A stretch of DNA of 64,000 bases from Thermotogota bacterium ADurb.Bin062. Its GTDB lineage: Bacteria > Thermotogota > Thermotogae > MWEM01. This document shows, one piece after another, positions 1 through 64,000 of the stretch (position 1 is its first letter; each line of letters starts with the position of its first letter). The notes under the pieces were generated by a model. It saw only the letters and a list, made by a program, of their open reading frames with translations, made no database searches and was not told the DNA's origin. Position numbers and translations under genes: made by a program. The stretch lies in the NCBI GenBank assembly GCA_002071085.1, contig MWEM01000004.1, positions 4,277-68,276 on the forward strand. The letters run 5' to 3'.

Positions 1-249
1 CCCTCCGGCCATATAGACCGTGAAGTCCGCTTGGTTCAGTTTCAGCTGCCCTTGGATGGCGGATAAGGCATTTACCGTTTTCCCCTTGATTCTCCTGATC
101 GTCTCGTTCTCCATCTTCAAACGGTCGAGAAATCGCCGCTCGAAGGCGTATAGATGCGCCCTGACCGCCTCCCGATCCAAGCCTAAAGCGGGACAATAGC
201 CTGCCATAAACTCTTCATTCTCAGAAATATACCGGTCCCAAAATACCAT
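1..249 (-). CDS. Hypothetical protein, partial (runs off the 5' edge of the window; its C-terminus lies beyond position 1)
   Basis: The minus-strand frame is open from the stop of the upstream gene (334) to position 1. Candidate ATG at 249 is preceded by GAAGGG. Translation begins MVFWDRYISENEEFMAGYCPALGLDREAVRAHLYAFERRFLDRL. It is absent from the ORF track because it is truncated. Confidence 0.35.
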   Translation of the reverse strand, partial: MVFWDRYISENEEFMAGYCPALGLDREAVRAHLYAFERRFLDRLKMENETIRRIKGKTVNALSAIQGQLKLNQADFTVYMAGG

Positions 250-333
250 CCAATCCCTTCGATCATACCGCAAGATTTCGAAAAAATCTTGCGATTTCTC
301 CCTCAGTACACTCCTCACGCCCACTGCCCCCGT

Positions 334-921
334 TCATTTTTTCTTTCTACGGAATAGCTCTAGAACCAACTGTACCTCTCCTCTTCCTATCTGAAGAGAT
401 TCGGCGATGTCCTCCGCGCTTTGCCCTTCCGAGGAAAGGTTGAGTATCTGATGCTCGATCGAGCTGGTTCGGAGGTCAACCGCGTCCGGCGGTACGGGAC
501 TAAAGGGTTCGCGTTTTTCTGAGACCGTCGAACCGATGTATTCTACCACGTTTTCACTTTCTACTTTCTCCGAACGGAGCTTTCCGAAGAGGGTTTCCAT
601 CTCTTTTTTTCGTGAACGTTCCAAAAGCTCCGATTCCGCTTTATAGGCTTCCGAGATAACGGAGGTCAATTTCATATAAGACTCGTTCGCGTGCTGGATC
701 AATACGGACATCTCCTTAATCTTTTGTTCGAACGTGTTGATGCGCGTAGCCGATATGTGCTGAAAACGATTGACCAGTTCCAATACTCGCTCTTCCAAGT
801 CGGAGATGTCCAGATGCGGAGAGGCCTGTTGCGTTTTCATATGGCGCAAGTAAGCGAACACCATCACCAACACGACCGTTACGGTGAGCAGCACGACGCT
901 GACGACGATGATCATTTCCAT
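334..921 (-). CDS. Single-pass membrane protein with a coiled-coil region and a C-terminal sigma-70 region-4/LuxR-like helix-turn-helix
   Basis: 195-aa ORF. N-terminal hydrophobic segment IIVVSVVLLTVTVVLVMVFAYL, then heptad-rich E/K/L sequence. C-terminus ILNLSSEGQSAEDIAESLQIGRGEVQLVLEL resembles an HTH. Confidence 0.5.
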   Translation of the reverse strand: MEMIIVVSVVLLTVTVVLVMVFAYLRHMKTQQASPHLDISDLEERVLELVNRFQHISATRINTFEQKIKEMSVLIQHANESYMKLTSVISEAYKAESELLERSRKKEMETLFGKLRSEKVESENVVEYIGSTVSEKREPFSPVPPDAVDLRTSSIEHQILNLSSEGQSAEDIAESLQIGRGEVQLVLELFRRKKK

Positions 922-1142
922 AGGGGGTTCGGTCCGAGTCCTTTCGTTTCTTCTATTTTCACGCGCATTTCGAAAGGCATTGTGAATTCTTCTTTTGTCA
1001 CGTGTTCCGGTCGGGTGAGCGTGGAGAACGCCCAGGCTTCTTCTCCGGTTACCTTGTTTCGTTGGACGAGCCTTTCGGCGTTATTTTTTAGCGAAGCCAC
1101 CGCCCGCACTCCGAGATAGAAGTTATCTTCCAATATGGCCAT
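912..1142 (-). CDS. Small hypothetical protein (76 aa), translationally coupled to the downstream membrane/HTH protein
   Basis: ORF overlaps the start of the 334-921 gene by 10 nt. No recognisable motif. Confidence 0.35.
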   Translation of the reverse strand: MAILEDNFYLGVRAVASLKNNAERLVQRNKVTGEEAWAFSTLTRPEHVTKEEFTMPFEMRVKIEETKGLGPNPLWK

Positions 1143-1429
1143 AGCTCCCCCCTTTCACAGAAGAAGACCCCGTAAACGAACGTCGAGCCAACAGATAGCG
1201 AAAGTCGTTTGTGCCGCCCTACGATTCCTTTTACGGTTGTACAAGCCAATCAGTGCCGCAGCGCCCATTGTCTGAACAAATAAGATGTTGAAGGACCACC
1301 GGTTGCGATCGGATTTTTATATAACCGTCTGTTAGTATTCTTCCACCGGTCCTTTCCTGCGCGCCACCCTCTCCGAAGAGAGTTTAAGAATATGAGATTA
1401 TATCACGAAGACGACTTATAACAAAAACG

Positions 1430-1740
1430 CGTGTGGGCATAAAAATGGCGTACTCCGCTATGGTTTGGTTCGCTTTTACGAGTTATATATATCAAGAATA
1501 CTGTGGTCCGAGGTTAAAACTGTAATACTATCGATCCCTGATCCGCGTGTTTTTGCTTTTTCTAAACTGCAGTGTGGGTATAATATCGGTGTTCCCAGAG
1601 AGGCAGGCCCACTCGAAGTCGGCCCCACGAAGAGATGGGACGCTCACGCCGCGATGACTATATGGACTAAAAATCGCGAAGTCGATTCTGACCTTGTTTC
1701 TTCATTACACCTCATAACTTGGCACACAACGAGGATTGAA
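1430..1740. repeat. Cluster of the composite intergenic repeat family: two TATAAT-containing P modules, a partial R module and the conserved terminus
   Basis: GTGTGGGCATAAAAAT (1430) and GTGTGGGTATAATATCGGTGTTCCCAGAG (1573) match copies at 51068, 19262(rc) and 15573(rc). 1625-1735 (GCTCACGCCGCGATGACTATATGGACTAAAAATCGCGAAGTCGATTCTGACCTTGTTTCT...CACCTCATAACTTGGCACACAAC) matches the reverse complement of 15041-15145 and matches 35600-35686. Confidence 0.7.
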
Positions 1741-1806
1741 ACGGTACTGTTTGTGCTATAATAAAACTCTATAAAGGTACCGTCTGTTGGCGAGGGTGTG
1801 AGGTAG

Positions 1807-2301
1807 ATGAAAAAAGTGTTCTCTATCGCGGTGGCCGTCTTTTTTATCTTGGTAGGAGTGCTCGGGTTGTTGTCTTCCCTTACGACTTTTTCGATCGATT
1901 GGCGGTTTTTGGGAGCGGCGATCCCATTATTCATCGGGCTCTTTTTCCAAGTGCAATACTTTACCGAGAAGAAAGAACCCGGATTACTGGTGCCGGGGGG
2001 TACTTTGACGGTGATCGGCATATTAGTCCTACTGGATTTTTTCTTCACCGACTCGGTGAGCGAGTATATCTGGCCTTTCTATATCCTCGCCCCGGCTGTG
2101 GGTCTTTTCCAGTTCTATTGGTTTGGCAAACGAGATCGGGCTTTGCTGATTCCGGTTACCGTGCTTTCCGTCGTGTGCGTCGTCTTTCTCCTGGTCACTC
2201 TATATCAAATTCCACCGTTTTCTTATATCTTGCCTATCTTGCTGCTCGTTATCGGAACCTTTATGCTTTACACCTACTTCAGAAAGGGGAGAAAACCGTG
2301 A
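1807..2301 (+). CDS. Integral membrane protein (4 predicted TM helices)
   Basis: 164 aa, almost entirely hydrophobic. The TGA stop overlaps the GTG start of the next gene (GTGA). Confidence 0.6.
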   Translation: MKKVFSIAVAVFFILVGVLGLLSSLTTFSIDWRFLGAAIPLFIGLFFQVQYFTEKKEPGLLVPGGTLTVIGILVLLDFFFTDSVSEYIWPFYILAPAVGLFQFYWFGKRDRALLIPVTVLSVVCVVFLLVTLYQIPPFSYILPILLLVIGTFMLYTYFRKGRKP

Positions 2302-3254
2302 AAAAACCTATCGCAGGGCTATTCTTCACATTATTGTTCTGTTTAGCCGCAGGCATTCTTTACGCAGGGGGTCCAGAGGGAATCTTATCGGAAGCGATAC
2401 GGGGGTTCACCGGTGATCATGTGGTCGGGGAACCTATAGTGGCGGGAGAGGTCGTCATCATCCCGATCTTTTCCGCGGACTTTTCTTTCGGAGAAATCTC
2501 CGGAGGCCCTGACGGAGAAGTGTGGGGAAGCGGCGCAAGCGGAAAGCTGAATTTCCTTCCTTACGCGATCGCCATCGTGGATCAAAAGGGCGTACGCGTC
2601 TTGCCGGTGTCGAATAAAAAAACGTTCTTCGAACAGGTCGTAGAAGCGCTTCCAAAACTAATGCCGATCGTTCAACAGGTGATCGGGTACTTTTCTTTAA
2701 ATTCCGGGAGCGCCGCCCTCGAGATGCCAAAAACGGGCTCCGAACAGATAATAGACGTGGAAACCTTACAACCCACCGATCGAGTGGCCGAACTCTACCA
2801 CCGTGTTCAACTGGGCTTACCACCCGAAGACTATCAGGAGATCTTAGCGGAAGCGCGCGAGTTGCTGCCTGAAGACCCGGGAAACGCCAAGCTTCACTCG
2901 GTGAACGCCTATGCGACGATGATGATGATCCAAAAAGCAGGCCCGTTGCAACAGATCCGCATGGCGCTGGAAGCTCAAAAAGAGATCGACACGGCGCTGT
3001 CTCTGGATCCCAACGATATTTTAGGTCTGATCAGCCAAGGGTGGATGAATCTACACAATCCGATGGGCCGTATCGACCTCGCCGAGGCTGCCTTCGAAAA
3101 AGTGTTGTCTATCGATCCCGAACACCTCGAGGCGCTGATGGGCCTCACGATGGTCTATGAGAAGATGGGTCGGTCCGAAAAGGTCAAGGAATGGGCCGAA
3201 AAAGGGTTGGCTTTGGACCCGGAAAACGAGTATTTCTTAAACCTCATCCATTGA
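2298..3254 (+). CDS. Secreted TPR-repeat lipoprotein/periplasmic protein
   Basis: Likely GTG start at 2298 (RBS AAAGGGGA upstream). The ORF-track N-terminal extension from 1899 overlaps the previous gene in another frame. Signal peptide KKPIAGLFFTLLFCLAAGILYAGG. C-terminal TPR-like helices (EALMGLTMVYEKMGRSEKVKEWAEKGLALDPENEYF). Confidence 0.6.
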   Translation: MKKPIAGLFFTLLFCLAAGILYAGGPEGILSEAIRGFTGDHVVGEPIVAGEVVIIPIFSADFSFGEISGGPDGEVWGSGASGKLNFLPYAIAIVDQKGVRVLPVSNKKTFFEQVVEALPKLMPIVQQVIGYFSLNSGSAALEMPKTGSEQIIDVETLQPTDRVAELYHRVQLGLPPEDYQEILAEARELLPEDPGNAKLHSVNAYATMMMIQKAGPLQQIRMALEAQKEIDTALSLDPNDILGLISQGWMNLHNPMGRIDLAEAAFEKVLSIDPEHLEALMGLTMVYEKMGRSEKVKEWAEKGLALDPENEYFLNLIH

Positions 3255-3351
3255 GCCTGTTCCATTCAGGTGAGGAATGGATGGGAGATACCGGACGAAA
3301 GCGAAGCTTAACAGCGCTTTCGTCTATTTTTGTCCTGTGTGAGTAAGATCT

Positions 3352-6096
3352 ATGGGGGGGATTGCGATGGCGCCAGAAAAACATCTCGCGCTTTTCTATC
3401 AAGACCGTGAGCACCAAAGACGTATGATGATGCCGTTTTTTTCCGAGTGCCTGAAGCAAGATCTCAAGGTGCTCTACATCACCAATGACGAAACCACGCG
3501 GTGGATCGACGGTTTATTTTCGAAGCTCACCGTTTCTTTGGACAAACACCCGAAAGACCAACAGATCAAGGCGTGGACTGCCGAATCCGTTTATCTGAGA
3601 GAAGGAACCCTGAATTTCGATTCGATCATCAGGATACTGCAGCGGGAGGAAAAACGTGCGGAGTCTGAGGGTTTTGAAGGGTTATCCTTTTGTTTGGAAG
3701 TCACCCACATCCTCTTGAAGCTCTATTCTCTTTCTTCTTTCAGAACTTTTATGAACGCCTTGAACGTCTTTCTCGCCGGCAATCACCGGATTCTGTTTCT
3801 ATATCAATCCTCGATCATCGAGGCGGTATCGTTAATGCAGATTTTAACCGCCCATCCCTACATCGCCGTGGGCGACGAGTTCATCAAGAACCCATACTAT
3901 ACCGCTCCGGAAAAGAACCCTGCGCAAGTTTTCTTCACCTATCTGATGCAAAATCACGAATACTTGGAAACGATCGCCGTGAATCGAGAAAAGATCCGAG
4001 AGATCACCCTCGCGCGCGATCGCTTTGAAGGCCTGTGGCGATCCGCGACCGGCGCGTTGGACGAAACCAAGGGGGCTCTGACCTCTTTGGAGCAAGCGTT
4101 GAAGGAAAAGACCGCTTCCGAGGAGAACTTTCGAGAGGAGGCGGAACGTTTGCTGCGATTGTCGTCCGAGCAGGCCCGTGGCCTATCGGTTATGGAAGAG
4201 CGGCACAAGGAGCTCGTAGAGAGGGAGCAAGTCCAAAACCAAGAGACCCAACGCTTACAGGCGCTCCTTTCTCAGGCCGAAATCCGCGACTCAGAACGGA
4301 CCGACCGGGTGACCTGGTTGGAGAGCCAAAACCATCATCTTAAGGATGAATTGGAACGTCTCGAGAAAGAAAAGTCCGAAGCTGAGTCGAAGTTTTCTGA
4401 ATTTTTCCAAGGAAAGGCGCTGGAGATCAAATCGCTCGAAGAGAGTCAAATGAAAGAGCGGATAGAGTGGAACGAGGTCAAGAGAGACTTAGAGGATAGG
4501 GTCGGGGATTTGACGCAACAGTCCCTGAGAGAAAAGAGTCGGTTTGAAGAGGAGATCTCCGCTTACATTCGAGCCATAGACAGGTTGGAAACCGAACTTG
4601 CCAATCAGAAAAGTCTGACGATCGAATCTGAGATAGAGCGACACCGCTTGGAAGCTTCTTTGGCGGAGCAGGAGGAAACCCTCGATCTGCGTCGTCAGGA
4701 GGTGCGCTCGGCCCAAGAAACACTCTTGAAGGAAAAAGAGGAGTGGACCGCGAAGATCAAGGTGCTCGAAACCCAGTTAACGTTGGGGATCGAAGAAGGC
4801 CGACGCACTGAAAAAGCCCTTAAAGAGGCACTGAGTGAGAAGGCCGCACAGAATGACCGTATCGAAGCGCTTACGTTGGAGTCTTCTATGGCGAAAACCG
4901 AGCGCACGGACTTGTTTAGAGAGCTTGAGCAGGTCAAGGCGCTTCATAAGGCAGAAACGGAATCCAGGCAGGAAAGCGAGCGGAAAACCGGGGCTTTGCT
5001 TGCGGAGAGAGAACAGTATCGTTCTGAAAAAGAAAGGTTAAGGCGAGAGATCGAAACCGTCTCCGATCGTATCGAAGCCCTTTCCGCGGAATTGAACGCC
5101 CTGGAAGTCGAGAAACAGGCTTGGAAAGAAGAGCGGAGCGGCTACTTGGAGAAGATCGCCCAGTTGACCGAGCAAATAGAAAGAACGGCCCAAATGAAAG
5201 ACGAGCTCGAGCTGTTCTGCGAGGACGCAAGAATCCGGAGCGAAAATTCTTCGCGGGAATTGGAGAGCGCAAGGCAGACGATCCTAGAATTGAGCGCGCA
5301 GAAAGAAGGGCTTCTCCAAGACTTGGAGAACGGAAAGGCCCAGATAACCTCGCTGTCTGCTCAAGTCGAAGAAGCAAAAGAGATGGCTGAGAGGAAACGC
5401 AAATGTTTGGGGGATTTGAAGCTAAGGTTGGAACAACAAGAAACCTCCGAACTGCGTCTAAGAAAAGAGTTGGCGGAATCGAACAAATCATTGGCCGAAT
5501 CTCGAGCCCTTAACGAAGACTTGAACGCGAAAGAACTCGAATGCCGAGACCGCATCGAGCACTTGAAGATACGGCTCGATCAGGAAGAAAGCCTTTTCCA
5601 AGAGGTTCAGAAGGAAATTTTCTCCTATAAAGCGCAAATCAGCATCTTGGAGGAGCGTCTCAAAGATGAGGAAATACGACATCGAGAGAAAGACCGATTC
5701 GCGGCCGATTTGACAGGGTTAGTCGAGTTGCTCAAAACCGAAAACGAAGAGGTACGCGAACAGTATCGGCAGATCAGGGATTTGAAAAACCGCTTGGAAA
5801 CTCTTTGGATGGCGAAAGGGCTAGAGCCTGGGATTGCTCGAAAGAATGAAAGACTAGCGTCCGCCTATAGCCTCGGGATCGTATCTAAATGTGCCGCCCC
5901 TGACGACGGGGAGGTCGGAGACCACGAGTGTAGTCAAGAGGAGCGGGAGGAGAGGGACGTTCAAGTCAAACTCCTTCAAGAGACTGTCGAGAGTTTACAG
6001 AGAGAACGTTCCGAATTGCTCTCGTTATTAGAGGTAGCCGACGACGAGCTCAAGAAGGCTCAGAGACCGGAAGAGGATTTTTTAAGCAGAGACTAA
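3352..6096 (+). CDS. MEDS-domain (KaiC/RecA-like, no Walker motifs) protein fused to a coiled-coil rod of about 700 aa
   Basis: N-terminal about 210 aa (HLALFYQDREHQRRMMMPFFSECLKQDLKVLYITNDETTRWIDGL...GEFIKNPYY) fits the MEDS pattern (FY..-e.....F...GL...e.hLYI....NPYY). Residues about 215-914 are E/R/K/L/Q heptad-rich coiled coil with no terminal globular domain and no P-loop. Alternative start ATG 3367 has a better RBS (GGGGGGGA). Confidence 0.6.
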   Translation: MGGIAMAPEKHLALFYQDREHQRRMMMPFFSECLKQDLKVLYITNDETTRWIDGLFSKLTVSLDKHPKDQQIKAWTAESVYLREGTLNFDSIIRILQREEKRAESEGFEGLSFCLEVTHILLKLYSLSSFRTFMNALNVFLAGNHRILFLYQSSIIEAVSLMQILTAHPYIAVGDEFIKNPYYTAPEKNPAQVFFTYLMQNHEYLETIAVNREKIREITLARDRFEGLWRSATGALDETKGALTSLEQALKEKTASEENFREEAERLLRLSSEQARGLSVMEERHKELVEREQVQNQETQRLQALLSQAEIRDSERTDRVTWLESQNHHLKDELERLEKEKSEAESKFSEFFQGKALEIKSLEESQMKERIEWNEVKRDLEDRVGDLTQQSLREKSRFEEEISAYIRAIDRLETELANQKSLTIESEIERHRLEASLAEQEETLDLRRQEVRSAQETLLKEKEEWTAKIKVLETQLTLGIEEGRRTEKALKEALSEKAAQNDRIEALTLESSMAKTERTDLFRELEQVKALHKAETESRQESERKTGALLAEREQYRSEKERLRREIETVSDRIEALSAELNALEVEKQAWKEERSGYLEKIAQLTEQIERTAQMKDELELFCEDARIRSENSSRELESARQTILELSAQKEGLLQDLENGKAQITSLSAQVEEAKEMAERKRKCLGDLKLRLEQQETSELRLRKELAESNKSLAESRALNEDLNAKELECRDRIEHLKIRLDQEESLFQEVQKEIFSYKAQISILEERLKDEEIRHREKDRFAADLTGLVELLKTENEEVREQYRQIRDLKNRLETLWMAKGLEPGIARKNERLASAYSLGIVSKCAAPDDGEVGDHECSQEEREERDVQVKLLQETVESLQRERSELLSLLEVADDELKKAQRPEEDFLSRD

Positions 6097-6158
6097 AACC
6101 GAATGGAGAAGCGAGAACGATCAAAAGGGAGTGGCCGATGTGAGCGGAAAAGAACACG

Positions 6159-6200
6159 TTGTGACAGAATACTTGTGTCTACACGCGCTCTTATTCTATA
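6159..6200 (+). promoter_or_regulatory. Putative sigma-70 promoter for the 6268 gene
   Basis: TTGTGT-N18-TATAAT (about 6174-6200), roughly 68 nt upstream of the start codon. Confidence 0.3.
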
Positions 6201-6267
6201 ATCCCTATGGCCACGATTCTTTATTTATTCTTTTTTGATCGGAGAAACTTAAAGAGGGGGACATTAT

Positions 6268-8487
6268 ATGGGGAGAAAGGGTCGAGATTTTCTTCTATTT
6301 TTACCGATCTTACTATCGCTTCTTGCGCTATTCTCGAGTTGTGCGCAGGTGAGCGGTCGGATAAACCCACCTGAGACGAAAATTGAGACGAAAACTCAAA
6401 AATTCGGCCCTTCGGGTGTCACCATTGCCTTTTCCGGCAAGGATGAGCGGACCCCGCCAGAAAAACTCACGTACGCCTATTGGGTCTACCGACTCGTTGA
6501 ACCTACGGAAAAAAATGCGAAGAGCGACCCCTTCACCTTCGAAAGAAAGCCTGTTCTCGAAGCCTCCTCTACCGTTGCGCAAGCGGCCTTGGACAGTCAG
6601 CGCCTTAAAGAAGGGCAGTTCTTGTTCGCTGTCGTGGCGGTGAACGAGTTCGGGTTGGCTGACGAAAGCCCGGCAGAGCACGTTTTCCGAATCGACCTGA
6701 CCCCGCCTGCTCCCCCGCAGGTCGAAGCGATTCTGAAAGCGGGCAAAGTCAAGGTGGCCTGTGACTACGACGACACGCCGGAGGATCTTGCCGGTTATGC
6801 CTTCACCGCGCTCTCCAACAACGATTCGCGAACTACGGAGCAACCCATCGGGATTTGGACTTTTCCTGCGAAGCTAGGAGAGGTTTACGAGATCGAAGTG
6901 TACGCGTACGATGATGTGGGAAATCGCTCCAAAACGGCAACCCTCGAATGCGACGCCTCGGAAGACCATCCACCGGTCTTGCTTACGGCGCTCCCCGCTC
7001 TGCTAGGCGTAAAAACCGTTGAGATCGAACTGGACTACTATGATGATTGGGATTCGCAGACCCAAATAGCCATAGAGGCGACGATCTCCAGCGTAGCCCT
7101 CAAAATCAAAGACGGTCGCCTTCAAATCAACTACGATCAGCTTTCCGAAGGCACGAACACCATCTTATTGGAGCTGAAGGATACAAACAAACACGTACAC
7201 AGAGTGCAAAAGGAAGCCTTCGTAGACCTGACGCCTCCGCAAATACCCGATGAGCTGTCTATTCAAAACCTGTCGAACGGCTATATGGTCAGTTGGAAAA
7301 AGGCGGTGGAGGCCGATTCTTATGCGCTGTACGGATCCAATGACGGTAACGATTGGGAACAGATCGGCACGACCAACGATCAGAAACTTTATTCGCCCCA
7401 ACGGTTTCTGCATTTTGCCGTTTCTGCTTTCGACAAAGCCGGCAACGAAAGCCATATCTCCTACCCCGTTCGAACTTACGATGAGATGTACTCTCCGGTG
7501 ATCAGCTCCACGATAGACAGCATCGGAGGCAATACGCTCCTGACGACGCTCTTCTCCCCTTACCTCATTAAAAGCCATCTGGTCATTCCAGATAACGTTT
7601 CTTTGGCCTTCGAGCGGGGAGTCGAGATCACCTTCGTGGACGAGGGTGAATTGGAAATAGAGGGTGAACTGATCTCCATCCCCTCTCGGACGGACCGGTA
7701 CACTCGTTTTCTCATTCAGAGGGAACCGAACGGCCAACCCTTCATTAAAGTCGGAAAGGGTAACGTATGGTTGGAAAAGATCATTTTTGAAAATCCGGGG
7801 AAAAACGGATGGTTGTTCGCGATGAGCCGGAACAGCAACATCTTAATCAACGACGCCCAAATAAAGGGTTTTGAAACCGTCGTGTGTTGCAATAGCTCCG
7901 ATAGCTTTCAGATCACGGAGTCCGAGGTGGAGGCCGAAAACTTCGTCGTTGGAGACTCCGTGAAGAATATGAAGATCACGTGCAGCGCGATTCGAGCCAA
8001 AAACGGCATTAGTCTGAACAATGTGCAGAACCTTTTCTTATCCGAGACCATTTTGGAATGCGGCGAGTCATTGATGACTACATCCGGACTCAGCAACATC
8101 AAGATAGAGAACTCGACCCTACTTTCCTCGCGTAACGGCATACAGGCTCAGAAGCTCACAGTCATTGAACTGTTCGATTCCTCGATCTCCGCATCTAATA
8201 CGGCCCTAGCGATAAATGGCGCCTCTTCCTTGAATATACGTAAATCGAAGATCAGCGATTCCGAAGTGGGTGTGTCCGCGATGCAGAGCAGTTACGTCTC
8301 TATAAGCGAAAGCGTGATAAGCGGATGCGACCGGGGCGTGCAAGTGGTCAACAGCGACCTGTCCATCAACGACTCCACCTTCGAGCAAAACGCCACGGCT
8401 GTGGCTTTACAAGGCCGTAACGCGTTCGAGCAAAAGAAAGTGGTCTTTACGGGCAACGACCTCGATATCAGCCGAGATGAACCGTAG
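6268..8487 (+). CDS. Surface/periplasmic lipoprotein with FN3-like domains and a C-terminal right-handed parallel beta-helix (pectate-lyase-like repeats)
   Basis: Signal peptide with lipobox LFSSC. FN3-like segments with conserved W/Y/G spacing. C-terminal third is rich in repeated N/S/I/V turns typical of beta-helix (NSSDSFQITESEVEAENFVVGDSVKNMKITCSAIRAKNGISLNNVQNLFLSETILE...). Confidence 0.55.
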   Translation: MGRKGRDFLLFLPILLSLLALFSSCAQVSGRINPPETKIETKTQKFGPSGVTIAFSGKDERTPPEKLTYAYWVYRLVEPTEKNAKSDPFTFERKPVLEASSTVAQAALDSQRLKEGQFLFAVVAVNEFGLADESPAEHVFRIDLTPPAPPQVEAILKAGKVKVACDYDDTPEDLAGYAFTALSNNDSRTTEQPIGIWTFPAKLGEVYEIEVYAYDDVGNRSKTATLECDASEDHPPVLLTALPALLGVKTVEIELDYYDDWDSQTQIAIEATISSVALKIKDGRLQINYDQLSEGTNTILLELKDTNKHVHRVQKEAFVDLTPPQIPDELSIQNLSNGYMVSWKKAVEADSYALYGSNDGNDWEQIGTTNDQKLYSPQRFLHFAVSAFDKAGNESHISYPVRTYDEMYSPVISSTIDSIGGNTLLTTLFSPYLIKSHLVIPDNVSLAFERGVEITFVDEGELEIEGELISIPSRTDRYTRFLIQREPNGQPFIKVGKGNVWLEKIIFENPGKNGWLFAMSRNSNILINDAQIKGFETVVCCNSSDSFQITESEVEAENFVVGDSVKNMKITCSAIRAKNGISLNNVQNLFLSETILECGESLMTTSGLSNIKIENSTLLSSRNGIQAQKLTVIELFDSSISASNTALAINGASSLNIRKSKISDSEVGVSAMQSSYVSISESVISGCDRGVQVVNSDLSINDSTFEQNATAVALQGRNAFEQKKVVFTGNDLDISRDEP

Positions 8488-9178
8488 TTTTGCCGAATTC
8501 GAGCGGTCGCAAAACTACTACGAGGCGATAACGGGAGCGAGTGAAGGGATTCCAAAAGAGCATCGGATAACCCACGCCACGACTCTGTTGCTATGGTACT
8601 GCGGGATTCCCCCTAAAGACGCCTTCTTCGCCGAAATCGGGTGCGGCGTCGGTTTTTCTATGTGCTGGATGGCGAAGACCCACGGGATACGGGGAATCGG
8701 TATCGAAAAGCAAACGGAACTAAAGGATTCTTTCGACCGTCTTGCGCAAAGAGCTGGGGTGTCCGGACAGGTGTCTTTTCTTCCACTCTCCGCCGAAGAG
8801 GTTCCCAAAGCTTACTCCGCCGGTTCTTGCGACTTCGTGTTTTCCAACCCTCCACATTTCGAGCATCAACGCGGGAAATCCTATAGGGATTCGATTCGCC
8901 AAACCTTTCGCTCCCTGGAGGGCCCAGCCTACGAAAGCTTCTGTTTCGCGATCGCGCACCTCCTCAAACCGCGCCGGCGCTTTTATTTGGTCCTCGCCCC
9001 TCAGTACCTACCAGAATGGATAGAGCACCTCTCCGAGCTTCGATTGAGAGTGAAGAACCTGTGTTTCGTTCACGGTAAACCAGGAAAGCACGCGGAACTC
9101 GTTTTGGTGAAAGGAATAAAGGAAGGAAACCCCGGTTTCTTGGTGGTCGATCCTCCGGTTTTTTTGAAAGAGGGTTAA
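8477..9178 (+). CDS. Class I SAM-dependent methyltransferase (TrmN6/YfiC-like, NPPH motif)
   Basis: EIGCGVGFSMCWMA (motif I) and FVFSNPPHFE (amino-methyltransferase motif IV). The ATG overlaps the upstream stop (ATGA...TAG). Confidence 0.55.
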   Translation: MNRSFAEFERSQNYYEAITGASEGIPKEHRITHATTLLLWYCGIPPKDAFFAEIGCGVGFSMCWMAKTHGIRGIGIEKQTELKDSFDRLAQRAGVSGQVSFLPLSAEEVPKAYSAGSCDFVFSNPPHFEHQRGKSYRDSIRQTFRSLEGPAYESFCFAIAHLLKPRRRFYLVLAPQYLPEWIEHLSELRLRVKNLCFVHGKPGKHAELVLVKGIKEGNPGFLVVDPPVFLKEG

Positions 9179-9181
9179 GTC

Positions 9182-9255
9182 TGGCTGGGAGAGGAGGATT
9201 CGAACCTCCACTTACGGATCCAGAGTCCGTAGTCCTACCGTTAGACGATCTCCCA
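9182..9255 (-). tRNA. tRNA-Gln (anticodon CTG) with encoded CCA
   Basis: Minus-strand sequence TGGGAGATCGTCTAACGGTAGGACTACGGACTCTGGATCCGTAAGTGGAGGTTCGAATCCTCCTCTCCCAGCCA. Acceptor stem TGGGAGA/TCTCCCA, anticodon stem ACGGA/TCCGT with loop CTCTGGA, T-arm GGAGG-TTCGAAT-CCTCC. Confidence 0.85.
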
Positions 9256-9312
9256 AAACACCCGCAATTATACACGAAAGCCCTATCGATGTCAAACGGG
9301 CGCCTGCTACGG

Positions 9313-10812
9313 TCAGCCCCTCCGACTCCATCTGAGAATCAGCCTTTTCATCTCCTGTTTTCTCAAAAGGAGTAGGGCCAAAAGGTACACCAAAACGCCG
9401 CACACGAGCTCTAAAACCACGAGGGGTTTGGAGTAGCTGTAGGTCTTAGCGATCATCAGCAGGACGGCGCTCATCACCGCGGTCGCGCTGACCGTTTTCA
9501 GGAGTTCGGAGAGCTGTCTTCGCGTCATTGTGAGCCCTTTTATCCTGATGAGATGGACGAGCAGGAAAGCGACAGGTGTCATCCCCGCGAAAGAGGTTGC
9601 GAGGGCGACCCCGTAAGCGCCTTGGATCGGCGCTAAAGTGAAGTCTAGAATAACGTTCGTCCCTACCGAGATACAGCTCGCGAAAAACGCGACATTCCCT
9701 TTTCCCAGCGCGTACTCCGCTTTGGAAAGCAGGAAATAGACGCAATAGAACGGAAGTCCGAAGAGATACCCGAGTAGGATCTTCGAAGTGAAGACCGTCT
9801 CATAAATCCCGAATGCCCCTCTCTGAAAGAGGAAGACGACCAATCCTTCCCTCAACAGGATCATCCCCGCAGCCGCCGGCAGGATGAGCAACAACAGCTT
9901 TTCCAAGTTGTCGGTGACCATTTCTCGGAAAGAATCCAAAGAGCGTTTGGAGAGCTGGGATAAGGCAACGGTCGACACCGACACGCCGATGACCCCCAAA
10001 GGCAGCTGATACAAACGATTGGCGTACTGTAGCAAAGAGATGCTCCCTTGACCCAGGTGCGAAACGACGATCGTATCGATCAGAGAATTGATCTGCGTGA
10101 TCGAAACGGCGGCCATCGAGCTTAAAAATAGGCTCGAGAACTCTTTCATATCCTCTCTCACGAAATCGATCTCGAAACGGTACCCCGTCTTTTTCTTTCC
10201 GATAAACAAAACGCTGATGAATTGGAAAGCTCCGCCGATCAAAAAAAAGACCGTCGGCCCAAGGATACGAGGGGTGAAGTAGGGAGAGAGCAAGATACCG
10301 GCGATCGTGAACACGTTGTGGATCGCGGGCGAGAAGGCCGGAACGAAATAGATGTCGTGGCTATTCAGAATTCCCGTTTTGATCGCCCATAGGCTGATAA
10401 AGATGATGAAAGGGAAGGCGACAACCCCACACATCACGGCCATTTCTCGTATTGCCGGTTCCATACCCGGCGCGAACAAGTAGATCAAATAAGGCATAAA
10501 ATAGTAACCTAAGAGGGTGCAAAGGATCAGGATTGGCACGAACACCGTAAAAATGGTGTTGGCGAATCGTGTGGCGGAACGCGAATCGATCATAGCCCGC
10601 TTGTTGTAGATCGGAACGAAGGCGCTCTGCAGAGCGCCTTCACCGAAAATACGTCGTAAGAAAAAAGGAAGTAAAACCGCTACGAGATAGGCGTCATATT
10701 CGGGAGAACTCCCGAATACGTTGGCGAACATCGCGTCCCGGACAAGTCCCAACACGCGGCTCATCAAGGTGGCAACGGCCATGTAGAGAGAAAACTTGAT
10801 CGTTTTCGACAC
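9313..10812 (-). CDS. murJ: Lipid II flippase MurJ (MviN)
   Basis: 499 aa, multi-TM. N-terminus LMSRVLGLVRDAMFANVFGSSPEYDAYLVA is typical of MurJ. Confidence 0.85.
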   Translation of the reverse strand: MSKTIKFSLYMAVATLMSRVLGLVRDAMFANVFGSSPEYDAYLVAVLLPFFLRRIFGEGALQSAFVPIYNKRAMIDSRSATRFANTIFTVFVPILILCTLLGYYFMPYLIYLFAPGMEPAIREMAVMCGVVAFPFIIFISLWAIKTGILNSHDIYFVPAFSPAIHNVFTIAGILLSPYFTPRILGPTVFFLIGGAFQFISVLFIGKKKTGYRFEIDFVREDMKEFSSLFLSSMAAVSITQINSLIDTIVVSHLGQGSISLLQYANRLYQLPLGVIGVSVSTVALSQLSKRSLDSFREMVTDNLEKLLLLILPAAAGMILLREGLVVFLFQRGAFGIYETVFTSKILLGYLFGLPFYCVYFLLSKAEYALGKGNVAFFASCISVGTNVILDFTLAPIQGAYGVALATSFAGMTPVAFLLVHLIRIKGLTMTRRQLSELLKTVSATAVMSAVLLMIAKTYSYSKPLVVLELVCGVLVYLLALLLLRKQEMKRLILRWSRRG

Positions 10813-10846
10813 GATGCGGTTCGCTTACCCTCTGGCTTTCATACAC

Positions 10847-12040
10847 TCAACGATAGTGTGATGGAAAGGCGCAATAAAACGCCGCGGCTTTGACCAAGTG
10901 CTCAGAAGGGCACTGGTCTTGGTTACTATGGGCGTAGATTTCGTTCGCTGGACCAAATCCGAAGGTCGGGATAGAAAAGATCCCGGCGGTCGCTATCCCG
11001 TTCGTACTGAAGGTCCATTTGTCTATCAAAGGCTCTCGATTGAATAGGCTCCGATAGGTCGCCGCGGCCTGCTGAATGATGGGGTGTTCTTCAGGGAAAA
11101 CCCACGTTGGGAAATACTTTTCTACGGGGTATTCCACTCCCCTATAGGTAGGCGTTTTATACTGTAACACCTCGATTTTGCCCGCAACACCCTGTGTGTC
11201 CAGAACGCGCTGGAGTTCCTCGACACTACTCGCTTTCGTTTCTCCTGCAGTCAACCTGCGGTCGAGGCTTATCGTGCAGCGATCGGCGATCGCGTTGAAA
11301 GAAGGAGAGACGGAGGAAATCTCGGTAACCGCGATCGTTCCTTTTCCCAAAAAGTCATCGTGACGTAAGCGCTCGTTCAGCTTTTCGATCTCGGCTACGA
11401 TCGGCATCATCTTGTAGATCGCGTTGTCTCCCCGTTCCGGGGCGCTCGCATGGCACGATCTTCCGTCTACGGTGATCTGAATCTCCATTCGCCCCCGGTG
11501 GCCACGATAGATGTTGAGGTTCGTCGGTTCGGTGATGATCACCACTTCTGGCCGCAAGATTCCTTCTCTCAGGATATACTGCCAGCATAGCCCGTCGCAG
11601 TCTTCTTCCATAATCGATCCGACGAAATAGCAGGAACAGTCTTTGTTCAAGCCGAGCTCTTTCATCATCTTTCCGGCGTAGACCATCGCAGCCATCCCGC
11701 CCTCTTGATCACTGGCCCCTCTCCCGTATACAATCCCATTTTCGTACTTGCCTTCATAGGGATCAAAATCCCAAGTATCCGGGTTTCCTATGCCAACCGT
11801 GTCGACGTGCGCGTCGTAGGCGATTATCCTTTTTCCATAGCCAATTCTGCCGATCACGTTTCCGAAGGGGTCGATTTGGACCTCATCAAACCCCACTTTT
11901 TTCATTTCTTCGGCGACGCGGTCCACCACACGCTTTTCTTGTGATGAGGGGCTGGGGATTCGAATCATGTCTCGCAAAAAACGGACCATATCCATTTCGT
12001 AACGTTTTGAGAGATCTTGGATTTTTCGAAAATCGATCAT
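10847..12040 (-). CDS. M20 family metallopeptidase (ArgE/DapE/YgeY-like)
   Basis: 397 aa. HVDTVGIGNPDTW...GRGASDQEGGMAAM metal-binding motifs. Confidence 0.75.
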   Translation of the reverse strand: MIDFRKIQDLSKRYEMDMVRFLRDMIRIPSPSSQEKRVVDRVAEEMKKVGFDEVQIDPFGNVIGRIGYGKRIIAYDAHVDTVGIGNPDTWDFDPYEGKYENGIVYGRGASDQEGGMAAMVYAGKMMKELGLNKDCSCYFVGSIMEEDCDGLCWQYILREGILRPEVVIITEPTNLNIYRGHRGRMEIQITVDGRSCHASAPERGDNAIYKMMPIVAEIEKLNERLRHDDFLGKGTIAVTEISSVSPSFNAIADRCTISLDRRLTAGETKASSVEELQRVLDTQGVAGKIEVLQYKTPTYRGVEYPVEKYFPTWVFPEEHPIIQQAAATYRSLFNREPLIDKWTFSTNGIATAGIFSIPTFGFGPANEIYAHSNQDQCPSEHLVKAAAFYCAFPSHYR

Positions 12041-12055
12041 CGTATCACTCCTTCT

Positions 12056-12901
12056 TTAATGTTTCGGATAAATATTTTTGATGTTAGGCAACTGAGATAG
12101 TGGATCCAGTGTTTCATTTTTTTGGTTTCGGATTTCGAAGTGCAAGTGCGGGCCGGTACTGTCACCGGTGCTTCCGACCCGGCCAATCACTTCCCCCCTT
12201 TTCACATTTTGGCCAACGGTGACGCACAGGGCAGAAAGGTGTCCGTACCGATACTTCTGTGTCGCGTCCGCTATTTCGATCATAATGCCGTAACCGCCAT
12301 TTTCTCCCGCGTGGCTCACGGTCCCCGACGCGCTCGCGAAGATCGGCGACCCTTCCGGGGCGGCGATGTCCACCCCGGCGTGGAACGCTTTCAAACCGGT
12401 GATCGGATGGACTCGGTTTCCGTATAAAGAGCTGATCTCTCCATAAACTGGCCACAACAACTTGCCGGGTTCCGAATAGAACTTTCTCCCAATCTCACCG
12501 TAAGGGATGAATATCTCCTGTCCAATACGTAGGGTGTACGGGAACTTCAGGCCGTTGGCCGCGGCGATAGCGTTCAGGTCGGCAAAAAACGAGCAGGAGA
12601 TCCAGCTCAGGCTATTTCCTTCCGCGACGCGATAGACGTAGCCGCTCGGGAAGGGGATGGTGACAACCATACCGGGAGACAGCTTGAGAGGGGACCCTGA
12701 GCGATTCCAATCGAGAAAGACCGACACAGGCAACTGATAGATCCGACAGATGGTCTCTATCGTATCGCCCGAATTGACAAAATGGCGGAGCGCCACGTAA
12801 GAGAAAGATATCGAGGAACAAAGACAAAGGCAGAAAACCCAGAGAATGAACCTTCGAAAACGCATCAAAACCCCCCAAGTATCACAATATCGGGACCACA
12901 A
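12056..12901 (-). CDS. M23 family peptidase with a LysM domain
   Basis: LysM (GDTIETICRIYQLPVSVFLDWN). M23 motifs HAGVDIAAPEGSPIFASASGTV and GPHLHFEIR. Confidence 0.8.
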   Translation of the reverse strand: MWSRYCDTWGVLMRFRRFILWVFCLCLCSSISFSYVALRHFVNSGDTIETICRIYQLPVSVFLDWNRSGSPLKLSPGMVVTIPFPSGYVYRVAEGNSLSWISCSFFADLNAIAAANGLKFPYTLRIGQEIFIPYGEIGRKFYSEPGKLLWPVYGEISSLYGNRVHPITGLKAFHAGVDIAAPEGSPIFASASGTVSHAGENGGYGIMIEIADATQKYRYGHLSALCVTVGQNVKRGEVIGRVGSTGDSTGPHLHFEIRNQKNETLDPLSQLPNIKNIYPKH

Positions 12902-13011
12902 ACGCCTTTCCGAATGGGCACATCACGAAAAACCCCGTCGAAACGCGCACGAGGACTCGACGCGCCCTTCTCCGGGTTGAGTCCTGCGGCGGCTCTATCT
13001 TTGGACCCGAA

Positions 13012-13323
13012 CTAGCCGCGATAGAAAAGACTGAACACCCAAGAGCTGAGGAAGGCGAGTCCCGTAAAGACCAAAAACCCATAACCAGCGATATCCTTCC
13101 GCTTCCCTTTGTCCGCATCTTCTTGGTCCTCATCCTTCCGCCTTCGTATCAACAGGATCCAAGAAAGGTTCACGGTGAGGATCCCGACGGCGAATAGAAA
13201 ATCCGCGGAAAAACGGGGAAAAAAAGGAAACAGCGCCAGAGAAAAAAGGAAAAAAACTACCCAGATGTAAAACGGAATGAGAACGATATAATTTAACCTT
13301 TGGTTTTTTGTTAATCCTCTCAT
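13012..13323 (-). CDS. Small integral membrane protein
   Basis: 103 aa, 3 hydrophobic helices. The start abuts the upstream stop. Confidence 0.45.
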   Translation of the reverse strand: MRGLTKNQRLNYIVLIPFYIWVVFFLFSLALFPFFPRFSADFLFAVGILTVNLSWILLIRRRKDEDQEDADKGKRKDIAGYGFLVFTGLAFLSSWVFSLFYRG

Positions 13324-14229
13324 CTATCGGTCGATCCCCATAAACTTTCTCACGGTGCCGATGAGCTCGCTCTCGGGATATAAAAGCAAAAACCGCAACC
13401 CGTTTTCGTACCAGGAAGGCTCTCCGCTTTTCCTCTGAACCGAGATTAGCATCAACAGCTTTTGATCCGCCGTTGAAGAACTCGGATAGGTGTAGATGAA
13501 CTTACGGAGGTAATGGTTCAATTGATACTCGTCGCCCAGTTTATCATACTCTCCGATGATCATATCGATAATTCGTTCGTAATGGGCCGAGTTCGGAAAC
13601 CTCTCCTCGAATTTCTTCAGAAGCGAGAGGTTTTGTAGTGGGTCGGCGTCGGTGGCCTGTGTTAAGATCGACAGAAAGGCGTCCTCATCGTTTTCGGGTA
13701 TCTCCACTACCAGGTCTTTGCCCAAAGAAATATCCTGGATATAGTGGAGCATTCGGTCTATAAACGGCGACGTCGGAAAGCCGGTGACGAAACGAGAGTA
13801 ACAGTCTATGGCGCGTTGTTTGTCCGCCTTCTTCACATAGGTTTCAAAGGCGCGGTACATCTTCTCGGATTCGGATAGCGCCAACCCAAAATACTTTTCT
13901 TGTACGATTTGCTTTAAAAAAAGGGTTAAGGATTGGAGGACAGAGGCGGCTAGCTCTGGATCCTCCGGATTCGAGAGCTCTTCGGCGGACAGGGGTCTCA
14001 ACACGGTATCTTCATTCGCCTGCACCCGTATGGTCGACTTCGCCCTTTCAATGCATTCTAGCGCACCAAAGACGAAGGGGCTTTGTAGGTAGAAGTTTTC
14101 CCAAGTGTCCCATTTCCATTCTATCTGTACACGACCGCCGACGATTTGGTAAGCGGTTTCCACGGTTTCGTCGACTCCAAGGGCTACCGTCCCCGCGGGG
14201 CACCGTCGTTCACTTTTCTGTTTAGCCAT
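13324..14229 (-). CDS. Hypothetical protein (301 aa), possibly alpha-helical/TPR-like
   Basis: Long ORF in the co-directional cluster. No diagnostic motif. Confidence 0.5.
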   Translation of the reverse strand: MAKQKSERRCPAGTVALGVDETVETAYQIVGGRVQIEWKWDTWENFYLQSPFVFGALECIERAKSTIRVQANEDTVLRPLSAEELSNPEDPELAASVLQSLTLFLKQIVQEKYFGLALSESEKMYRAFETYVKKADKQRAIDCYSRFVTGFPTSPFIDRMLHYIQDISLGKDLVVEIPENDEDAFLSILTQATDADPLQNLSLLKKFEERFPNSAHYERIIDMIIGEYDKLGDEYQLNHYLRKFIYTYPSSSTADQKLLMLISVQRKSGEPSWYENGLRFLLLYPESELIGTVRKFMGIDR

Positions 14230-14246
14230 CTTCCGAAAGCTACCGC

Positions 14247-15032
14247 CTATTTATAGGCGCGGACCATCCTTCCTACCTGGTTGGTGATCACGCCGTCTAT
14301 GATGCTGCGGTCTCTTAAAAACTCGGTGACCGGGATATCGTCGATCGTCCACCAAAAGAGTCGGATGTTGGAAGCCTTGACCTTTTGCAAGAATCGAACG
14401 GTCCCCTCTACAGGCAAACGGTTGAAGAGTTGCATAGGCAGGTGCAGCGAGTAGGGGAGGTATCCGGCCAAAAGTGCTTCGAAGGAGGTGGTGTTGACCG
14501 AAGTATGCGACACGGACACGTATTTCACCAGTCCTTCGCCGATCAATAGACCGATTTTGACTTCGGGTAGCGCGTTTCGAAGTTCTTCCAACGGCTCAAA
14601 TAAGAAGGACGAAAACACGATCTGAAAAGACGGTTCGTACGTCTTCATCAGTTTGACGAGCGGGGCAACGGCATCCGGTGACTTGATCTCCACGTTCAGG
14701 AACCCGTCGTCGGGAAAGGATTCAAAGACTTCATCCAACAACGGAATAGACAACCCGTTCTGGACTTTTGCTTTGCGGATATCCGCGTAGTCGAGTTCGG
14801 CGACCTTGCCAGGGATACCCGCCACGCGTAAGGTATCCTCGTCATGGATCACGACGACCTTGCCGTCTCTCGACGCTCGGATGTCGAGTTCCACGCCATC
14901 TGCCCCGGCTTCCATCGCCTTTCGAAATGCCAAAGTGGTGTTTTCAGGGTACTCGCTCGAGTAGCCACGGTGACCAAAGATGAGAAAAGACACAGAAACC
15001 ACCTCGTTTCGTTTTGACAGTCTATTATACAC
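14247..15032 (-). CDS. glpQ: Glycerophosphodiester phosphodiesterase (GP-PDE, GlpQ/UgpQ family)
   Basis: FGHRGYSSEYPENTTLAFRKAMEAGADGVELDIRASRDGKVVVIHDEDT is the GP-PDE signature. Confidence 0.8.
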   Translation of the reverse strand: MYNRLSKRNEVVSVSFLIFGHRGYSSEYPENTTLAFRKAMEAGADGVELDIRASRDGKVVVIHDEDTLRVAGIPGKVAELDYADIRKAKVQNGLSIPLLDEVFESFPDDGFLNVEIKSPDAVAPLVKLMKTYEPSFQIVFSSFLFEPLEELRNALPEVKIGLLIGEGLVKYVSVSHTSVNTTSFEALLAGYLPYSLHLPMQLFNRLPVEGTVRFLQKVKASNIRLFWWTIDDIPVTEFLRDRSIIDGVITNQVGRMVRAYK

Positions 15033-15040
15033 TATCCGCG

Positions 15041-15680
15041 GTTTATTCAGTCATCAGGGTGTGTGTCAAGTTATGGGGTGTACTCAAGAAACAAGGCCAA
15101 AATCGATCACACTGTTTTTAGCCCATATAGTCATCGCGGCGTAAGCGCCCCTTCTTTTCGCGACGGCGCGATACGCTTTTGTGCCTGTCTTGAAAAACAG
15201 GGTTCGCACAGAGGGCACAGAGAACACAGAGAAAAGAATCTTGGGAACGCCTTGCGAACGCCAAACTTTAGTTTGGCATGGTTTGTGAAAATAGAAATGC
15301 AGCAGCGCGTATCGCAAAGGTATGAAAGTATCGTGGGGTCCCGTTGGTTACCCCGCGATAACTTCACACAGGCATCGCGGCGTAAGCGTCCCTTCTTTTA
15401 GCGACGGCGCGATACCTCTTTTCCGAGCCTATCGCGGCTAAAGAAGGCTAAGGCCGGATCGCGGGGTCGTAAAAACCACTTACCCCGCGATAACCTCACA
15501 AGAGCCTCAGCGTAAAAAGGATAAAAAGCGGACCTCCTCCTCATATCTTATTTTGTCGCATTTCGATGTTATACCCACACGAACTCCCCGCACCTGTCAC
15601 CGTTTCGTGTATAATTCACTAGGTGAAAAACCGCAGCCGTTAGACGCTTGTAAAATGACAAACGATCAAAACCGAGGTGG
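15041..15680. repeat. Composite intergenic repeat cluster (modules: terminus(rc), R, T, Q hairpin, R, S hairpin, P(rc))
   Basis: R: CGCGGCGTAAGCGCCCCTTCTTTTCGCGACGGCGCGATACGCTTTTG at 15133-15182 and 15374-15421. S: GATCGCGGGGTCGTAAAAACCACTTACCCCGCGATAACC at 15458-15496 (perfect 7-bp GC stem). T: 15183-15240 matches the reverse complement of 35222-35280. Q: GCCAAACTTTAGTTTGGC at 15260-15277. P-module inverse with extended -10 GTGTATAAT at 15573-15616. Confidence 0.8.
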
Positions 15681-15686
15681 TTACTT

Positions 15687-18600
15687 GTGGCAAAAATCAA
15701 GTTCGCGGAGACTTGGTGGGGAGAGAGCTGGATCAGGGCCCTCGAAGAAATCGACGTGGATACGAATCGGCTGCCAAGGGGCCGCACCTATGCGAGAAAC
15801 GGGTCGGTTCTAGAAATTAAACGAACGAGAACGGGGACGATCCAAGCGAGGGTGCAGGGGCGTCGACCCGCCCCCTATCGTATACGTATCGCTTTAACGG
15901 AATGGTCGGAAGAGCAAAACGCCGCCGTCCTCGATCTAATACAAAACAGCCCCGCGCTCTCCTCCCAGCTTTTGATCGGTCAGATGCCCGAAAGTCTCGA
16001 GGCGGAGTTGGAGAAGCTTGGTGCCCGGATCTTTCCCTCTTCTTGGCGCGAAATGACGGCCTCTTGCAGTTGCCCCGACTGGGCGAATCCCTGTAAGCAC
16101 CTCGCCGCCGTCTATTACCTGCTGGCCGTCGAAATAGACAAAGACCCCTTCTTGCTCTTCGAAATGCGTGGGCTGAAAAAGAAACGGATCTTAGAAACCG
16201 CGCGGCTTACCGATCAGACCTTGAAAAGCGCGGGGTGGGTTTTCGACGTATCTCAAACTCCTGTGACCGATACATACGAAGCTCCGACCCCCACGACGGA
16301 GGAAATCGAAAGCTATATCGTGCAACCCTATCCCATCGATAAGGCGTTGGGAGTTTTAGAAAAAAATCCCCGGTTTGACGATGGCCCCCTCATCCTGCAG
16401 CTTCTGCCCACGACTTACCGGAAGATTAGAGATTATTGGAACGGAGAAGCGTTCATCGAACCCGAAGAGCCCCTTGCTCATTCGTCTTCGATAACGATAG
16501 AGCATCGCGAAGAGGGACCCGTGTTTTTGGTAGATGAGCTTTACAAAAAAGAGGTTTCTGAGCTCACAGTCGCAGATTTTTTGTTTCGGATGGAAGGGGT
16601 CAGCCTCTCGCCGCTTGCAGAAGATCACGCTACGATGCGTTGGGTGAAAGACACTCTCTCCCTCGCCCGAAGACTCATCGCGTTAAACAGCTGGGTTCCC
16701 GTTCTCTACTCGGTAGGACAAGGCGAGGACTTCGGGATCCGCTACGCCCCCGTCTACTCCCAACCGACTCTTCGCCAGAAGAAAGTGGCGTTGAACGCTT
16801 CGGTTCCCACCGGACTTATTCACGACGCCAAAAACCGCCCTCTGAAGAGAGAACAGAGCGTGGACTATCTCTTGTCCGTCTTTTTGACACAGATGGTGCA
16901 AGAGCCTTTAGGCGGTGTGCTGCCTTACTCGTCGATAGAAATGGCGCGCGTCTTCTTCCTTGGGGAGGTGTATAAGGCGGATCATTTTCAACGGCAACAG
17001 ACGAAAACGGCTGTGCAAAACTGGCTGACCCCGTTACACCTTTCCGACTCGGAGCACAATCTCGTCCTGGACATCCAGGTAACGAAAAAAACCCAGTTTT
17101 CGTTGACGGTCTCCGTGAAGCGCAAGCGCGACCTGTTTATCGACGCCGTACCGATGCAAAACTTCCTGAAAACCGCCGCGAACGGGGGCGAAAAAGAAGG
17201 GGCGCTCAAGCAGCTCGCCTGCCTTTCCGAATGGATTCCTCCCCTAAAGCGCTCTTTCGAAGAACGAACGATCCCTATCACCGTCGATGAGCTCATCCAG
17301 TTACTCAGCCAAGCGCGAGACTTCCTCGGTTTTTTCGGAGCGGAACTCGTCGTGCCGAAAGAGTTTAAGGACTTAACGCGTCCACGGGTCTTCGCGAGCG
17401 CAAGAATGAAAAGCGAACGAACGAAAGGCGTTTTAAACTTCGAAAACCTCCTCCAATTCGAATGGCGGGTCCAGTTCGGAGAAGACAACCTGTCTATAGA
17501 GGAGTTTGCGGCATTGATGAAGGGTGCGGAGCGGATCGTACTTTTCAAAGACCAGTATTGCTTGGTAGACCCTATCGAAGCGAAGAGGATGGTTGAGAAA
17601 TATATGACTTCGCCCATCATCAGTGGGCCGGAGGGGCTGCGCGCCGTATTCGCCCAGGAGCTCGACGGATACCCGCTACGCTACGGAGAGGACGTCGAAC
17701 GGCTGTTGAAGGGTTTGCGAAAAGAGCGGCGGTGCGAAGCACCGGGTACCCTCAATGGCCAATTGCGACCGTATCAGTTGAAAGGGTACCAATGGATGTT
17801 GTCGAACCTGCACAACGGGTTCAACATATGCTTGGCGGACGATATGGGTCTTGGTAAAACGATACAGGTGATCGCGGTGTTGCTCAAACTGCGCGAAAAT
17901 AAAGAGTTGACGCGCCCCGCCTTGGTCATTTGCCCTGCTTCCGTAACGCGTAACTGGCGAAAAGAGATAGAGACCTTCGCGCCGGACCTGAAGTGCGAGC
18001 TGTATGGCGGGTCGAATCGCGAGATATCAGCAGGGAAAGACGTTTGGATAACGACGTACGGTATGGTCCGATCCGAGGTAGAACGCTTGAAGAGTTTTGA
18101 GTGGAGCGTCGTAATCGTCGATGAAGCGCAGAATATCAAGAACCCCGATGCCGACCAATCTAAAGCTATCGCCCAGCTCAACGGGCAATATAAGATCGCG
18201 ATGAGCGGGACTCCAGTAGAAAACCGCGTGGCGGAACTATGGAGTCTGTTTAACTTCATTATGCCGGGATACTTAGGTCCCAGGAAAAAATTCCGAGAAG
18301 AATTCGCGATCCCCATCGAACGCCTGAACGACCCGGTTAAGACCAAGACGCTGAAACAGGCAGTCGAACCGTTTTTACTGAGAAGGTTAAAATCAGACAA
18401 GAACATCATCAAAGACCTTCCGGAAAAAGTCGTTCGGGAGGTCTACGTCACGCTCAAACCCGAACAAGCTGCTTTGTACGGCACCGTCTTAGAAGCCGCG
18501 GTAGGCGAGATAGAAAGCGCCCAAGGCATCAAGCGGAAAGGAAAGGTATTTTGGCTTCTCACCGCGCTCAAACAAATCTGCAACCACCCCGTGTCCTATA

Positions 18601-19157
18601 CCAAGAGCGGGACTCCCGTCGCCGAGCACTCCGGAAAGAGCGAGAAAGCCTTTGAATTGCTGAAAGAAGTCATCAAAAGCGGTGAAAAGGCGTTACTCTT
18701 CACCCAATACCGCGAGATGGGCGCCTTATTGGCTGCGATGACACCCGAAAAGCTAGGAATCGACCCGCTCTTTTTCCACGGCGGGCTCACCCCTAAAGAG
18801 CGAGAAAACCTCATCCTCGACTTTCAGCAGCAACCCTATCATCCATTAATGATCATTACACTGAAGGCGGGTGGCACGGGCTTAAACCTGACCGCCGCGA
18901 CCACCGTTATCCATTACGACCTATGGTGGAACCCGGCCGTCGAAAACCAGGCGACGGACAGGAGCTACCGAATCGGTCAAAAAAAAAGCGTCACCGTCCA
19001 TCGGTTACTGACCGAGAACACCTTTGAAGAACGCGTGAACGAGCTCTTACAAAAAAAGAAAGAGCTCTCCGACGCCATCGTCGGCGCTGGCGAGCATTGG
19101 ATCACGGAGATGAGCAACGAGGAAATCCGAAGCCTTTTTGAAATGAAAACAACCTAA
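15687..19157 (+). CDS. SNF2-family helicase with N-terminal SWIM zinc finger
   Basis: GTG start with RBS GAGGTGG. SWIM CxC...CxH (TASCSCPDWANPCKHLAAVYYLL). SNF2_N (LRPYQLKGYQWMLSNLHNGFNICLADDMGLGKTIQ; DEAQNIKN). Helicase_C (GGTGLNLTAATTVIHYDLWWNPAVENQATDRSYRIGQ). Confidence 0.85.
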   Translation: MAKIKFAETWWGESWIRALEEIDVDTNRLPRGRTYARNGSVLEIKRTRTGTIQARVQGRRPAPYRIRIALTEWSEEQNAAVLDLIQNSPALSSQLLIGQMPESLEAELEKLGARIFPSSWREMTASCSCPDWANPCKHLAAVYYLLAVEIDKDPFLLFEMRGLKKKRILETARLTDQTLKSAGWVFDVSQTPVTDTYEAPTPTTEEIESYIVQPYPIDKALGVLEKNPRFDDGPLILQLLPTTYRKIRDYWNGEAFIEPEEPLAHSSSITIEHREEGPVFLVDELYKKEVSELTVADFLFRMEGVSLSPLAEDHATMRWVKDTLSLARRLIALNSWVPVLYSVGQGEDFGIRYAPVYSQPTLRQKKVALNASVPTGLIHDAKNRPLKREQSVDYLLSVFLTQMVQEPLGGVLPYSSIEMARVFFLGEVYKADHFQRQQTKTAVQNWLTPLHLSDSEHNLVLDIQVTKKTQFSLTVSVKRKRDLFIDAVPMQNFLKTAANGGEKEGALKQLACLSEWIPPLKRSFEERTIPITVDELIQLLSQARDFLGFFGAELVVPKEFKDLTRPRVFASARMKSERTKGVLNFENLLQFEWRVQFGEDNLSIEEFAALMKGAERIVLFKDQYCLVDPIEAKRMVEKYMTSPIISGPEGLRAVFAQELDGYPLRYGEDVERLLKGLRKERRCEAPGTLNGQLRPYQLKGYQWMLSNLHNGFNICLADDMGLGKTIQVIAVLLKLRENKELTRPALVICPASVTRNWRKEIETFAPDLKCELYGGSNREISAGKDVWITTYGMVRSEVERLKSFEWSVVIVDEAQNIKNPDADQSKAIAQLNGQYKIAMSGTPVENRVAELWSLFNFIMPGYLGPRKKFREEFAIPIERLNDPVKTKTLKQAVEPFLLRRLKSDKNIIKDLPEKVVREVYVTLKPEQAALYGTVLEAAVGEIESAQGIKRKGKVFWLLTALKQICNHPVSYTKSGTPVAEHSGKSEKAFELLKEVIKSGEKALLFTQYREMGALLAAMTPEKLGIDPLFFHGGLTPKERENLILDFQQQPYHPLMIITLKAGGTGLNLTAATTVIHYDLWWNPAVENQATDRSYRIGQKKSVTVHRLLTENTFEERVNELLQKKKELSDAIVGAGEHWITEMSNEEIRSLFEMKTT

Positions 19158-19209
19158 CCCGCGAGCTATCCTCTCCGTACTGAGATCGCCGCCGGGGCGC
19201 TGTATTGCT

Positions 19210-19239
19210 GGGAACGCCGGACTAAAGTTCGGCGTTCCC
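19210..19239. repeat. Perfect 13-bp-stem palindromic hairpin (Q module) GGGAACGCCGGACTAAAGTTCGGCGTTCCC
   Basis: Self-complementary. Related copies at 55806-55823, 20583-20600 and 51256-51273. Confidence 0.8.
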
Positions 19240-19257
19240 ATTTTGGCGTTCCCCGAT

Positions 19258-19332
19258 ATTATACCCACACTATTATACCCATCCTCGAGTTGCATCGTGT
19301 ATAATACCCGTGAAATGATTTCCCGTAGGGAG
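19258..19332 (+). promoter_or_regulatory. Repeat-borne promoter-like module upstream of the Rpn gene
   Basis: ATTATACCCACACTATTATACCC (inverse P module), CGTGTATAATACCCGTG (extended -10 TGTATAAT at about 19294-19301) and RBS GGGAGG 8 nt before the ATG at 19340. Confidence 0.4.
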
Positions 19333-19339
19333 GCCACAG

Positions 19340-20365
19340 ATGGAAAGACTGAATAACCCCCACGATAGGTTTTTCAAAGAAGTGCTGGGGGATGTCGCAA
19401 ACACCCAAGCGTTCTTAGAGACCTATCTCCCCCCTGAAGTCTTACGAGCGATCGATGTGGGCACGATACAGGCGGAAAAGGACAGCTTCATAGAACAAGA
19501 CCTGAAGGAGTTCTACGCGGATTTATTGTTTCGGGCGAACATACGAAACCGAGAAGCCTACGTGTACATTCTACTGGAGCACAAGAGCTATAGCGACTAT
19601 AACGTAGGTGTACAGCTGCTCAGGTATATGTCTGCGATATGGGACAAAGAAATAAAGAAACAAAAGAACAGACGACTACCGCTGATCTTACCGATAGTGC
19701 TGTACCAAGGGAAAGAGAAGTGGGGAGTGTCCACGCAGTTTGCGGACAGGATCGAAGGGGTCGAAACGATGGAAGGGTCTTTGAAAAAAGCTATTCCCCA
19801 CTTTGAGTATTACCTATACGATTTTTCGTCAAATAGTGGAGAGGAGATCAAAGGGCCGGACGATCTACGCCTGTATCTGGAAACGATCAGGATGGCCTCG
19901 ATCAAAGACCCGGAAAAGTTCAATGAAGCGTACGTAAGAATCACCACCGTCTTCGTCACGCGGGAAGAAACGGAAACAAGTGAAAGGCTTTACGATACTT
20001 TTATTCACTATCTCTATTATTTGATCGCACGAGAGGATTTCTTGAGACTGGTACAACTGACGCGAACGGTATCGGTGGAAAGGAGTGAAAGGATGCAAAC
20101 GATAGCGGAATGGCTTAAGCAAGAAGGGATGGAAAAAGGACTTGAGGAAGGTATGTTAAGAGGACTCGAAAGAGGGATAGAAGTCGGACGCGAGCAACTT
20201 CTTTGGAAGCAGATCTCCAAAAAATTCCCACAAATCCCGCGGACATACTACGAAAAGCTGAAAACGCTTACAATAGACCAGCTTGACAACCTAGGCTTAG
20301 AGCTGATGGATATGCAAAATGTGGAAGAGCTGAAAAAGCATTTGCATGCGAAAGCCGGACTTTAG
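19340..20365 (+). CDS. Rpn/YhgA-family recombination-promoting nuclease (PD-(D/E)XK, transposase_31) with a DUF4351-like C-terminus
   Basis: The N-terminus MERLNNPHDRFFKEVLGDVANTQAFLETYLPPEVL matches the Rpn family start (HD..FK..F......FL...LP). Acidic/His core (DLLF...YILLEHKS). C-terminal helical EKGLEEGMLRGLERGIEVGRE repeats. Visibly more A-rich than neighbouring genes. Confidence 0.7.
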   Translation: MERLNNPHDRFFKEVLGDVANTQAFLETYLPPEVLRAIDVGTIQAEKDSFIEQDLKEFYADLLFRANIRNREAYVYILLEHKSYSDYNVGVQLLRYMSAIWDKEIKKQKNRRLPLILPIVLYQGKEKWGVSTQFADRIEGVETMEGSLKKAIPHFEYYLYDFSSNSGEEIKGPDDLRLYLETIRMASIKDPEKFNEAYVRITTVFVTREETETSERLYDTFIHYLYYLIAREDFLRLVQLTRTVSVERSERMQTIAEWLKQEGMEKGLEEGMLRGLERGIEVGREQLLWKQISKKFPQIPRTYYEKLKTLTIDQLDNLGLELMDMQNVEELKKHLHAKAGL

Positions 20366-20979
20366 TCTGGAATGTTTTGGAAGAAAAAACAGGGTCCGTG
20401 TGGAGAGCACGGAGGATTCTTTGCTGGGAACTCCACACTTTTGTGTGGCAAGGTTATAGATTTTTCTATGCTGGAAACAGCGAACTTCAGTGCGGTATGG
20501 GTTCATTGTTCTCTCCGTGCCCGCCGTGCAACCCCTTTTTTCAAGACCTGCCAACTTAAAAGTTGGCGTTTCCAGAAACCAAGCCGAACAGAAGTTCGGC
20601 CTTCCCAAAGTCCGCTCTCAGGAAAACAAAAAGACCTGCCGCGCAAACAGCTCGCTCCACGGTAAATCGGGGTTTCGGTTACCAAAATCAACACGTACCC
20701 TTCCAAGACCGTAGCGAAGAAACCTTGCAATTTCGATGCCAGATGAGATACAATATATACGGAGTCTTCCTCGGATACGCCGTTTTCTTTCGGGGCTCAA
20801 CCGGGGAAGGAGAACGAGCGGCCGCGGCTATCTCGTTTACGATACGAAGTGGCTTCGGTTGAAACGGGTATTCGGATTTTTGGTTTTCCTTTTCCGGTTT
20901 TAATCGTCGAGCGATTAAGACCGTCGAAAATCAGAAAACGTTTCTTTGTGAACAGCGGTTATGAGGGGGGATCATTCGG
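20366..20979. repeat. 614-bp non-coding region containing repeat modules and at least three hairpins
   Basis: CCACACTTTTGTGTGG (20440), GCCAACTTAAAAGTTGGC (20550-20567), GCCGAACAGAAGTTCGGC (20583-20600). The T-module copy CTCTCCGTGCCCGCCGTGCAACCCCTTTTTTCAAGAC (20500-20548) matches 35230-35278. No convincing ORF. Confidence 0.7.
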
Positions 20980-21849
20980 ATGGGTCATCTCGAGCGATTT
21001 ATCAGATGGATGACGATGCAGCGGTATTCGCCGCAAACGATCAAAGAGTACAAACGGGAGATCGAGCGTTTTTTTGCTTTTCTTCAGCGTGAAAACTTGC
21101 CTTATGACGCTTTGCAGATGCCGGATATAGAAGACTACCTTTTTTCTATCGAGGCTTCCGAAAGAACGCGTAATCGCGCTCTGTCCGCGGTAAAAGCCTT
21201 CTATCGATTTTTGGTGTCACGGGGAATCCTGGCAGTCGACCCCGCGAAATCGGTGAAATCGGTACGCGTCAAGCGGAAGAACCCGGTTTTTCTTTCCGAG
21301 GGTGAGTACCTCTCTTTGTTTCATCATTTGGATGGAGAGGGCGGTTTCCTTCCGGAACGCGATCGGGTGATGATCGCCCTTCTCCTCACAACCGGAATAC
21401 GGGTGTCGGAATTGGTGCGGATCGCGTTCAAAGACATCTCGACGGATCGCGCCGGCCGGATAACCCTCGAAGTCCTCAGAAAGGGCCAGGAGATGGATTT
21501 CATCTACTTGAACTCCCAAGTGACGGCACTTTTCTCAGCCTATCTAGAAAAGAGACGGGAAATCTCGGTGGACAGCGACAAGGTTTTCCTCTCTTATCGT
21601 TTGGGCCCCCTCGAACGCTCCGCCGTCTACCGGTTGGTGCGAAAATACTTGGAGCAATGCGGTATAGAGAAAAGCAAGAAAGGCCCCCATATCCTTCGCC
21701 ATACTTTCGCCACCGCCTTGATGAAAAAAGACGTTTCGCTGTTTAAGATCAAAGAGCTGATGAATCATAAAAATATCTCTACGACGGAGAAGTATTTGCA
21801 TATCGTCGAAGAAGACCTAAAAGACGTTGTCGAACAGATAAAACTCTGA
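20980..21849 (+). CDS. Tyrosine site-specific recombinase (XerC/XerD family)
   Basis: 289 aa. N-terminal SAM-like core-binding domain. Catalytic R (GIRVSELVRI), H-x-x-R (HILRHTFAT) and Y (TTEKYLHI). RBS GAGGGGGG. Confidence 0.8.
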   Translation: MGHLERFIRWMTMQRYSPQTIKEYKREIERFFAFLQRENLPYDALQMPDIEDYLFSIEASERTRNRALSAVKAFYRFLVSRGILAVDPAKSVKSVRVKRKNPVFLSEGEYLSLFHHLDGEGGFLPERDRVMIALLLTTGIRVSELVRIAFKDISTDRAGRITLEVLRKGQEMDFIYLNSQVTALFSAYLEKRREISVDSDKVFLSYRLGPLERSAVYRLVRKYLEQCGIEKSKKGPHILRHTFATALMKKDVSLFKIKELMNHKNISTTEKYLHIVEEDLKDVVEQIKL

Positions 21850-21864
21850 GTTGGTGGCGTGACT

Positions 21865-24210
21865 ATGTATTCCTTACGGAAATTGGAATTCGACAAAGTG
21901 TTGGCCATGATCGCCGACCTGACGTTTTCCAGTTATGGAAAAGACGCGGTCCTTTCTCTCCAACCGATCGAGCATCCGCAGTTAGAATTGTCGAAGGTAT
22001 CTCAATTGATCGATCTGTTTCGAGCATACGGAGAACCGCCTGTGGGAGGAATCTCCGATATCCGGAGGGAGTGGGCGAAGGTTCTCGTCGGGAAAATTCT
22101 GGAACCCGGAGAACTCAAACGCATTGCCGTCAATTTCGATTCCGTCGCTAGACTGAAACGTTTCCTCGATGAAAAGTCGCACGAATACACCTTCCTCACC
22201 CCTTTCATAAGCCGACTCCACACGCTGGAAACGTTCGTCAAGTTCGCTTTTCTCGCAATCGAGGATGACGAGTCGATTTCGAACCGAGCCTCTCCGAGGT
22301 TGAATCAAATCCGTGTGGACTTAAGGCGTGCTATGCGCGACGTTCGGGGGCTTTTGGACAAGCTGATGACCGGCGTGTTGAAAGAAGTGGTCCAGGACAC
22401 CGACCTTCTCACGAGAGACGGTCGTTACGTCATACCGATCAAAGCCTCGAACCGCCATCAGGTCGCTGGGATCGTGCATTCATCCTCGGGAAGCGGCGCC
22501 ACTTACTATATGGAACCCGAAGCCCTGGTTCCTATGAACGACGCCGTCCGAAACCTGCAATCTCAGGAGCGCGAGGAGATCAATCGGATTCTCAGAGAAA
22601 TGTGCCAGATGCTCTTTCAGAGCGCGCGAGAGATCGCAGAAACGATCGACGCGTTGGTGGAATGGGACTCCTTATGGGCGCGGGCGCGGTTCGCGATCGA
22701 ACAAGACGGGACGATTCCGGAAATCTCTCCGGATGGCTCCTTTTCCTTGAGAGAAGCGAAGCATCCCCTGATTGGAAAAGCTTGCGTGCCACTCTCGCTT
22801 TCTCTATCCGACGAATTGCAGGGAATCGTGATCACGGGTCCGAATACGGGGGGGAAGACCGTCTCGCTCAAGACAGTAGGACTCTGCCATCTTATGGGTT
22901 TATCCGGAATTCCGGTTTGCGCTGCGATGGGCACGCGACTCGGGCGTTTTGCTCACGTTTTGGTGGACATCGGAGACGAACAGTCGATCGAGCAGAGTCT
23001 GAGCACCTTTTCCTCCCATATGAAGAATATCATCTCGATCAGTGAATACGCCGGCCCCGACGCATTGATCCTTTTGGACGAACTCGGCGCGGGTACCGAT
23101 CCCGTCGAGGGTTCTGCGATTGCGCTGGGGATCCTCGATGTCTTTCTGGAACGCGGGGCCAAAGTGCTGGTGAGCTCCCATATGACCCCGCTCAAATTGT
23201 ACGCCTATCAGAGGAAAGAACTCGAAAACGCGTCGGTGATCTTTGACATAGACGATCTCAGACCCACCTTCCAATTGGTGGTGGGGTTGGCGGGCAGCTC
23301 CAATGCCTTGATCATCTCCGAGCGTTTGGGATTGAACCCAACCGTCGTCGATCGGGCGCGTAGCTTTTTAGATCGGGATGTCCACCGAATCGACGAAGTT
23401 TTGAACCTCCTTCACCGTCAAAAAATAGAGATGGAGGAGCAAAACAGCCGGGTTCGTCATCTCCGGGAGACTCTGGAAAGGCAGCAGCAATCTTTGGAAA
23501 AACAGCTCGAGGAGATTAAACAGAAGAAATACGGCGCCTTTCTCAAAGAGATAGAAGCGATGGAGGAAGAGTTGCGCCAAATCAGGCGGTACACCCAGAC
23601 GAAGGTGGCCGAATTCAGGAAAGAAAAACCGCCGGCCGGCGCGGATATTGAGTCTTTCAACCGCGAGGTACAAGGGGATATCACCCAACAGCTAAAAGAT
23701 CTTAAAAAGAACTGGGAGCGGTCGTTCAAACAAGAGAGTCGAGAGGCGGAGATCGATAGTCTGAAGCCGGGGGACAGCATTCTGCTGAAAGACAGCAAGC
23801 TAGTTTTACGGGTTGTCGAGGTCAAAGGATCGACGCTTCTAGTTGAAAAAGACGGGAAAAAGCTGGAAATCCCGAAGGGCTTTGTCGGTCAAAAGACCGA
23901 ACCTCCGGCTTTACAGCCCGGCAAGGAATGGATTCACGAAAGCGCAAGCGCATTCCGCGAAGACTTCGTCGGAGACCGGCTCGATATTCGCGGGAAGACG
24001 GTGGAAGAAGGGATCGACGAGGTAGAGGCGTTCATCTCATTTTTGTTGATGAAAAACCGAAAGAGCGGCTGTGTGATTCACGGCAAAGGGACGGGGAAGT
24101 TGGCGGACGGTTTGTGGCAAAGGTTCGCCAAAGATCGGAGAATACAGTCTTATCGAATAGGAAAGCCCGAAGAGGGCGGAACGGGAGTCACGATTATTAC
24201 CTTATCTTAA
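21865..24210 (+). CDS. mutS2: Endonuclease MutS2 (with C-terminal Smr domain)
   Basis: Walker A ITGPNTGGKTVSLKTVGL, DELGAGTDP. C-terminal Smr (LDIRGKTVEEGIDEVEAFI...HGKGTG). The ORF-track start at 21859 (GTG) is 2 codons upstream of the ATG. Confidence 0.9.
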   Translation: MYSLRKLEFDKVLAMIADLTFSSYGKDAVLSLQPIEHPQLELSKVSQLIDLFRAYGEPPVGGISDIRREWAKVLVGKILEPGELKRIAVNFDSVARLKRFLDEKSHEYTFLTPFISRLHTLETFVKFAFLAIEDDESISNRASPRLNQIRVDLRRAMRDVRGLLDKLMTGVLKEVVQDTDLLTRDGRYVIPIKASNRHQVAGIVHSSSGSGATYYMEPEALVPMNDAVRNLQSQEREEINRILREMCQMLFQSAREIAETIDALVEWDSLWARARFAIEQDGTIPEISPDGSFSLREAKHPLIGKACVPLSLSLSDELQGIVITGPNTGGKTVSLKTVGLCHLMGLSGIPVCAAMGTRLGRFAHVLVDIGDEQSIEQSLSTFSSHMKNIISISEYAGPDALILLDELGAGTDPVEGSAIALGILDVFLERGAKVLVSSHMTPLKLYAYQRKELENASVIFDIDDLRPTFQLVVGLAGSSNALIISERLGLNPTVVDRARSFLDRDVHRIDEVLNLLHRQKIEMEEQNSRVRHLRETLERQQQSLEKQLEEIKQKKYGAFLKEIEAMEEELRQIRRYTQTKVAEFRKEKPPAGADIESFNREVQGDITQQLKDLKKNWERSFKQESREAEIDSLKPGDSILLKDSKLVLRVVEVKGSTLLVEKDGKKLEIPKGFVGQKTEPPALQPGKEWIHESASAFREDFVGDRLDIRGKTVEEGIDEVEAFISFLLMKNRKSGCVIHGKGTGKLADGLWQRFAKDRRIQSYRIGKPEEGGTGVTIITLS

Positions 24211-24232
24211 TCTACTATGAGGGGGAATTCTA

Positions 24233-25504
24233 ATGAAAAGTTTTCACTTGGAAGGAGGCATTCCGCTACGAGGTCAAGTCAGAATTAGCGGTTCCAAGAA
24301 CACAACGTTGCCAATGATCGCGGCCTCTTTGTTAACAGATGAGCCGGTTATCTTAAAGAACGTACCGAATCTCGAAGATGTGAGAACGATGGTCGACATT
24401 CTCAAGCATTTGGGTGTGAGCGTTTCTTTCCGAGACGGGATGATGGCCATCAGCCCGAAGAACGGGCTAGGAAATCATTTGCCCTATGAGTCTGTACGGA
24501 AGATGCGCGCTTCGTTCAATGTGTTAGGCCCGCTTGTGATGCGCCACGGGAAAGCCCACGTGCCGCTTCCGGGGGGGTGTGCGATCGGTCCAAGGCCCGT
24601 TGATATGCATCTGGAAGGGATGCGGGCTTTGGGGATAGAAACCACGATCGACTACGGCGTAGTCTGCGCCGAACGCGTGAGTAAGCCGGACTCTATGACC
24701 TTTCATCTAAGAATTCCGTCGGTCGGGACGACCGAACAGCTCCTGTCGATCGCTGTCCTTATGGAAGGGTCCGAGATTGTGCTGAACAACGTCGCATTGG
24801 AGCCGGAAGTACAGGAGCTGGCGCTGTTTTTAAACCGTATGGGCGCGCGGATCGAAGGGATCGGCACCTCCGCCCTCCGCATCAAGGGCGTGAAGCGACT
24901 GCACGGTACAGAATACGAGATCATCCCGGATCGTATCGAAACAGGCACCTATCTATTGGCCGCCCTGGTCTCTCAGGGAGACGTCGAATTGGTCGGATAT
25001 CATCCGACCCACAATGTCAGCCTTGTTCGGAAGCTTCGGGAGATGGGCGCTGACGTCCGGGAATCGGAGAACCGAATACGTGCCCGCTATCTTCGACGGT
25101 TAAACGGTACGGATTTTCACGCGGAGGTATACCCGGGTCTCCCCACTGATCTCCAACCTCAGTTCACTGTGTTGGCGGCTGTTTCCGAAGGCGTTTCCGT
25201 CATCACGGACACGGTCTTTTCCGATCGATTCCTACACGTGGACGAATTGAAACGGTTGGGAGCGAACTGCTCAGTGCGTAATCACGCGATCATCGTACAC
25301 GGCGTGGACCAATTGAAAGGCGCGCCGGTCAAGGCAAAAGACTTGCGGGGGGCCGCCGCGCTCGTCCTCGCGGGGATCAACGCCAAAGACCGGACCGTAG
25401 TCCAAAACATCGATTACATTTTCCGGGGCTATGAGGAGATCATACCGAAATTGAGAGGAATAGGAGCTCAATGCGAGATGGTAGAAGAGGAGTTGGCGTC
25501 TTGA
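24233..25504 (+). CDS. murA: UDP-N-acetylglucosamine 1-carboxyvinyltransferase
   Basis: 423 aa. N-terminus LRGQVRISGSKNTTLPMIAASLL is characteristic. Good RBS. Confidence 0.9.
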   Translation: MKSFHLEGGIPLRGQVRISGSKNTTLPMIAASLLTDEPVILKNVPNLEDVRTMVDILKHLGVSVSFRDGMMAISPKNGLGNHLPYESVRKMRASFNVLGPLVMRHGKAHVPLPGGCAIGPRPVDMHLEGMRALGIETTIDYGVVCAERVSKPDSMTFHLRIPSVGTTEQLLSIAVLMEGSEIVLNNVALEPEVQELALFLNRMGARIEGIGTSALRIKGVKRLHGTEYEIIPDRIETGTYLLAALVSQGDVELVGYHPTHNVSLVRKLREMGADVRESENRIRARYLRRLNGTDFHAEVYPGLPTDLQPQFTVLAAVSEGVSVITDTVFSDRFLHVDELKRLGANCSVRNHAIIVHGVDQLKGAPVKAKDLRGAAALVLAGINAKDRTVVQNIDYIFRGYEEIIPKLRGIGAQCEMVEEELAS

Positions 25505-26007
25505 AAACGATCGTGATAGCAGGAGCAGGTTCGAAAACGGGAAAGACAACCGTGGCCCTCTTTTTGGAAAGCCTTTTACCACACTCATATGTAGTCAAAT
25601 TGGGGGTAAGAACAGAACGCCAAGAAAACCGGATTCCCCTCTTTCCAGTTGACGCGGATTTTTCCGATATTTCTGATACAATACCCCCGGATACGGAGTA
25701 TCTGATTATCGAAAGCGGGCGAATCGCAAAAAAAATTAAGCCCGATTGCCTGATCTATATGGATCTTCCGGAGGACGCCCCTACCGAGGACGATGGAAGA
25801 GCGCACGGCTTAGAAGACCCGCAGAGGGCACGGAAGGAGTCGACGCTGTGGTTGTTGGATACGGCGGATCTGGTAAGCGGAAAGAAGGTCTCCTGTCAGA
25901 AGGCTTGGGAGATTGCAGACCGCTTGGCGATTCAGAAGATCCTTATGGGGAAGATATTGGATTTCTTGAAAATAAAAGTGAAAGGTTGTCAGCTGGGCCT
26001 GTTTTAG
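25501..26007 (+). CDS. Small P-loop NTPase-like protein (MobB-like N-terminus), function unknown
   Basis: The TTG start overlaps the murA stop (TTGA) after RBS GAAGAGGAG. Walker A IAGAGSKTGKTT. The C-terminal half is of lower complexity, so the gene is real but unassigned. Confidence 0.4.
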   Translation: MKTIVIAGAGSKTGKTTVALFLESLLPHSYVVKLGVRTERQENRIPLFPVDADFSDISDTIPPDTEYLIIESGRIAKKIKPDCLIYMDLPEDAPTEDDGRAHGLEDPQRARKESTLWLLDTADLVSGKKVSCQKAWEIADRLAIQKILMGKILDFLKIKVKGCQLGLF

Positions 26008-26009
26008 AG

Positions 26010-26035
26010 ATAGAGATAGAGATAGAGAAGGAGTG
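26010..26035. repeat. GAGATA hexanucleotide microsatellite (about 4 copies) in the lon leader
   Basis: GAGATAGAGATAGAGATAGAGAAGGAGTGAGTGAGAG immediately upstream of the lon RBS. Confidence 0.6.
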
Positions 26036-26049
26036 AGTGAGAGAAACGG

Positions 26050-28470
26050 ATGAAGAAGTTTTCTAAATTGGAGGAATTCGCTCAAGAGGGGAAGGTTACG
26101 ATCGATATCCCAGATCAGCTACCGCTCATCCCGATGCGCACCAATATGCTGGTCTACCCCGGATCGGTCATACCCTTTTACGTGGGTAGGGATAGGTCGC
26201 TGAACGCCTTGGAAGAGTCGATCGAGAAGATGAATCGACTCGTTTTTTTAGTGTGCCAAAAAAACCTTGAAATCGATGATCCGACACAAGCGGACCTTTT
26301 CGATATCGGGGTCGTGGCACAGGTGATGCAGTTGATGAAACTGCCGGACGGCACCTTCAAAGTCTTGGTGGAAGGGTTGGTGCGGGCCCGGAAAATCCGG
26401 TACGTGGAAGGCGAAAAATTCGACTCTGCGAAGATACGTATTGCCCTTCCGGAGTATCGCGTGACGAAAATGATCGAAGTCATGGTCCGGAAAGTCACAG
26501 AAGACACGCAAAGATACTTCAATATGACGAAAAAGCTACCCCCCGAGGCATTACAAGCGCTCGATGACACGTCGGACGTCGATCGGTTCGCGGACTTCGT
26601 CTCGTCCATTCTCCCGCTTCCGCTGGAAGACAAGCAAAAGCTGCTGGAGGCCGAGCACCCGAAGAATAGGTTGGAAGCGCTGATGGGTTACCTGGCCAAA
26701 GAGATCGATCTCTTAAAAGTGGAAGAAGACCTCGAGCGGAAGGTCCGCTTTAAACTGGAGCAGAATCAAAAGGAATACTATCTCCGCGAAAAGATGAGAA
26801 CGATCAAAGAAGAGCTCGATGGCAGCGAAGAACAAGAGATCGTCGAGCTGCGAGAGAAGCTCGAAAAGGGTTCTTACCCCGCGTTCGTCAAAGAGAAAGC
26901 CTTGCATGAGATAGATCGGCTGGAAAAGTCCCCCACGTATTCGGCAGAATCAACGGTGATACGGACCTATCTCGACTGGTTGCTCGGGTTGCCTTGGAAC
27001 GCGGAGACTGTCGATGAGATCAACATCAAACACGCGCGCAAGATCTTGGATGACGACCATTTTGGTTTGGAAGAGGTTAAAGAGAGAGTGTTAGAGTTCT
27101 TAGCGGTCCGCGCCTTTTCCAAGGGTTTAAAAGCGCCGATCCTCTGTCTGGTCGGACCTCCGGGTGTGGGCAAGACCTCGTTGGGACAGTCCTTGGCGCG
27201 CGCGATGGGGAGAAAGTTCGTTCGGCTTTCCCTCGGCGGGATGCGTGACGAGGCGGAGATCCGAGGTCATAGACGTACTTACGTCGGCGCCCTTCCCGGG
27301 CGTATTATACAGCTCATCAAAAATAGCGGGGTTCGCAATCCAGTGATCTTACTGGATGAGGTGGACAAGATGGGACAGAGTTTCCAGGGCGACCCAGCTT
27401 CAGCGTTGCTAGAGGTGCTCGATCCCGAGCAAAACGTCAACTTCGTCGATCATTTTATAGAGGTGCCCTTCGACCTTTCAAAGGTCATCTTCATCACCAC
27501 GGCGAACGTCCTTTACACCCTGCCCCCCGCGCTGAAAGACCGGTTGGAAGTGATCGAAATCCCCGGGTACACCGAACTCGAAAAGCTGGAGATAGCCGAA
27601 CATTACCTGATTCCGAAGATTCTCGCCGAACACGAAATGACAAAAAAAATCCGGTTTTTGCCTTTAGCGATTCGAACGGTCATCAAATCATACACACGAG
27701 AGGCCGGTGTTCGAAACCTCCATCGGGAACTCGCCAGCCTCGTTCGAAAAAGCGCGTTGAAACTCCTCGAAGAGGAACTGCCATCGATACGAATCGATCG
27801 GAAAACCGCTTTGGAGATGTTAGGCGCGGAAAGGTTCTTCGAGGATGAGCGGTTGGAAAGACCCTACATCGGTATTTGTACCGGGATGGCGTGGACCGCG
27901 GTGGGCGGATCGATCCTGCACATCGAGTCGCTCTTCGTCCAAGGAAAAGGGAAACTGATCCTCACCGGCCAGCTCGGAGACGTGATGAAAGAGTCCGCGC
28001 AAATCGCTCTTTCCGTTGCCAGGCACTACTGCAGTGAGGAAAACAACGAGTATTTCGATACTCACGACCTGCACGTTCACGTTCCTGAAGGCGCCGTTCC
28101 GAAGGATGGGCCATCCGCCGGCATCACCCTGGCGGTTTCTATTGCCTCCTCGATCTTGCAGAAACCCGTGAACCACCAGATCGCAATGACAGGAGAACTG
28201 ACCCTGAGAGGGAAGGTACTGCCGGTCGGGGGTATCCGCGAGAAGGTGTTGGCCGCTTACCGAGCGGGCATCAAACAGGTCGTCCTGCCGAAGCAGAATC
28301 AAAAAGATATGGAAAAGGTTCCGCTCGAAGTGAAAAAAGACCTCCGTGTTCATTTCGTGAGCCACATCGAAGAAGTATTGAAGCTTCTCTTGTTGAAAGG
28401 AACGCAGGAGAAAAAGTCTGTTCGCGCGGTTAAAACGGAAACGACAACTACCCCTGAATCGGGAGACTAA
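26050..28470 (+). CDS. lon: ATP-dependent Lon protease
   Basis: 806 aa. Lon N-domain, Walker A GPPGVGKTS, catalytic Ser motif PKDGPSAGIT. Confidence 0.95.
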   Translation: MKKFSKLEEFAQEGKVTIDIPDQLPLIPMRTNMLVYPGSVIPFYVGRDRSLNALEESIEKMNRLVFLVCQKNLEIDDPTQADLFDIGVVAQVMQLMKLPDGTFKVLVEGLVRARKIRYVEGEKFDSAKIRIALPEYRVTKMIEVMVRKVTEDTQRYFNMTKKLPPEALQALDDTSDVDRFADFVSSILPLPLEDKQKLLEAEHPKNRLEALMGYLAKEIDLLKVEEDLERKVRFKLEQNQKEYYLREKMRTIKEELDGSEEQEIVELREKLEKGSYPAFVKEKALHEIDRLEKSPTYSAESTVIRTYLDWLLGLPWNAETVDEINIKHARKILDDDHFGLEEVKERVLEFLAVRAFSKGLKAPILCLVGPPGVGKTSLGQSLARAMGRKFVRLSLGGMRDEAEIRGHRRTYVGALPGRIIQLIKNSGVRNPVILLDEVDKMGQSFQGDPASALLEVLDPEQNVNFVDHFIEVPFDLSKVIFITTANVLYTLPPALKDRLEVIEIPGYTELEKLEIAEHYLIPKILAEHEMTKKIRFLPLAIRTVIKSYTREAGVRNLHRELASLVRKSALKLLEEELPSIRIDRKTALEMLGAERFFEDERLERPYIGICTGMAWTAVGGSILHIESLFVQGKGKLILTGQLGDVMKESAQIALSVARHYCSEENNEYFDTHDLHVHVPEGAVPKDGPSAGITLAVSIASSILQKPVNHQIAMTGELTLRGKVLPVGGIREKVLAAYRAGIKQVVLPKQNQKDMEKVPLEVKKDLRVHFVSHIEEVLKLLLLKGTQEKKSVRAVKTETTTTPESGD

Positions 28471-28471
28471 G

Positions 28472-29065
28472 GTGCCTTCACATTTTTCTAACGTCAAGCT
28501 CTTTCGAACGGTATTCAACGTCAAAGGGCTGATCAAAGAAGGCTATGCGCAGTTCGCCTTCGCGGGACGTTCGAATGTGGGAAAGTCGACCCTGCTCAAC
28601 TATCTGTTCGATCAAAAGCTCGCCAAGACGAGCTCGACTCCCGGCAAGACCCGTTCGGTTAACTATTACCTGGTTAACGAACAGTTTTTTTGTGTCGATT
28701 TACCCGGCTACGGGTACGCGAAAGCTTCCAAATCCGAGCAAGACCTGTGGAGAAGGACACTCGAGAGCTATTTCGAGAGCAATTCGGCGTTGAGAGAGGT
28801 CTTTATACTGATCGATTCTCGCCATCTATTCCTGGAAAAAGACGAACAAATGGTCGTGTGGCTTCGGCACCTCGGAGTCCCCTTCTCTTTCGTTCTGACG
28901 AAAACGGACAAACTCACGACCACCCAACTCAGAAAACAGGTAGAGGCGATAAAAGACGCTCATCCCCAAAACCGGTCTGTCTTTCTCGCCTCTTCTCTGA
29001 AACGAACCGGTAGGTCGGAGCTCGTCGCCTATATCGACGACCTCCAAAAGGCCTTGGCGGAATGA
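28472..29065 (+). CDS. engB: Ribosome biogenesis GTPase EngB/YihA
   Basis: GTG start 2 nt after the lon stop. G1 FAGRSNVGKSTLLN, G3 DLPGYG, TKTDK. Confidence 0.85.
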   Translation: MPSHFSNVKLFRTVFNVKGLIKEGYAQFAFAGRSNVGKSTLLNYLFDQKLAKTSSTPGKTRSVNYYLVNEQFFCVDLPGYGYAKASKSEQDLWRRTLESYFESNSALREVFILIDSRHLFLEKDEQMVVWLRHLGVPFSFVLTKTDKLTTTQLRKQVEAIKDAHPQNRSVFLASSLKRTGRSELVAYIDDLQKALAE

Positions 29066-29190
29066 AGGCGGCTGCGAGGCGCCTCGCCTCCGTGAGGAGG
29101 GGATAGCGGCTGAAGCGTTTTACGTTCCGGTTACAGCGGTTTCTTGATATTCTGATCAAACGTTTGGATCAGAAGAGGATAGAGCTCGGG

Positions 29191-30224
<1,034 letters not shown>

Positions 30225-30233
30225 GAAAAAGGT

Positions 30234-30242
30234 TGTGATATA
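30234..30242 (+). promoter_or_regulatory. Putative extended -10 element (TGATATAAT) upstream of dnaX
   Basis: GTTGTGATATAATAACC, about 65 nt upstream of the dnaX ATG. Confidence 0.25.
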
Positions 30243-30307
30243 ATAACCGAGCGATGATCGATTTGTACGAATAGATCGATTCGGTTCAGCAACCGGAGAG
30301 GGCTTTT

Positions 30308-31711
30308 ATGGAGACATTGTATCGAAAGTATCGCCCGAAGGATTTCGAGGAAGTGGTCGGTCAGGTACCGATCAAGCGGTTGTTCCAACGATCCATCGAA
30401 GCCGGGGCGCTTTCACATGCCTATATTTTCACCGGTCCAAAAGGGACCGGCAAGACCACCTTCGCCAGGATCATCTCGAAACGGGTCAACTGTTTGGCCC
30501 CCTTAGGCAGCAATCCCTGTAATCGATGCGACCAGTGTCTGGCCATTGCGAATGGGAATCATTTGGACGTCATCGAGATGGATGCGGCTTCGAACCGAGG
30601 GATCGATGATTTTCGCGCGATCCGCGAAAAAATCGCCTATCAACCGGTTCAGGGGCGAAAAAAGGTCTATATCATCGATGAAGTGCATATGCTGACGAAC
30701 GAAGCCTTCAACGCTATCTTGAAGACCTTGGAAGAGCCGCCTCCACACGTACTGTTCATTTTGGCGACCACAAATCCCGAAAAAATACCCGAAACCGTGC
30801 TTTCCCGCTGCCAGCTGATCCCGTTTCACAACCTGAGCGAAGCGGAGATCGTGGCGTACCTGGAGAAGATTAGCCGCCTGGAAGGTTCGGAACTAAAGAC
30901 CGACGCTGCCGAAACGATCGCGAGCTTCGCCCGGGGCGGGCTGCGCGATGCCTTGGTCTTGTTGGAGCAATCCTTGCGGTTCGCCGAACCGGGGCAGCCG
31001 ATCACGGAAATGGACGTCACGAAAGTTATCGGCGGGATCACGCGCCAAGAAATGGAAGGTTGGATCGAGACGTTGCTGCGGAACGATTCGCTCGAGATCG
31101 TGCGATTCGTGGAAGGATGCGCCCAGAAAGGCGTGATATGGGATACGTTTTTGAATCAGATGATGACGGCGTTGGTCGCGCGGATACAAACGACCGGAAA
31201 AACGCAGCCCTATCTGCAGCTGGGAGCGGCGATCGCGGGTCTGTCCAAAAAGATGAACCGGATGGAGGAGAAAACCGCTTATTTAACCCTGCGGTTTTTG
31301 GAGATCGGCGCGGGTTTTTCTCCGGTTTCCGGTATCGGGACGGAGACAGCGAAAGAACCGGCATACGAGCGTGTCCTTCAGTCTCCGCTGGCTTCGGAAC
31401 TAGAAGGGTTGATCCGAAAGATCGGAGAATCCGACATGGCCGTCGCCGTTGCTTTAAGATTGAGCAAAGTGAATATGAAGGACTCTTCAATTGAGATAGA
31501 CTATACCGGCTGTGCTTCCGTAACCTCTTGGGTACTGCGGAAGAAGAAAGAATGGGTCGCTGCGTTCCTGAAAGAGAAGGGGTACGAGGCCCGGTGGATA
31601 GAGCCCTCATTAAAAGACCCGAAGACTCTGACGCCGGAGATGAAAACTTACTATCAAAAATTGAAAAAGTTGTTTCCTAACGAAGAAATACGCATTATCG
31701 AAAGCGAATAG
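30308..31711 (+). CDS. dnaX: DNA polymerase III subunit gamma/tau
   Basis: Walker A GPKGTGKTT, Zn module CNRCDQC, DEVHML, SRCQ sensor. Confidence 0.9.
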   Translation: METLYRKYRPKDFEEVVGQVPIKRLFQRSIEAGALSHAYIFTGPKGTGKTTFARIISKRVNCLAPLGSNPCNRCDQCLAIANGNHLDVIEMDAASNRGIDDFRAIREKIAYQPVQGRKKVYIIDEVHMLTNEAFNAILKTLEEPPPHVLFILATTNPEKIPETVLSRCQLIPFHNLSEAEIVAYLEKISRLEGSELKTDAAETIASFARGGLRDALVLLEQSLRFAEPGQPITEMDVTKVIGGITRQEMEGWIETLLRNDSLEIVRFVEGCAQKGVIWDTFLNQMMTALVARIQTTGKTQPYLQLGAAIAGLSKKMNRMEEKTAYLTLRFLEIGAGFSPVSGIGTETAKEPAYERVLQSPLASELEGLIRKIGESDMAVAVALRLSKVNMKDSSIEIDYTGCASVTSWVLRKKKEWVAAFLKEKGYEARWIEPSLKDPKTLTPEMKTYYQKLKKLFPNEEIRIIESE

Positions 31712-31726
31712 AAGAAAGGAGTCAGA

Positions 31727-32095
31727 ATGGCAAAAAAGATGCGGAGTTTCGGAGGAAAATCCTTACGGCCATCATCCACTTCAGGAAAACCCTCTATGCA
31801 AGACCTTATGACAAAAATCAATCAAGCGGGCGAGACGATGCAAGAAATCGAAGAGAGTTTCGCGCAAAAATCTTTCGAGATAACCGCTGGCGGTGGTGCC
31901 ATCAAGATCACGATGAAGGGTGACTTCCACATTAGCGCGATCGAGTTAGAAGATGGTCTTTTAGAAGAGAAAGAGGAATTGACCGATTTGCTGAGCGCGG
32001 CGTTCAACCAGGCGATAGAAACTGTGTCGAAGGAAAAAGACGCTGAGCTCGAGCAGTTGAAAACTCAGTTGGGAATTGGTGGATTAGGAATTTGA
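31727..32095 (+). CDS. ybaB: Nucleoid-associated protein YbaB/EbfC
   Basis: 122 aa immediately after dnaX (conserved dnaX-ybaB arrangement). GGG...AIKITMKGDFHI. Confidence 0.8.
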   Translation: MAKKMRSFGGKSLRPSSTSGKPSMQDLMTKINQAGETMQEIEESFAQKSFEITAGGGAIKITMKGDFHISAIELEDGLLEEKEELTDLLSAAFNQAIETVSKEKDAELEQLKTQLGIGGLGI

Positions 32096-32106
32096 TACAA
32101 ATCTGA

Positions 32107-33126
<1,020 letters not shown>

Positions 33127-33142
33127 TCGTCGCAAAAACATC

Positions 33143-33168
33143 GGCACGCTTCGGCGTGCCTTTTTTTA
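33143..33168 (+). terminator. Intrinsic terminator/attenuator hairpin between gap and pgk
   Basis: GGCACGCTTCGGCGTGCC followed by TTTTTTT. Confidence 0.55.
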
Positions 33169-33179
33169 AGGAGGAGAGA

Positions 33180-35144
33180 ATGGAAGCATTGACGATACGA
33201 GATGTGGAACTCACCGGGAAAAACGTGTTGATGCGTGTGGATTTCAATGTTCCGCTCGATAAGAAAACGAACCAAGTAACGGATGACACACGGATACGAG
33301 CCGCGCTGCCGACCATACGTTACGCCCTTGAGAAAGGTGCCAGAGTGATACTGCTATCCCATCTCGGAAGACCAAAAGGCGGGCCAGATCCGAAGTACAG
33401 CCTTCTTCCGGTGGTTTCAGCGCTATCTGCGCTGTTGGAGAAACCGGTTCTATTTTCAAGCGTCTTCGTCGGAGAAGAATCCGAACAAAAAGTGAGGAAA
33501 CTTCAGAACGGAGAGGTCCTCTTGCTCGAAAATACCCGTTTCGATCCGAGAGAAGAAAAGAACGACAAAGGGCTATCCCGTGAGCTGGCTACCTATGGCG
33601 ATCTGCTCATCAACGACGCCTTCGGCACCGCCCACAGAGCGCACGCCTCTAACGTCGGGGTAGCCGATTATCTGCCCTCCTATAGTGGTTTCTTGATGGA
33701 AAAAGAACTCCGCTTCCTCGGTAAACTCGTGGAGAAGCCGGAGCACCCCTATGTGGCCGTTTTGGGAGGCGCGAAAGTGTCCGATAAAATCGGGGTCATC
33801 GAAAACCTTCTGACCAAAGCGGATAGGCTGTTGATCGGGGGGGCGATGATGTTTACCTTTTGGAAAGCCCTCGGCTTTGAAACGGGCAGCTCCTTGGTAG
33901 AAGAAGACAAGATACCCTTGGCGAAGGCGCTCCTCGAGAAATCGGGAGAACGATCCGTCGAAATTTTGTTACCGATAGACGTTGTCGTTTCCGAAAAGAT
34001 GGAAAGCGGTCAAATCAAGCGGACGGTCACCCGGGAAGCCGGGGTACCTCGCGGATGGATGGGATTGGATATCGGAGAACGAACGATCGCTTTGTTCAAA
34101 GAGGCGATGAAAGGCGCAAAAACGATCGTATGGAACGGACCTATGGGTGTCTTCGAACTCCCGGAATTCGAGGAAGGTACGCGAGCGATCGCTGTGGCGC
34201 TATCGGAGCGGAAGGACGCCACAACCGTCGTTGGAGGCGGAGACAGCGCAGCGGCGATCGCCAAATTCGGGCTGGAAGAAGAAGTGACCCACGTTTCTAC
34301 GGGCGGCGGAGCCTCGCTCGAGATGTTGGAAGGGAAAGAAATGCCCGGTGTGGCGAGCCTATGCGTTCGGAAGAGTCGGAAAATGGTCGTCGCAGGTAAT
34401 TGGAAAATGTACAAAACGCCTGATGAGGCGGGGGCGTTCGCCCGCCGTTTGCTTCAAGTGTTACCGAAGTCTTTCGAACCCGTCGAAGTGGTCTTGTGCC
34501 CTCCTTACGTAGACCTTCACGCGGTGCGCGATGTTCTCGTCGGAACACCGTTGGCCATAGGAGCTCAGAACGTCTACCCCGCCGAAGAAGGCGCCTTCAC
34601 CGGAGAGATATCCCCTCGGATGCTCGTCGCTTCCGGTGTCCGCTACGTCATCGTCGGTCATTCAGAGCGGCGAGCGATTTTCAAAGAAACCAACGATTTC
34701 ATCAACACGAAACTCAAAAGTCTTTTGGCTTCCGGCCTTAAGCCGATCTTCTGCGTAGGCGAAACCTTGAGCCAGCGTGAGAGCGGAGAGACTTTGTCGG
34801 TGTTGGATAACCAAGTGACGGAAGGGTTAAAGGGGCTTCCCGCCCCGGATGTGGAGAAGATCGCCATCGCTTACGAGCCGGTGTGGGCCATCGGCACGGG
34901 GAAAGTCGCGTTGCCTTGGCAAGCCCAGGAGGCGTGTTCGCGAATCAGAGAAAAGCTGAGCGACCTGTACGGCGCGGAGGTGGCCTCGAAGGTTTCGATC
35001 CTTTATGGAGGGAGTATCAAGCCTGAAAACTTCGCGAGCCTGATGGCGCGCCCGGACGTCGATGGCGGATTGGTCGGTGGCGCCAGTTTGCAGGAGTCCT
35101 TCGCCGATTTGGTCAAAACGGCGTTGACCTTTCGGCCTATTTAG
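33180..35144 (+). CDS. pgk/tpi: Bifunctional phosphoglycerate kinase / triosephosphate isomerase (in-frame fusion)
   Basis: ATG 33180 ([27 protein letters not shown]) with RBS AAGGAGGAG. PGK signatures (LSHLGRPKG). Continues without a stop into TIM ([11 protein letters not shown]...[12 protein letters not shown]). The ORF-track start at 33081 overlaps gap and is not supported. Confidence 0.9.
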
Positions 35145-35214
35145 CGCCCCTCCGGGAGCGCTTGGGAGAGCGAAGCAGAAGACCATACCGAATTAAAGTC
35201 CCTCGCTCCCGGGG

Positions 35215-35690
35215 CGTTCACAAGAATCTTTTCTCTGTGTTCTCTGTGCCCTCCGTGTGAACCCTATTTTTCAAGACACGTGCAAAAGCGTATCGCGCCG
35301 TCGCGAAAAGAAGTGGCGCTTACGCCGCGCTGGGTCAGTGGGGTTATCGCGGGGTAAGTGGTTTTTACGACCCCGCGATCCGCTCTTTGCTTTTTTTAGC
35401 CGCGACAGACCCGCACAAAAGCGTATCGCGCCGTCGTGAAAAGAAGGAGCGCTTACGCCGCGCTGGGTCAGTGGGGTTATCGCGGGGTAAGTGGTTTTTA
35501 CGACCCCGGGATACGCCCTTAGCCCCTTCCTTCTACGCCGCAATGGGCCCGTGCAAAAGCGTATCGCGCCGTCGCGATAAGAAGAAGCGCTTACGCCGCG
35601 TAGATTACACAGGCAAAAAATCGCCCGGTTGATTCTGACCTTGTTTCTCGGTAGCACCTCATAACTTGACGCACACTACTAAAGCGCAGG
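35215..35690. repeat. Composite intergenic repeat cluster (T(rc), then three R(rc)+S(rc) units, then the conserved terminus)
   Basis: R(rc) GTGCAAAAGCGTATCGCGCCGTCGCGAAAAGAAG.GGCGCTTACGCCGCG at 35278-35330, 35416-35468 and 35545-35598. S(rc) hairpins at 35344-35380 and 35477-35510. The terminus GATTCTGACCTTGTTTCT...CACCTCATAACTTGACGCACAC at 35628-35686 matches 1680-1735. Confidence 0.8.
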
Positions 35691-35702
35691 TAGGGTTTTT
35701 AT

Positions 35703-35711
35703 GGTATAATG
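35703..35711 (+). promoter_or_regulatory. Putative extended -10 (TGGTATAAT) promoter for the oppA-like gene
   Basis: TTATGGTATAATG, 50 nt upstream of ATG 35760. Confidence 0.35.
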
Positions 35712-35759
35712 TTCTTAACAACGTCTTCTATACTCACCAAATCAAAGGAGGAAGGTTCA

Positions 35760-37265
35760 ATGAAGAAATCCCTTTTGTTTTTGCTTGTCTTAACGGTTTT
35801 TTTTAGTTTCTGTTTTGGCGCACGCGCGGGCGGGGATTTGAAGTTCGCAGTGCAGGTGGAACCGGCCGGATTCGATCCCAATTTGGCGACGGCGTTCGGC
35901 TCACACCGGTTACTTGAGCACGTTTACGAAGGGCTCTTGAGTTTTAACGAAAATATGGATATCGTGCCGGGATTGGCTGAGAGTTTTGAGGTCCCCGAAC
36001 CCACGAAGATCGTCTTCCACCTTCGAAAAAACGTCCTTTTCCATGACGGCACTCCGTTCACCGCGGAGGATGTGCTCTACACCTTTAAGAGGATACAGGA
36101 CCCGGCCTTCGCCTCTCCGGCCGCTTCCTACTACACGGAGGTCTCTTCTATCACGGCCCCGGACCCTTACACCGTGGTTTTCACACTTAAGGTGCCGATG
36201 GTCAACTCTCTGCTTCTAAATTTCGCCGGAGTAAACAGCGCGATCGTCTGTAAAAAGACCGTCGAATCCGGCGTCAATATGCAGCTCCAGACGAACGGTA
36301 CCGGCCCCTTCAAACTGAAAGAATACGCCGCAGGGAATTATATTGCGCTTCAAAAGAACGAGAGGTATTATGTCCCGGGACTCCCGTTACTCGATAGCCT
36401 GACCTTCGTGGTCATCCCGGAAGAGATCTCTCGTAGTTCCGCGTTGAGAAACGCGGACGTTCAGATGGCTCAGATTATGGAGCCGTTGAGCTTAAATACC
36501 TTCCCAGCGCAGCGCTTCGTGACCTACCGCGTCTCGACTTTGCCCTATCTCCTGTTAGGGATCAACAACGCTGCGAAACCCTTCGACAACGTTTTGGTTC
36601 GGAGAGCTTTGAGCTACGCGATCAACCGAGAAGAACTCGTGGAGATGGTGGCTTTCGGCGAAGGCACGGTTACCGGTCCGTTGAACCCGTCTCTGAAGAC
36701 ATGGGCGTTGTTGCCCGAAGCCTTTGACGAATACTCTTACAACCCCGAAAAGGCGAAAGCGTTGTTAAAAGAGGCCGGCTATCCGAACGGTTTCTCTTTC
36801 GAGGCCGTTACATACGCCCAATACAGTCTCGACAAAATCGGAGAGGCGATTCAGGCGCAGCTGGCCCTCGTGGGTATCCAGATGAAAGTCGACGTCGCGG
36901 AGTTCGGGATTTTCGTCAAGCGATGGCGCGAGATCGACTTCCAAACCTTCCTTTCTCTCAACGGCGGGTCCACGGAGCCCGATATCCAGTTCTATCGGAC
37001 CTTCAAATCCGATGGCGCGACCAACAAGTTCAATTTCAAGAACGCGAAAGTCGACGAACTTCTTGAGAAGGGGCGTCAGGCGCTGGACTTAGAAGAACGC
37101 GTCGAGATTTATCGCGCCCTTCAGAGGCTTCTGGTCGAAGAGAATCCGTTCCTCTTCCTTTACTCTCCAAACAACCTCTATGTGTCTTTACCGGAGGTTA
37201 AGGGCTTCGTGCCGATGAGCAACCAGAGCCTGATTATGCTCAAAAAAACGTGGTTGGATAAATAG
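35760..37265 (+). CDS. ABC transporter substrate-binding protein, family 5 (oligopeptide/dipeptide OppA/DppA-like)
   Basis: ATG 35760 after RBS AAAGGAGGAAGG. Signal peptide MKKSLLFLLVLTVFFSFCFGARAGG. SBP_bac_5 organisation. The ORF-track start 35709 is unlikely. Confidence 0.8.
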   Translation: MKKSLLFLLVLTVFFSFCFGARAGGDLKFAVQVEPAGFDPNLATAFGSHRLLEHVYEGLLSFNENMDIVPGLAESFEVPEPTKIVFHLRKNVLFHDGTPFTAEDVLYTFKRIQDPAFASPAASYYTEVSSITAPDPYTVVFTLKVPMVNSLLLNFAGVNSAIVCKKTVESGVNMQLQTNGTGPFKLKEYAAGNYIALQKNERYYVPGLPLLDSLTFVVIPEEISRSSALRNADVQMAQIMEPLSLNTFPAQRFVTYRVSTLPYLLLGINNAAKPFDNVLVRRALSYAINREELVEMVAFGEGTVTGPLNPSLKTWALLPEAFDEYSYNPEKAKALLKEAGYPNGFSFEAVTYAQYSLDKIGEAIQAQLALVGIQMKVDVAEFGIFVKRWREIDFQTFLSLNGGSTEPDIQFYRTFKSDGATNKFNFKNAKVDELLEKGRQALDLEERVEIYRALQRLLVEENPFLFLYSPNNLYVSLPEVKGFVPMSNQSLIMLKKTWLDK

Positions 37266-37274
37266 AATGGAAAC

Positions 37275-37305
37275 CCCCCGCTTCGGCGGGGGGTTCTAAT
37301 CTCAC
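37275..37305 (+). terminator. Intrinsic terminator/attenuator between the SBP gene and the permease genes
   Basis: AAACCCCCCGCTTCGGCGGGGGGTTCT: perfect 8-bp GC stem, tetraloop TTCG, then TTCT. Confidence 0.6.
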
Positions 37306-37306
37306 C

Positions 37307-38260
37307 GTGATCGCGACTTACATTTTCGGACGAGTTCTCTCCGCTGTCCCCACGATACTGATCTTGACCTTCATCGTGTTTCTCGCCATCCATCTCGTTC
37401 CAGGCGACTACATCGATATTATGCTCGGGACCCAAAACTACCTGACCGACGAGCAATTATCCGGACTGTATAAACAGTACGGCTTAGATAAACCTTTTGT
37501 CGTACAATACGGGATATGGTTGAAAAACCTAATCACCTTCAACTTCGGGACCTCTTTGCGAACGGGCCAGAAGGTTTCTGCGATGATACTTGAAAAGCTC
37601 CCGGTGACCTTTGAGCTCGCCTTCTTCGCTCTTTTCTTCAGTTTGGTCTTCGGGATTCCCCTAGGGATCACATCCGCGGTGAAACGCAACCGTTTCGGCG
37701 ACTACGTTGTGCGGGTTTTGGGATTGATCGGTCTTTCGGCGCCCACTTTTTGGATCGGCGCGATACTGATCGTCGCGGTTTCCGGCCTATTTCAGGACTA
37801 CACCCTGTTCGGGTTTGTCTCATTTCAAAAGGATATGGCCAAGAACCTGCAGATTCTCCTCATTCCCTCGTTGACGCTGGGGTTGATGTTAGCGGCCCAA
37901 ATTATGCGGATGGCGCGCAGTTCGATGTTGGACGTTCTGTCGCAAGAGTACGTGAAGGTGGCGAAAGCCAAAGGAGTATCGACCTGGAAGGTGATCTATC
38001 GACACGCCTTAAAAAACGCGATGATACCGGTGATCACCACCGCGGGCATACAGTTCGGATACTTGATGGGCGGGACGATTCTGATCGAGAATATGTTCGC
38101 GTTGCCCGGCTTGGGACGACTGTTGCTCCAATCGGTCAACCAACGCGACTACCCCGTGATCCAAGGCGTCGTGTTGTTCACCGGGGTTTTCATCGTACTG
38201 ATGAATATCCTCGTTGACATTCTGTATACGCTTATCGACCCACGCATCGATTTAAGGTAG
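37307..38260 (+). CDS. ABC transporter permease (OppB/DppB-like)
   Basis: 317 aa, 6 TM. BPD_transp_1 signature region (AKAKGVSTWKVIYRHALKNAMIPVIT). Confidence 0.85.
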   Translation: MIATYIFGRVLSAVPTILILTFIVFLAIHLVPGDYIDIMLGTQNYLTDEQLSGLYKQYGLDKPFVVQYGIWLKNLITFNFGTSLRTGQKVSAMILEKLPVTFELAFFALFFSLVFGIPLGITSAVKRNRFGDYVVRVLGLIGLSAPTFWIGAILIVAVSGLFQDYTLFGFVSFQKDMAKNLQILLIPSLTLGLMLAAQIMRMARSSMLDVLSQEYVKVAKAKGVSTWKVIYRHALKNAMIPVITTAGIQFGYLMGGTILIENMFALPGLGRLLLQSVNQRDYPVIQGVVLFTGVFIVLMNILVDILYTLIDPRIDLR

Positions 38261-38274
38261 CCTAAGGAGAAAAC

Positions 38275-39105
38275 ATGGAGTGGAAGAGATTGAGGAGGAA
38301 GTTCGCGAAGAATCCTCTGAACCTAATCAGTGTGGTGGTCTTCGCCCTGTTCTTAGCGATGGCCTTTTTTCCGCAAATCTTCACCCAGTTCGAACCCAAT
38401 CGGATGAACAGCGCCGTTCGGATGATCTCTCCCACGGCCTCACATATCTTCGGAACCGACCAATTCGGTCGAGATATCTATTCACGCGTCGTTCACGGGG
38501 TACGCGAGACACTCTCCATCGCCTTTCTATCAATCGTATTGGCTTGTGTTTTGGGAACGGCCTTAGGGGTTATTTCCGGTTTTTACGGTCGGTGGATAGA
38601 CCAAATCGTGATGCGGTTAATGGACGCGATGTTCGCCTTTCCCACCATAATCTTGGCGCTATTCATCATTGCGCTGTACGGAGCCAGCCAAAAGAACCTG
38701 ATCATCGCCTTGGGTATCGTCTATACCCCGATCTTCACCCGAACCGTTCGAGGTTCTACGATTTCGATCAAACAATTTTTATACATCAAAGCTGCGAAAG
38801 CTTTGGGGAAACGCGATTTGAGCATTATGTTGAAAGACGTGCTTCCGAACCTCACCTCGGTGCTGATTGTCAGCTTCACCACGAACTTTTCGACCGCGGT
38901 CTTGTCGGAAGCTTCGCTGAGCTTCTTAGGCCTGGGCGTACCACCGCCGACGCCGACCCTAGGAGGGATGGTCGGACAGGGGAGCAACTTTCTGTTGTCG
39001 GCCCCGTGGATCGCGCTATTCCCGGGGTTGTTTATCGCGCTGATCGTACTGAGCATAAACATCATCGGAGATGGTCTGAGGGATGTCCTCGACCCGCGGT
39101 ATTAA
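38275..39105 (+). CDS. ABC transporter permease (OppC/DppC-like)
   Basis: 276 aa, N-terminal OppC_N-like segment, then permease core. Confidence 0.85.
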   Translation: MEWKRLRRKFAKNPLNLISVVVFALFLAMAFFPQIFTQFEPNRMNSAVRMISPTASHIFGTDQFGRDIYSRVVHGVRETLSIAFLSIVLACVLGTALGVISGFYGRWIDQIVMRLMDAMFAFPTIILALFIIALYGASQKNLIIALGIVYTPIFTRTVRGSTISIKQFLYIKAAKALGKRDLSIMLKDVLPNLTSVLIVSFTTNFSTAVLSEASLSFLGLGVPPPTPTLGGMVGQGSNFLLSAPWIALFPGLFIALIVLSINIIGDGLRDVLDPRY

Positions 39106-39165
39106 GGCGGGCTCTTTGTGATACAATAGGGCGAATAAATCGGAAAGAAAGGGAGGAAAAAACCA

Positions 39166-39576
39166 TTGGAAATCTCGATCGATAGGCTGTTGAACATACT
39201 CGTCTCCCAAGTCGAGTCCCTCTCGGCCGCAGTAGAGGATTTACGATTGAAACAAAACGTCGTCGGCACCGTTTTGATGGACGCCGGACTGGTCAATGAG
39301 GAAAAGATAAAGAACGCGGTGAAAAAACAGTTCCACGTGATGAAAAGCCTTAACGCTGAAGAAAACTACACCGAAGAAGAGATTTCGCTTTTCACGAAAG
39401 AAATCGTCAAATGGTTTCAGTGCGATATTTTATCGATAAGACAAGACTTGGAACGCATCCAGCATATGTTGAAACAAATGGCAAAGGACGCCCCGAAACA
39501 GGAAAAAGGACGTATCCAGATCGCGACGCCCGGACTGTTGAACGATTTGGACCGGTTGAAAAAAACGAAAATGTGA
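39166..39576 (+). CDS. Hypothetical soluble protein (136 aa), coupled to the downstream ABC ATPase
   Basis: TTG start after AGGGAGG. Its stop overlaps the ATPase ATG (ATGA). Confidence 0.5.
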   Translation: MEISIDRLLNILVSQVESLSAAVEDLRLKQNVVGTVLMDAGLVNEEKIKNAVKKQFHVMKSLNAEENYTEEEISLFTKEIVKWFQCDILSIRQDLERIQHMLKQMAKDAPKQEKGRIQIATPGLLNDLDRLKKTKM

Positions 39577-40559
39577 TGGATGACGCGATCGGCAAGGCCT
39601 TCGTCGAAATCAACGGTTTGACGAAGGAATTCGGTGAGGTCAAGGCGCTACGCGAGGTATCCTTATCTATCCGTGAGAACGAGCTGGTTGGTCTATTGGG
39701 CCCCAACGGGGCCGGTAAGTCCACTCTCTCCAAGATTCTTGTAACGCTTCTAAAACCGACCTTTGGAGAGGTCCGCATCGCTGGGTATCGACTAAGCGAG
39801 CACCCGCAGAAGATACGGGAGATTATGGGCTACGTGCCCGCCCAACCCACTTTGTACCCGCACCTGACGGCTTGGGAGAACCTCATTTTGTTCGCTGATT
39901 TTTACGGAATCAAAGAACGAACGGCTCGCGCCGCGATAGAAGAGCTACTCGAGGCCTTCGACCTATGGGATTTCCGGCACAAGACGCTACGGAAGTTCTC
40001 TACGGGTATGATTCAAAAAGTGAATATCTGCCGCGGTCTCATTCACGACCCGAAGTTTCTGGTTCTCGATGAACCATTCAACGGACTTGACCCCGTTTCA
40101 CGCTCGGTAGTCAAAGCCTATTTGACTCGTATGATCCAAAAAGGGAAAACGATCTTGCTCACCACACATTTTTTGGATTCTGTGGATGACTTTATCAATA
40201 ATGTGATCATCCTCAATCACGGGAAAGTCTTTTCGCAAGCAGAAACCCAGACCTTGAAAGAAGACTTTCTCCGGAAACAGAAGACGCTGCGCATAGAGGT
40301 CAAGGGGACCTTGATTGCGGACTCGCTTAGGGAAGGCGAGCCCATCGGCGGGCTCTCGGAACCGATCCGCCTCAAGGAAATCAAAGGAGAAGATTTTTTC
40401 GTCTTTGAAATAGAATCCTTTGATCGTCTAGAAGAAAAGCTCCGTATCATCCAATCTCTCTTTTCAAGGGTCTCGTATTTCCGTATGAAAGACCCCACGT
40501 TGGAAGAGATATTCATTTCGCTGACAAAAAAAACCAAACCTTCGGAGGTGCAAGTATGA
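39576..40559 (+). CDS. ABC transporter ATP-binding protein (ABC-2 type)
   Basis: ATG 39576 (MDDAIGKAFVEINGL...). Walker A GPNGAGKST, signature FSTGMIQKV, Walker B LVLDEP. The ORF-track upstream extension from 39411 overlaps the preceding gene. Confidence 0.85.
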   Translation: MDDAIGKAFVEINGLTKEFGEVKALREVSLSIRENELVGLLGPNGAGKSTLSKILVTLLKPTFGEVRIAGYRLSEHPQKIREIMGYVPAQPTLYPHLTAWENLILFADFYGIKERTARAAIEELLEAFDLWDFRHKTLRKFSTGMIQKVNICRGLIHDPKFLVLDEPFNGLDPVSRSVVKAYLTRMIQKGKTILLTTHFLDSVDDFINNVIILNHGKVFSQAETQTLKEDFLRKQKTLRIEVKGTLIADSLREGEPIGGLSEPIRLKEIKGEDFFVFEIESFDRLEEKLRIIQSLFSRVSYFRMKDPTLEEIFISLTKKTKPSEVQV

Positions 40560-42076
40560 AAAAAGTGTTAGTGTCGGTCCTATTGGTTGTTTTACTGTGC
40601 GTTAGCGCGTTTTCCGCAATCGTGGATTACGTGCCCGCTGACGCGTCTTTCGCGCTGGTGATGCGGAACAATGCCTCGCAATACGAACAACTCAAGAAAG
40701 TCGGAATTTTCGGGTTTCTACTCAGAGATATGGGATTGGAAAGTATGATCGCGCAACAATTCGAAAGTATGAAGTATACGGACCCGAGTTTTAAACCCGA
40801 GAACTTTTGGGGGTTGTTGGGGGGCGACATCGCCGCGTTTAGTCAAGGGGAATTCGATTTTTCTGTCTTCGGTGACCTGTTTGGATTCGCTTCGGACCCG
40901 GACGATCTCCTTCCGGAGATGATGGACCGGCTTCAAGACTTGTCTATGGTTTTCATCGTAAAACCTACCGCCGACCCCGATCTCGTGATCAAGACTTGGA
41001 ACAAGGCGCTGGGAATGGAGATGGCCTGGGGCGTGGACCCGTATTCGGGAATGATGCTAGAAAAATCGGACGGATACATATTGTTTGGAACGAACGCGCA
41101 AGCCATCGCTGCCGCCAAAGCGGCCAAAACTAACAATATCCTGAACAATCCCCACTTCCGAAAAGAGTATGACGCGGGCCATTGGATGGTTCTGTATTCC
41201 AAGAGCCAAATGGAGACCGAAAGCGTTTCCGACCTACTGGAGTCCAATTTAGGCCTCAAGATACCCACGGACATCCTCGAAGGCGTGGAAACCGACTATT
41301 CCATAGCGACGTTGCGCGTGGGAGAGGCGCTAGAGTTACGCCAGGTCACTTACTTCATCTATTCCAGCGACAGCTTGAAGCGGTTTGTGATCGATGCGAA
41401 CGCGGACCTCGCGGACCTGTACAAAAAAACCTCGATTCCGGGAACTATCCAAGGCTTGATGGCCGTGAACAAGATAGAGGAAGTCTGGAAAAACGTAGAA
41501 CCCGTATTCAACGACATCATCAATCAGCTGATCGAAAAAGGCGAAATGGACGAAACCGACAAGTCCACTGCGGAAAAGGTGTTCGGTTTCATCAAGGGCT
41601 TCAAAGGGTTAATGAAGTTCGGAATGGATATTACCCTAGACGAAAGCCTGAACCCGTTGGTCGACTTGTTCCTCAAGATCGATATGGACAAGATGGCCGA
41701 CCTGCAAGATTGGGCGCGCAAACAATCGGAAACCGCCTTCGTGGCAAAGGACGGTTATTTGGAAAGCGTGATTATGGCGAAAAACAAAGGCGATGACTTC
41801 GATTTCAATCTATACCTTGGCCAAGACGAAATCATCCTCTCCACGCTAAAAGCCAAACAGTTGAAGTCTGTCGACAGTCTGCCTGTTTTGGCAAAGAACC
41901 TGATGTTCGCGGAGCTTTCCAATCGTTACTCGTTCAAGAAGGGCAACGCGATGGTCTTTGCCGATATCGGTTCGATTTTGACGAAAATACTAGGGGTCGC
42001 CTATCCCTCCGGCCTATTCCTCGAATTCGGCGCCGATGAAAACGCTAACGTTCGAATGATCGCGGTCATTAAATAA
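40556..42076 (+). CDS. Secreted hypothetical protein (506 aa)
   Basis: ATG overlaps the ATPase stop (ATGA). Signal peptide MKKVLVSVLLVVLLCVSAFSA. No TM helices afterwards, so it is not the expected ABC-2 permease. Confidence 0.6.
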   Translation: MKKVLVSVLLVVLLCVSAFSAIVDYVPADASFALVMRNNASQYEQLKKVGIFGFLLRDMGLESMIAQQFESMKYTDPSFKPENFWGLLGGDIAAFSQGEFDFSVFGDLFGFASDPDDLLPEMMDRLQDLSMVFIVKPTADPDLVIKTWNKALGMEMAWGVDPYSGMMLEKSDGYILFGTNAQAIAAAKAAKTNNILNNPHFRKEYDAGHWMVLYSKSQMETESVSDLLESNLGLKIPTDILEGVETDYSIATLRVGEALELRQVTYFIYSSDSLKRFVIDANADLADLYKKTSIPGTIQGLMAVNKIEEVWKNVEPVFNDIINQLIEKGEMDETDKSTAEKVFGFIKGFKGLMKFGMDITLDESLNPLVDLFLKIDMDKMADLQDWARKQSETAFVAKDGYLESVIMAKNKGDDFDFNLYLGQDEIILSTLKAKQLKSVDSLPVLAKNLMFAELSNRYSFKKGNAMVFADIGSILTKILGVAYPSGLFLEFGADENANVRMIAVIK

Positions 42077-42106
42077 GCATAATTCGTCATACATCAAATT
42101 TGAATT

Positions 42107-42150
42107 GACCCGGGTGGAGGCAACCGCGCGTTGCTTCTCCCGGGTTTTTT
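42107..42150 (+). terminator. Hairpin plus T-run, candidate intrinsic terminator/attenuator
   Basis: CCCGGG-TGGAGGCAACCGCGCGTTGCTTCT-CCCGGG-TTTTTT, with an inner GCAAC-CGCGC-GTTGC hairpin. Confidence 0.4.
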
Positions 42151-42164
42151 GCGAGGAGGTTCGC

Positions 42165-44006
42165 TTGAAGGGTCGATTATTTCTGTGCTTTCTCGCGCTG
42201 TCCGCGCTCTGTTTCGCCGTCCGCCCTCTCTCTATAGAAGAGGCGCGCGCTCTGGTCCCGCAGATCGAGGTCGACACCTTTTCGATCACGTGCTACGGAA
42301 CCCGGTACGCCGTCGAAAAAGAATGGCAAGGGGCCCCTCGGATTCATTTCCTTTGGGATTCACAGACAGGGTACGAAAACCTCGTTGAACACGTTTTTGA
42401 AGAGGCGGGCTACCTGAAGACACCTGCCGGAGAGACGTTTCGCGGTAAGATCCTATCAATAGGGGAAGACTTCATCTACTGGGAATTCTCTTTCCGGGGG
42501 AAATTGGTTACCAACAGAGACGCGGTCGTTCGTAAAGACGAGAGACTTCCGGATTCCATTTGGCGTTTCTGCGCCCTTCACTATGGATTGTCGAAACCGG
42601 ATGAGACCGGCGAAAACAAGTCATTCTCTTATCTCGTCCTCCTGAAGAATCGGCAGCCTTACGAACCGGCGGATCCCCAGGCAAACCAGACAAGCGTCTT
42701 GCTTCTAGAAGGCCAAGGGTTCTCTATATGGAAGTTTTCCGATACGCACGTCCGATTGAAAACCCTATCGACTCAGAAAGCGAGCGAGCGGCCTGTGTGG
42801 CAGTTCGCGATTGCGCCCGTGCCCGTGCAAGCGATCGATCTCGAAGACGCCTTCTTTCCCTTCACGCTGGAAACCCGTCCGCCCGGTCTTTTGGCCCGTC
42901 TGGACGGCGTAGAGTATGAAACCCCGTTCTCCGCGCAACTACCGCAGGGTGTGCATCGCTTGGAGATCGCCGGTGAGGAACGCTTTTTCTACCTATCTGA
43001 ACCGACCACGCAGTTTCTGGAAATCGAGCAGCCTCAGGGCACGTTGTCTATCGAACTCTCGTTAACCGCAAGAATCGCGCTCTACCGCGATCGGGAGACT
43101 GTCTTTATTACTCAAAGCGCGACGCGTGTCACCCAAACCTTGCCCTTCGGTTTCTACACGCTGAAGGTACAACGAGAAGCCTACGAGCCGATCGAAGAAA
43201 CCGTGGAAGTCCTGCCTGGGAAGCGTGTGACTAAATCTTATTCGCTGACCCCGATTCCGGGCGCCGTATTCCTGAAGCGATCGCTGGATCAACCCTGCGA
43301 ACGAATCTTCGTCAACGAGAGGTGGGCCATTCTCGCGGACTCCACACGCTCGGTGTTTATGCCACTGCCAACGAACGACGCCACTGCTTTTTATTTGGAA
43401 GAGCGAGTCGCCGGCGCAGAGGGGCCGTTTTCCTTTTCGCTCCGGACCGTTTATTTGGGCGAGGCGCCCATTTTTCTAAACCCTTTTCCTATCGTCACCG
43501 TCGTGCCCTTCGACAAGGAGCTTTGGATCTTCGACGCCTCGGGAACGCTGACCGTGGTGAACACACGGAATAACAAGACCCTGTGGCAACGGGCAGTCGG
43601 TTACATCCCCCATTGGACATACCGCTACGATCGGTGGTTGGCCCTCTTGGATATATACGGAAACTTCATCCTACTCGAGCCCCAACGGGGATACCACGAG
43701 GTTTTTCGTTATCGCTTCGGCGCCTTGAAGACGCTCGACCACGTGGTCGTTACTCCAAGCGCGCTTCTGCTCTACTTTTCGCCCGATGCGCTATTAACCT
43801 ATTCTTTCAACACGCGGGCGTATCATTACGAAGAAGGGGTATCCTACGAACCCGAGCGAATCCTTCTCTCTACCAACGGTTTTCAAAAAGGTCGAGATCT
43901 GTTCTATCGGTTCGAAGAGCCCCTACGGGCCTACGACATCTCCGACGGGCACATCGCCGTCCTGTACGATCGATATTACGCCGTCCTTTTCGCGCCGGGG
44001 GAATAG
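42165..44006 (+). CDS. Secreted protein with PEGA-like beta-sandwich repeats and a probable beta-propeller-like C-terminal region
   Basis: TTG 42165 after GCGAGGAGGT. Signal peptide LKGRLFLCFLALSALCFA. PEGA-like segments (RPPGLLARLDGVEYETPFSAQLPQGVHRLEI; YTLKVQREAYEPIEETVEVLPGKRVTKSYSL). Confidence 0.45.
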   Translation: MKGRLFLCFLALSALCFAVRPLSIEEARALVPQIEVDTFSITCYGTRYAVEKEWQGAPRIHFLWDSQTGYENLVEHVFEEAGYLKTPAGETFRGKILSIGEDFIYWEFSFRGKLVTNRDAVVRKDERLPDSIWRFCALHYGLSKPDETGENKSFSYLVLLKNRQPYEPADPQANQTSVLLLEGQGFSIWKFSDTHVRLKTLSTQKASERPVWQFAIAPVPVQAIDLEDAFFPFTLETRPPGLLARLDGVEYETPFSAQLPQGVHRLEIAGEERFFYLSEPTTQFLEIEQPQGTLSIELSLTARIALYRDRETVFITQSATRVTQTLPFGFYTLKVQREAYEPIEETVEVLPGKRVTKSYSLTPIPGAVFLKRSLDQPCERIFVNERWAILADSTRSVFMPLPTNDATAFYLEERVAGAEGPFSFSLRTVYLGEAPIFLNPFPIVTVVPFDKELWIFDASGTLTVVNTRNNKTLWQRAVGYIPHWTYRYDRWLALLDIYGNFILLEPQRGYHEVFRYRFGALKTLDHVVVTPSALLLYFSPDALLTYSFNTRAYHYEEGVSYEPERILLSTNGFQKGRDLFYRFEEPLRAYDISDGHIAVLYDRYYAVLFAPGE

Positions 44007-44008
44007 GG

Positions 44009-44575
44009 GTGCCGGGGTATCGAACGCACAGCCTTTCGGCCTTCTTGACCTTTCCCCTCGTTACGCTCCTCTACAAATGTTTGGCGCCGTTGACGAAGGG
44101 TACGCCCCTGTCGTGGGATCAGATTTCGACGGGGTTCGTCTTGTACCTGCTCTCTTCGCAGGCACCGGACATCGATCATAAACAAGCCTACTCGAACCGC
44201 CTGTTCTTTTTCTTCTTATGGATGGTATTGACGCTGGCAGTTTTCCGCGCCCTGTTTACGCACGGGTATTACCTCCTACCCCCGGTCTTCGATCCAGTGA
44301 TCGAAGAAGCGCTGTTCGTTCTATCGCTGGCGGGGGGAGGGCTCGTTTCTTTCGTGTGCTTCAAATTGCTTCCGGTTCACAGAGGGCCGATCCACACCTT
44401 CTTGTTCGGTTTGGTTTACGCCTTGGCCCTCGGGGCCTTATACTGGTATTTGTTTGAAAACCTATCGACGGAGAAAGCGGCGTTGTCGCGGTTGTTTTTC
44501 ATCTTTATGTGCGCCCTGCTCGGGTTTTTAAACCATTTGCTCTTGGATAGCCTTTCCGGCAGGCTGAAAAGGTAG
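44009..44575 (+). CDS. Membrane-bound metal-dependent hydrolase (YdjM/DUF457-like)
   Basis: GTG 44009 directly after the upstream stop. 4-5 TM segments. Conserved His/Asp positions (QAPDIDHKQ...HRGPIHT...NHLLLDS). The ORF-track N-terminal extension from 43583 overlaps the PEGA gene in another frame. Confidence 0.45.
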   Translation: MPGYRTHSLSAFLTFPLVTLLYKCLAPLTKGTPLSWDQISTGFVLYLLSSQAPDIDHKQAYSNRLFFFFLWMVLTLAVFRALFTHGYYLLPPVFDPVIEEALFVLSLAGGGLVSFVCFKLLPVHRGPIHTFLFGLVYALALGALYWYLFENLSTEKAALSRLFFIFMCALLGFLNHLLLDSLSGRLKR

Positions 44576-44580
44576 GACCC

Positions 44581-47500
44581 TTAAGAGAACAGGTAAGTTA
44601 ACTCCTCTTTTCCGAAAGACCCGCCATCGCGTTCACTACCGCTCAAGACCCCGTCAGCCACACTCTGCTTGCGTTTCTGTAGCTCCAGCACCTTTTCTTC
44701 GATCGAGTCTTTCGCGATCAGTCGATAGACGAACACCGGTTTGTTCTGTCCGATTCGATGGGTGCGATCGATGGCTTGAGCCTCCGAGGCCGGATTCCAC
44801 CACGGGTCAAAGATGATGACGTAGTCCGCTTCCGTGAGGTTGAGGCCGACACCGCCGACCTTCAAAGTCATCAAGAATATCCGAGTTTCGGGGTTTTCTT
44901 TGAAAGCGTCGATGATCTCTTGGCGGTTTTGCGTTTTCCCGGTCATCGTCAGGATTTGATCTTTGTAGTCGGAGAGGTCCTCCTGAATGATCTCCAGCAT
45001 CTTCGAAAATTGTGAAAAAACTAAAACTTTGTGATTTTCGGCGCAAATACTGTCGACCAACTCCCTTAAAGCTTCCAACTTACCGGACAGCCCTTTGCCA
45101 GACAATTCCTCTTTCGTCAAGCGGGGATGGCAACAGATCTGACGCAAGCGCAGTAAAAGGGTCAATATTAGAAAGCGGCTTCGCTGAAAACCGGCTTCGT
45201 CGCGCATTATCGAAAGCGCCTCGGACTGTGCCGCTTTGAAGTAGGTATCGTAAATATCGGATTGAGATTTCGTCATGTCGACATACAGGTTTTCAATGGT
45301 TTTTTCAGGCAGTTCGGCTAAAACGTCTTCTTTCTTTCTCCTGAGGATCAAAGGGGCGATCTTCTTTCCTAGCTCTTCGAAGTTCTCGTTGTAGGTGGAA
45401 AAAAAGAGTTTGTCAGCACCAAGAAATCCGGGCATTAAAAAGTCGAAAATGGACTTCACGTCTGACAACCCATTTTCTATCGGCGTGCCGGAAAGGGCGA
45501 GCCGGTTCTCCGCTTGCACTTTCGTCAATTCTTTGAAAGTCCGCGTGTTTTTATTCTTTATATTTTGAGCCTCGTCGAGGATGACGTAATTGAAGGTTTT
45601 GGGGGTAAATAGGCGGATGTCGTTGCGCAACGTGGCGTAGGTCGTCAAGATCAAATCAGAAGTGCTCTTCGAGATATCTTGGTTTTGCCGACCGTACCCA
45701 TGATAGATCAGGGTCGTGAGATCCGGCGAGAAACGGTTGGTCTCGGCCTCCCAGTTTCTCAGCAACGACTTCGGCGCGACGACGAGCGCGGATAGCCGTC
45801 CGTATCGACGTTTAAAATCGTGTAGCATCGCGAGCGCCTGAACGGTTTTACCCAACCCCATATCATCGGCCAGTATTCCCGAAAGACCGTATTCCTCCAA
45901 AAACCTCAGCCAGTTGTACCCCGCAATTTGATACGGGCGTAGTGACGCGCCGAAATCCGATGGGACCGGATACTCCTGTATTTGAGTGAACTTATCGATC
46001 GCCGAAAGAAACCGTTCGGTTCTCTCGTCGAAAGAGGGTGTCGTCACCTCCCTAAGTGTTTGTAAGGTCTCGAAGTCTGCCTTCGGGATACGCAACCCGT
46101 CTTTCAGCTGGCTTAACCGTGATCTCAGTGTTTCGAGTTTCCCCGCCTCGTGAGGATCTACGGAGAAGTATTCCCCGTTGATCTGAAGATATTGAGAGGG
46201 GTTGGCCAAAAGACGATCCAGATCCTCAGCGGCGATGGGTTCGCCGTTCAGTTCCCCGCTTAACGCCAGATCAAACCAGTCGGTACCATATGAGAAAAAC
46301 GTTTTGACGATCGGCTTGACCCGCCCGCGAGAAAAGAGCCGAGTGTCGCACTCCAACACCACTTCTTTTTCGTACTTTGGGAACTCCTCGTTGACTAGGC
46401 GCAAAACGCTCTCCAAGTGTAAGTCGTAAAGTAGGCTCTCTGCGTCTAGACAGGTCTCGTGGCTGAGCATATTCCGAATAGTTTGAATGTGTTGAGCCTC
46501 GAACTCCAAATCTCTCTTAAAGATTTGGCCGGTGGTTTCGGAAATAATGATACTTTCGGGTTGTTCGGCCGACAAACGGCGATCTCCGTACTTGAAGAAC
46601 AGCTGAAATCGATAGTTCCAATGATAACTTTGGATCTGCCATAGAGCCTTCGGCTTTTCGCTGGTATAGGCCATTCCATTTCCGAACAGCTGGGGCGCGA
46701 CGTTGACCTGCAAAGAGAGTAGGGGCAAGAACAGTAGTCGCTGCAGAGATCCCTTATTTTCTTCTTTCTCTGCTCCCCAATCGTAGTCTTTCAGCAGTTC
46801 CTGGAGACGAAAAGTCGTTTCTGCGTCCAATGAGGTGACGACCGGAAAAATCTTGTTGGTGATGATCGCCAATTTCAAACCCAGCTTTCCATAATAAGCG
46901 AAAGCGGGCAAAAAATAGTCTTTTGTTTTCGTAGCTTTCAATGGATACTCGATCCTGTTTTCTTCGTTGATCAACCGGAATTCCAACAGTTGCTGATCCG
47001 GCGCTTTGATCCCCGAGCGTTTCGGCTTCAGATGAAGCGTAAGCGTGGGACCGAAAACAGCCGGTTCATTCAGATAGTTAATGTAAACGCAATCATCATC
47101 CCGAAAAGCCTCTACGAACCTTTGAAAATCTGTGATTTCTAAAGAAAATTCATTATGATAGGAATCAGTCGAGGGAGGAACATAACTCATACAGGACAAA
47201 ACGCGCGCAAAGAACGGATCGTCCCTCTTGTACAACCGTTGATAACTCACGAGTTTTTGACCGGTAGCGAGGTATTTCCCTTTTGCGTTTCTTTTCCGCC
47301 GGGCGACTCTAGCAAGCAGCTCCCTGTTACACGGGTTCAGGAGCACGACAAATTTCTCCTCTTCGGACTTTGCTCCCTTTTCGCTGGAATTCCGTTGTTC
47401 CGTATGAAAGAAAGAGAGGAGATGAGTGAGTTGCTCTTTGTTTCCCAGGTATTTACGATAACCGGATTCGAACATTTGAATCCTCTTATGCTCCTCATAG

Positions 47501-47835
47501 AGCTGTTCGACTTTGCTCGATTGTCTCCCAGCCTCCTCCAAGAGGAAAAGGAGATGAGGGCAGAGCCTTTCTATCCGCGTGTCGTACCCGCAGCTACAAT
47601 GCAAACTTATGGCGCGGTCTTTGAACGAGACGATCGCGATCACGTATATTTCTCGTTCCGCAAAACCGCCCGTGATGACCACTGCGTCCTTTTCAGTGGC
47701 GAATTCGAAATCCAACACTTTCCAGAGAGATTTTGGCACTTTTCTTGTTAAATGGTTCTTTTCTCGTATTTCCTTCAAAATAACGGAATACTCTTCAGAA
47801 AATCGGATCATAGTGAGTTCAACGGGTAAAATCAT
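44581..47835 (-). CDS. SNF2-family helicase with N-terminal SWIM zinc finger (paralog of 15687-19157)
   Basis: SWIM HCSCGYDTRIERLCPHLLFLL. SNF2_N LRPYQIAGYNWLRFLEEYGLSGILADDMGLGKTVQ, DEAQNIKN. Helicase_C GGVGLNLTEADYVIIFDPWWNPASEAQAIDRTHRIGQ. Confidence 0.85.
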   Translation of the reverse strand: MILPVELTMIRFSEEYSVILKEIREKNHLTRKVPKSLWKVLDFEFATEKDAVVITGGFAEREIYVIAIVSFKDRAISLHCSCGYDTRIERLCPHLLFLLEEAGRQSSKVEQLYEEHKRIQMFESGYRKYLGNKEQLTHLLSFFHTEQRNSSEKGAKSEEEKFVVLLNPCNRELLARVARRKRNAKGKYLATGQKLVSYQRLYKRDDPFFARVLSCMSYVPPSTDSYHNEFSLEITDFQRFVEAFRDDDCVYINYLNEPAVFGPTLTLHLKPKRSGIKAPDQQLLEFRLINEENRIEYPLKATKTKDYFLPAFAYYGKLGLKLAIITNKIFPVVTSLDAETTFRLQELLKDYDWGAEKEENKGSLQRLLFLPLLSLQVNVAPQLFGNGMAYTSEKPKALWQIQSYHWNYRFQLFFKYGDRRLSAEQPESIIISETTGQIFKRDLEFEAQHIQTIRNMLSHETCLDAESLLYDLHLESVLRLVNEEFPKYEKEVVLECDTRLFSRGRVKPIVKTFFSYGTDWFDLALSGELNGEPIAAEDLDRLLANPSQYLQINGEYFSVDPHEAGKLETLRSRLSQLKDGLRIPKADFETLQTLREVTTPSFDERTERFLSAIDKFTQIQEYPVPSDFGASLRPYQIAGYNWLRFLEEYGLSGILADDMGLGKTVQALAMLHDFKRRYGRLSALVVAPKSLLRNWEAETNRFSPDLTTLIYHGYGRQNQDISKSTSDLILTTYATLRNDIRLFTPKTFNYVILDEAQNIKNKNTRTFKELTKVQAENRLALSGTPIENGLSDVKSIFDFLMPGFLGADKLFFSTYNENFEELGKKIAPLILRRKKEDVLAELPEKTIENLYVDMTKSQSDIYDTYFKAAQSEALSIMRDEAGFQRSRFLILTLLLRLRQICCHPRLTKEELSGKGLSGKLEALRELVDSICAENHKVLVFSQFSKMLEIIQEDLSDYKDQILTMTGKTQNRQEIIDAFKENPETRIFLMTLKVGGVGLNLTEADYVIIFDPWWNPASEAQAIDRTHRIGQNKPVFVYRLIAKDSIEEKVLELQKRKQSVADGVLSGSERDGGSFGKEELTYLFS

Positions 47836-47847
47836 CGCAATAGTCCT

Positions 47848-48108
47848 TTATCGTATCATTAAAAAAATGAATTGGGCTAGGCTGATACCCAACAAAATAT
47901 AAAACATAATCTCCAACGCGTTGAAGTAACTCTTCTGCTTTTTTAAGCTTTCTTCCAGCTCCCGATAGTTGTCATTCAAAAAACATTGAATCCGGTCTAT
48001 CTTCCGCTCTATCCGCAAGAGGTCGGATTCTTCCGCCGCTTGCCCTTTTCCTTCGGATTCCGAAGAGGCGGGAACCCGATTCCAAAAACCGGCATCGCTA
48101 TCCCTCAA
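47848..48108 (-). CDS. Small protein with coiled-coil segment and C-terminal TM helix (86 aa)
   Basis: Overlaps the gatB stop by 11 nt and ends 13 nt before the SNF2 start. C-terminus IMFYILLGISLAQFIFLMI. Confidence 0.4.
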   Translation of the reverse strand: MRDSDAGFWNRVPASSESEGKGQAAEESDLLRIERKIDRIQCFLNDNYRELEESLKKQKSYFNALEIMFYILLGISLAQFIFLMIR

Positions 48109-49552
48109 TGTTATTCCCCTCCAACAGCGCTTTAATCGTCTCTTGAACCAGGGAGGTATCGCACTGTCCTTTCGTTTCTTTCATGACCAGACCAATAAAG
48201 TATTTCAACAATCCCGTCTTTCCAAACCGATACGCTTCCGCTTGCTCCGGGTGTTCTTCCACCACTTTTTTGGAAACTTCGATCACGTAGGCGCTGTCGT
48301 TGATTCGCGAAATCCCTTTTTCAGAGAGGAGCTGCTCTAGGGAGATATCGTTCTCCAATAGATCCGGGATCAGTGTTTTCGCGATGTGGGTGGTCGTTTT
48401 GCCCGTGGCAATCCATTCGATGATCTCCGCCAGACGTGCCACGGTCAAGGTTGTCCGATCGATCGTAAGCGCCCTCTCTTTGAGGGTTTTCTGTATCTCC
48501 CCGAGCAGCCAATTCTTGACCGCTTTCACGGGTAGTCCTTGTCCCACCGCTGCGACGAAAAAGGTTTCCAGTTCAGGCTCGTCGAGGAAAGTCTTCGCTT
48601 CGGCCATCGTCAAGCCGTATTGCTCCATCAGTCGATCTTGCTTTTCCATAGGAAGTTCCGGTATCGTTGTGCGGATGCGGTCGATCCAGGCGCGCTCTAG
48701 AACGATATCGGGTAAGTCGGGTTCGGGAAAATGACGGTAGGTGTTCTCTTCTCCTTTACTTCGAAGCGATACGGTCGAACGGCTTCCTTGGTCCCATCCG
48801 CGCGTTTCCGAGACCGTCTTCTCTCCGGATAAGAGCGCCGCCTTGAGCCGTTCGAACTCGTATTCCAGAGCTTTTTCAACGAACCTGAAGGAGTTGACGT
48901 TTTTTATTTCCACACGAGCCGTTACCAAGCCACGGTCCGTGTCTCGGACCGAGATATTTGCGTCGCAGCGTAGCGCGCCCTTTTCCATATCTCCGCTACA
49001 AATCCCGAGGGTTCGAAAGGTATTCCGCAAGGTCTCCATAAAGGCGTGGGCCTCTTTAGGCGTATCCAGATCAGGTTCTGTGACGACCTCAAGCAAAGCG
49101 ATACCGCAACGGTTGTAGTCAATAAACGCACATTCCGGTCGGTCGGCGGGGCTGTGGAGAAGCTTTCCCGTATCCTCTTCTATATGAACTCTGCGTATGC
49201 GTACCTTTTTCTTGCGTCCGTCGGCGTGGATCAACAGACTTCCGTTTTCTGCGATCGGGCGGAAGTATTGGGTGATCTGGAAGCCTTTGACCAGATCGGG
49301 ATAAAAGTAATTCTTTCGATCGAAAGAGCTCCTTTCATTGATGTGGCAATTTAACGCGAGCGCCGCCTTCACCGCGAACTCCACGACCGTGGCATTCAAT
49401 TTTGGTAAAGTTCCGGGCTGACCGGTGCAACCGTCGCATATGTGGGTGTTCGGAGGCGCATCGAAGGACTCGGACGAACAGCTGCAGAACGCTTTCGTCT
49501 TCGTCAGCAATTGCGCGTGGATTTCCAAGCCGATCTGAGGTTTTATAGCCAT
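48098..49552 (-). CDS. gatB: Asp-tRNA(Asn)/Glu-tRNA(Gln) amidotransferase subunit B
   Basis: Start [15 protein letters not shown] at 49552. The ORF-track extension to 49681 overlaps gatA. Confidence 0.9.
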   Translation of the reverse strand: MAIKPQIGLEIHAQLLTKTKAFCSCSSESFDAPPNTHICDGCTGQPGTLPKLNATVVEFAVKAALALNCHINERSSFDRKNYFYPDLVKGFQITQYFRPIAENGSLLIHADGRKKKVRIRRVHIEEDTGKLLHSPADRPECAFIDYNRCGIALLEVVTEPDLDTPKEAHAFMETLRNTFRTLGICSGDMEKGALRCDANISVRDTDRGLVTARVEIKNVNSFRFVEKALEYEFERLKAALLSGEKTVSETRGWDQGSRSTVSLRSKGEENTYRHFPEPDLPDIVLERAWIDRIRTTIPELPMEKQDRLMEQYGLTMAEAKTFLDEPELETFFVAAVGQGLPVKAVKNWLLGEIQKTLKERALTIDRTTLTVARLAEIIEWIATGKTTTHIAKTLIPDLLENDISLEQLLSEKGISRINDSAYVIEVSKKVVEEHPEQAEAYRFGKTGLLKYFIGLVMKETKGQCDTSLVQETIKALLEGNNIEG

Positions 49553-50994
49553 AAGCGCTCCTCCTGAAATGGGAAGGGATAGTGATCGTCCTCGAAAAAC
49601 CCTGCGCTCTTCTCGTAGGCGCGCGCGATATTGAACAGCATCTCGTCGGCGAAAGGCTTGCATTGCAAATGTAAGCCGCACGGCATTCCGTTAGCGAATC
49701 CCATCGGGATCGACAGGGCGGGCAGTCCAACGAGGTTGGCTAAGACCGTGTTTTTATCCGAAAGGTAAAAAGCTAACGGATCGGTGTTCTCCGTTATCCG
49801 AAAGGGTGAGAAAAGCGATGTGGGCGAGAGGAGCACATCGTAATCTTGAAATATCTGGTGGACTCTCTGTGAGATGAGCCGTCGAACCTTCATCGCTTTT
49901 TGATAGTGCGAGTCATATTGAGCCTCTCCGAGGTAGAAGGCGCCCAATAGCATCCTTCGCTTCACCTCTTCACCGAAGCCATACTGCCGGGATTCGGCCA
50001 TCATATCTGTCAAGCTTTCTTCCGGTATCCTGAAGCCGTAACGTACACCGTCGAATCTGGCGAGATTGGAGGAAGCTTCCGAGGGCACGAGGATGTGGTA
50101 GGTGGCGATCGCGTACCTCTCCTCAGGAAAGTCGATCTCTTCCACAACGCATCGATTTTGTTTAAATATCTCGACTGCCTCCCAAAACGCACGCCGCACG
50201 TGCGGGTCGATCGTTTCGGGAACTGACTGCCTTACCACGGCGCAACGTTTCCCCGCAATCGAGTTTTCGATACCTTTCAATAAATCCATCGGACGGTCGA
50301 CGGTGGTAGCGTCCTTTTCGTCTTTTCCGATGAGGATATTGCCGATACACGCGGCATCTCGCACCGAACGGCAGAGAGGTCCGATTTGGTCGAGAGAAGA
50401 GGCTAAAGAGACGAGCCCGTAACGCGAAACCAACCCGTAACTCGGTTTGTATCCGACAATCCCACAGTGGGCGGCGGGCAGGCGGTTTGAACCGCCGGTG
50501 TCGGATCCGAGCGCGAAAGGAACACACCCGGCCGCTACCGCCGCCGCGGAGCCCCCGCTGCTCCCACCCGGAATACGATAGTAGTCCCAAGGGTTTTTCG
50601 TTGTAAAAAAAGCGGAGTATTTCGTTGAAGAACCCATAGCGAACTCATCCATATTTGTTTTCCCAAAGAAGACCGCACCGCTGGCTTTCAAGCGCGCGAT
50701 GGCCGTCGCATCGTAACCGGCTTTGTAGTTCCATAGGGCGTAGGACCCACAAGTGGTCTGAAAGCCCTCCACCATAATATTGTCTTTTACCGCGAAAGGC
50801 AAAGGCAAACTGTCCAGGGCATCCGGAATACTAATCTCCGAAAGTTTCGGCATCCGAATAAAGGCCAGTATCCTCGAGTCGGCGGCCCACGCGTGCTTAT
50901 AGAAAGCTTCTAAAATATCTCTCGGGCTCCAGCTCTTATCCCGAATCCCGCGAACCAACGACTCGACGGTGTTTTTCCAGATCTCCAACGCCAC
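49543..50994 (-). CDS. gatA: Glu-tRNA(Gln) amidotransferase subunit A (amidase signature family)
   Basis: GTG 50994 after GGAGGT. Amidase signature [14 protein letters not shown]. Confidence 0.9.
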
Positions 50995-51059
50995 ACCTCC
51001 GTACAGAGTATGAAAGGTACGGTACCTCCGAAGATTATAACACAAATCGCGAGCGGACT

Positions 51060-51640
51060 TTTGTGAGGTGTGGGTATAATATCGGGGTGCGCCAAAATGG
51101 GAACGCTGAACTTTAGTTCGGCAGGTTCAAAGAAAAGATGGTTTCGCACAGAGTACGCAGAGAGCACAGAGGAAACATAAACCTGGGTGTTGACTCTCCT
51201 AAACACCTCTCTTCTTTGTGACCTCCGTGGTCTCCGTGGGAGATTTTTTAGATATGCCAACTTAAAAGTTGGCGTTCCCAACCCACAAAGTATCGCGCCG
51301 TCGCATAGAGAAAAAACGCTTACGCCGCGATGGGTCCGGAAAAAAACGTTTCGCGCCATCGAAAGAAGAAGAGGCGCTCACGCCGCGATGTCTGTGTGGG
51401 TCATCGCGGGGTAAGTGGTTTTTACGACCCCGCGATCCCGCTTTTGTTTTTTTCTAAAGTTCCGCGATGGGTCCGGAAAAAAACGTTTCGCGCCGTCGCA
51501 AGAAGAAGAGGCGCTTACGCTGCGATGCCTGTTTGGGTCATCGCGGGTAAAAAGGCAGTCCAGAAAAACTCGCCGCGCGAAAGCGTGGAGCCGACCGGCG
51601 GCATACCTTCTGTTAATCCCAGAAGGGAGTTGATTTAGTT
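51060..51640. repeat. Composite intergenic repeat cluster including a 137-bp tandem duplication
   Basis: P module GTGTGGGTATAATATCGGGGTG (51068). Q hairpin GCCAACTTAAAAGTTGGC (51256-51273). R(rc)+S(rc) unit (S hairpin 51401-51437). Unit CCGCGATGGGTCCGGAAAAAAACGTTTCGCGCC.TCG.AAGAAGAAGAGGCGCT.ACGC.GCGATG.CTGT.TGGGTCATCGCGGG repeated at 51325 and 51462. Confidence 0.8.
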
Positions 51641-51748
51641 CAAGAACTGAATTGTTCTTACAAATAATTTACCAAACGGTCAAATAATTCCTTCGCGGAA
51701 CGTGATAGAATAAGAAGCGGTACGACGCTTCGGATTGGAGGGATACGG

Positions 51749-52336
51749 TTGTCCAAGAGAGACACCAAACGTGACATATTACAAGCGGCAAAAGCGGTTT
51801 TCGCAAGCAAAGGCTACGAAGCTTCAACCTTAGAGGACATCGCGGAAAAAGCCGGCGTGAGAAAAGCGCTGATTTTTTACTACTACCCTTCAAAAGAATC
51901 GTTGTTTTTAGAAGCCTGGAACGAATCGATCGACGAGCTTGAGAATACGCTCTTTAGAGAACTGGCGGACGAGAGCGTCTATATCCGGAAGTTGAAAAAA
52001 CTCTTCCGCGGTTACATCGATTTTGTGATGAGCCGTCGAGAAGTGATGAAACTGATAGAGATCGATCGGGTTCGAATTATGGACGGGCCGCAGGACGGAG
52101 ACGAGTGGGGAAGGTTTCGGCTCAGGTACAACCGTTTCTTGCAAAAAATCGAAGAACTGATCGAGGAAGGGAAAGAAAAAAAGGCCCTGCCCTCCGACAT
52201 ATCGACAAAAGCGACGGCCAAACTCCTCGCGCAAATGATGGGTATGGGCGCTTTGGAAGAGAACATCACGCTGGAACGCATCATACGGATCATCTTGTCC
52301 GGCATGGCTTTGGAACCGGAAAGAATCCTGCTTTAA
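51749..52336 (+). CDS. TetR/AcrR family transcriptional regulator
   Basis: N-terminal HTH ILQAAKAVFASKGYEASTLEDIAEKAGVRKALIFYYYPSKESLF. Confidence 0.8.
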   Translation: MSKRDTKRDILQAAKAVFASKGYEASTLEDIAEKAGVRKALIFYYYPSKESLFLEAWNESIDELENTLFRELADESVYIRKLKKLFRGYIDFVMSRREVMKLIEIDRVRIMDGPQDGDEWGRFRLRYNRFLQKIEELIEEGKEKKALPSDISTKATAKLLAQMMGMGALEENITLERIIRIILSGMALEPERILL

Positions 52337-52345
52337 CCCGGCTCT

Positions 52346-53422
52346 ATGGACTTCTATCTCAACGTGACCGTAGCCGGTTTGGAAACGACCCGGCAAATCT
52401 GCTCCGATTACGGTTACTGGTTCCGAAGAGGAGACGAAACCTCGTTAACGCTTTTTTTCACGGATCGCGCCCTCGTTTCAGAGGTCCGGCGGGTCGTCGA
52501 CGACCTCAAAGGACCAGGATCGGCTCCCGTTCACCTTATCGCGGATCCGGTTCCCTTCCACGAACTCCACCGGTTCTACCGAAAAAAAGGCTTGCTGAAC
52601 GAGTGGATTCCCTATCGCCCAGGCGACCTTTTCAGGATCCATCGCCTCCTCGAACCGAACGCGGGTAATCAGAGCTACGAAACTCAACCGGTCTCTATAC
52701 AATTCGACGTGCGCTATGACCAAACCGTTCCCGAAAAGCGCCGTGTCTATCGGAGAGAACAGATCGCCGCCATTCTCGACGCGATCGATCACCTTCACCC
52801 GACGTCGCTGATCGACTGGGGTTGCGGATGCGGCGCGAATTACTCTTTTCTGAAGGATAAATTGGCGCAAGAGGGGATCCGTTATCAAGGCCTCGACACC
52901 AGTCGTTTTCTTATTTCGAAAGCGAAGGACTTGTATGAAACTCCGGAATCTGATCCCCGTGTTCGATTTGATCTGGGTGACGCGAGGAGACTTCCTTACC
53001 CCGACCACGCCTTCGATTTAGGGTTTTCCGAGAGTCTTTTACCGTTGGTCCCGAACCCCCTGGCGGCTCTTACCGAGATGGCTCGTACGACGCTGTTCGG
53101 CTTTTTTTCCTCGCTCTATACGATCGCTTCGCACCAACCCGGATTGGTTTATTTACAAAAGGAGCGGGCCTATGCCTTGGACGTGGGGGCGACTTGGAAA
53201 TACCGCAAGGGTGTTTCCGAACAAGTCTTCTATCTTCCCAAAACCGCCGATGTCAGGGCTTTCGCACGAAAGGTCCCGCATATCGTGACGGTCGAAAACA
53301 AACGGCATCAGTTCTTCGATGCCTTGGGCATCCGAACGGTGAGCGTCTTTTTCTATCCAAAAAGGTGGTTCGACCAAAGGCGCGCCCGATTCACGCTGTG
53401 GAATTATCAGCCTTTGATGTGA
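52346..53422 (+). CDS. Class I SAM-dependent methyltransferase (358 aa)
   Basis: Motif I IDWGCGCGANYSFL, acidic motif II LDTS, motif III FDLGFSESLL. Confidence 0.6.
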   Translation: MDFYLNVTVAGLETTRQICSDYGYWFRRGDETSLTLFFTDRALVSEVRRVVDDLKGPGSAPVHLIADPVPFHELHRFYRKKGLLNEWIPYRPGDLFRIHRLLEPNAGNQSYETQPVSIQFDVRYDQTVPEKRRVYRREQIAAILDAIDHLHPTSLIDWGCGCGANYSFLKDKLAQEGIRYQGLDTSRFLISKAKDLYETPESDPRVRFDLGDARRLPYPDHAFDLGFSESLLPLVPNPLAALTEMARTTLFGFFSSLYTIASHQPGLVYLQKERAYALDVGATWKYRKGVSEQVFYLPKTADVRAFARKVPHIVTVENKRHQFFDALGIRTVSVFFYPKRWFDQRRARFTLWNYQPLM

Positions 53423-53910
53423 GGTTGCTGATCTTTCGAAAAATCCAAGATCGTCGCACCGGTCAACGCGGCGAGATCGGAGCTCCGCATCCAAATTTGT
53501 ATCCCTTTCTTCCCGGCGCTGCAACTGATCCACTCTTCTCGTAAGACCGGCCGGTCCAGAAAGAACGGATAGGTTTTGGTCATCCCGAACGGAGATACCC
53601 CACCCCGAACGTACCCGGTCAGAGACAACAGGCGTCCCGCGTCAACGGTGCCGATCATCGTATCCGGAACGAATGAGGCCAAGCGTTTGATGTCGACGTC
53701 GCGGTGACCTTGAAGCAGGCAAACGAAAACCCCGGAACGGTTCCCCTTGAGCACAATCGTCTTGACGGTTTGCTCCACCCGAATCCCCAGCTTTTGGGCT
53801 ACAGATACGGCGCTGAGATCCGATTCGTCCACTTCGTAAACCCGACTTTCAAAATCAACGCGATGCCGTTCCAGAAAACGGATCGCGTTGGTTTTTGGGT
53901 TCGCCTTCAC
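53407..53910 (-). CDS. ybaK: Cys-tRNA(Pro)/aminoacyl-tRNA deacylase YbaK/EbsC
   Basis: MKANPKTNAIRFLERHRVDFE...TIVLKG...GVSPFG typical of YbaK. Confidence 0.8.
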   Translation of the reverse strand: MKANPKTNAIRFLERHRVDFESRVYEVDESDLSAVSVAQKLGIRVEQTVKTIVLKGNRSGVFVCLLQGHRDVDIKRLASFVPDTMIGTVDAGRLLSLTGYVRGGVSPFGMTKTYPFFLDRPVLREEWISCSAGKKGIQIWMRSSDLAALTGATILDFSKDQQPHIKG

Positions 53911-53919
53911 GGTACTCCT

Positions 53920-55548
53920 CTATCGTTTCGTGATCAAGAAAAATATCTGAGAAAATACGCCATTCCAGGGATGCCCGTTGATGTCCGCCTGCAACAACCC
54001 GCCAAAGGTGGGGTCTTCGAAGAGGAACAACTCCGGTATCGGGAAAGTCCGGTCTATCCATTGATAATAGAGCTGTGGGAAGAAGGCTTTCAAGTCGGAA
54101 AAGTTTTCTGGGTGGGCGAAATACATCCCGGGGTAGGCCAATACGTGAAGTTCATCGATGAAACGGCTGTCGATTCCCCTTAGATCCAAGAACCCCCGTA
54201 CGCGGGAGAACAGGGGCTCTTCGCTCTCTATTGAAAAAAGTGTTACAGCTTTCGTTGGATCGGAGACGTAGTCGATCGTTTCTCGCAGTATCGCCAAAAG
54301 CCGTTCGGACAACGGGGAGCCGGTGTCCAAGCGCGCGAGGTTCAGGCCGAACGGCCCTTCTTCCTCCGGGTCGTCGAGGAATGGCAGTTGATCGTTCTCG
54401 ATCATCCAGATCATCGTTTCGCAAAACCCGACGATTGCCCCTTTCCAGTTCTCCACGGCGTGCGTGCCACCATTTTCTTCTTCTGGTCGGAAGGCCAAAA
54501 ACCCCTCATCGAACAGCGCGCACCATTCTAAGTTGGAGATTTTTCCGTCGTGGTTTGCGTCGAGAAAATCCGCGGCATAGGCGTACGCGGACTCTATCCC
54601 CTCTTCTCGGTTAATTTTTGAGAATCGGTTCAAAAAATCTTGGAGGGCGCTTCCGAAATCGAGTTGGTAGATAACGAGCGGTTCCAAGGCGCTCAGTTCT
54701 CCCGTCACCAATAAATATAGCCAGCGCATCTCCGTAGAACCGATCGTCAGAACGTCCTCCTCGTCGAAAACCGGTTCCCACGCGTCTAGGTCCAGCTCAT
54801 CGATTTCTCCGGATCGAATCAGATCGAACAGTTCTTTGTCAAACCACGCGTCGCCCGAGGAGGGATCGAAGAACCGGCTGATCTTTTCGTCCGGAGGGAG
54901 CTCATTTTTACCGATTAAGGCTTCTGCGATGATCTTCCAAACTGGCGCGCCCTGTGCAAACCAAGAGAACAGCAAAGGCGTTTCAGGTTCTAAGACGCCG
55001 TTTTGATTCCAATCGAGATGATTCGGGAAGATATCGACCGGTTCAGGAGAAGCCAACGCCCGCTCAAGGCACGATTTGGCCTCTTCCAATAGCGCGACGG
55101 TTTCGGCGATCTCACGTTGCCCCTCTTGTATCCACCATCGTATCCAGGAGAGATCAAGGTCGTCTTCCGCGCGTAGGACCCTCGTTTTAAAGAACCAATT
55201 GAGTAACCTCTTCTGTAATTCAGCCTTTAGAGCGCTTTTCGCGTTCGCGCGAAGGGCGCCTGGCAGCGCATAGTCTATGGGACCGATTCTCTTGAAAATG
55301 GAGATCAGGCGTTGATTTCCTCGGAATAGCGTGACCAGAGAGAGGCCGAGGTTAGCTTGAGGTCGCGTCGGGTTTCTCCTTAACGCTTCTCGAAAGCAGT
55401 TTTCCGCTGTTCGTAAGTCCCCGGAGTTGAAATGTCGAAAACCGGCTTCTATTGTGGGTCCGATATCGATATACGCGCAACCGTAGAAGAAGAGGGTAAA
55501 TACAAACAGAAGGATCGCCAAACCTATCGTTCTTTTCACATCGATCAC
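53920..55548 (-). CDS. Secreted/lipoprotein hypothetical (542 aa) with N-terminal TPR-like helices
   Basis: Signal peptide with Cys (LFFYGCAY). Acidic, W-rich soluble region. No catalytic motif recognised. Confidence 0.5.
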   Translation of the reverse strand: MIDVKRTIGLAILLFVFTLFFYGCAYIDIGPTIEAGFRHFNSGDLRTAENCFREALRRNPTRPQANLGLSLVTLFRGNQRLISIFKRIGPIDYALPGALRANAKSALKAELQKRLLNWFFKTRVLRAEDDLDLSWIRWWIQEGQREIAETVALLEEAKSCLERALASPEPVDIFPNHLDWNQNGVLEPETPLLFSWFAQGAPVWKIIAEALIGKNELPPDEKISRFFDPSSGDAWFDKELFDLIRSGEIDELDLDAWEPVFDEEDVLTIGSTEMRWLYLLVTGELSALEPLVIYQLDFGSALQDFLNRFSKINREEGIESAYAYAADFLDANHDGKISNLEWCALFDEGFLAFRPEEENGGTHAVENWKGAIVGFCETMIWMIENDQLPFLDDPEEEGPFGLNLARLDTGSPLSERLLAILRETIDYVSDPTKAVTLFSIESEEPLFSRVRGFLDLRGIDSRFIDELHVLAYPGMYFAHPENFSDLKAFFPQLYYQWIDRTFPIPELFLFEDPTFGGLLQADINGHPWNGVFSQIFFLITKR

Positions 55549-55614
55549 TCCCTACTCTATAGTTTCTTACAAGAATTATACACGATCTGGTAAAAAAACA
55601 AAACCCGGTATGGG

Positions 55615-55840
55615 TCTACTTATCGCGGCGTAAGCGCCCCTTCTTTTCGCGACGGCGCGATACGCTTTTTTCTGGGCCTATCGCGGCCAAAAGCAAAAGG
55701 GGGATCGCGGGGTCGTAAAACCACTTACCCCGCGATAACCTCGCACGGGCATCGCGGTGTAAGCGTTTAAGGGCTTTCGAGAGCTTACTGAAAAGCAAAA
55801 AAACGTGCCGAACTAAAGTTCGGCGTTCCCGATTTGTTGC
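55615..55840. repeat. Composite intergenic repeat cluster (R, linker, S hairpin, partial R, Q hairpin)
   Basis: R at 55622-55672. S GATCGCGGGGTCGTAAAACCACTTACCCCGCGATAACC at 55703-55740. Q GCCGAACTAAAGTTCGGC at 55806-55823 followed by GTTCCC. Confidence 0.8.
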
Positions 55841-56001
55841 TCCTCGGTATTATTCCCACACCAAAACCCGTTCGAAATCGACACGCCTGTTCCGGCATAC
55901 TCGCGGTTGGCATTCGCCCTTGACTTTTTTCATCCGGACCGGTAGTATTAAGGGTATCATCGACCGATCTCACAATCGGACGAGTAACTAAGGGGGAGAC
56001 T

Positions 56002-56406
56002 ATGGATTTTTCGGATATCGGTATCGGAATGATCAATCGACAAACCTTTTTCGTTTCAGAAGAGCGTGTGAGAGCCTTTGCCGAGTTGACCGGCGATATG
56101 AACCCTGTCCACCTTGACGAGGAGTTCGCCAAAAGCACCCAATTCGGCAGACGGATCGCTCACGGTATGCTCGTGTCCTCCTTCATTTCGAAGGTCCTGG
56201 GCCGGGATTTCCCCGGTGACGGTACGATCTATGTGGCGCAAAAAGTGCGATTCAGACGCCCCGTCTTCATAGGGGATACGGTGGTCGTTGAGGTGGAAGT
56301 GACCGAAAAAAACGAGGAAAAGCGACGGCTCATCCTAAGGACCGACGTCATCAACGAGAGCGGAGAAAAGGTGATCATAGGAGAAGCCGAAGTGATGAAG
56401 CCTTGA
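56002..56406 (+). CDS. MaoC-like (R)-specific enoyl-CoA hydratase/dehydratase (hot-dog fold)
   Basis: NPVHLDEEFAKSTQFGRRIAHGML hot-dog hydratase motif. Confidence 0.75.
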   Translation: MDFSDIGIGMINRQTFFVSEERVRAFAELTGDMNPVHLDEEFAKSTQFGRRIAHGMLVSSFISKVLGRDFPGDGTIYVAQKVRFRRPVFIGDTVVVEVEVTEKNEEKRRLILRTDVINESGEKVIIGEAEVMKP

Positions 56407-56419
56407 CGCCCCGACCTTT

Positions 56420-57013
56420 TCATTCCTTCGCCAATAGAACGATCAAGAGCCGGCCGCACCGTTTGTGAAGCGCGGTCAACGTACCTTCATTGCGTAGGAT
56501 GAAATGGCTTTTCGACTTGTGCCGACCGACACGCTGCGCCATCACACGTTTTCGAGCTTCCTCGACGTCATAACCGCGAGTTTCGACTAGCCGTTGGATG
56601 CGGGTTTTGCGCGTCGCGTCGACGAAAATGACCCAATCGACCGATGCGTCCAAGCCCATCTCAAAAAGAATCGCCGCCTCCAGAAAGACCAACGGATGAT
56701 GGGCGTCTTCCAGAACCTGAAAGCGAGCCAACGTGTGGTCGATCATCCACGGATGAACGATGGCATTGAGTCGAAGCAACGCTTGAGGATCGGAGAAGAC
56801 GATACGGCCTAACGCTTTCCGGTCTATATCGCCGTGAACTCCCAAAATGCTCGTCCCAAATGCTCGGACCGTCTCGGCCATGATATGGGCATCCCGCAAC
56901 GCGAGATGCCCCACTTCATCTTCATAGACCACCGGATACCCTTTTCTTTCGTAGTACCGGCTCACTTCTGATTTCCCGGAGGCGATGGATCCGGTTATCC
57001 CCACTTTCTTCAA
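56420..57013 (-). CDS. coaE: Dephospho-CoA kinase
   Basis: MKKVGITGSIASGKSEV P-loop. 197 aa. Overlaps the pmbA stop (coupled). Confidence 0.85.
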   Translation of the reverse strand: MKKVGITGSIASGKSEVSRYYERKGYPVVYEDEVGHLALRDAHIMAETVRAFGTSILGVHGDIDRKALGRIVFSDPQALLRLNAIVHPWMIDHTLARFQVLEDAHHPLVFLEAAILFEMGLDASVDWVIFVDATRKTRIQRLVETRGYDVEEARKRVMAQRVGRHKSKSHFILRNEGTLTALHKRCGRLLIVLLAKE

Positions 57014-58377
57014 GAAACCGATTCCGTTCCCGCGACATCTATTTCAGAAATATACATGTCGGGGCAATAGACGCTGAAGTTTCCGGAAGGCATAGACAGA
57101 TTCGAGGACGAACTGAGGTCTACTACCCTCCCAAACCATTCCAGAAGATTTCCGGCGATCGTGATCTGCTCCACCGGGTAGGCGATCTTCCCGCCTTCCA
57201 CTTTGAAACCCTCTGCACCAAGCGATAGCTGTCCCGAGTAGGGGTTCGCGCCGGAGTGCATCCCTTGTAGGTCTGTGATGTAAAGCCCATCCCCCATCTG
57301 TATGATCAGTTCGTCCAAGTTCAGGAGGCCAGGTCGTAATACCAAGTTCTGGGGAGCGATCACTGTCGCTTGATCGTACCTAACCCTCGCCGCGTTTCCG
57401 GTTGACGACAGCCCATCTTTCACAGCCGTTTTCATCCGGTGCAAGAAGGTTTCGAAAACCCCGTTACGGACAATCGTGGTCGTTTTCGTCGGTACGCCTT
57501 CCGCGTCGAACGGGGTGTTCGAGATTCCGCCTTCGATATACGGCTCGTTCGCGATCGTGATTACCGGAGCCGTAACGACTTGCCCCAACTTTCCTGCCAA
57601 CAGCGAGAGGCCTTTATGCGCATTTTCCGCGTTTATCATGAAAGAAAAGCAGGTCAACAGCATCCCGACCATATTGTAGTCTAAAATGACCGGGTATTTT
57701 CCGGTTCGAACGCTTTTCGCGCCGAGCTTCTTCAGGGCTTTTCCCGCGGCTTTCCGGGCCGTTGCGCGAAAATCCAGCCCGACTGGCGACGCTTGCGCGA
57801 CGAAGTCCAAACCAGTTTTCGCCGTTTTCCCGTCGGAAGCGGCCGCGACGAGGTATCCGCCCCCGCCTTCGCGACCGTATTCCACGTTCACACCATACGA
57901 GTTGCTAACGTAAAACCTATCCGCGCCTTCAAAATATGTGCAGTAGGGGATGTTCACGATAGCCGAGTGATAGGCCTTCGCCTCTTTCTCCATAGTAATG
58001 GCGTAGGCGATCTTCTCCTCGATTGGCAGCTGCGCGTACCGATCCGCGAAGGGCGGGAAGGTTCTATAGGGTTCTTGACCGGTATAGATATATTCAGGGT
58101 CTAAAGCGTCTATCTGTTGACAGTTTTCATATGCATCTTCGACGAGTCTGGCCGCCGACTCGGGTGTCCATACTTCCGTAAAACTGGAGCCTGCTTTTCC
58201 ATCTACGATCGTTTTAAAGCTCGCTCCAGCGCAGGATGCGTCCTTATAGTGTTCGATCTGGCTTTCGAAAACGCTGATCTCTAATTCCCGTTGTTCCATA
58301 CCGAAGAGCTCAAAGGTCTTCAATCCTTTTTTGACAGCGATGTCAAAGATAGAGTTTCTGAAGGCTTCGAAGTTCAT
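57010..58377 (-). CDS. pmbA: PmbA/TldE-type metalloprotease modulator
   Basis: Start MNFEAFRNS at 58377 overlapping the tldD stop. PmbA_TldD fold. The ORF-track extension to 58464 is unsupported. Confidence 0.8.
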   Translation of the reverse strand: MNFEAFRNSIFDIAVKKGLKTFELFGMEQRELEISVFESQIEHYKDASCAGASFKTIVDGKAGSSFTEVWTPESAARLVEDAYENCQQIDALDPEYIYTGQEPYRTFPPFADRYAQLPIEEKIAYAITMEKEAKAYHSAIVNIPYCTYFEGADRFYVSNSYGVNVEYGREGGGGYLVAAASDGKTAKTGLDFVAQASPVGLDFRATARKAAGKALKKLGAKSVRTGKYPVILDYNMVGMLLTCFSFMINAENAHKGLSLLAGKLGQVVTAPVITIANEPYIEGGISNTPFDAEGVPTKTTTIVRNGVFETFLHRMKTAVKDGLSSTGNAARVRYDQATVIAPQNLVLRPGLLNLDELIIQMGDGLYITDLQGMHSGANPYSGQLSLGAEGFKVEGGKIAYPVEQITIAGNLLEWFGRVVDLSSSSNLSMPSGNFSVYCPDMYISEIDVAGTESVS

Positions 58378-59783
58378 TGGTTTCTCCCCCCCACGAGTAA
58401 TGCGGACACACGAATCGTCGGTTGCCCGACATCCGCGGGGACCATCCCGGAGATGGACCCGCACATTCCTTGAGATCTCGCCAGGTTGTTTCCGACCATA
58501 TCGATCTTTTCCAACACTTCGTGGCCTTTCCCGATAAGCGTCGCCCCGCGTACGGGCTTCGAAACACGACCTTTTTCGATGAGGTACCCTTCGAGAACGG
58601 CGAAATTGAACTCACCGGTCGTCGGTTGAACGGATCCGCCCCCCATTGTCTTGGCGTACAACCCCCATTCTGTGTTGGCGATTATCTCTGCCGGAATGGA
58701 GTATCCGGGTAATAGGAAGGTATTGGACATCCGCGAGGTCGGCGCGAAGGTGTAGTTTTCTCGTCGTCCGCTTCCGGTAGGTTTCATACCCATCTTCCGA
58801 GCGTTGATGTGATCGATCAGGTAGCCTTTTAGCACGCCGTTTTCGATCAACAGATTTCTTTGGGTAGGCATCCCCTCGTCATCGACGGTGCACGTTCCCC
58901 AAGCGTTCGGGATGGTCCCGTCGTCGACCGCGCTCACGCAGTCGGCGGCTATTTTCTGGCCAACCTTCCCACAGAAGACCGACGCTCCTTTCGCGACGGC
59001 CGTCGCCTCCAACGAGTGCCCGCACGCTTCATGAAAAATGACACCGCCGAATCCGTTGTCGATCACTACCGGCATCATCCCTGCCGGCGAGAAGTCAGCG
59101 CGTATCATTCGAAGCGCGATTCGGGCGGCCTCTCTCCCGACCTCTTTCGGGTCTATGAGGTTGTAGAATTCGAAACCCGCTCCGGATCCGGGAGAACTCG
59201 AACCCGTCTCTTTCTGTCCGTACTCGGTCGCGATGACCGTCGTGATGAGTCGGGTTCTCCGCCTGCGATCCTCGGTGAACACCCCTTCGGTATTGGCGAT
59301 ACGCACGTACTGATCCTTTTCCAAATACTTGACTTCGACTTGGCCGATCAGGTCGTTAAGTGCGCTTCCCGCGGGGGCGAAGGTCCTCGCGCCTTCATGC
59401 GCCAGCCGCATGACCCGTTTCTTTTCTTGTCTTTCCATGATTTCAAAGGGCGTCAGCACGGGTAACTTGGTCTGGTGATGTTTTTCAGATAGGGTAACTG
59501 ATTCGTACCCTTTGGACGGCCCTTTCAGCGCTTTGCCGATCCTTCGGGCCGTGGCTTTCAAGTTGTCGATCGAGAGATCGTTGGTGTAGGCGTAAACCGC
59601 CTTCGTTTCCAAGAAGGCCCTCAACCCGACCCCGAAGAGTCTGCCTGTGTTCACCTTCTCGAGTTTGCCATCGGTCATCGACATTTCGGCCGATCGCGTG
59701 TCTTCAAAGAACAGCTCCCCGAAATCTCCACCCGTCTCCAACAGAACGCTTAAGACCTCTTCGATGTCTCGCTTTTGAAGCAT
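58374..59783 (-). CDS. tldD: Metalloprotease TldD
   Basis: HEACGH zinc motif (VIFHEACGHSLEA), GxC motifs. 469 aa. Confidence 0.85.
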   Translation of the reverse strand: MLQKRDIEEVLSVLLETGGDFGELFFEDTRSAEMSMTDGKLEKVNTGRLFGVGLRAFLETKAVYAYTNDLSIDNLKATARRIGKALKGPSKGYESVTLSEKHHQTKLPVLTPFEIMERQEKKRVMRLAHEGARTFAPAGSALNDLIGQVEVKYLEKDQYVRIANTEGVFTEDRRRRTRLITTVIATEYGQKETGSSSPGSGAGFEFYNLIDPKEVGREAARIALRMIRADFSPAGMMPVVIDNGFGGVIFHEACGHSLEATAVAKGASVFCGKVGQKIAADCVSAVDDGTIPNAWGTCTVDDEGMPTQRNLLIENGVLKGYLIDHINARKMGMKPTGSGRRENYTFAPTSRMSNTFLLPGYSIPAEIIANTEWGLYAKTMGGGSVQPTTGEFNFAVLEGYLIEKGRVSKPVRGATLIGKGHEVLEKIDMVGNNLARSQGMCGSISGMVPADVGQPTIRVSALLVGGRNQ

Positions 59784-59795
59784 ATTGACCTCCTT

Positions 59796-61103
59796 TCAGG
59801 GCTGCGTCCTGATGATCAGCGCATCCGCGGGGAAAGGAAAAGCGGCCTTTGCCTTCATCAGCGCATCCACAACGGATAGATAATCCTTAAGTGAAAAGAC
59901 GGCGCCGATTTCGGGGAAAACAGCCAAAAAGGGTCGCTTCGGATAGACCCTTTGATAGCGCTCCGTTATCTCCTTCTGCTTATCGGCGTCTTTGACTAAA
60001 AAAACCAATAAATCGCGGGTAGAAGCCAGCTTTTTCACGGCTTCGTGAACGAGACGCTTTTCGATGATGAAGGGGCGAATACTCTGACTTGACCAGAGAT
60101 TGTATTCCACGATCGAGAATTGATAAGCGTTGTCGTTCCAGGCGTTGATCAAGACCATCTGCGGTGCGTAAGGTTCTTGAACTGGTTCCATCTTCGCGAG
60201 TTCTTCACACACCCGCCAGATTTTTTCAGAGGAGACCTCAATCTCCCCTTTCGCGTTGATCAAATAGGGGAAGTTTAAAAAGGCGACATGTCCTAAAGCG
60301 TCCGCGTATCCCCAAAGGGAGAGCAAGTCGATGGCGTCGAAGTTGGTTTCGATCTTTCCCAAGACGTCCTGTATGAGACGGTTGAGCGTGAGGGTGTCCT
60401 TCTTCGTTTTCAGGGACTGAAGCAAGGTGAGCAGGACTTCTTTTTGTCGCTGTATCCTTCCCAAGTCTCCTAAATGGTCGTTTCGAAAACGGATGTACAA
60501 CAGAAGCTGCTTCCCGTTCAGCGCCTGAAGTCCCGGTTCGAAGTGAATCTTCAAGTTTTGCTGAGTGTCCTCGTATTCTAACGTCGTCAGTATATTCACT
60601 TTCACAGGGCCAAGGAGGTCTCCCAGGTACTCGAAGACCTCGTAGTCGATCACCGCGTATCGGGCGATTGAGATGTGGAGTAGGGACTCTATGGTTTTTT
60701 GTAAGGCGCGGATGCCGTGTTTTTTGTATAGTCCGTTGATCTTGACCGTAGGTTGCGACTGAACGGCGCTCCCAGTGGCAGTGGGGGAAGGCGCGGATTC
60801 CGAGGCGGGATCGGGTACCATCAGGTCCCTCGGGATGCTGATGAAGACCGTCTTTTTAGTTTCGAAGTGTATACCCAGAACGCCGATCATATCCGTTCTG
60901 TCTGCCCCTCCCGTGGCCGCGTCGTCAACCCCTAAGATCAGATAATACGCCTTCCCCGTCAGCGCGCTTTCCTCATCGGAAACCTGAAAGACCTCCTTCA
61001 TAAAGCCGGGCAGGATTAGAAAGAATAGGGTGACCGATACGCAAAGAAGAGAGGTAAAGAGGGCTAATAACACTCCGCCTTCGCGCCGATGAGCTCTTCT
61101 CAT
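59796..61103 (-). CDS. LytR-CpsA-Psr (LCP) family cell-envelope phosphotransferase
   Basis: N-terminal TM, LCP core YYLILGVDDAATGGADRTDMIGVLGIHFETKKTVFISIPRDLMV. Confidence 0.8.
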   Translation of the reverse strand: MRRAHRREGGVLLALFTSLLCVSVTLFFLILPGFMKEVFQVSDEESALTGKAYYLILGVDDAATGGADRTDMIGVLGIHFETKKTVFISIPRDLMVPDPASESAPSPTATGSAVQSQPTVKINGLYKKHGIRALQKTIESLLHISIARYAVIDYEVFEYLGDLLGPVKVNILTTLEYEDTQQNLKIHFEPGLQALNGKQLLLYIRFRNDHLGDLGRIQRQKEVLLTLLQSLKTKKDTLTLNRLIQDVLGKIETNFDAIDLLSLWGYADALGHVAFLNFPYLINAKGEIEVSSEKIWRVCEELAKMEPVQEPYAPQMVLINAWNDNAYQFSIVEYNLWSSQSIRPFIIEKRLVHEAVKKLASTRDLLVFLVKDADKQKEITERYQRVYPKRPFLAVFPEIGAVFSLKDYLSVVDALMKAKAAFPFPADALIIRTQP

Positions 61104-61858
61104 TGGGACATAAACTCCTTAATCGACTTCAAACTCTTGTCGTCTAGATAGAAGCGCTCCACCTCAACCTCACCCGACTTGGATTGATACCGGATGGTGA
61201 CCGGATTTTTCGTCAGAAATGTCACCGGAGTGGCTTTGTAGGCATAGTTTTTGAGTTGGTCAACCAACCGGTAGGCCGAGCGGTTATTGAAATTATCCAT
61301 TTTGAGGATGTTCTGTAGCGCCTTCATCTTTGGAAAGAAGATGAACTCGAAGACGGAAAGGTCGATCCGTTGGATCAATCCGATGAATTGGTGGATATCG
61401 TGTGGAGTTTGAGAAGCGCCGGTTTGCGAAGAGTCCTGCGCGGTTTTGGACAGTCGCGCGAGGGCGGCGAAATCAGAGGTGTCTATCGTTGCCCAGAAAC
61501 TCCGATTAGCCCGACCGAAGAGTTTCTCGATCGAATTGTAGATGCCTTGCGGCGTCGATTGGTCCAAAGAGACAGCTTGGATCGGTTCGAAGCTTTTTAA
61601 GGGCATCTGTACGGCGTAGCTGATTTTTTGAAGCTTGTTCGAACGGATGAAGAAGACCTCCTCTTTGTCTTGGATCAGGAAAAGGAAGTCGACGATCGGC
61701 TCCTTCATATCGTTGCTATCGAAAAGCAGACTATGGGTATAGAACAGAAATAGAACTACGAACGTGCAGGCAAGCGAGATGAGAATTAGGATCCAAGGAA
61801 CCTTGCGTTTCGGCTTTTTTTTGTAGGTGCGTGTCGGTATCGGATAGATCATGGACAC
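61100..61858 (-). CDS. Membrane-anchored hypothetical protein (252 aa)
   Basis: KKKPKRKVPWILILISLACTFVVLFLFY anchor. Its stop overlaps the LCP start (ATGA). Confidence 0.5.
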   Translation of the reverse strand: MSMIYPIPTRTYKKKPKRKVPWILILISLACTFVVLFLFYTHSLLFDSNDMKEPIVDFLFLIQDKEEVFFIRSNKLQKISYAVQMPLKSFEPIQAVSLDQSTPQGIYNSIEKLFGRANRSFWATIDTSDFAALARLSKTAQDSSQTGASQTPHDIHQFIGLIQRIDLSVFEFIFFPKMKALQNILKMDNFNNRSAYRLVDQLKNYAYKATPVTFLTKNPVTIRYQSKSGEVEVERFYLDDKSLKSIKEFMSQ

Positions 61859-62421
61859 CCCTCCGTATGTTTATACAGGATTTCTTTCACAGTTTCCACG
61901 CAGCCCAGTGAATAGGATACCATTTCCCAAGGGTTTTTCAAGGTTAGCGGGTCAACCGCTTCCACATTTTTCATCACCGGGATACCCCGATAACCGGAGA
62001 GCTCTCCGGTGATCAGGCAGACGATCCCTTCCTCAAACCAGAGGGGGAAATCGGCTAGCCGACGTATCGTCCAATGAAGTAGCTCGTGTTCTAAAAGATT
62101 TCTATAGACGGATTCTCCCAACAGGTGGCGACTCTGCAGGCAAATCCCATTCGCGTTCGTGAATCCGCGAATCCAATAGGGAGCGCCCGTCTCTCGTGTG
62201 AAAGAGGCCACGCTCGAGAACTCCCTGACCGCGACGAAGGATTCCTCGACGGCCATACCCAGTATCGACTCCAGCTCTTTCACTCGGTGAGGAAACTGCG
62301 CGTGTAAAGAGGTGCGGTATTCGCTCGCGCATAGACAAGCCCCGCACAGCGTTAGCAGCGCTATGAGGAATAGGGTCCATCTAGTGTTTGCGATATGTGT
62401 CCCCACGCGATTGGCCCTCAT
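61849..62421 (-). CDS. Putative zinc-metallopeptidase lipoprotein (HExxH)
   Basis: Start MRANRVGTH at 62421. Lipobox LTLCGAC. LEHELLHW (HExxH) with downstream EEG. Confidence 0.45.
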   Translation of the reverse strand: MRANRVGTHIANTRWTLFLIALLTLCGACLCASEYRTSLHAQFPHRVKELESILGMAVEESFVAVREFSSVASFTRETGAPYWIRGFTNANGICLQSRHLLGESVYRNLLEHELLHWTIRRLADFPLWFEEGIVCLITGELSGYRGIPVMKNVEAVDPLTLKNPWEMVSYSLGCVETVKEILYKHTEGCP

Positions 62422-64000
62422 CCGGGCGCCCTCCCTATCTGGTGAACGGCGTCGAAGGCTTCCCCCAGGATCTGGCACAAAAAGAACAGGTACTCTTTTT
62501 CTACGTTGGAAAAGACTTTGAAGAAAGAAAACTCCATCAACAGCGCGACAACCGATTCGGAACGCGCGTAAAGGGGCAAGTAGATTCTAGAATGGGATCC
62601 GGGCGCGATCCCTTCTTTCTCGGCAATCTCTCCCATAAACGGTTTCGATGGCGAGAGCGAAGAAGAGAACGGTTCTTTGACCACCTCGTTCAAACGCCTT
62701 TTTTCGATTGTGAAGGGGGCGCCCGCGTTGGGATCGGAGCGAGACGACTTGAGGGCGTAGTATACAGTTTGCTCTTCCGGCCTCTCTTCGGGCCCGATCC
62801 TCAACCCCCACAAGGAAGCTTCCGGGTATATTTTCCTTAGAAACGAGATGAAAGCCGAGGCAATTTTCTGAGTTCCTTCTCGACCACCGGTTAAATTCCC
62901 CAGCGACGAGGATTCAAGCGCCTGCGGTGAACAGAGGGTCATCTGAAACCGGCAGAGCAAGATATACTTTTGCGAAATCGTCTCGTTTCGTTTCGTAGAA
63001 TAGAATATTTTTAGATAGAGTTCCGAGATATTGAACAAGGTGCGTAAAAAATGGAACTCGTAGTCAGAAGGGTCGTACGATCTACTTTTCAACAGCACGA
63101 GGAGGATCAGGTCGCGTTTGTCGATCGATACGGCTTTGGAGGTTAGCGCCTTCTTCAGTCGGGGCGTCAAGCCTTCCGAAACCGTGTCTCGCGCGTCCTC
63201 GGGAAGGCCCAGCGAAAGCTGGCCAACCCAGAGCTCTTTAGGGGTTTGAAAGAGAGAGGGAGGCAACGTCGTTAAGATTGGCTCTCCTCCGGAGAAGGCC
63301 AGGAGCTTACCCTTGGGTTCGGACTTCTGGAAGAAGAGAATCTCCTCCACCCAGCTCATGATGGAAAGCAGCTTATCGTACAGCTGTTTCAATTCGAAGG
63401 ATGGGCCTTTCTGGAAATCGAAGCCGGAGAAACTGTCGGTGAGTTGATAGACCGTGCGGCTGAACTGGTCCAGCTTGTCCGCCGTGATCTGCAAGTCTCC
63501 CGATATGAGCTTCAACGAGCTCTCTAAACGTCCGATCTGTTCGCCATACTCCTCTTTAGCTTGATTCAACGAAAAATACTTCTCTTTTGCGGTTTTCTCC
63601 CATCGATGGACGTAAAAACCGTAAAACCACCAAACTAAAACCAGGATGAATATCGCCCCCAGCATAAAGGCAAGCGTGTAGATGTTCACCGTGATCGGGG
63701 AGGTGGTGAATATGAGATAGGTGCTGAATGGTTTTTTATAGAGGTTGATCGTGTTGACGAAGACGAAATCCCTTTTACCAATACTGGAGAAGAGGGCGTT
63801 CGCTTCGATCATTTGGCCGGGCGGATACAAAAAGGTCGTATCGTTTAAAAACGCGTAGAACCTTTGAGATTCGTTGACGGGAAATTGAGCGTACATAACC
63901 TCCATATTGACCGATAGCTTGATGCCCCACCCTTGTTCCGTTCGGGTGTAGAAGGTGACGCGGCCCTTCTCGAAGATCACTTCCTCATCTTTGTACATAA
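62418..64000 (-). CDS. Membrane sensor-like protein, N-terminus possibly beyond the window
   Basis: Frame open to the window edge. Extracytoplasmic N-domain, TM LAFMLGAIFILVLVWWFYGFYV, coiled-coil/HAMP-like segment, C-terminal GAF-like region. Confidence 0.5.
   Translation of the reverse strand, partial: MYKDEEVIFEKGRVTFYTRTEQGWGIKLSVNMEVMYAQFPVNESQRFYAFLNDTTFLYPPGQMIEANALFSSIGKRDFVFVNTINLYKKPFSTYLIFTTSPITVNIYTLAFMLGAIFILVLVWWFYGFYVHRWEKTAKEKYFSLNQAKEEYGEQIGRLESSLKLISGDLQITADKLDQFSRTVYQLTDSFSGFDFQKGPSFELKQLYDKLLSIMSWVEEILFFQKSEPKGKLLAFSGGEPILTTLPPSLFQTPKELWVGQLSLGLPEDARDTVSEGLTPRLKKALTSKAVSIDKRDLILLVLLKSRSYDPSDYEFHFLRTLFNISELYLKIFYSTKRNETISQKYILLCRFQMTLCSPQALESSSLGNLTGGREGTQKIASAFISFLRKIYPEASLWGLRIGPEERPEEQTVYYALKSSRSDPNAGAPFTIEKRRLNEVVKEPFSSSLSPSKPFMGEIAEKEGIAPGSHSRIYLPLYARSESVVALLMEFSFFKVFSNVEKEYLFFLCQILGEAFDAVHQIGRAPG

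Follow-up and report, generated by a model that had tools for sequence, protein, structure and literature searches.

The window analysed here is a stretch of 64,000 nucleotides from Thermotogota bacterium ADurb.Bin062, in which a gene for an SNF2-family ATPase (SNF2a) lies directly behind gatA, gatB and a gene for a small membrane protein. This arrangement raises the question of whether the ATPase is coupled, in expression or in function, to the tRNA amidotransferase genes or has come to lie behind them incidentally.

Organization of the gatA-gatB-small-SNF2a unit

A preliminary description of the window had proposed a contiguous minus-strand transcription unit at this locus, and its open reading frames were all recovered at the positions given (Table 1). 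Read along the minus strand, the order is gatA, gatB, an 86-aa ORF and SNF2a, and the junctions bear out the contiguous layout: gatA and gatB overlap by 10 nt, the gatB stop and the TTG start of the small ORF overlap by 11 nt, and the small ORF is separated from SNF2a by a spacer of 12 nt. The sequence GGAGGGG is located 9 nt upstream of the TTG codon, whilst AGGA follows immediately 3′ of the small ORF stop codon. The 3′ end of the unit is marked by the stop codon of the convergent YdjM gene, which lies 5 nt from that of SNF2a; this gene is also present in the related contigs L001-L003.

GatA matches the Pfam Amidase family (E 2.8e-127) and TIGR00132 (517.2 bits; cut-off 481.1), and GatB matches Pfam GatB_N and GatB_Yqey together with NCBIfam NF004012 (583 bits; cut-off 338), such that two adjacent equivalogs, both above their NCBIfam cut-offs, head the unit. 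The true start of gatA possibly lies up to ~60 nt inside the longest ORF. No gatC was found in the window or in the fetched loci using approximate probe sequences.

Table 1. Features of the window discussed in the text
Feature	Coordinates	Strand	Remarks
Sigma-70-like promoter candidate upstream of gatA	51076..51103	-	TTCCCA-16-TATTAT, consensus match only
gatA	49543..51045	-	Glutamine amidotransferase subunit A; first gene of unit; longest ORF
gatB	48098..49552	-	484 aa, ATG start
Small ORF	47848..48108	-	86 aa, TTG start; tail-anchored small protein
C-terminal transmembrane helix of small protein	47854..47913	-	Residues ~66-85, predicted
SNF2a	44581..47835	-	1084 aa, ATG start; SNF2-family ATPase, last gene of unit
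SWIM-type CxCx9CxH motif of SNF2a	47554..47598	-	C80, C82, C92, H94
SNF2 ATPase core of SNF2a	44626..45963	-	Residues ~625-1070
YdjM-family membrane protein gene	43583..44575	+	Pfam YdjM; convergent with SNF2a
SNF2b	15687..19157	+	1156 aa; Pfam SWIM 121-144, DUF3670 529-638, SNF2

Domain composition and relatives of SNF2a

Membership of the SNF2/SWI2 family was assigned where PF00176 and PF00271 scored above Pfam thresholds and motifs I, II and VI were intact. SNF2a is a member by this definition (214.7 and 85.1 bits, respectively), with SNF2-rel_dom at residues 635-906 (E 1.9e-63), Helicase_C at 919-1029, and motifs I (DDMGLGKT), II (DEAQNIKN) and VI (QAIDRTHRIGQ) occupying invariant columns of family alignment A5. 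Among PDB entries, the closest in sequence is the Sulfolobus SWI2/SNF2 core 1z63, a dsDNA translocase (E 2.5e-107), and Foldseek matches of the AF2 model (mean pLDDT 80) are likewise DNA translocases, namely Mot1, INO80, ISWI, CSB and ZorD. SNF2a appears to be a fairly ordinary bacterial gene for an SNF2-type DNA motor.

The protein had also been labelled a SWIM protein. Whilst the SNF2 part of that label is sound, the SWIM part stands as an invariant motif and lacks a Pfam match in SNF2a itself, even at E<=10, where the SWIM domain (PF04434) is defined by a CxCxnCxH motif scoring above the gathering threshold of 19.6 bits. The CxCx9CxH motif is invariant in the four-member clade, and its residues are conserved in at least 90%, or in all, of 45 family members. 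In the model, beta-strands (residues 41-80) are followed by a helix (93-104). Pfam SWIM matches weakly in two of the four clade members (best E 0.0015) and passes the threshold in the relative P0106 (24.5 bits). The assignment of a SWIM-type motif to SNF2a is based on the invariant residues together with the relatives that Pfam recognizes. Similarly, neither SNF2a nor its three close relatives match SNF2_assoc (PF08455), for which a score of more than 27 bits was required in the segment separating the SWIM motif from the core; the link to this family is transitive only, with a profile of the SNF2a N-domain retrieving P0106 (E 2.6e-50), which in turn scores 34.1 bits against PF08455. A weak DUF3670 match occupies residues 528-573, just before the core.

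The closest known systems are Firmicutes ATPases of SWIM/SNF2_assoc/SNF2 architecture, as seen in Bacillus subtilis YwqA. In common with SNF2a, these proteins (e.g. P0023 and P0037) possess an N-terminal CxCxnCxH motif, a long middle domain, which is detectable as PF08455 in P0106, a bridging relative, and an SNF2 core at the C-terminus that is 42-46% identical to that of SNF2a. However, SNF2a has diverged so far in its N-terminal 520 residues that neither Pfam SWIM nor SNF2_assoc gives a score there. Sequence comparison assigns SNF2a to the bacterial SWIM/SNF2_assoc/SNF2 (YwqA-like) group, as a divergent branch so far confined to Thermotogota.

Two NCBIfam equivalogs were rejected. The best-scoring model, the pilus expression-regulating Snf2 family helicase NF053675, reaches 448.8 bits over residues 588-1069, far below its cut-off of 1100 and covering the helicase core only, which sets SNF2a apart from the Streptococcus pneumoniae Snf2-family protein described, by way of a citation in PMC8465756 (Basset et al. 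2017), as a transcriptional repressor of type 1 pilus genes. NF058637 (SCO1167/SCO6262) scores 416.7 bits against a cut-off of 1200.

SNF2a and SNF2b belong to different subfamilies

The second SNF2 gene of the window, SNF2b, had been described as a paralog of SNF2a with the same domain order and low sequence identity. SNF2b is also an SNF2/SWI2 protein (PF00176 236.9 bits, PF00271 73.4 bits); it passes the Pfam SWIM threshold at 26.7 bits, and its closest NCBIfam model is NF058637 (603.3 bits, below the cut-off of 1200). The low identity was confirmed, as the two proteins align only in their C-terminal helicase halves, at 34% identity (191/569, E 5e-87), their cores being 34-38% identical. 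The shared domain order holds only loosely, the N-terminal ~520 residues being neither alignable nor detectably similar. The pairwise alignment and phylogeny originally proposed as a check were carried out, and a neighbour-joining tree of the helicase cores places SNF2a among SNF2_assoc proteins and SNF2b among DUF3670 (PF12419) proteins, both being nearer to proteins of other phyla than they are to one another. Identity to the DUF3670 subfamily in this tree is 37-40% for SNF2a and 46-52% for SNF2b. Paralogy stands only at the level of the superfamily; a local duplication is rejected by the core tree, and SNF2b belongs to a different, ancient subfamily carrying a DUF3670 domain. SNF2a resembles SCO1167/SCO6262-type DUF3670 helicases in its superfamily, N-terminal SWIM-type motif and C-terminal SNF2 core, but is separate from them in the core tree and has an N-terminal half that cannot be aligned with that of SNF2b.

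A conserved tail-anchored protein encoded behind gatB

The small ORF is a real gene. Its product belongs to a family conserved across 24 protein clusters, its dN/dS of 0.05-0.14 with saturated synonymous sites indicates purifying selection, the C-terminal 19 residues (67-85) have a mean Kyte-Doolittle hydropathy of 2.41, and AlphaFold models a single continuous helix over residues 22-85 (pLDDT ~90). The predicted architecture is a disordered N-terminus, a helix of ~43 residues and a C-terminal membrane anchor, in keeping with the single transmembrane segment proposed previously. An invariant EIMFY motif (E66 I67 M68 F69 Y70) precedes the transmembrane helix, and the helix of the small protein carries the invariant polar residues R32, E34, K36, D38, Q41, N45 and Y48. 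No match to Pfam, NCBIfam or PADLOC models was found.

GatC is a soluble protein that wraps round the GatA-GatB interface. The small protein is, like GatC, small and encoded in a gat operon, but is predicted to form one long helix ending in a membrane anchor. Its identification as GatC, for which a Pfam GatC match in a soluble protein of ~95 aa was sought, is rejected, as GatC is absent from its Pfam matches at E<=10 and a C-terminal transmembrane helix is predicted. In yeast, GatF illustrates that the third subunit of tRNA-dependent amidotransferases can be lineage-specific (PMC4027206).

The small gene lies directly 3′ of gatB in all 23 recovered loci that carry it and usually overlaps gatB; every lineage shows an overlap of 4-17 nt together with a purine-rich Shine-Dalgarno sequence. 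Two distant subgroups of the family, with proteins of 67-68 aa, have other flanking genes (Inhibitor_I42, M24 peptidase, EF-P and NusB upstream; convergent SIR2 or EamA downstream) and no SNF2 gene behind the unit, and GatB of these Thermotogota is only 38-48% identical to that of the window. The suggestion that the small membrane protein links the helicase to gatAB thus fails, since it follows gatB in SNF2-less loci as well. The conserved partner of gatAB across distant lineages is an undescribed tail-anchored small protein, not the helicase.

Small proteins of the SNF2-linked clade possess an additional N-terminal extension of ~20 residues (M-x-D-N-D-x-x-F-W-N), which is absent from the 67-68-aa proteins of SNF2-less lineages. 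Such a clade-specific extension would suit a clade-specific interaction.

Linkage of SNF2a to gatAB is confined to a narrow clade

The gatA-gatB-small-SNF2 order recurs in five related metagenomic contigs, with SNF2 proteins 49-63% identical to SNF2a, and the ATPase gene is found behind the small gene only in the clade of the window (window, L001/L005, L002, L003, L016 and L017). As ~20 kb of flanking genes are syntenic throughout this narrow clade, the recurrence does not constitute independent evidence for the linkage. Homologues of the SNF2a N-domain amount to a handful of proteins, all from Thermotogota; the N-domain profile retrieves only five proteins at E<1e-10 among 1.84 billion representatives. 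Genomic context was read for three of the other four (all except P0107), and in 0/3 does the gene adjoin gatAB. The closest outgroup orthologue, P0106, which is found in a Thermotogaceae MAG and shares 35% identity with SNF2a across residues 36-1083, sits beside feoAB and behind its own 157-nt upstream intergenic region; P0005, P0016 and P0109 are also unlinked to gatAB, as are more distant PF08455 relatives. The linkage, which the preliminary description had suggested checking in other genomes, is present in five syntenic relatives and absent from the outgroup orthologues whose context was read, an absence that rests on few independent lineages because few genomes carry the family. Hence gatA-gatB-small forms the conserved unit, and the helicase is a clade-specific addition to it.

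Transcription of the unit

Because the four genes are tightly packed, co-transcription is the default reading, and transcription probably runs from gatA to SNF2a. A promoter candidate is located upstream of gatA (Table 1), and no terminator-like hairpin was found at any junction of the four genes. Although synonymous sites are saturated, the small gene and SNF2a remain 12 nt apart in four of the five contigs (41 nt in L003), a retention that may point to selection for coupled expression and not to drift.

Alternatively, SNF2a may have a promoter of its own, hidden within the small gene or towards the 3′ end of gatB, in which case the adjacency would have no effect on expression. The sole internal minus-strand promoter-like match near the junction, a sigma-70-like TTGACC-17-GATCAT (9/12) at 48448-48420 within gatB, is consistent with this, as are the longer spacer of L003 and the separate upstream region of P0106. 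However, the region contains 13 promoter-like matches where 5.3 are expected from shuffles, so that a single 9/12 match carries little weight. The lack of a terminator between gatB and SNF2a also speaks against independent transcription, as does the absence from the synonymous sites of the small ORF of a conserved island suggesting an embedded promoter. Independent transcription is considered unlikely.

Functional coupling, defence or incidental addition

A second alternative is that the arrangement forms a functional module, with the small protein as a membrane-bound recruiter or regulator of SNF2a, of GatCAB or of both. The helicase would in that case be anchored at the membrane or connected to the machinery of translation, and its position in the operon would be under selection. 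The retained spacer and the N-terminal extension specific to the SNF2-linked clade fit such a module, the invariant polar residues of the small-protein helix suggest a binding surface, and ZorAB and ZorD provide an example of an Snf2 protein that receives signals from a membrane complex (PMC11946911). However, the small protein is equally conserved and gatB-coupled where SNF2 is absent, SNF2a orthologues in other Thermotogota stand alone, and the recurrence of the arrangement is explained by synteny of the whole neighbourhood. The invariant helix residues are also common to SNF2-less lineages and therefore do not form an SNF2-binding surface. A module of this kind is quite unlikely. A related and still more doubtful idea is that the small protein, of 67-90 aa, is an unrecognised accessory subunit of the tRNA-dependent amidotransferase in part of the Thermotogota, either tethering GatAB or the transamidosome to the cytoplasmic membrane or standing in for GatC, and that in the window clade it also gained its N-terminal extension, which would engage the co-expressed SNF2 ATPase.

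Hardly credible is a role of SNF2a, SNF2b or both as anti-phage effectors of the Zorya ZorD, Dpd DpdE or DISARM DrmD kind: the PADLOC models of DpdE and ZorD score 457 and 395 bits, respectively, on SNF2a and give similar hits on SNF2b, Foldseek aligns 996 columns of the SNF2a model to apo ZorD (8qy7), and genes for a YhgA-like transposase and a tyrosine recombinase come after SNF2b, but the PADLOC matches are confined to the generic helicase core (residues ~586-1066), the NCBIfam equivalog cut-offs are all missed widely (ZorD 225.1 against 1500 bits, DrmD 105 against 950, DpdE 58 against 500), ZorABC, Dpd and Drm partner genes are absent, the neighbourhood comprises gatAB, YdjM, a PEGA protein, ABC and Opp transporters and PGK/TIM, and the synteny of the locus is stable, which is not the pattern of a variable island. 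Type I Zorya ZorD is rejected for SNF2a on its score and its neighbours (gatB, the small protein and YdjM). Both proteins have an N-terminal domain of ~500 residues followed by a Snf2-related C-terminal domain, but they share only 20% identity with a TM-score of only 0.35-0.42, and the SNF2a locus, unlike Zorya, has a housekeeping context without zorA, zorB or zorC. As the N-domain of ZorD autoinhibits its C-terminal domain (PMC11946911), it nevertheless offers a plausible model, by analogy, of how such N-domains work.

We consider it probable that the four-gene unit was built in two layers and that the addition of SNF2a was incidental. The older layer would consist of gatA-gatB and the translationally coupled small protein, shared by several deeply diverged Thermotogota lineages; the SWIM/SNF2_assoc-type ATPase gene would then have arrived directly behind this unit in one narrow clade, where read-through from the gatA promoter most likely accounts for expression of the gene. 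SNF2a would act as an ATP-driven double-stranded-DNA translocase, its N-terminal zinc-finger region finding the target as in the RNA-polymerase-associated bacterial Snf2 proteins YwqA and RapA. YwqA has been described as an RNA polymerase-interacting Swi2/Snf2 translocase (PMC7385302, PMC12448304), although the mechanistic analogy is weak because YwqA-type function is itself poorly defined. SNF2a would have no direct biochemical link to tRNA amidation and, presumably, no functional coupling to GatAB. Overall the finding is modest; of greater interest than the helicase is the unannotated membrane protein coupled to gatB.

Organisation of the gatA-gatB-SNF2a gene cluster

The gene for a 1084-residue SNF2 ATPase (SNF2a) lies behind gatA, gatB and a small ORF, and the preliminary description had placed all four genes exactly. 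Both amidotransferase subunits score above the NCBI curated equivalog cut-offs (GatA, TIGR00132, 517 against 481 bits; GatB, NF004012, 583 against 338 bits). As read from the sequence, the gatA and gatB frames share 10 nt, and the claimed overlap of the small ORF with the gatB stop is borne out at 11 nt, with GGAGGGG positioned 9 nt 5' of the TTG. A 12-nt spacer, with AGGA immediately 3' of the small-ORF stop codon, separates this ORF from SNF2a. Consensus scanning located a promoter-like site 5' of gatA (51103-51076), just one weak promoter-like match inside gatB (9/12, 48448-48420) and no terminator-like hairpin at any junction between gatA and SNF2a, whilst Rfam reported no RNA element or leader in 43500-52500 at E<=0.1. 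Synonymous-site conservation, used to look for an embedded promoter, revealed no island within the small ORF; the only one, weak and spanning 4 of 7 codons, lay close to where gatB ends. A phmmer search with two approximate GatC probes found no gatC among all ORFs of the 64-kb window and the related loci.

Coordinates of the gatA-gatB-SNF2a cluster and of the second SNF2 gene
Feature	Position	Strand	Description
gatA	49543-51045	-	TIGR00132
gatB	48098-49552	-	484 aa counted from ATG; NF004012
Small ORF	47848-48108	-	86 aa; TTG start
SNF2a	44581-47835	-	1084 aa
SNF2b	15687-19157	+	1156 aa; Pfam SWIM 121-144, DUF3670 529-638, SNF2 core

At its 3' end the cluster meets a convergent YdjM-family gene, whose stop lies 5 nt from that of SNF2a (44575-44583). 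In relatives the two genes overlap by at least 4 nt (L001 10339-10342), and by 24 nt in L003. This leaves no intergenic room for a terminator, so that each convergent transcript must end inside the opposing gene. Within the gatA coding sequence, ARAGORN calls an 84-nt tRNA-Arg(CCT) (50473-50556, minus strand); as Rfam has no match there at E<=0.1, this is most likely a false positive.

The 5' side of gatA is occupied by an intergenic region of ~700 bp, followed by a divergent TetR gene. This region carries an 86-nt direct repeat (51325-51410 and 51462-51547, 93% identical) with inverted ends (CCGCGATG...CATCGCGG), a third, partial copy at 51287-51332, and a 23-nt palindromic element (GGAACGCCAACTTTTAAGTTGGC) at 51256-51278 that recurs at 20550-20572. 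Since the corresponding spacer is much shorter in relatives (~150-200 bp in L001), these repeats look like MITE- or REP-like insertions.

A small membrane protein family coupled to gatB

The deeply conserved unit of this cluster is gatA-gatB-small protein. SNF2a follows the small gene only in a narrow Thermotogota group, here termed the window clade (the window and contigs L001/L005, L002, L003, L016 and L017). A profile of four small-protein sequences from this clade retrieved 24 clusters, none of which is annotated and each of which comes from Thermotogota metagenomes or MAGs; a further search with a 17-sequence profile added no new members. In a tblastn survey, 23 fetched loci carried the small gene and every one had gatB directly upstream, across GatB identities of 34% to 80%, and SNF2a was found downstream of it in the close clade only. 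The clade proteins are 83-90 aa long, and two distant subgroups are 67-68 aa. On the contigs of these subgroups none of the flanking genes of the window is present: Inhibitor_I42, M24 peptidase, EF-P and NusB genes lie upstream, a convergent SIR2 or EamA gene downstream, and SNF2 is absent. Even here, the small gene is always directly 3' of gatB, its overlap with the gatB end amounting to 4 or 17 nt. The proposal that the small protein links the helicase to gatAB is thus not supported, as it follows gatB at every locus recovered, including those that lack SNF2. It forms a membrane protein family whose translation is coupled to that of gatB, and this holds in Thermotogota lineages that diverged deeply.

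The small protein is under strong purifying selection (dN/dS 0.05-0.14, with dS saturated), and R32, I33, E34, K36, D38, Q41, N45, Y48, K57 and E66-I-M-F-Y70 are invariant. In its predicted structure a disordered N-terminus leads into one helix (22-85), of which the last ~20 residues are strongly hydrophobic; on this basis it is predicted to be tail-anchored. No Pfam, NCBIfam, PADLOC or PDB family matches it. Comparison with PDB sequences gave chance coiled-coil matches only, and a relaxed Pfam scan returned just sub-threshold matches of the 'coiled coil plus TM' type, e.g. synaptobrevin, emp24 and XhlA. This gatB-coupled tail-anchored family is undescribed.

Conservation of the linkage between gatAB and SNF2a

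Full-length homologues of SNF2a form only three clusters among 5.8 billion proteins, at 63%, 62% and 49% identity. Within the window clade the unit described earlier is indeed tight and retained: the order gatA-gatB-small gene-SNF2a is present in L001, L002, L003, L016 and L017, with a spacer before SNF2a of 12 nt in four of the five contigs and 41 nt in L003. However, the whole neighbourhood is syntenic across these five contigs, from the upstream tRNA_edit, methyltransferase and TetR genes to the downstream genes for YdjM, a PEGA protein, ABC and Opp transporters and PGK/TIM, so this recurrence is not independent evidence for linkage. It does not hold for the relatives outside the clade whose gene context could be read. 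The closest orthologue, P0106 from a Thermotogaceae MAG (35% identity over residues 36-1083), has a 157-nt intergenic region on its 5' side and adjoins a divergent Nitro_FeMo-Co gene and feoAB; P0109, P0005 and P0016 likewise lack gatAB linkage, and P0108 lies at a contig edge. The coupling of SNF2a is clade-specific and the small protein belongs with gatAB; the association of the helicase with gatAB appears to be an accident of gene order peculiar to this clade.

Two features would favour a functional link of SNF2a with gatAB or the small protein, namely the retention of the 12-nt spacer and a poorly structured N-terminal extension of ~20 residues (M-x-D-N-D-x-x-F-W-N; 47848-48108 compared with P0088-P0105), which small proteins possess only where SNF2a follows and which the 67-68-aa proteins of helicase-less lineages lack. 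No evidence was found that SNF2a acts with the amidotransferase, and such a link is considered improbable.

Between the ABC-transporter genes and YdjM lies a gene for a conserved protein of ~610-630 aa with a faint PEGA-domain match (42105-44006; L001-L003). It is followed in the same operon by an unannotated protein of ~506 aa; the pair is present in all relatives and both members are uncharacterised.

Domain architecture of SNF2a and its relationship to SNF2b

SNF2a contains SNF2-rel_dom (residues 635-906, E 1.9e-63) and Helicase_C (919-1029) domains, and residues 1-520 have no significant Pfam match. Motifs I (DDMGLGKT), II (DEAQNIKN) and VI (QAIDRTHRIGQ) are all preserved and do not vary across a family alignment of 45 sequences. 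Among solved structures, the best sequence match is to the dsDNA-bound SWI2/SNF2 core of Sulfolobus (1z63, E 2.5e-107, residues 624-1079); the N-terminal half matches no solved structure by sequence. An AlphaFold model built from the 45 sequences (mean pLDDT 80) was compared with PDB structures, including its N-domain fold, using Foldseek, which retrieved Mot1, INO80, ISWI and CSB, Snf2-family ATPases acting on double-stranded DNA or chromatin, as well as apo ZorD (8qy7; 996 aligned columns, 20% identity).

Pfam gives no SWIM score for SNF2a even at E<=10. Nevertheless, a SWIM-type motif, C80-x-C82-x9-C92-x-H94, is invariant within the clade, each of its four columns is either invariant or at least 90% conserved when the wider family is included, and the model places strands (41-80) and then a helix (93-104) in this region. 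A profile of the N-terminal 620 residues matched only five of 1.84 billion representative proteins at E<1e-10; one of these, P0106 (E 2.6e-50), exceeds the Pfam thresholds for both SWIM (24.5 bits) and SNF2_assoc (PF08455, 34.1 bits). Together, these observations make SNF2a a highly diverged representative of the bacterial SWIM/SNF2_assoc/SNF2 group, on a branch so far seen only in Thermotogota MAGs. NCBI already lists an identical sequence under HNW45940.1, annotated 'DEAD/DEAH box helicase [Thermotogota bacterium]'. For P0108 (L029 1-160 / L030 1-160), the gene as called in the database lacks its 5' end; the reading frame continues without a stop as far as the contig boundary and includes codons for a SWIM motif (CGCEYFRNGNICKH), so the 984-aa 'SNF2 without SWIM' architecture is an annotation artefact.

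SNF2a had been regarded as a paralog of the second SWIM/SNF2 gene, SNF2b. The cores do align (BLASTP, C-terminal 570 residues only, 34% identity), but the N-domains are not recognisably the same, as hhalign of the SNF2a N-half profile (A3) against SNF2b residues 1-688 covered only 39 columns at 5% probability. A neighbour-joining tree of 33 cores joins SNF2a first to P0106-P0109 and next to proteins bearing PF08455 (42-52% identity), and it places SNF2b with DUF3670-bearing proteins of other phyla (46-52%); at 37.9%, the SNF2a-SNF2b pair is among the most distant comparisons. Their top NCBIfam models also differ (NF053675 and NF058637, respectively), each far under its equivalog cut-off. Judged from these sequence comparisons, the two helicases represent anciently separated subfamilies coexisting by chance, not a local duplication. 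The surroundings of SNF2b (GDPD, YhgA-like transposase, tyrosine recombinase, MutS2 and an EPSP-synthase-family enzyme) are housekeeping or mobile, and no tie between SNF2a and SNF2b was found among surrounding genes. The stretch 3' of SNF2b (19340-24210) codes first for a YhgA-like (Transposase_31) PD-(D/E)XK protein ending in DUF4351, next for a tyrosine recombinase of the XerC/D type and lastly for MutS2 (MutS_V and Smr); it looks like a small mobile patch among what are otherwise housekeeping genes.

Proposed function and significance

Homology makes an ATP-dependent dsDNA translocase the likeliest identity of SNF2a. Having come to lie behind the gatA-gatB-small unit in one clade, it would probably be expressed by read-through, and its N-terminal zinc-finger region would select or gate the target. 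Of the relatives that have been studied, the closest are YwqA and RapA, which associate with RNA polymerase (PMC7385302, PMC12448304), and a pneumococcal Snf2-family protein that acts as a transcriptional repressor according to work cited in PMC8465756. ZorD has a comparable N-domain, which autoinhibits its Snf2 domain (PMC11946911). A role in a defence system was rejected: PADLOC models match the generic core only, every equivalog cut-off was missed and partner genes are absent. Literature searches yielded no paper directly on PF08455/SNF2_assoc or on Snf2 in pilus expression.

For helicase biology there is little gain: SNF2a adds one divergent protein to a bacterial Snf2 group that is already known, widespread and poorly understood. 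The case also cautions against taking operon-like adjacency as evidence of functional coupling when it recurs only inside a syntenic clade. The gatB-coupled small membrane protein is a useful by-product and the sole part that merits follow-up. Should the small protein prove to bind the amidotransferase, we would know of no earlier membrane-associated GatCAB partner, and the finding would point to a spatial organisation of Asn/Gln-tRNA synthesis in these bacteria.
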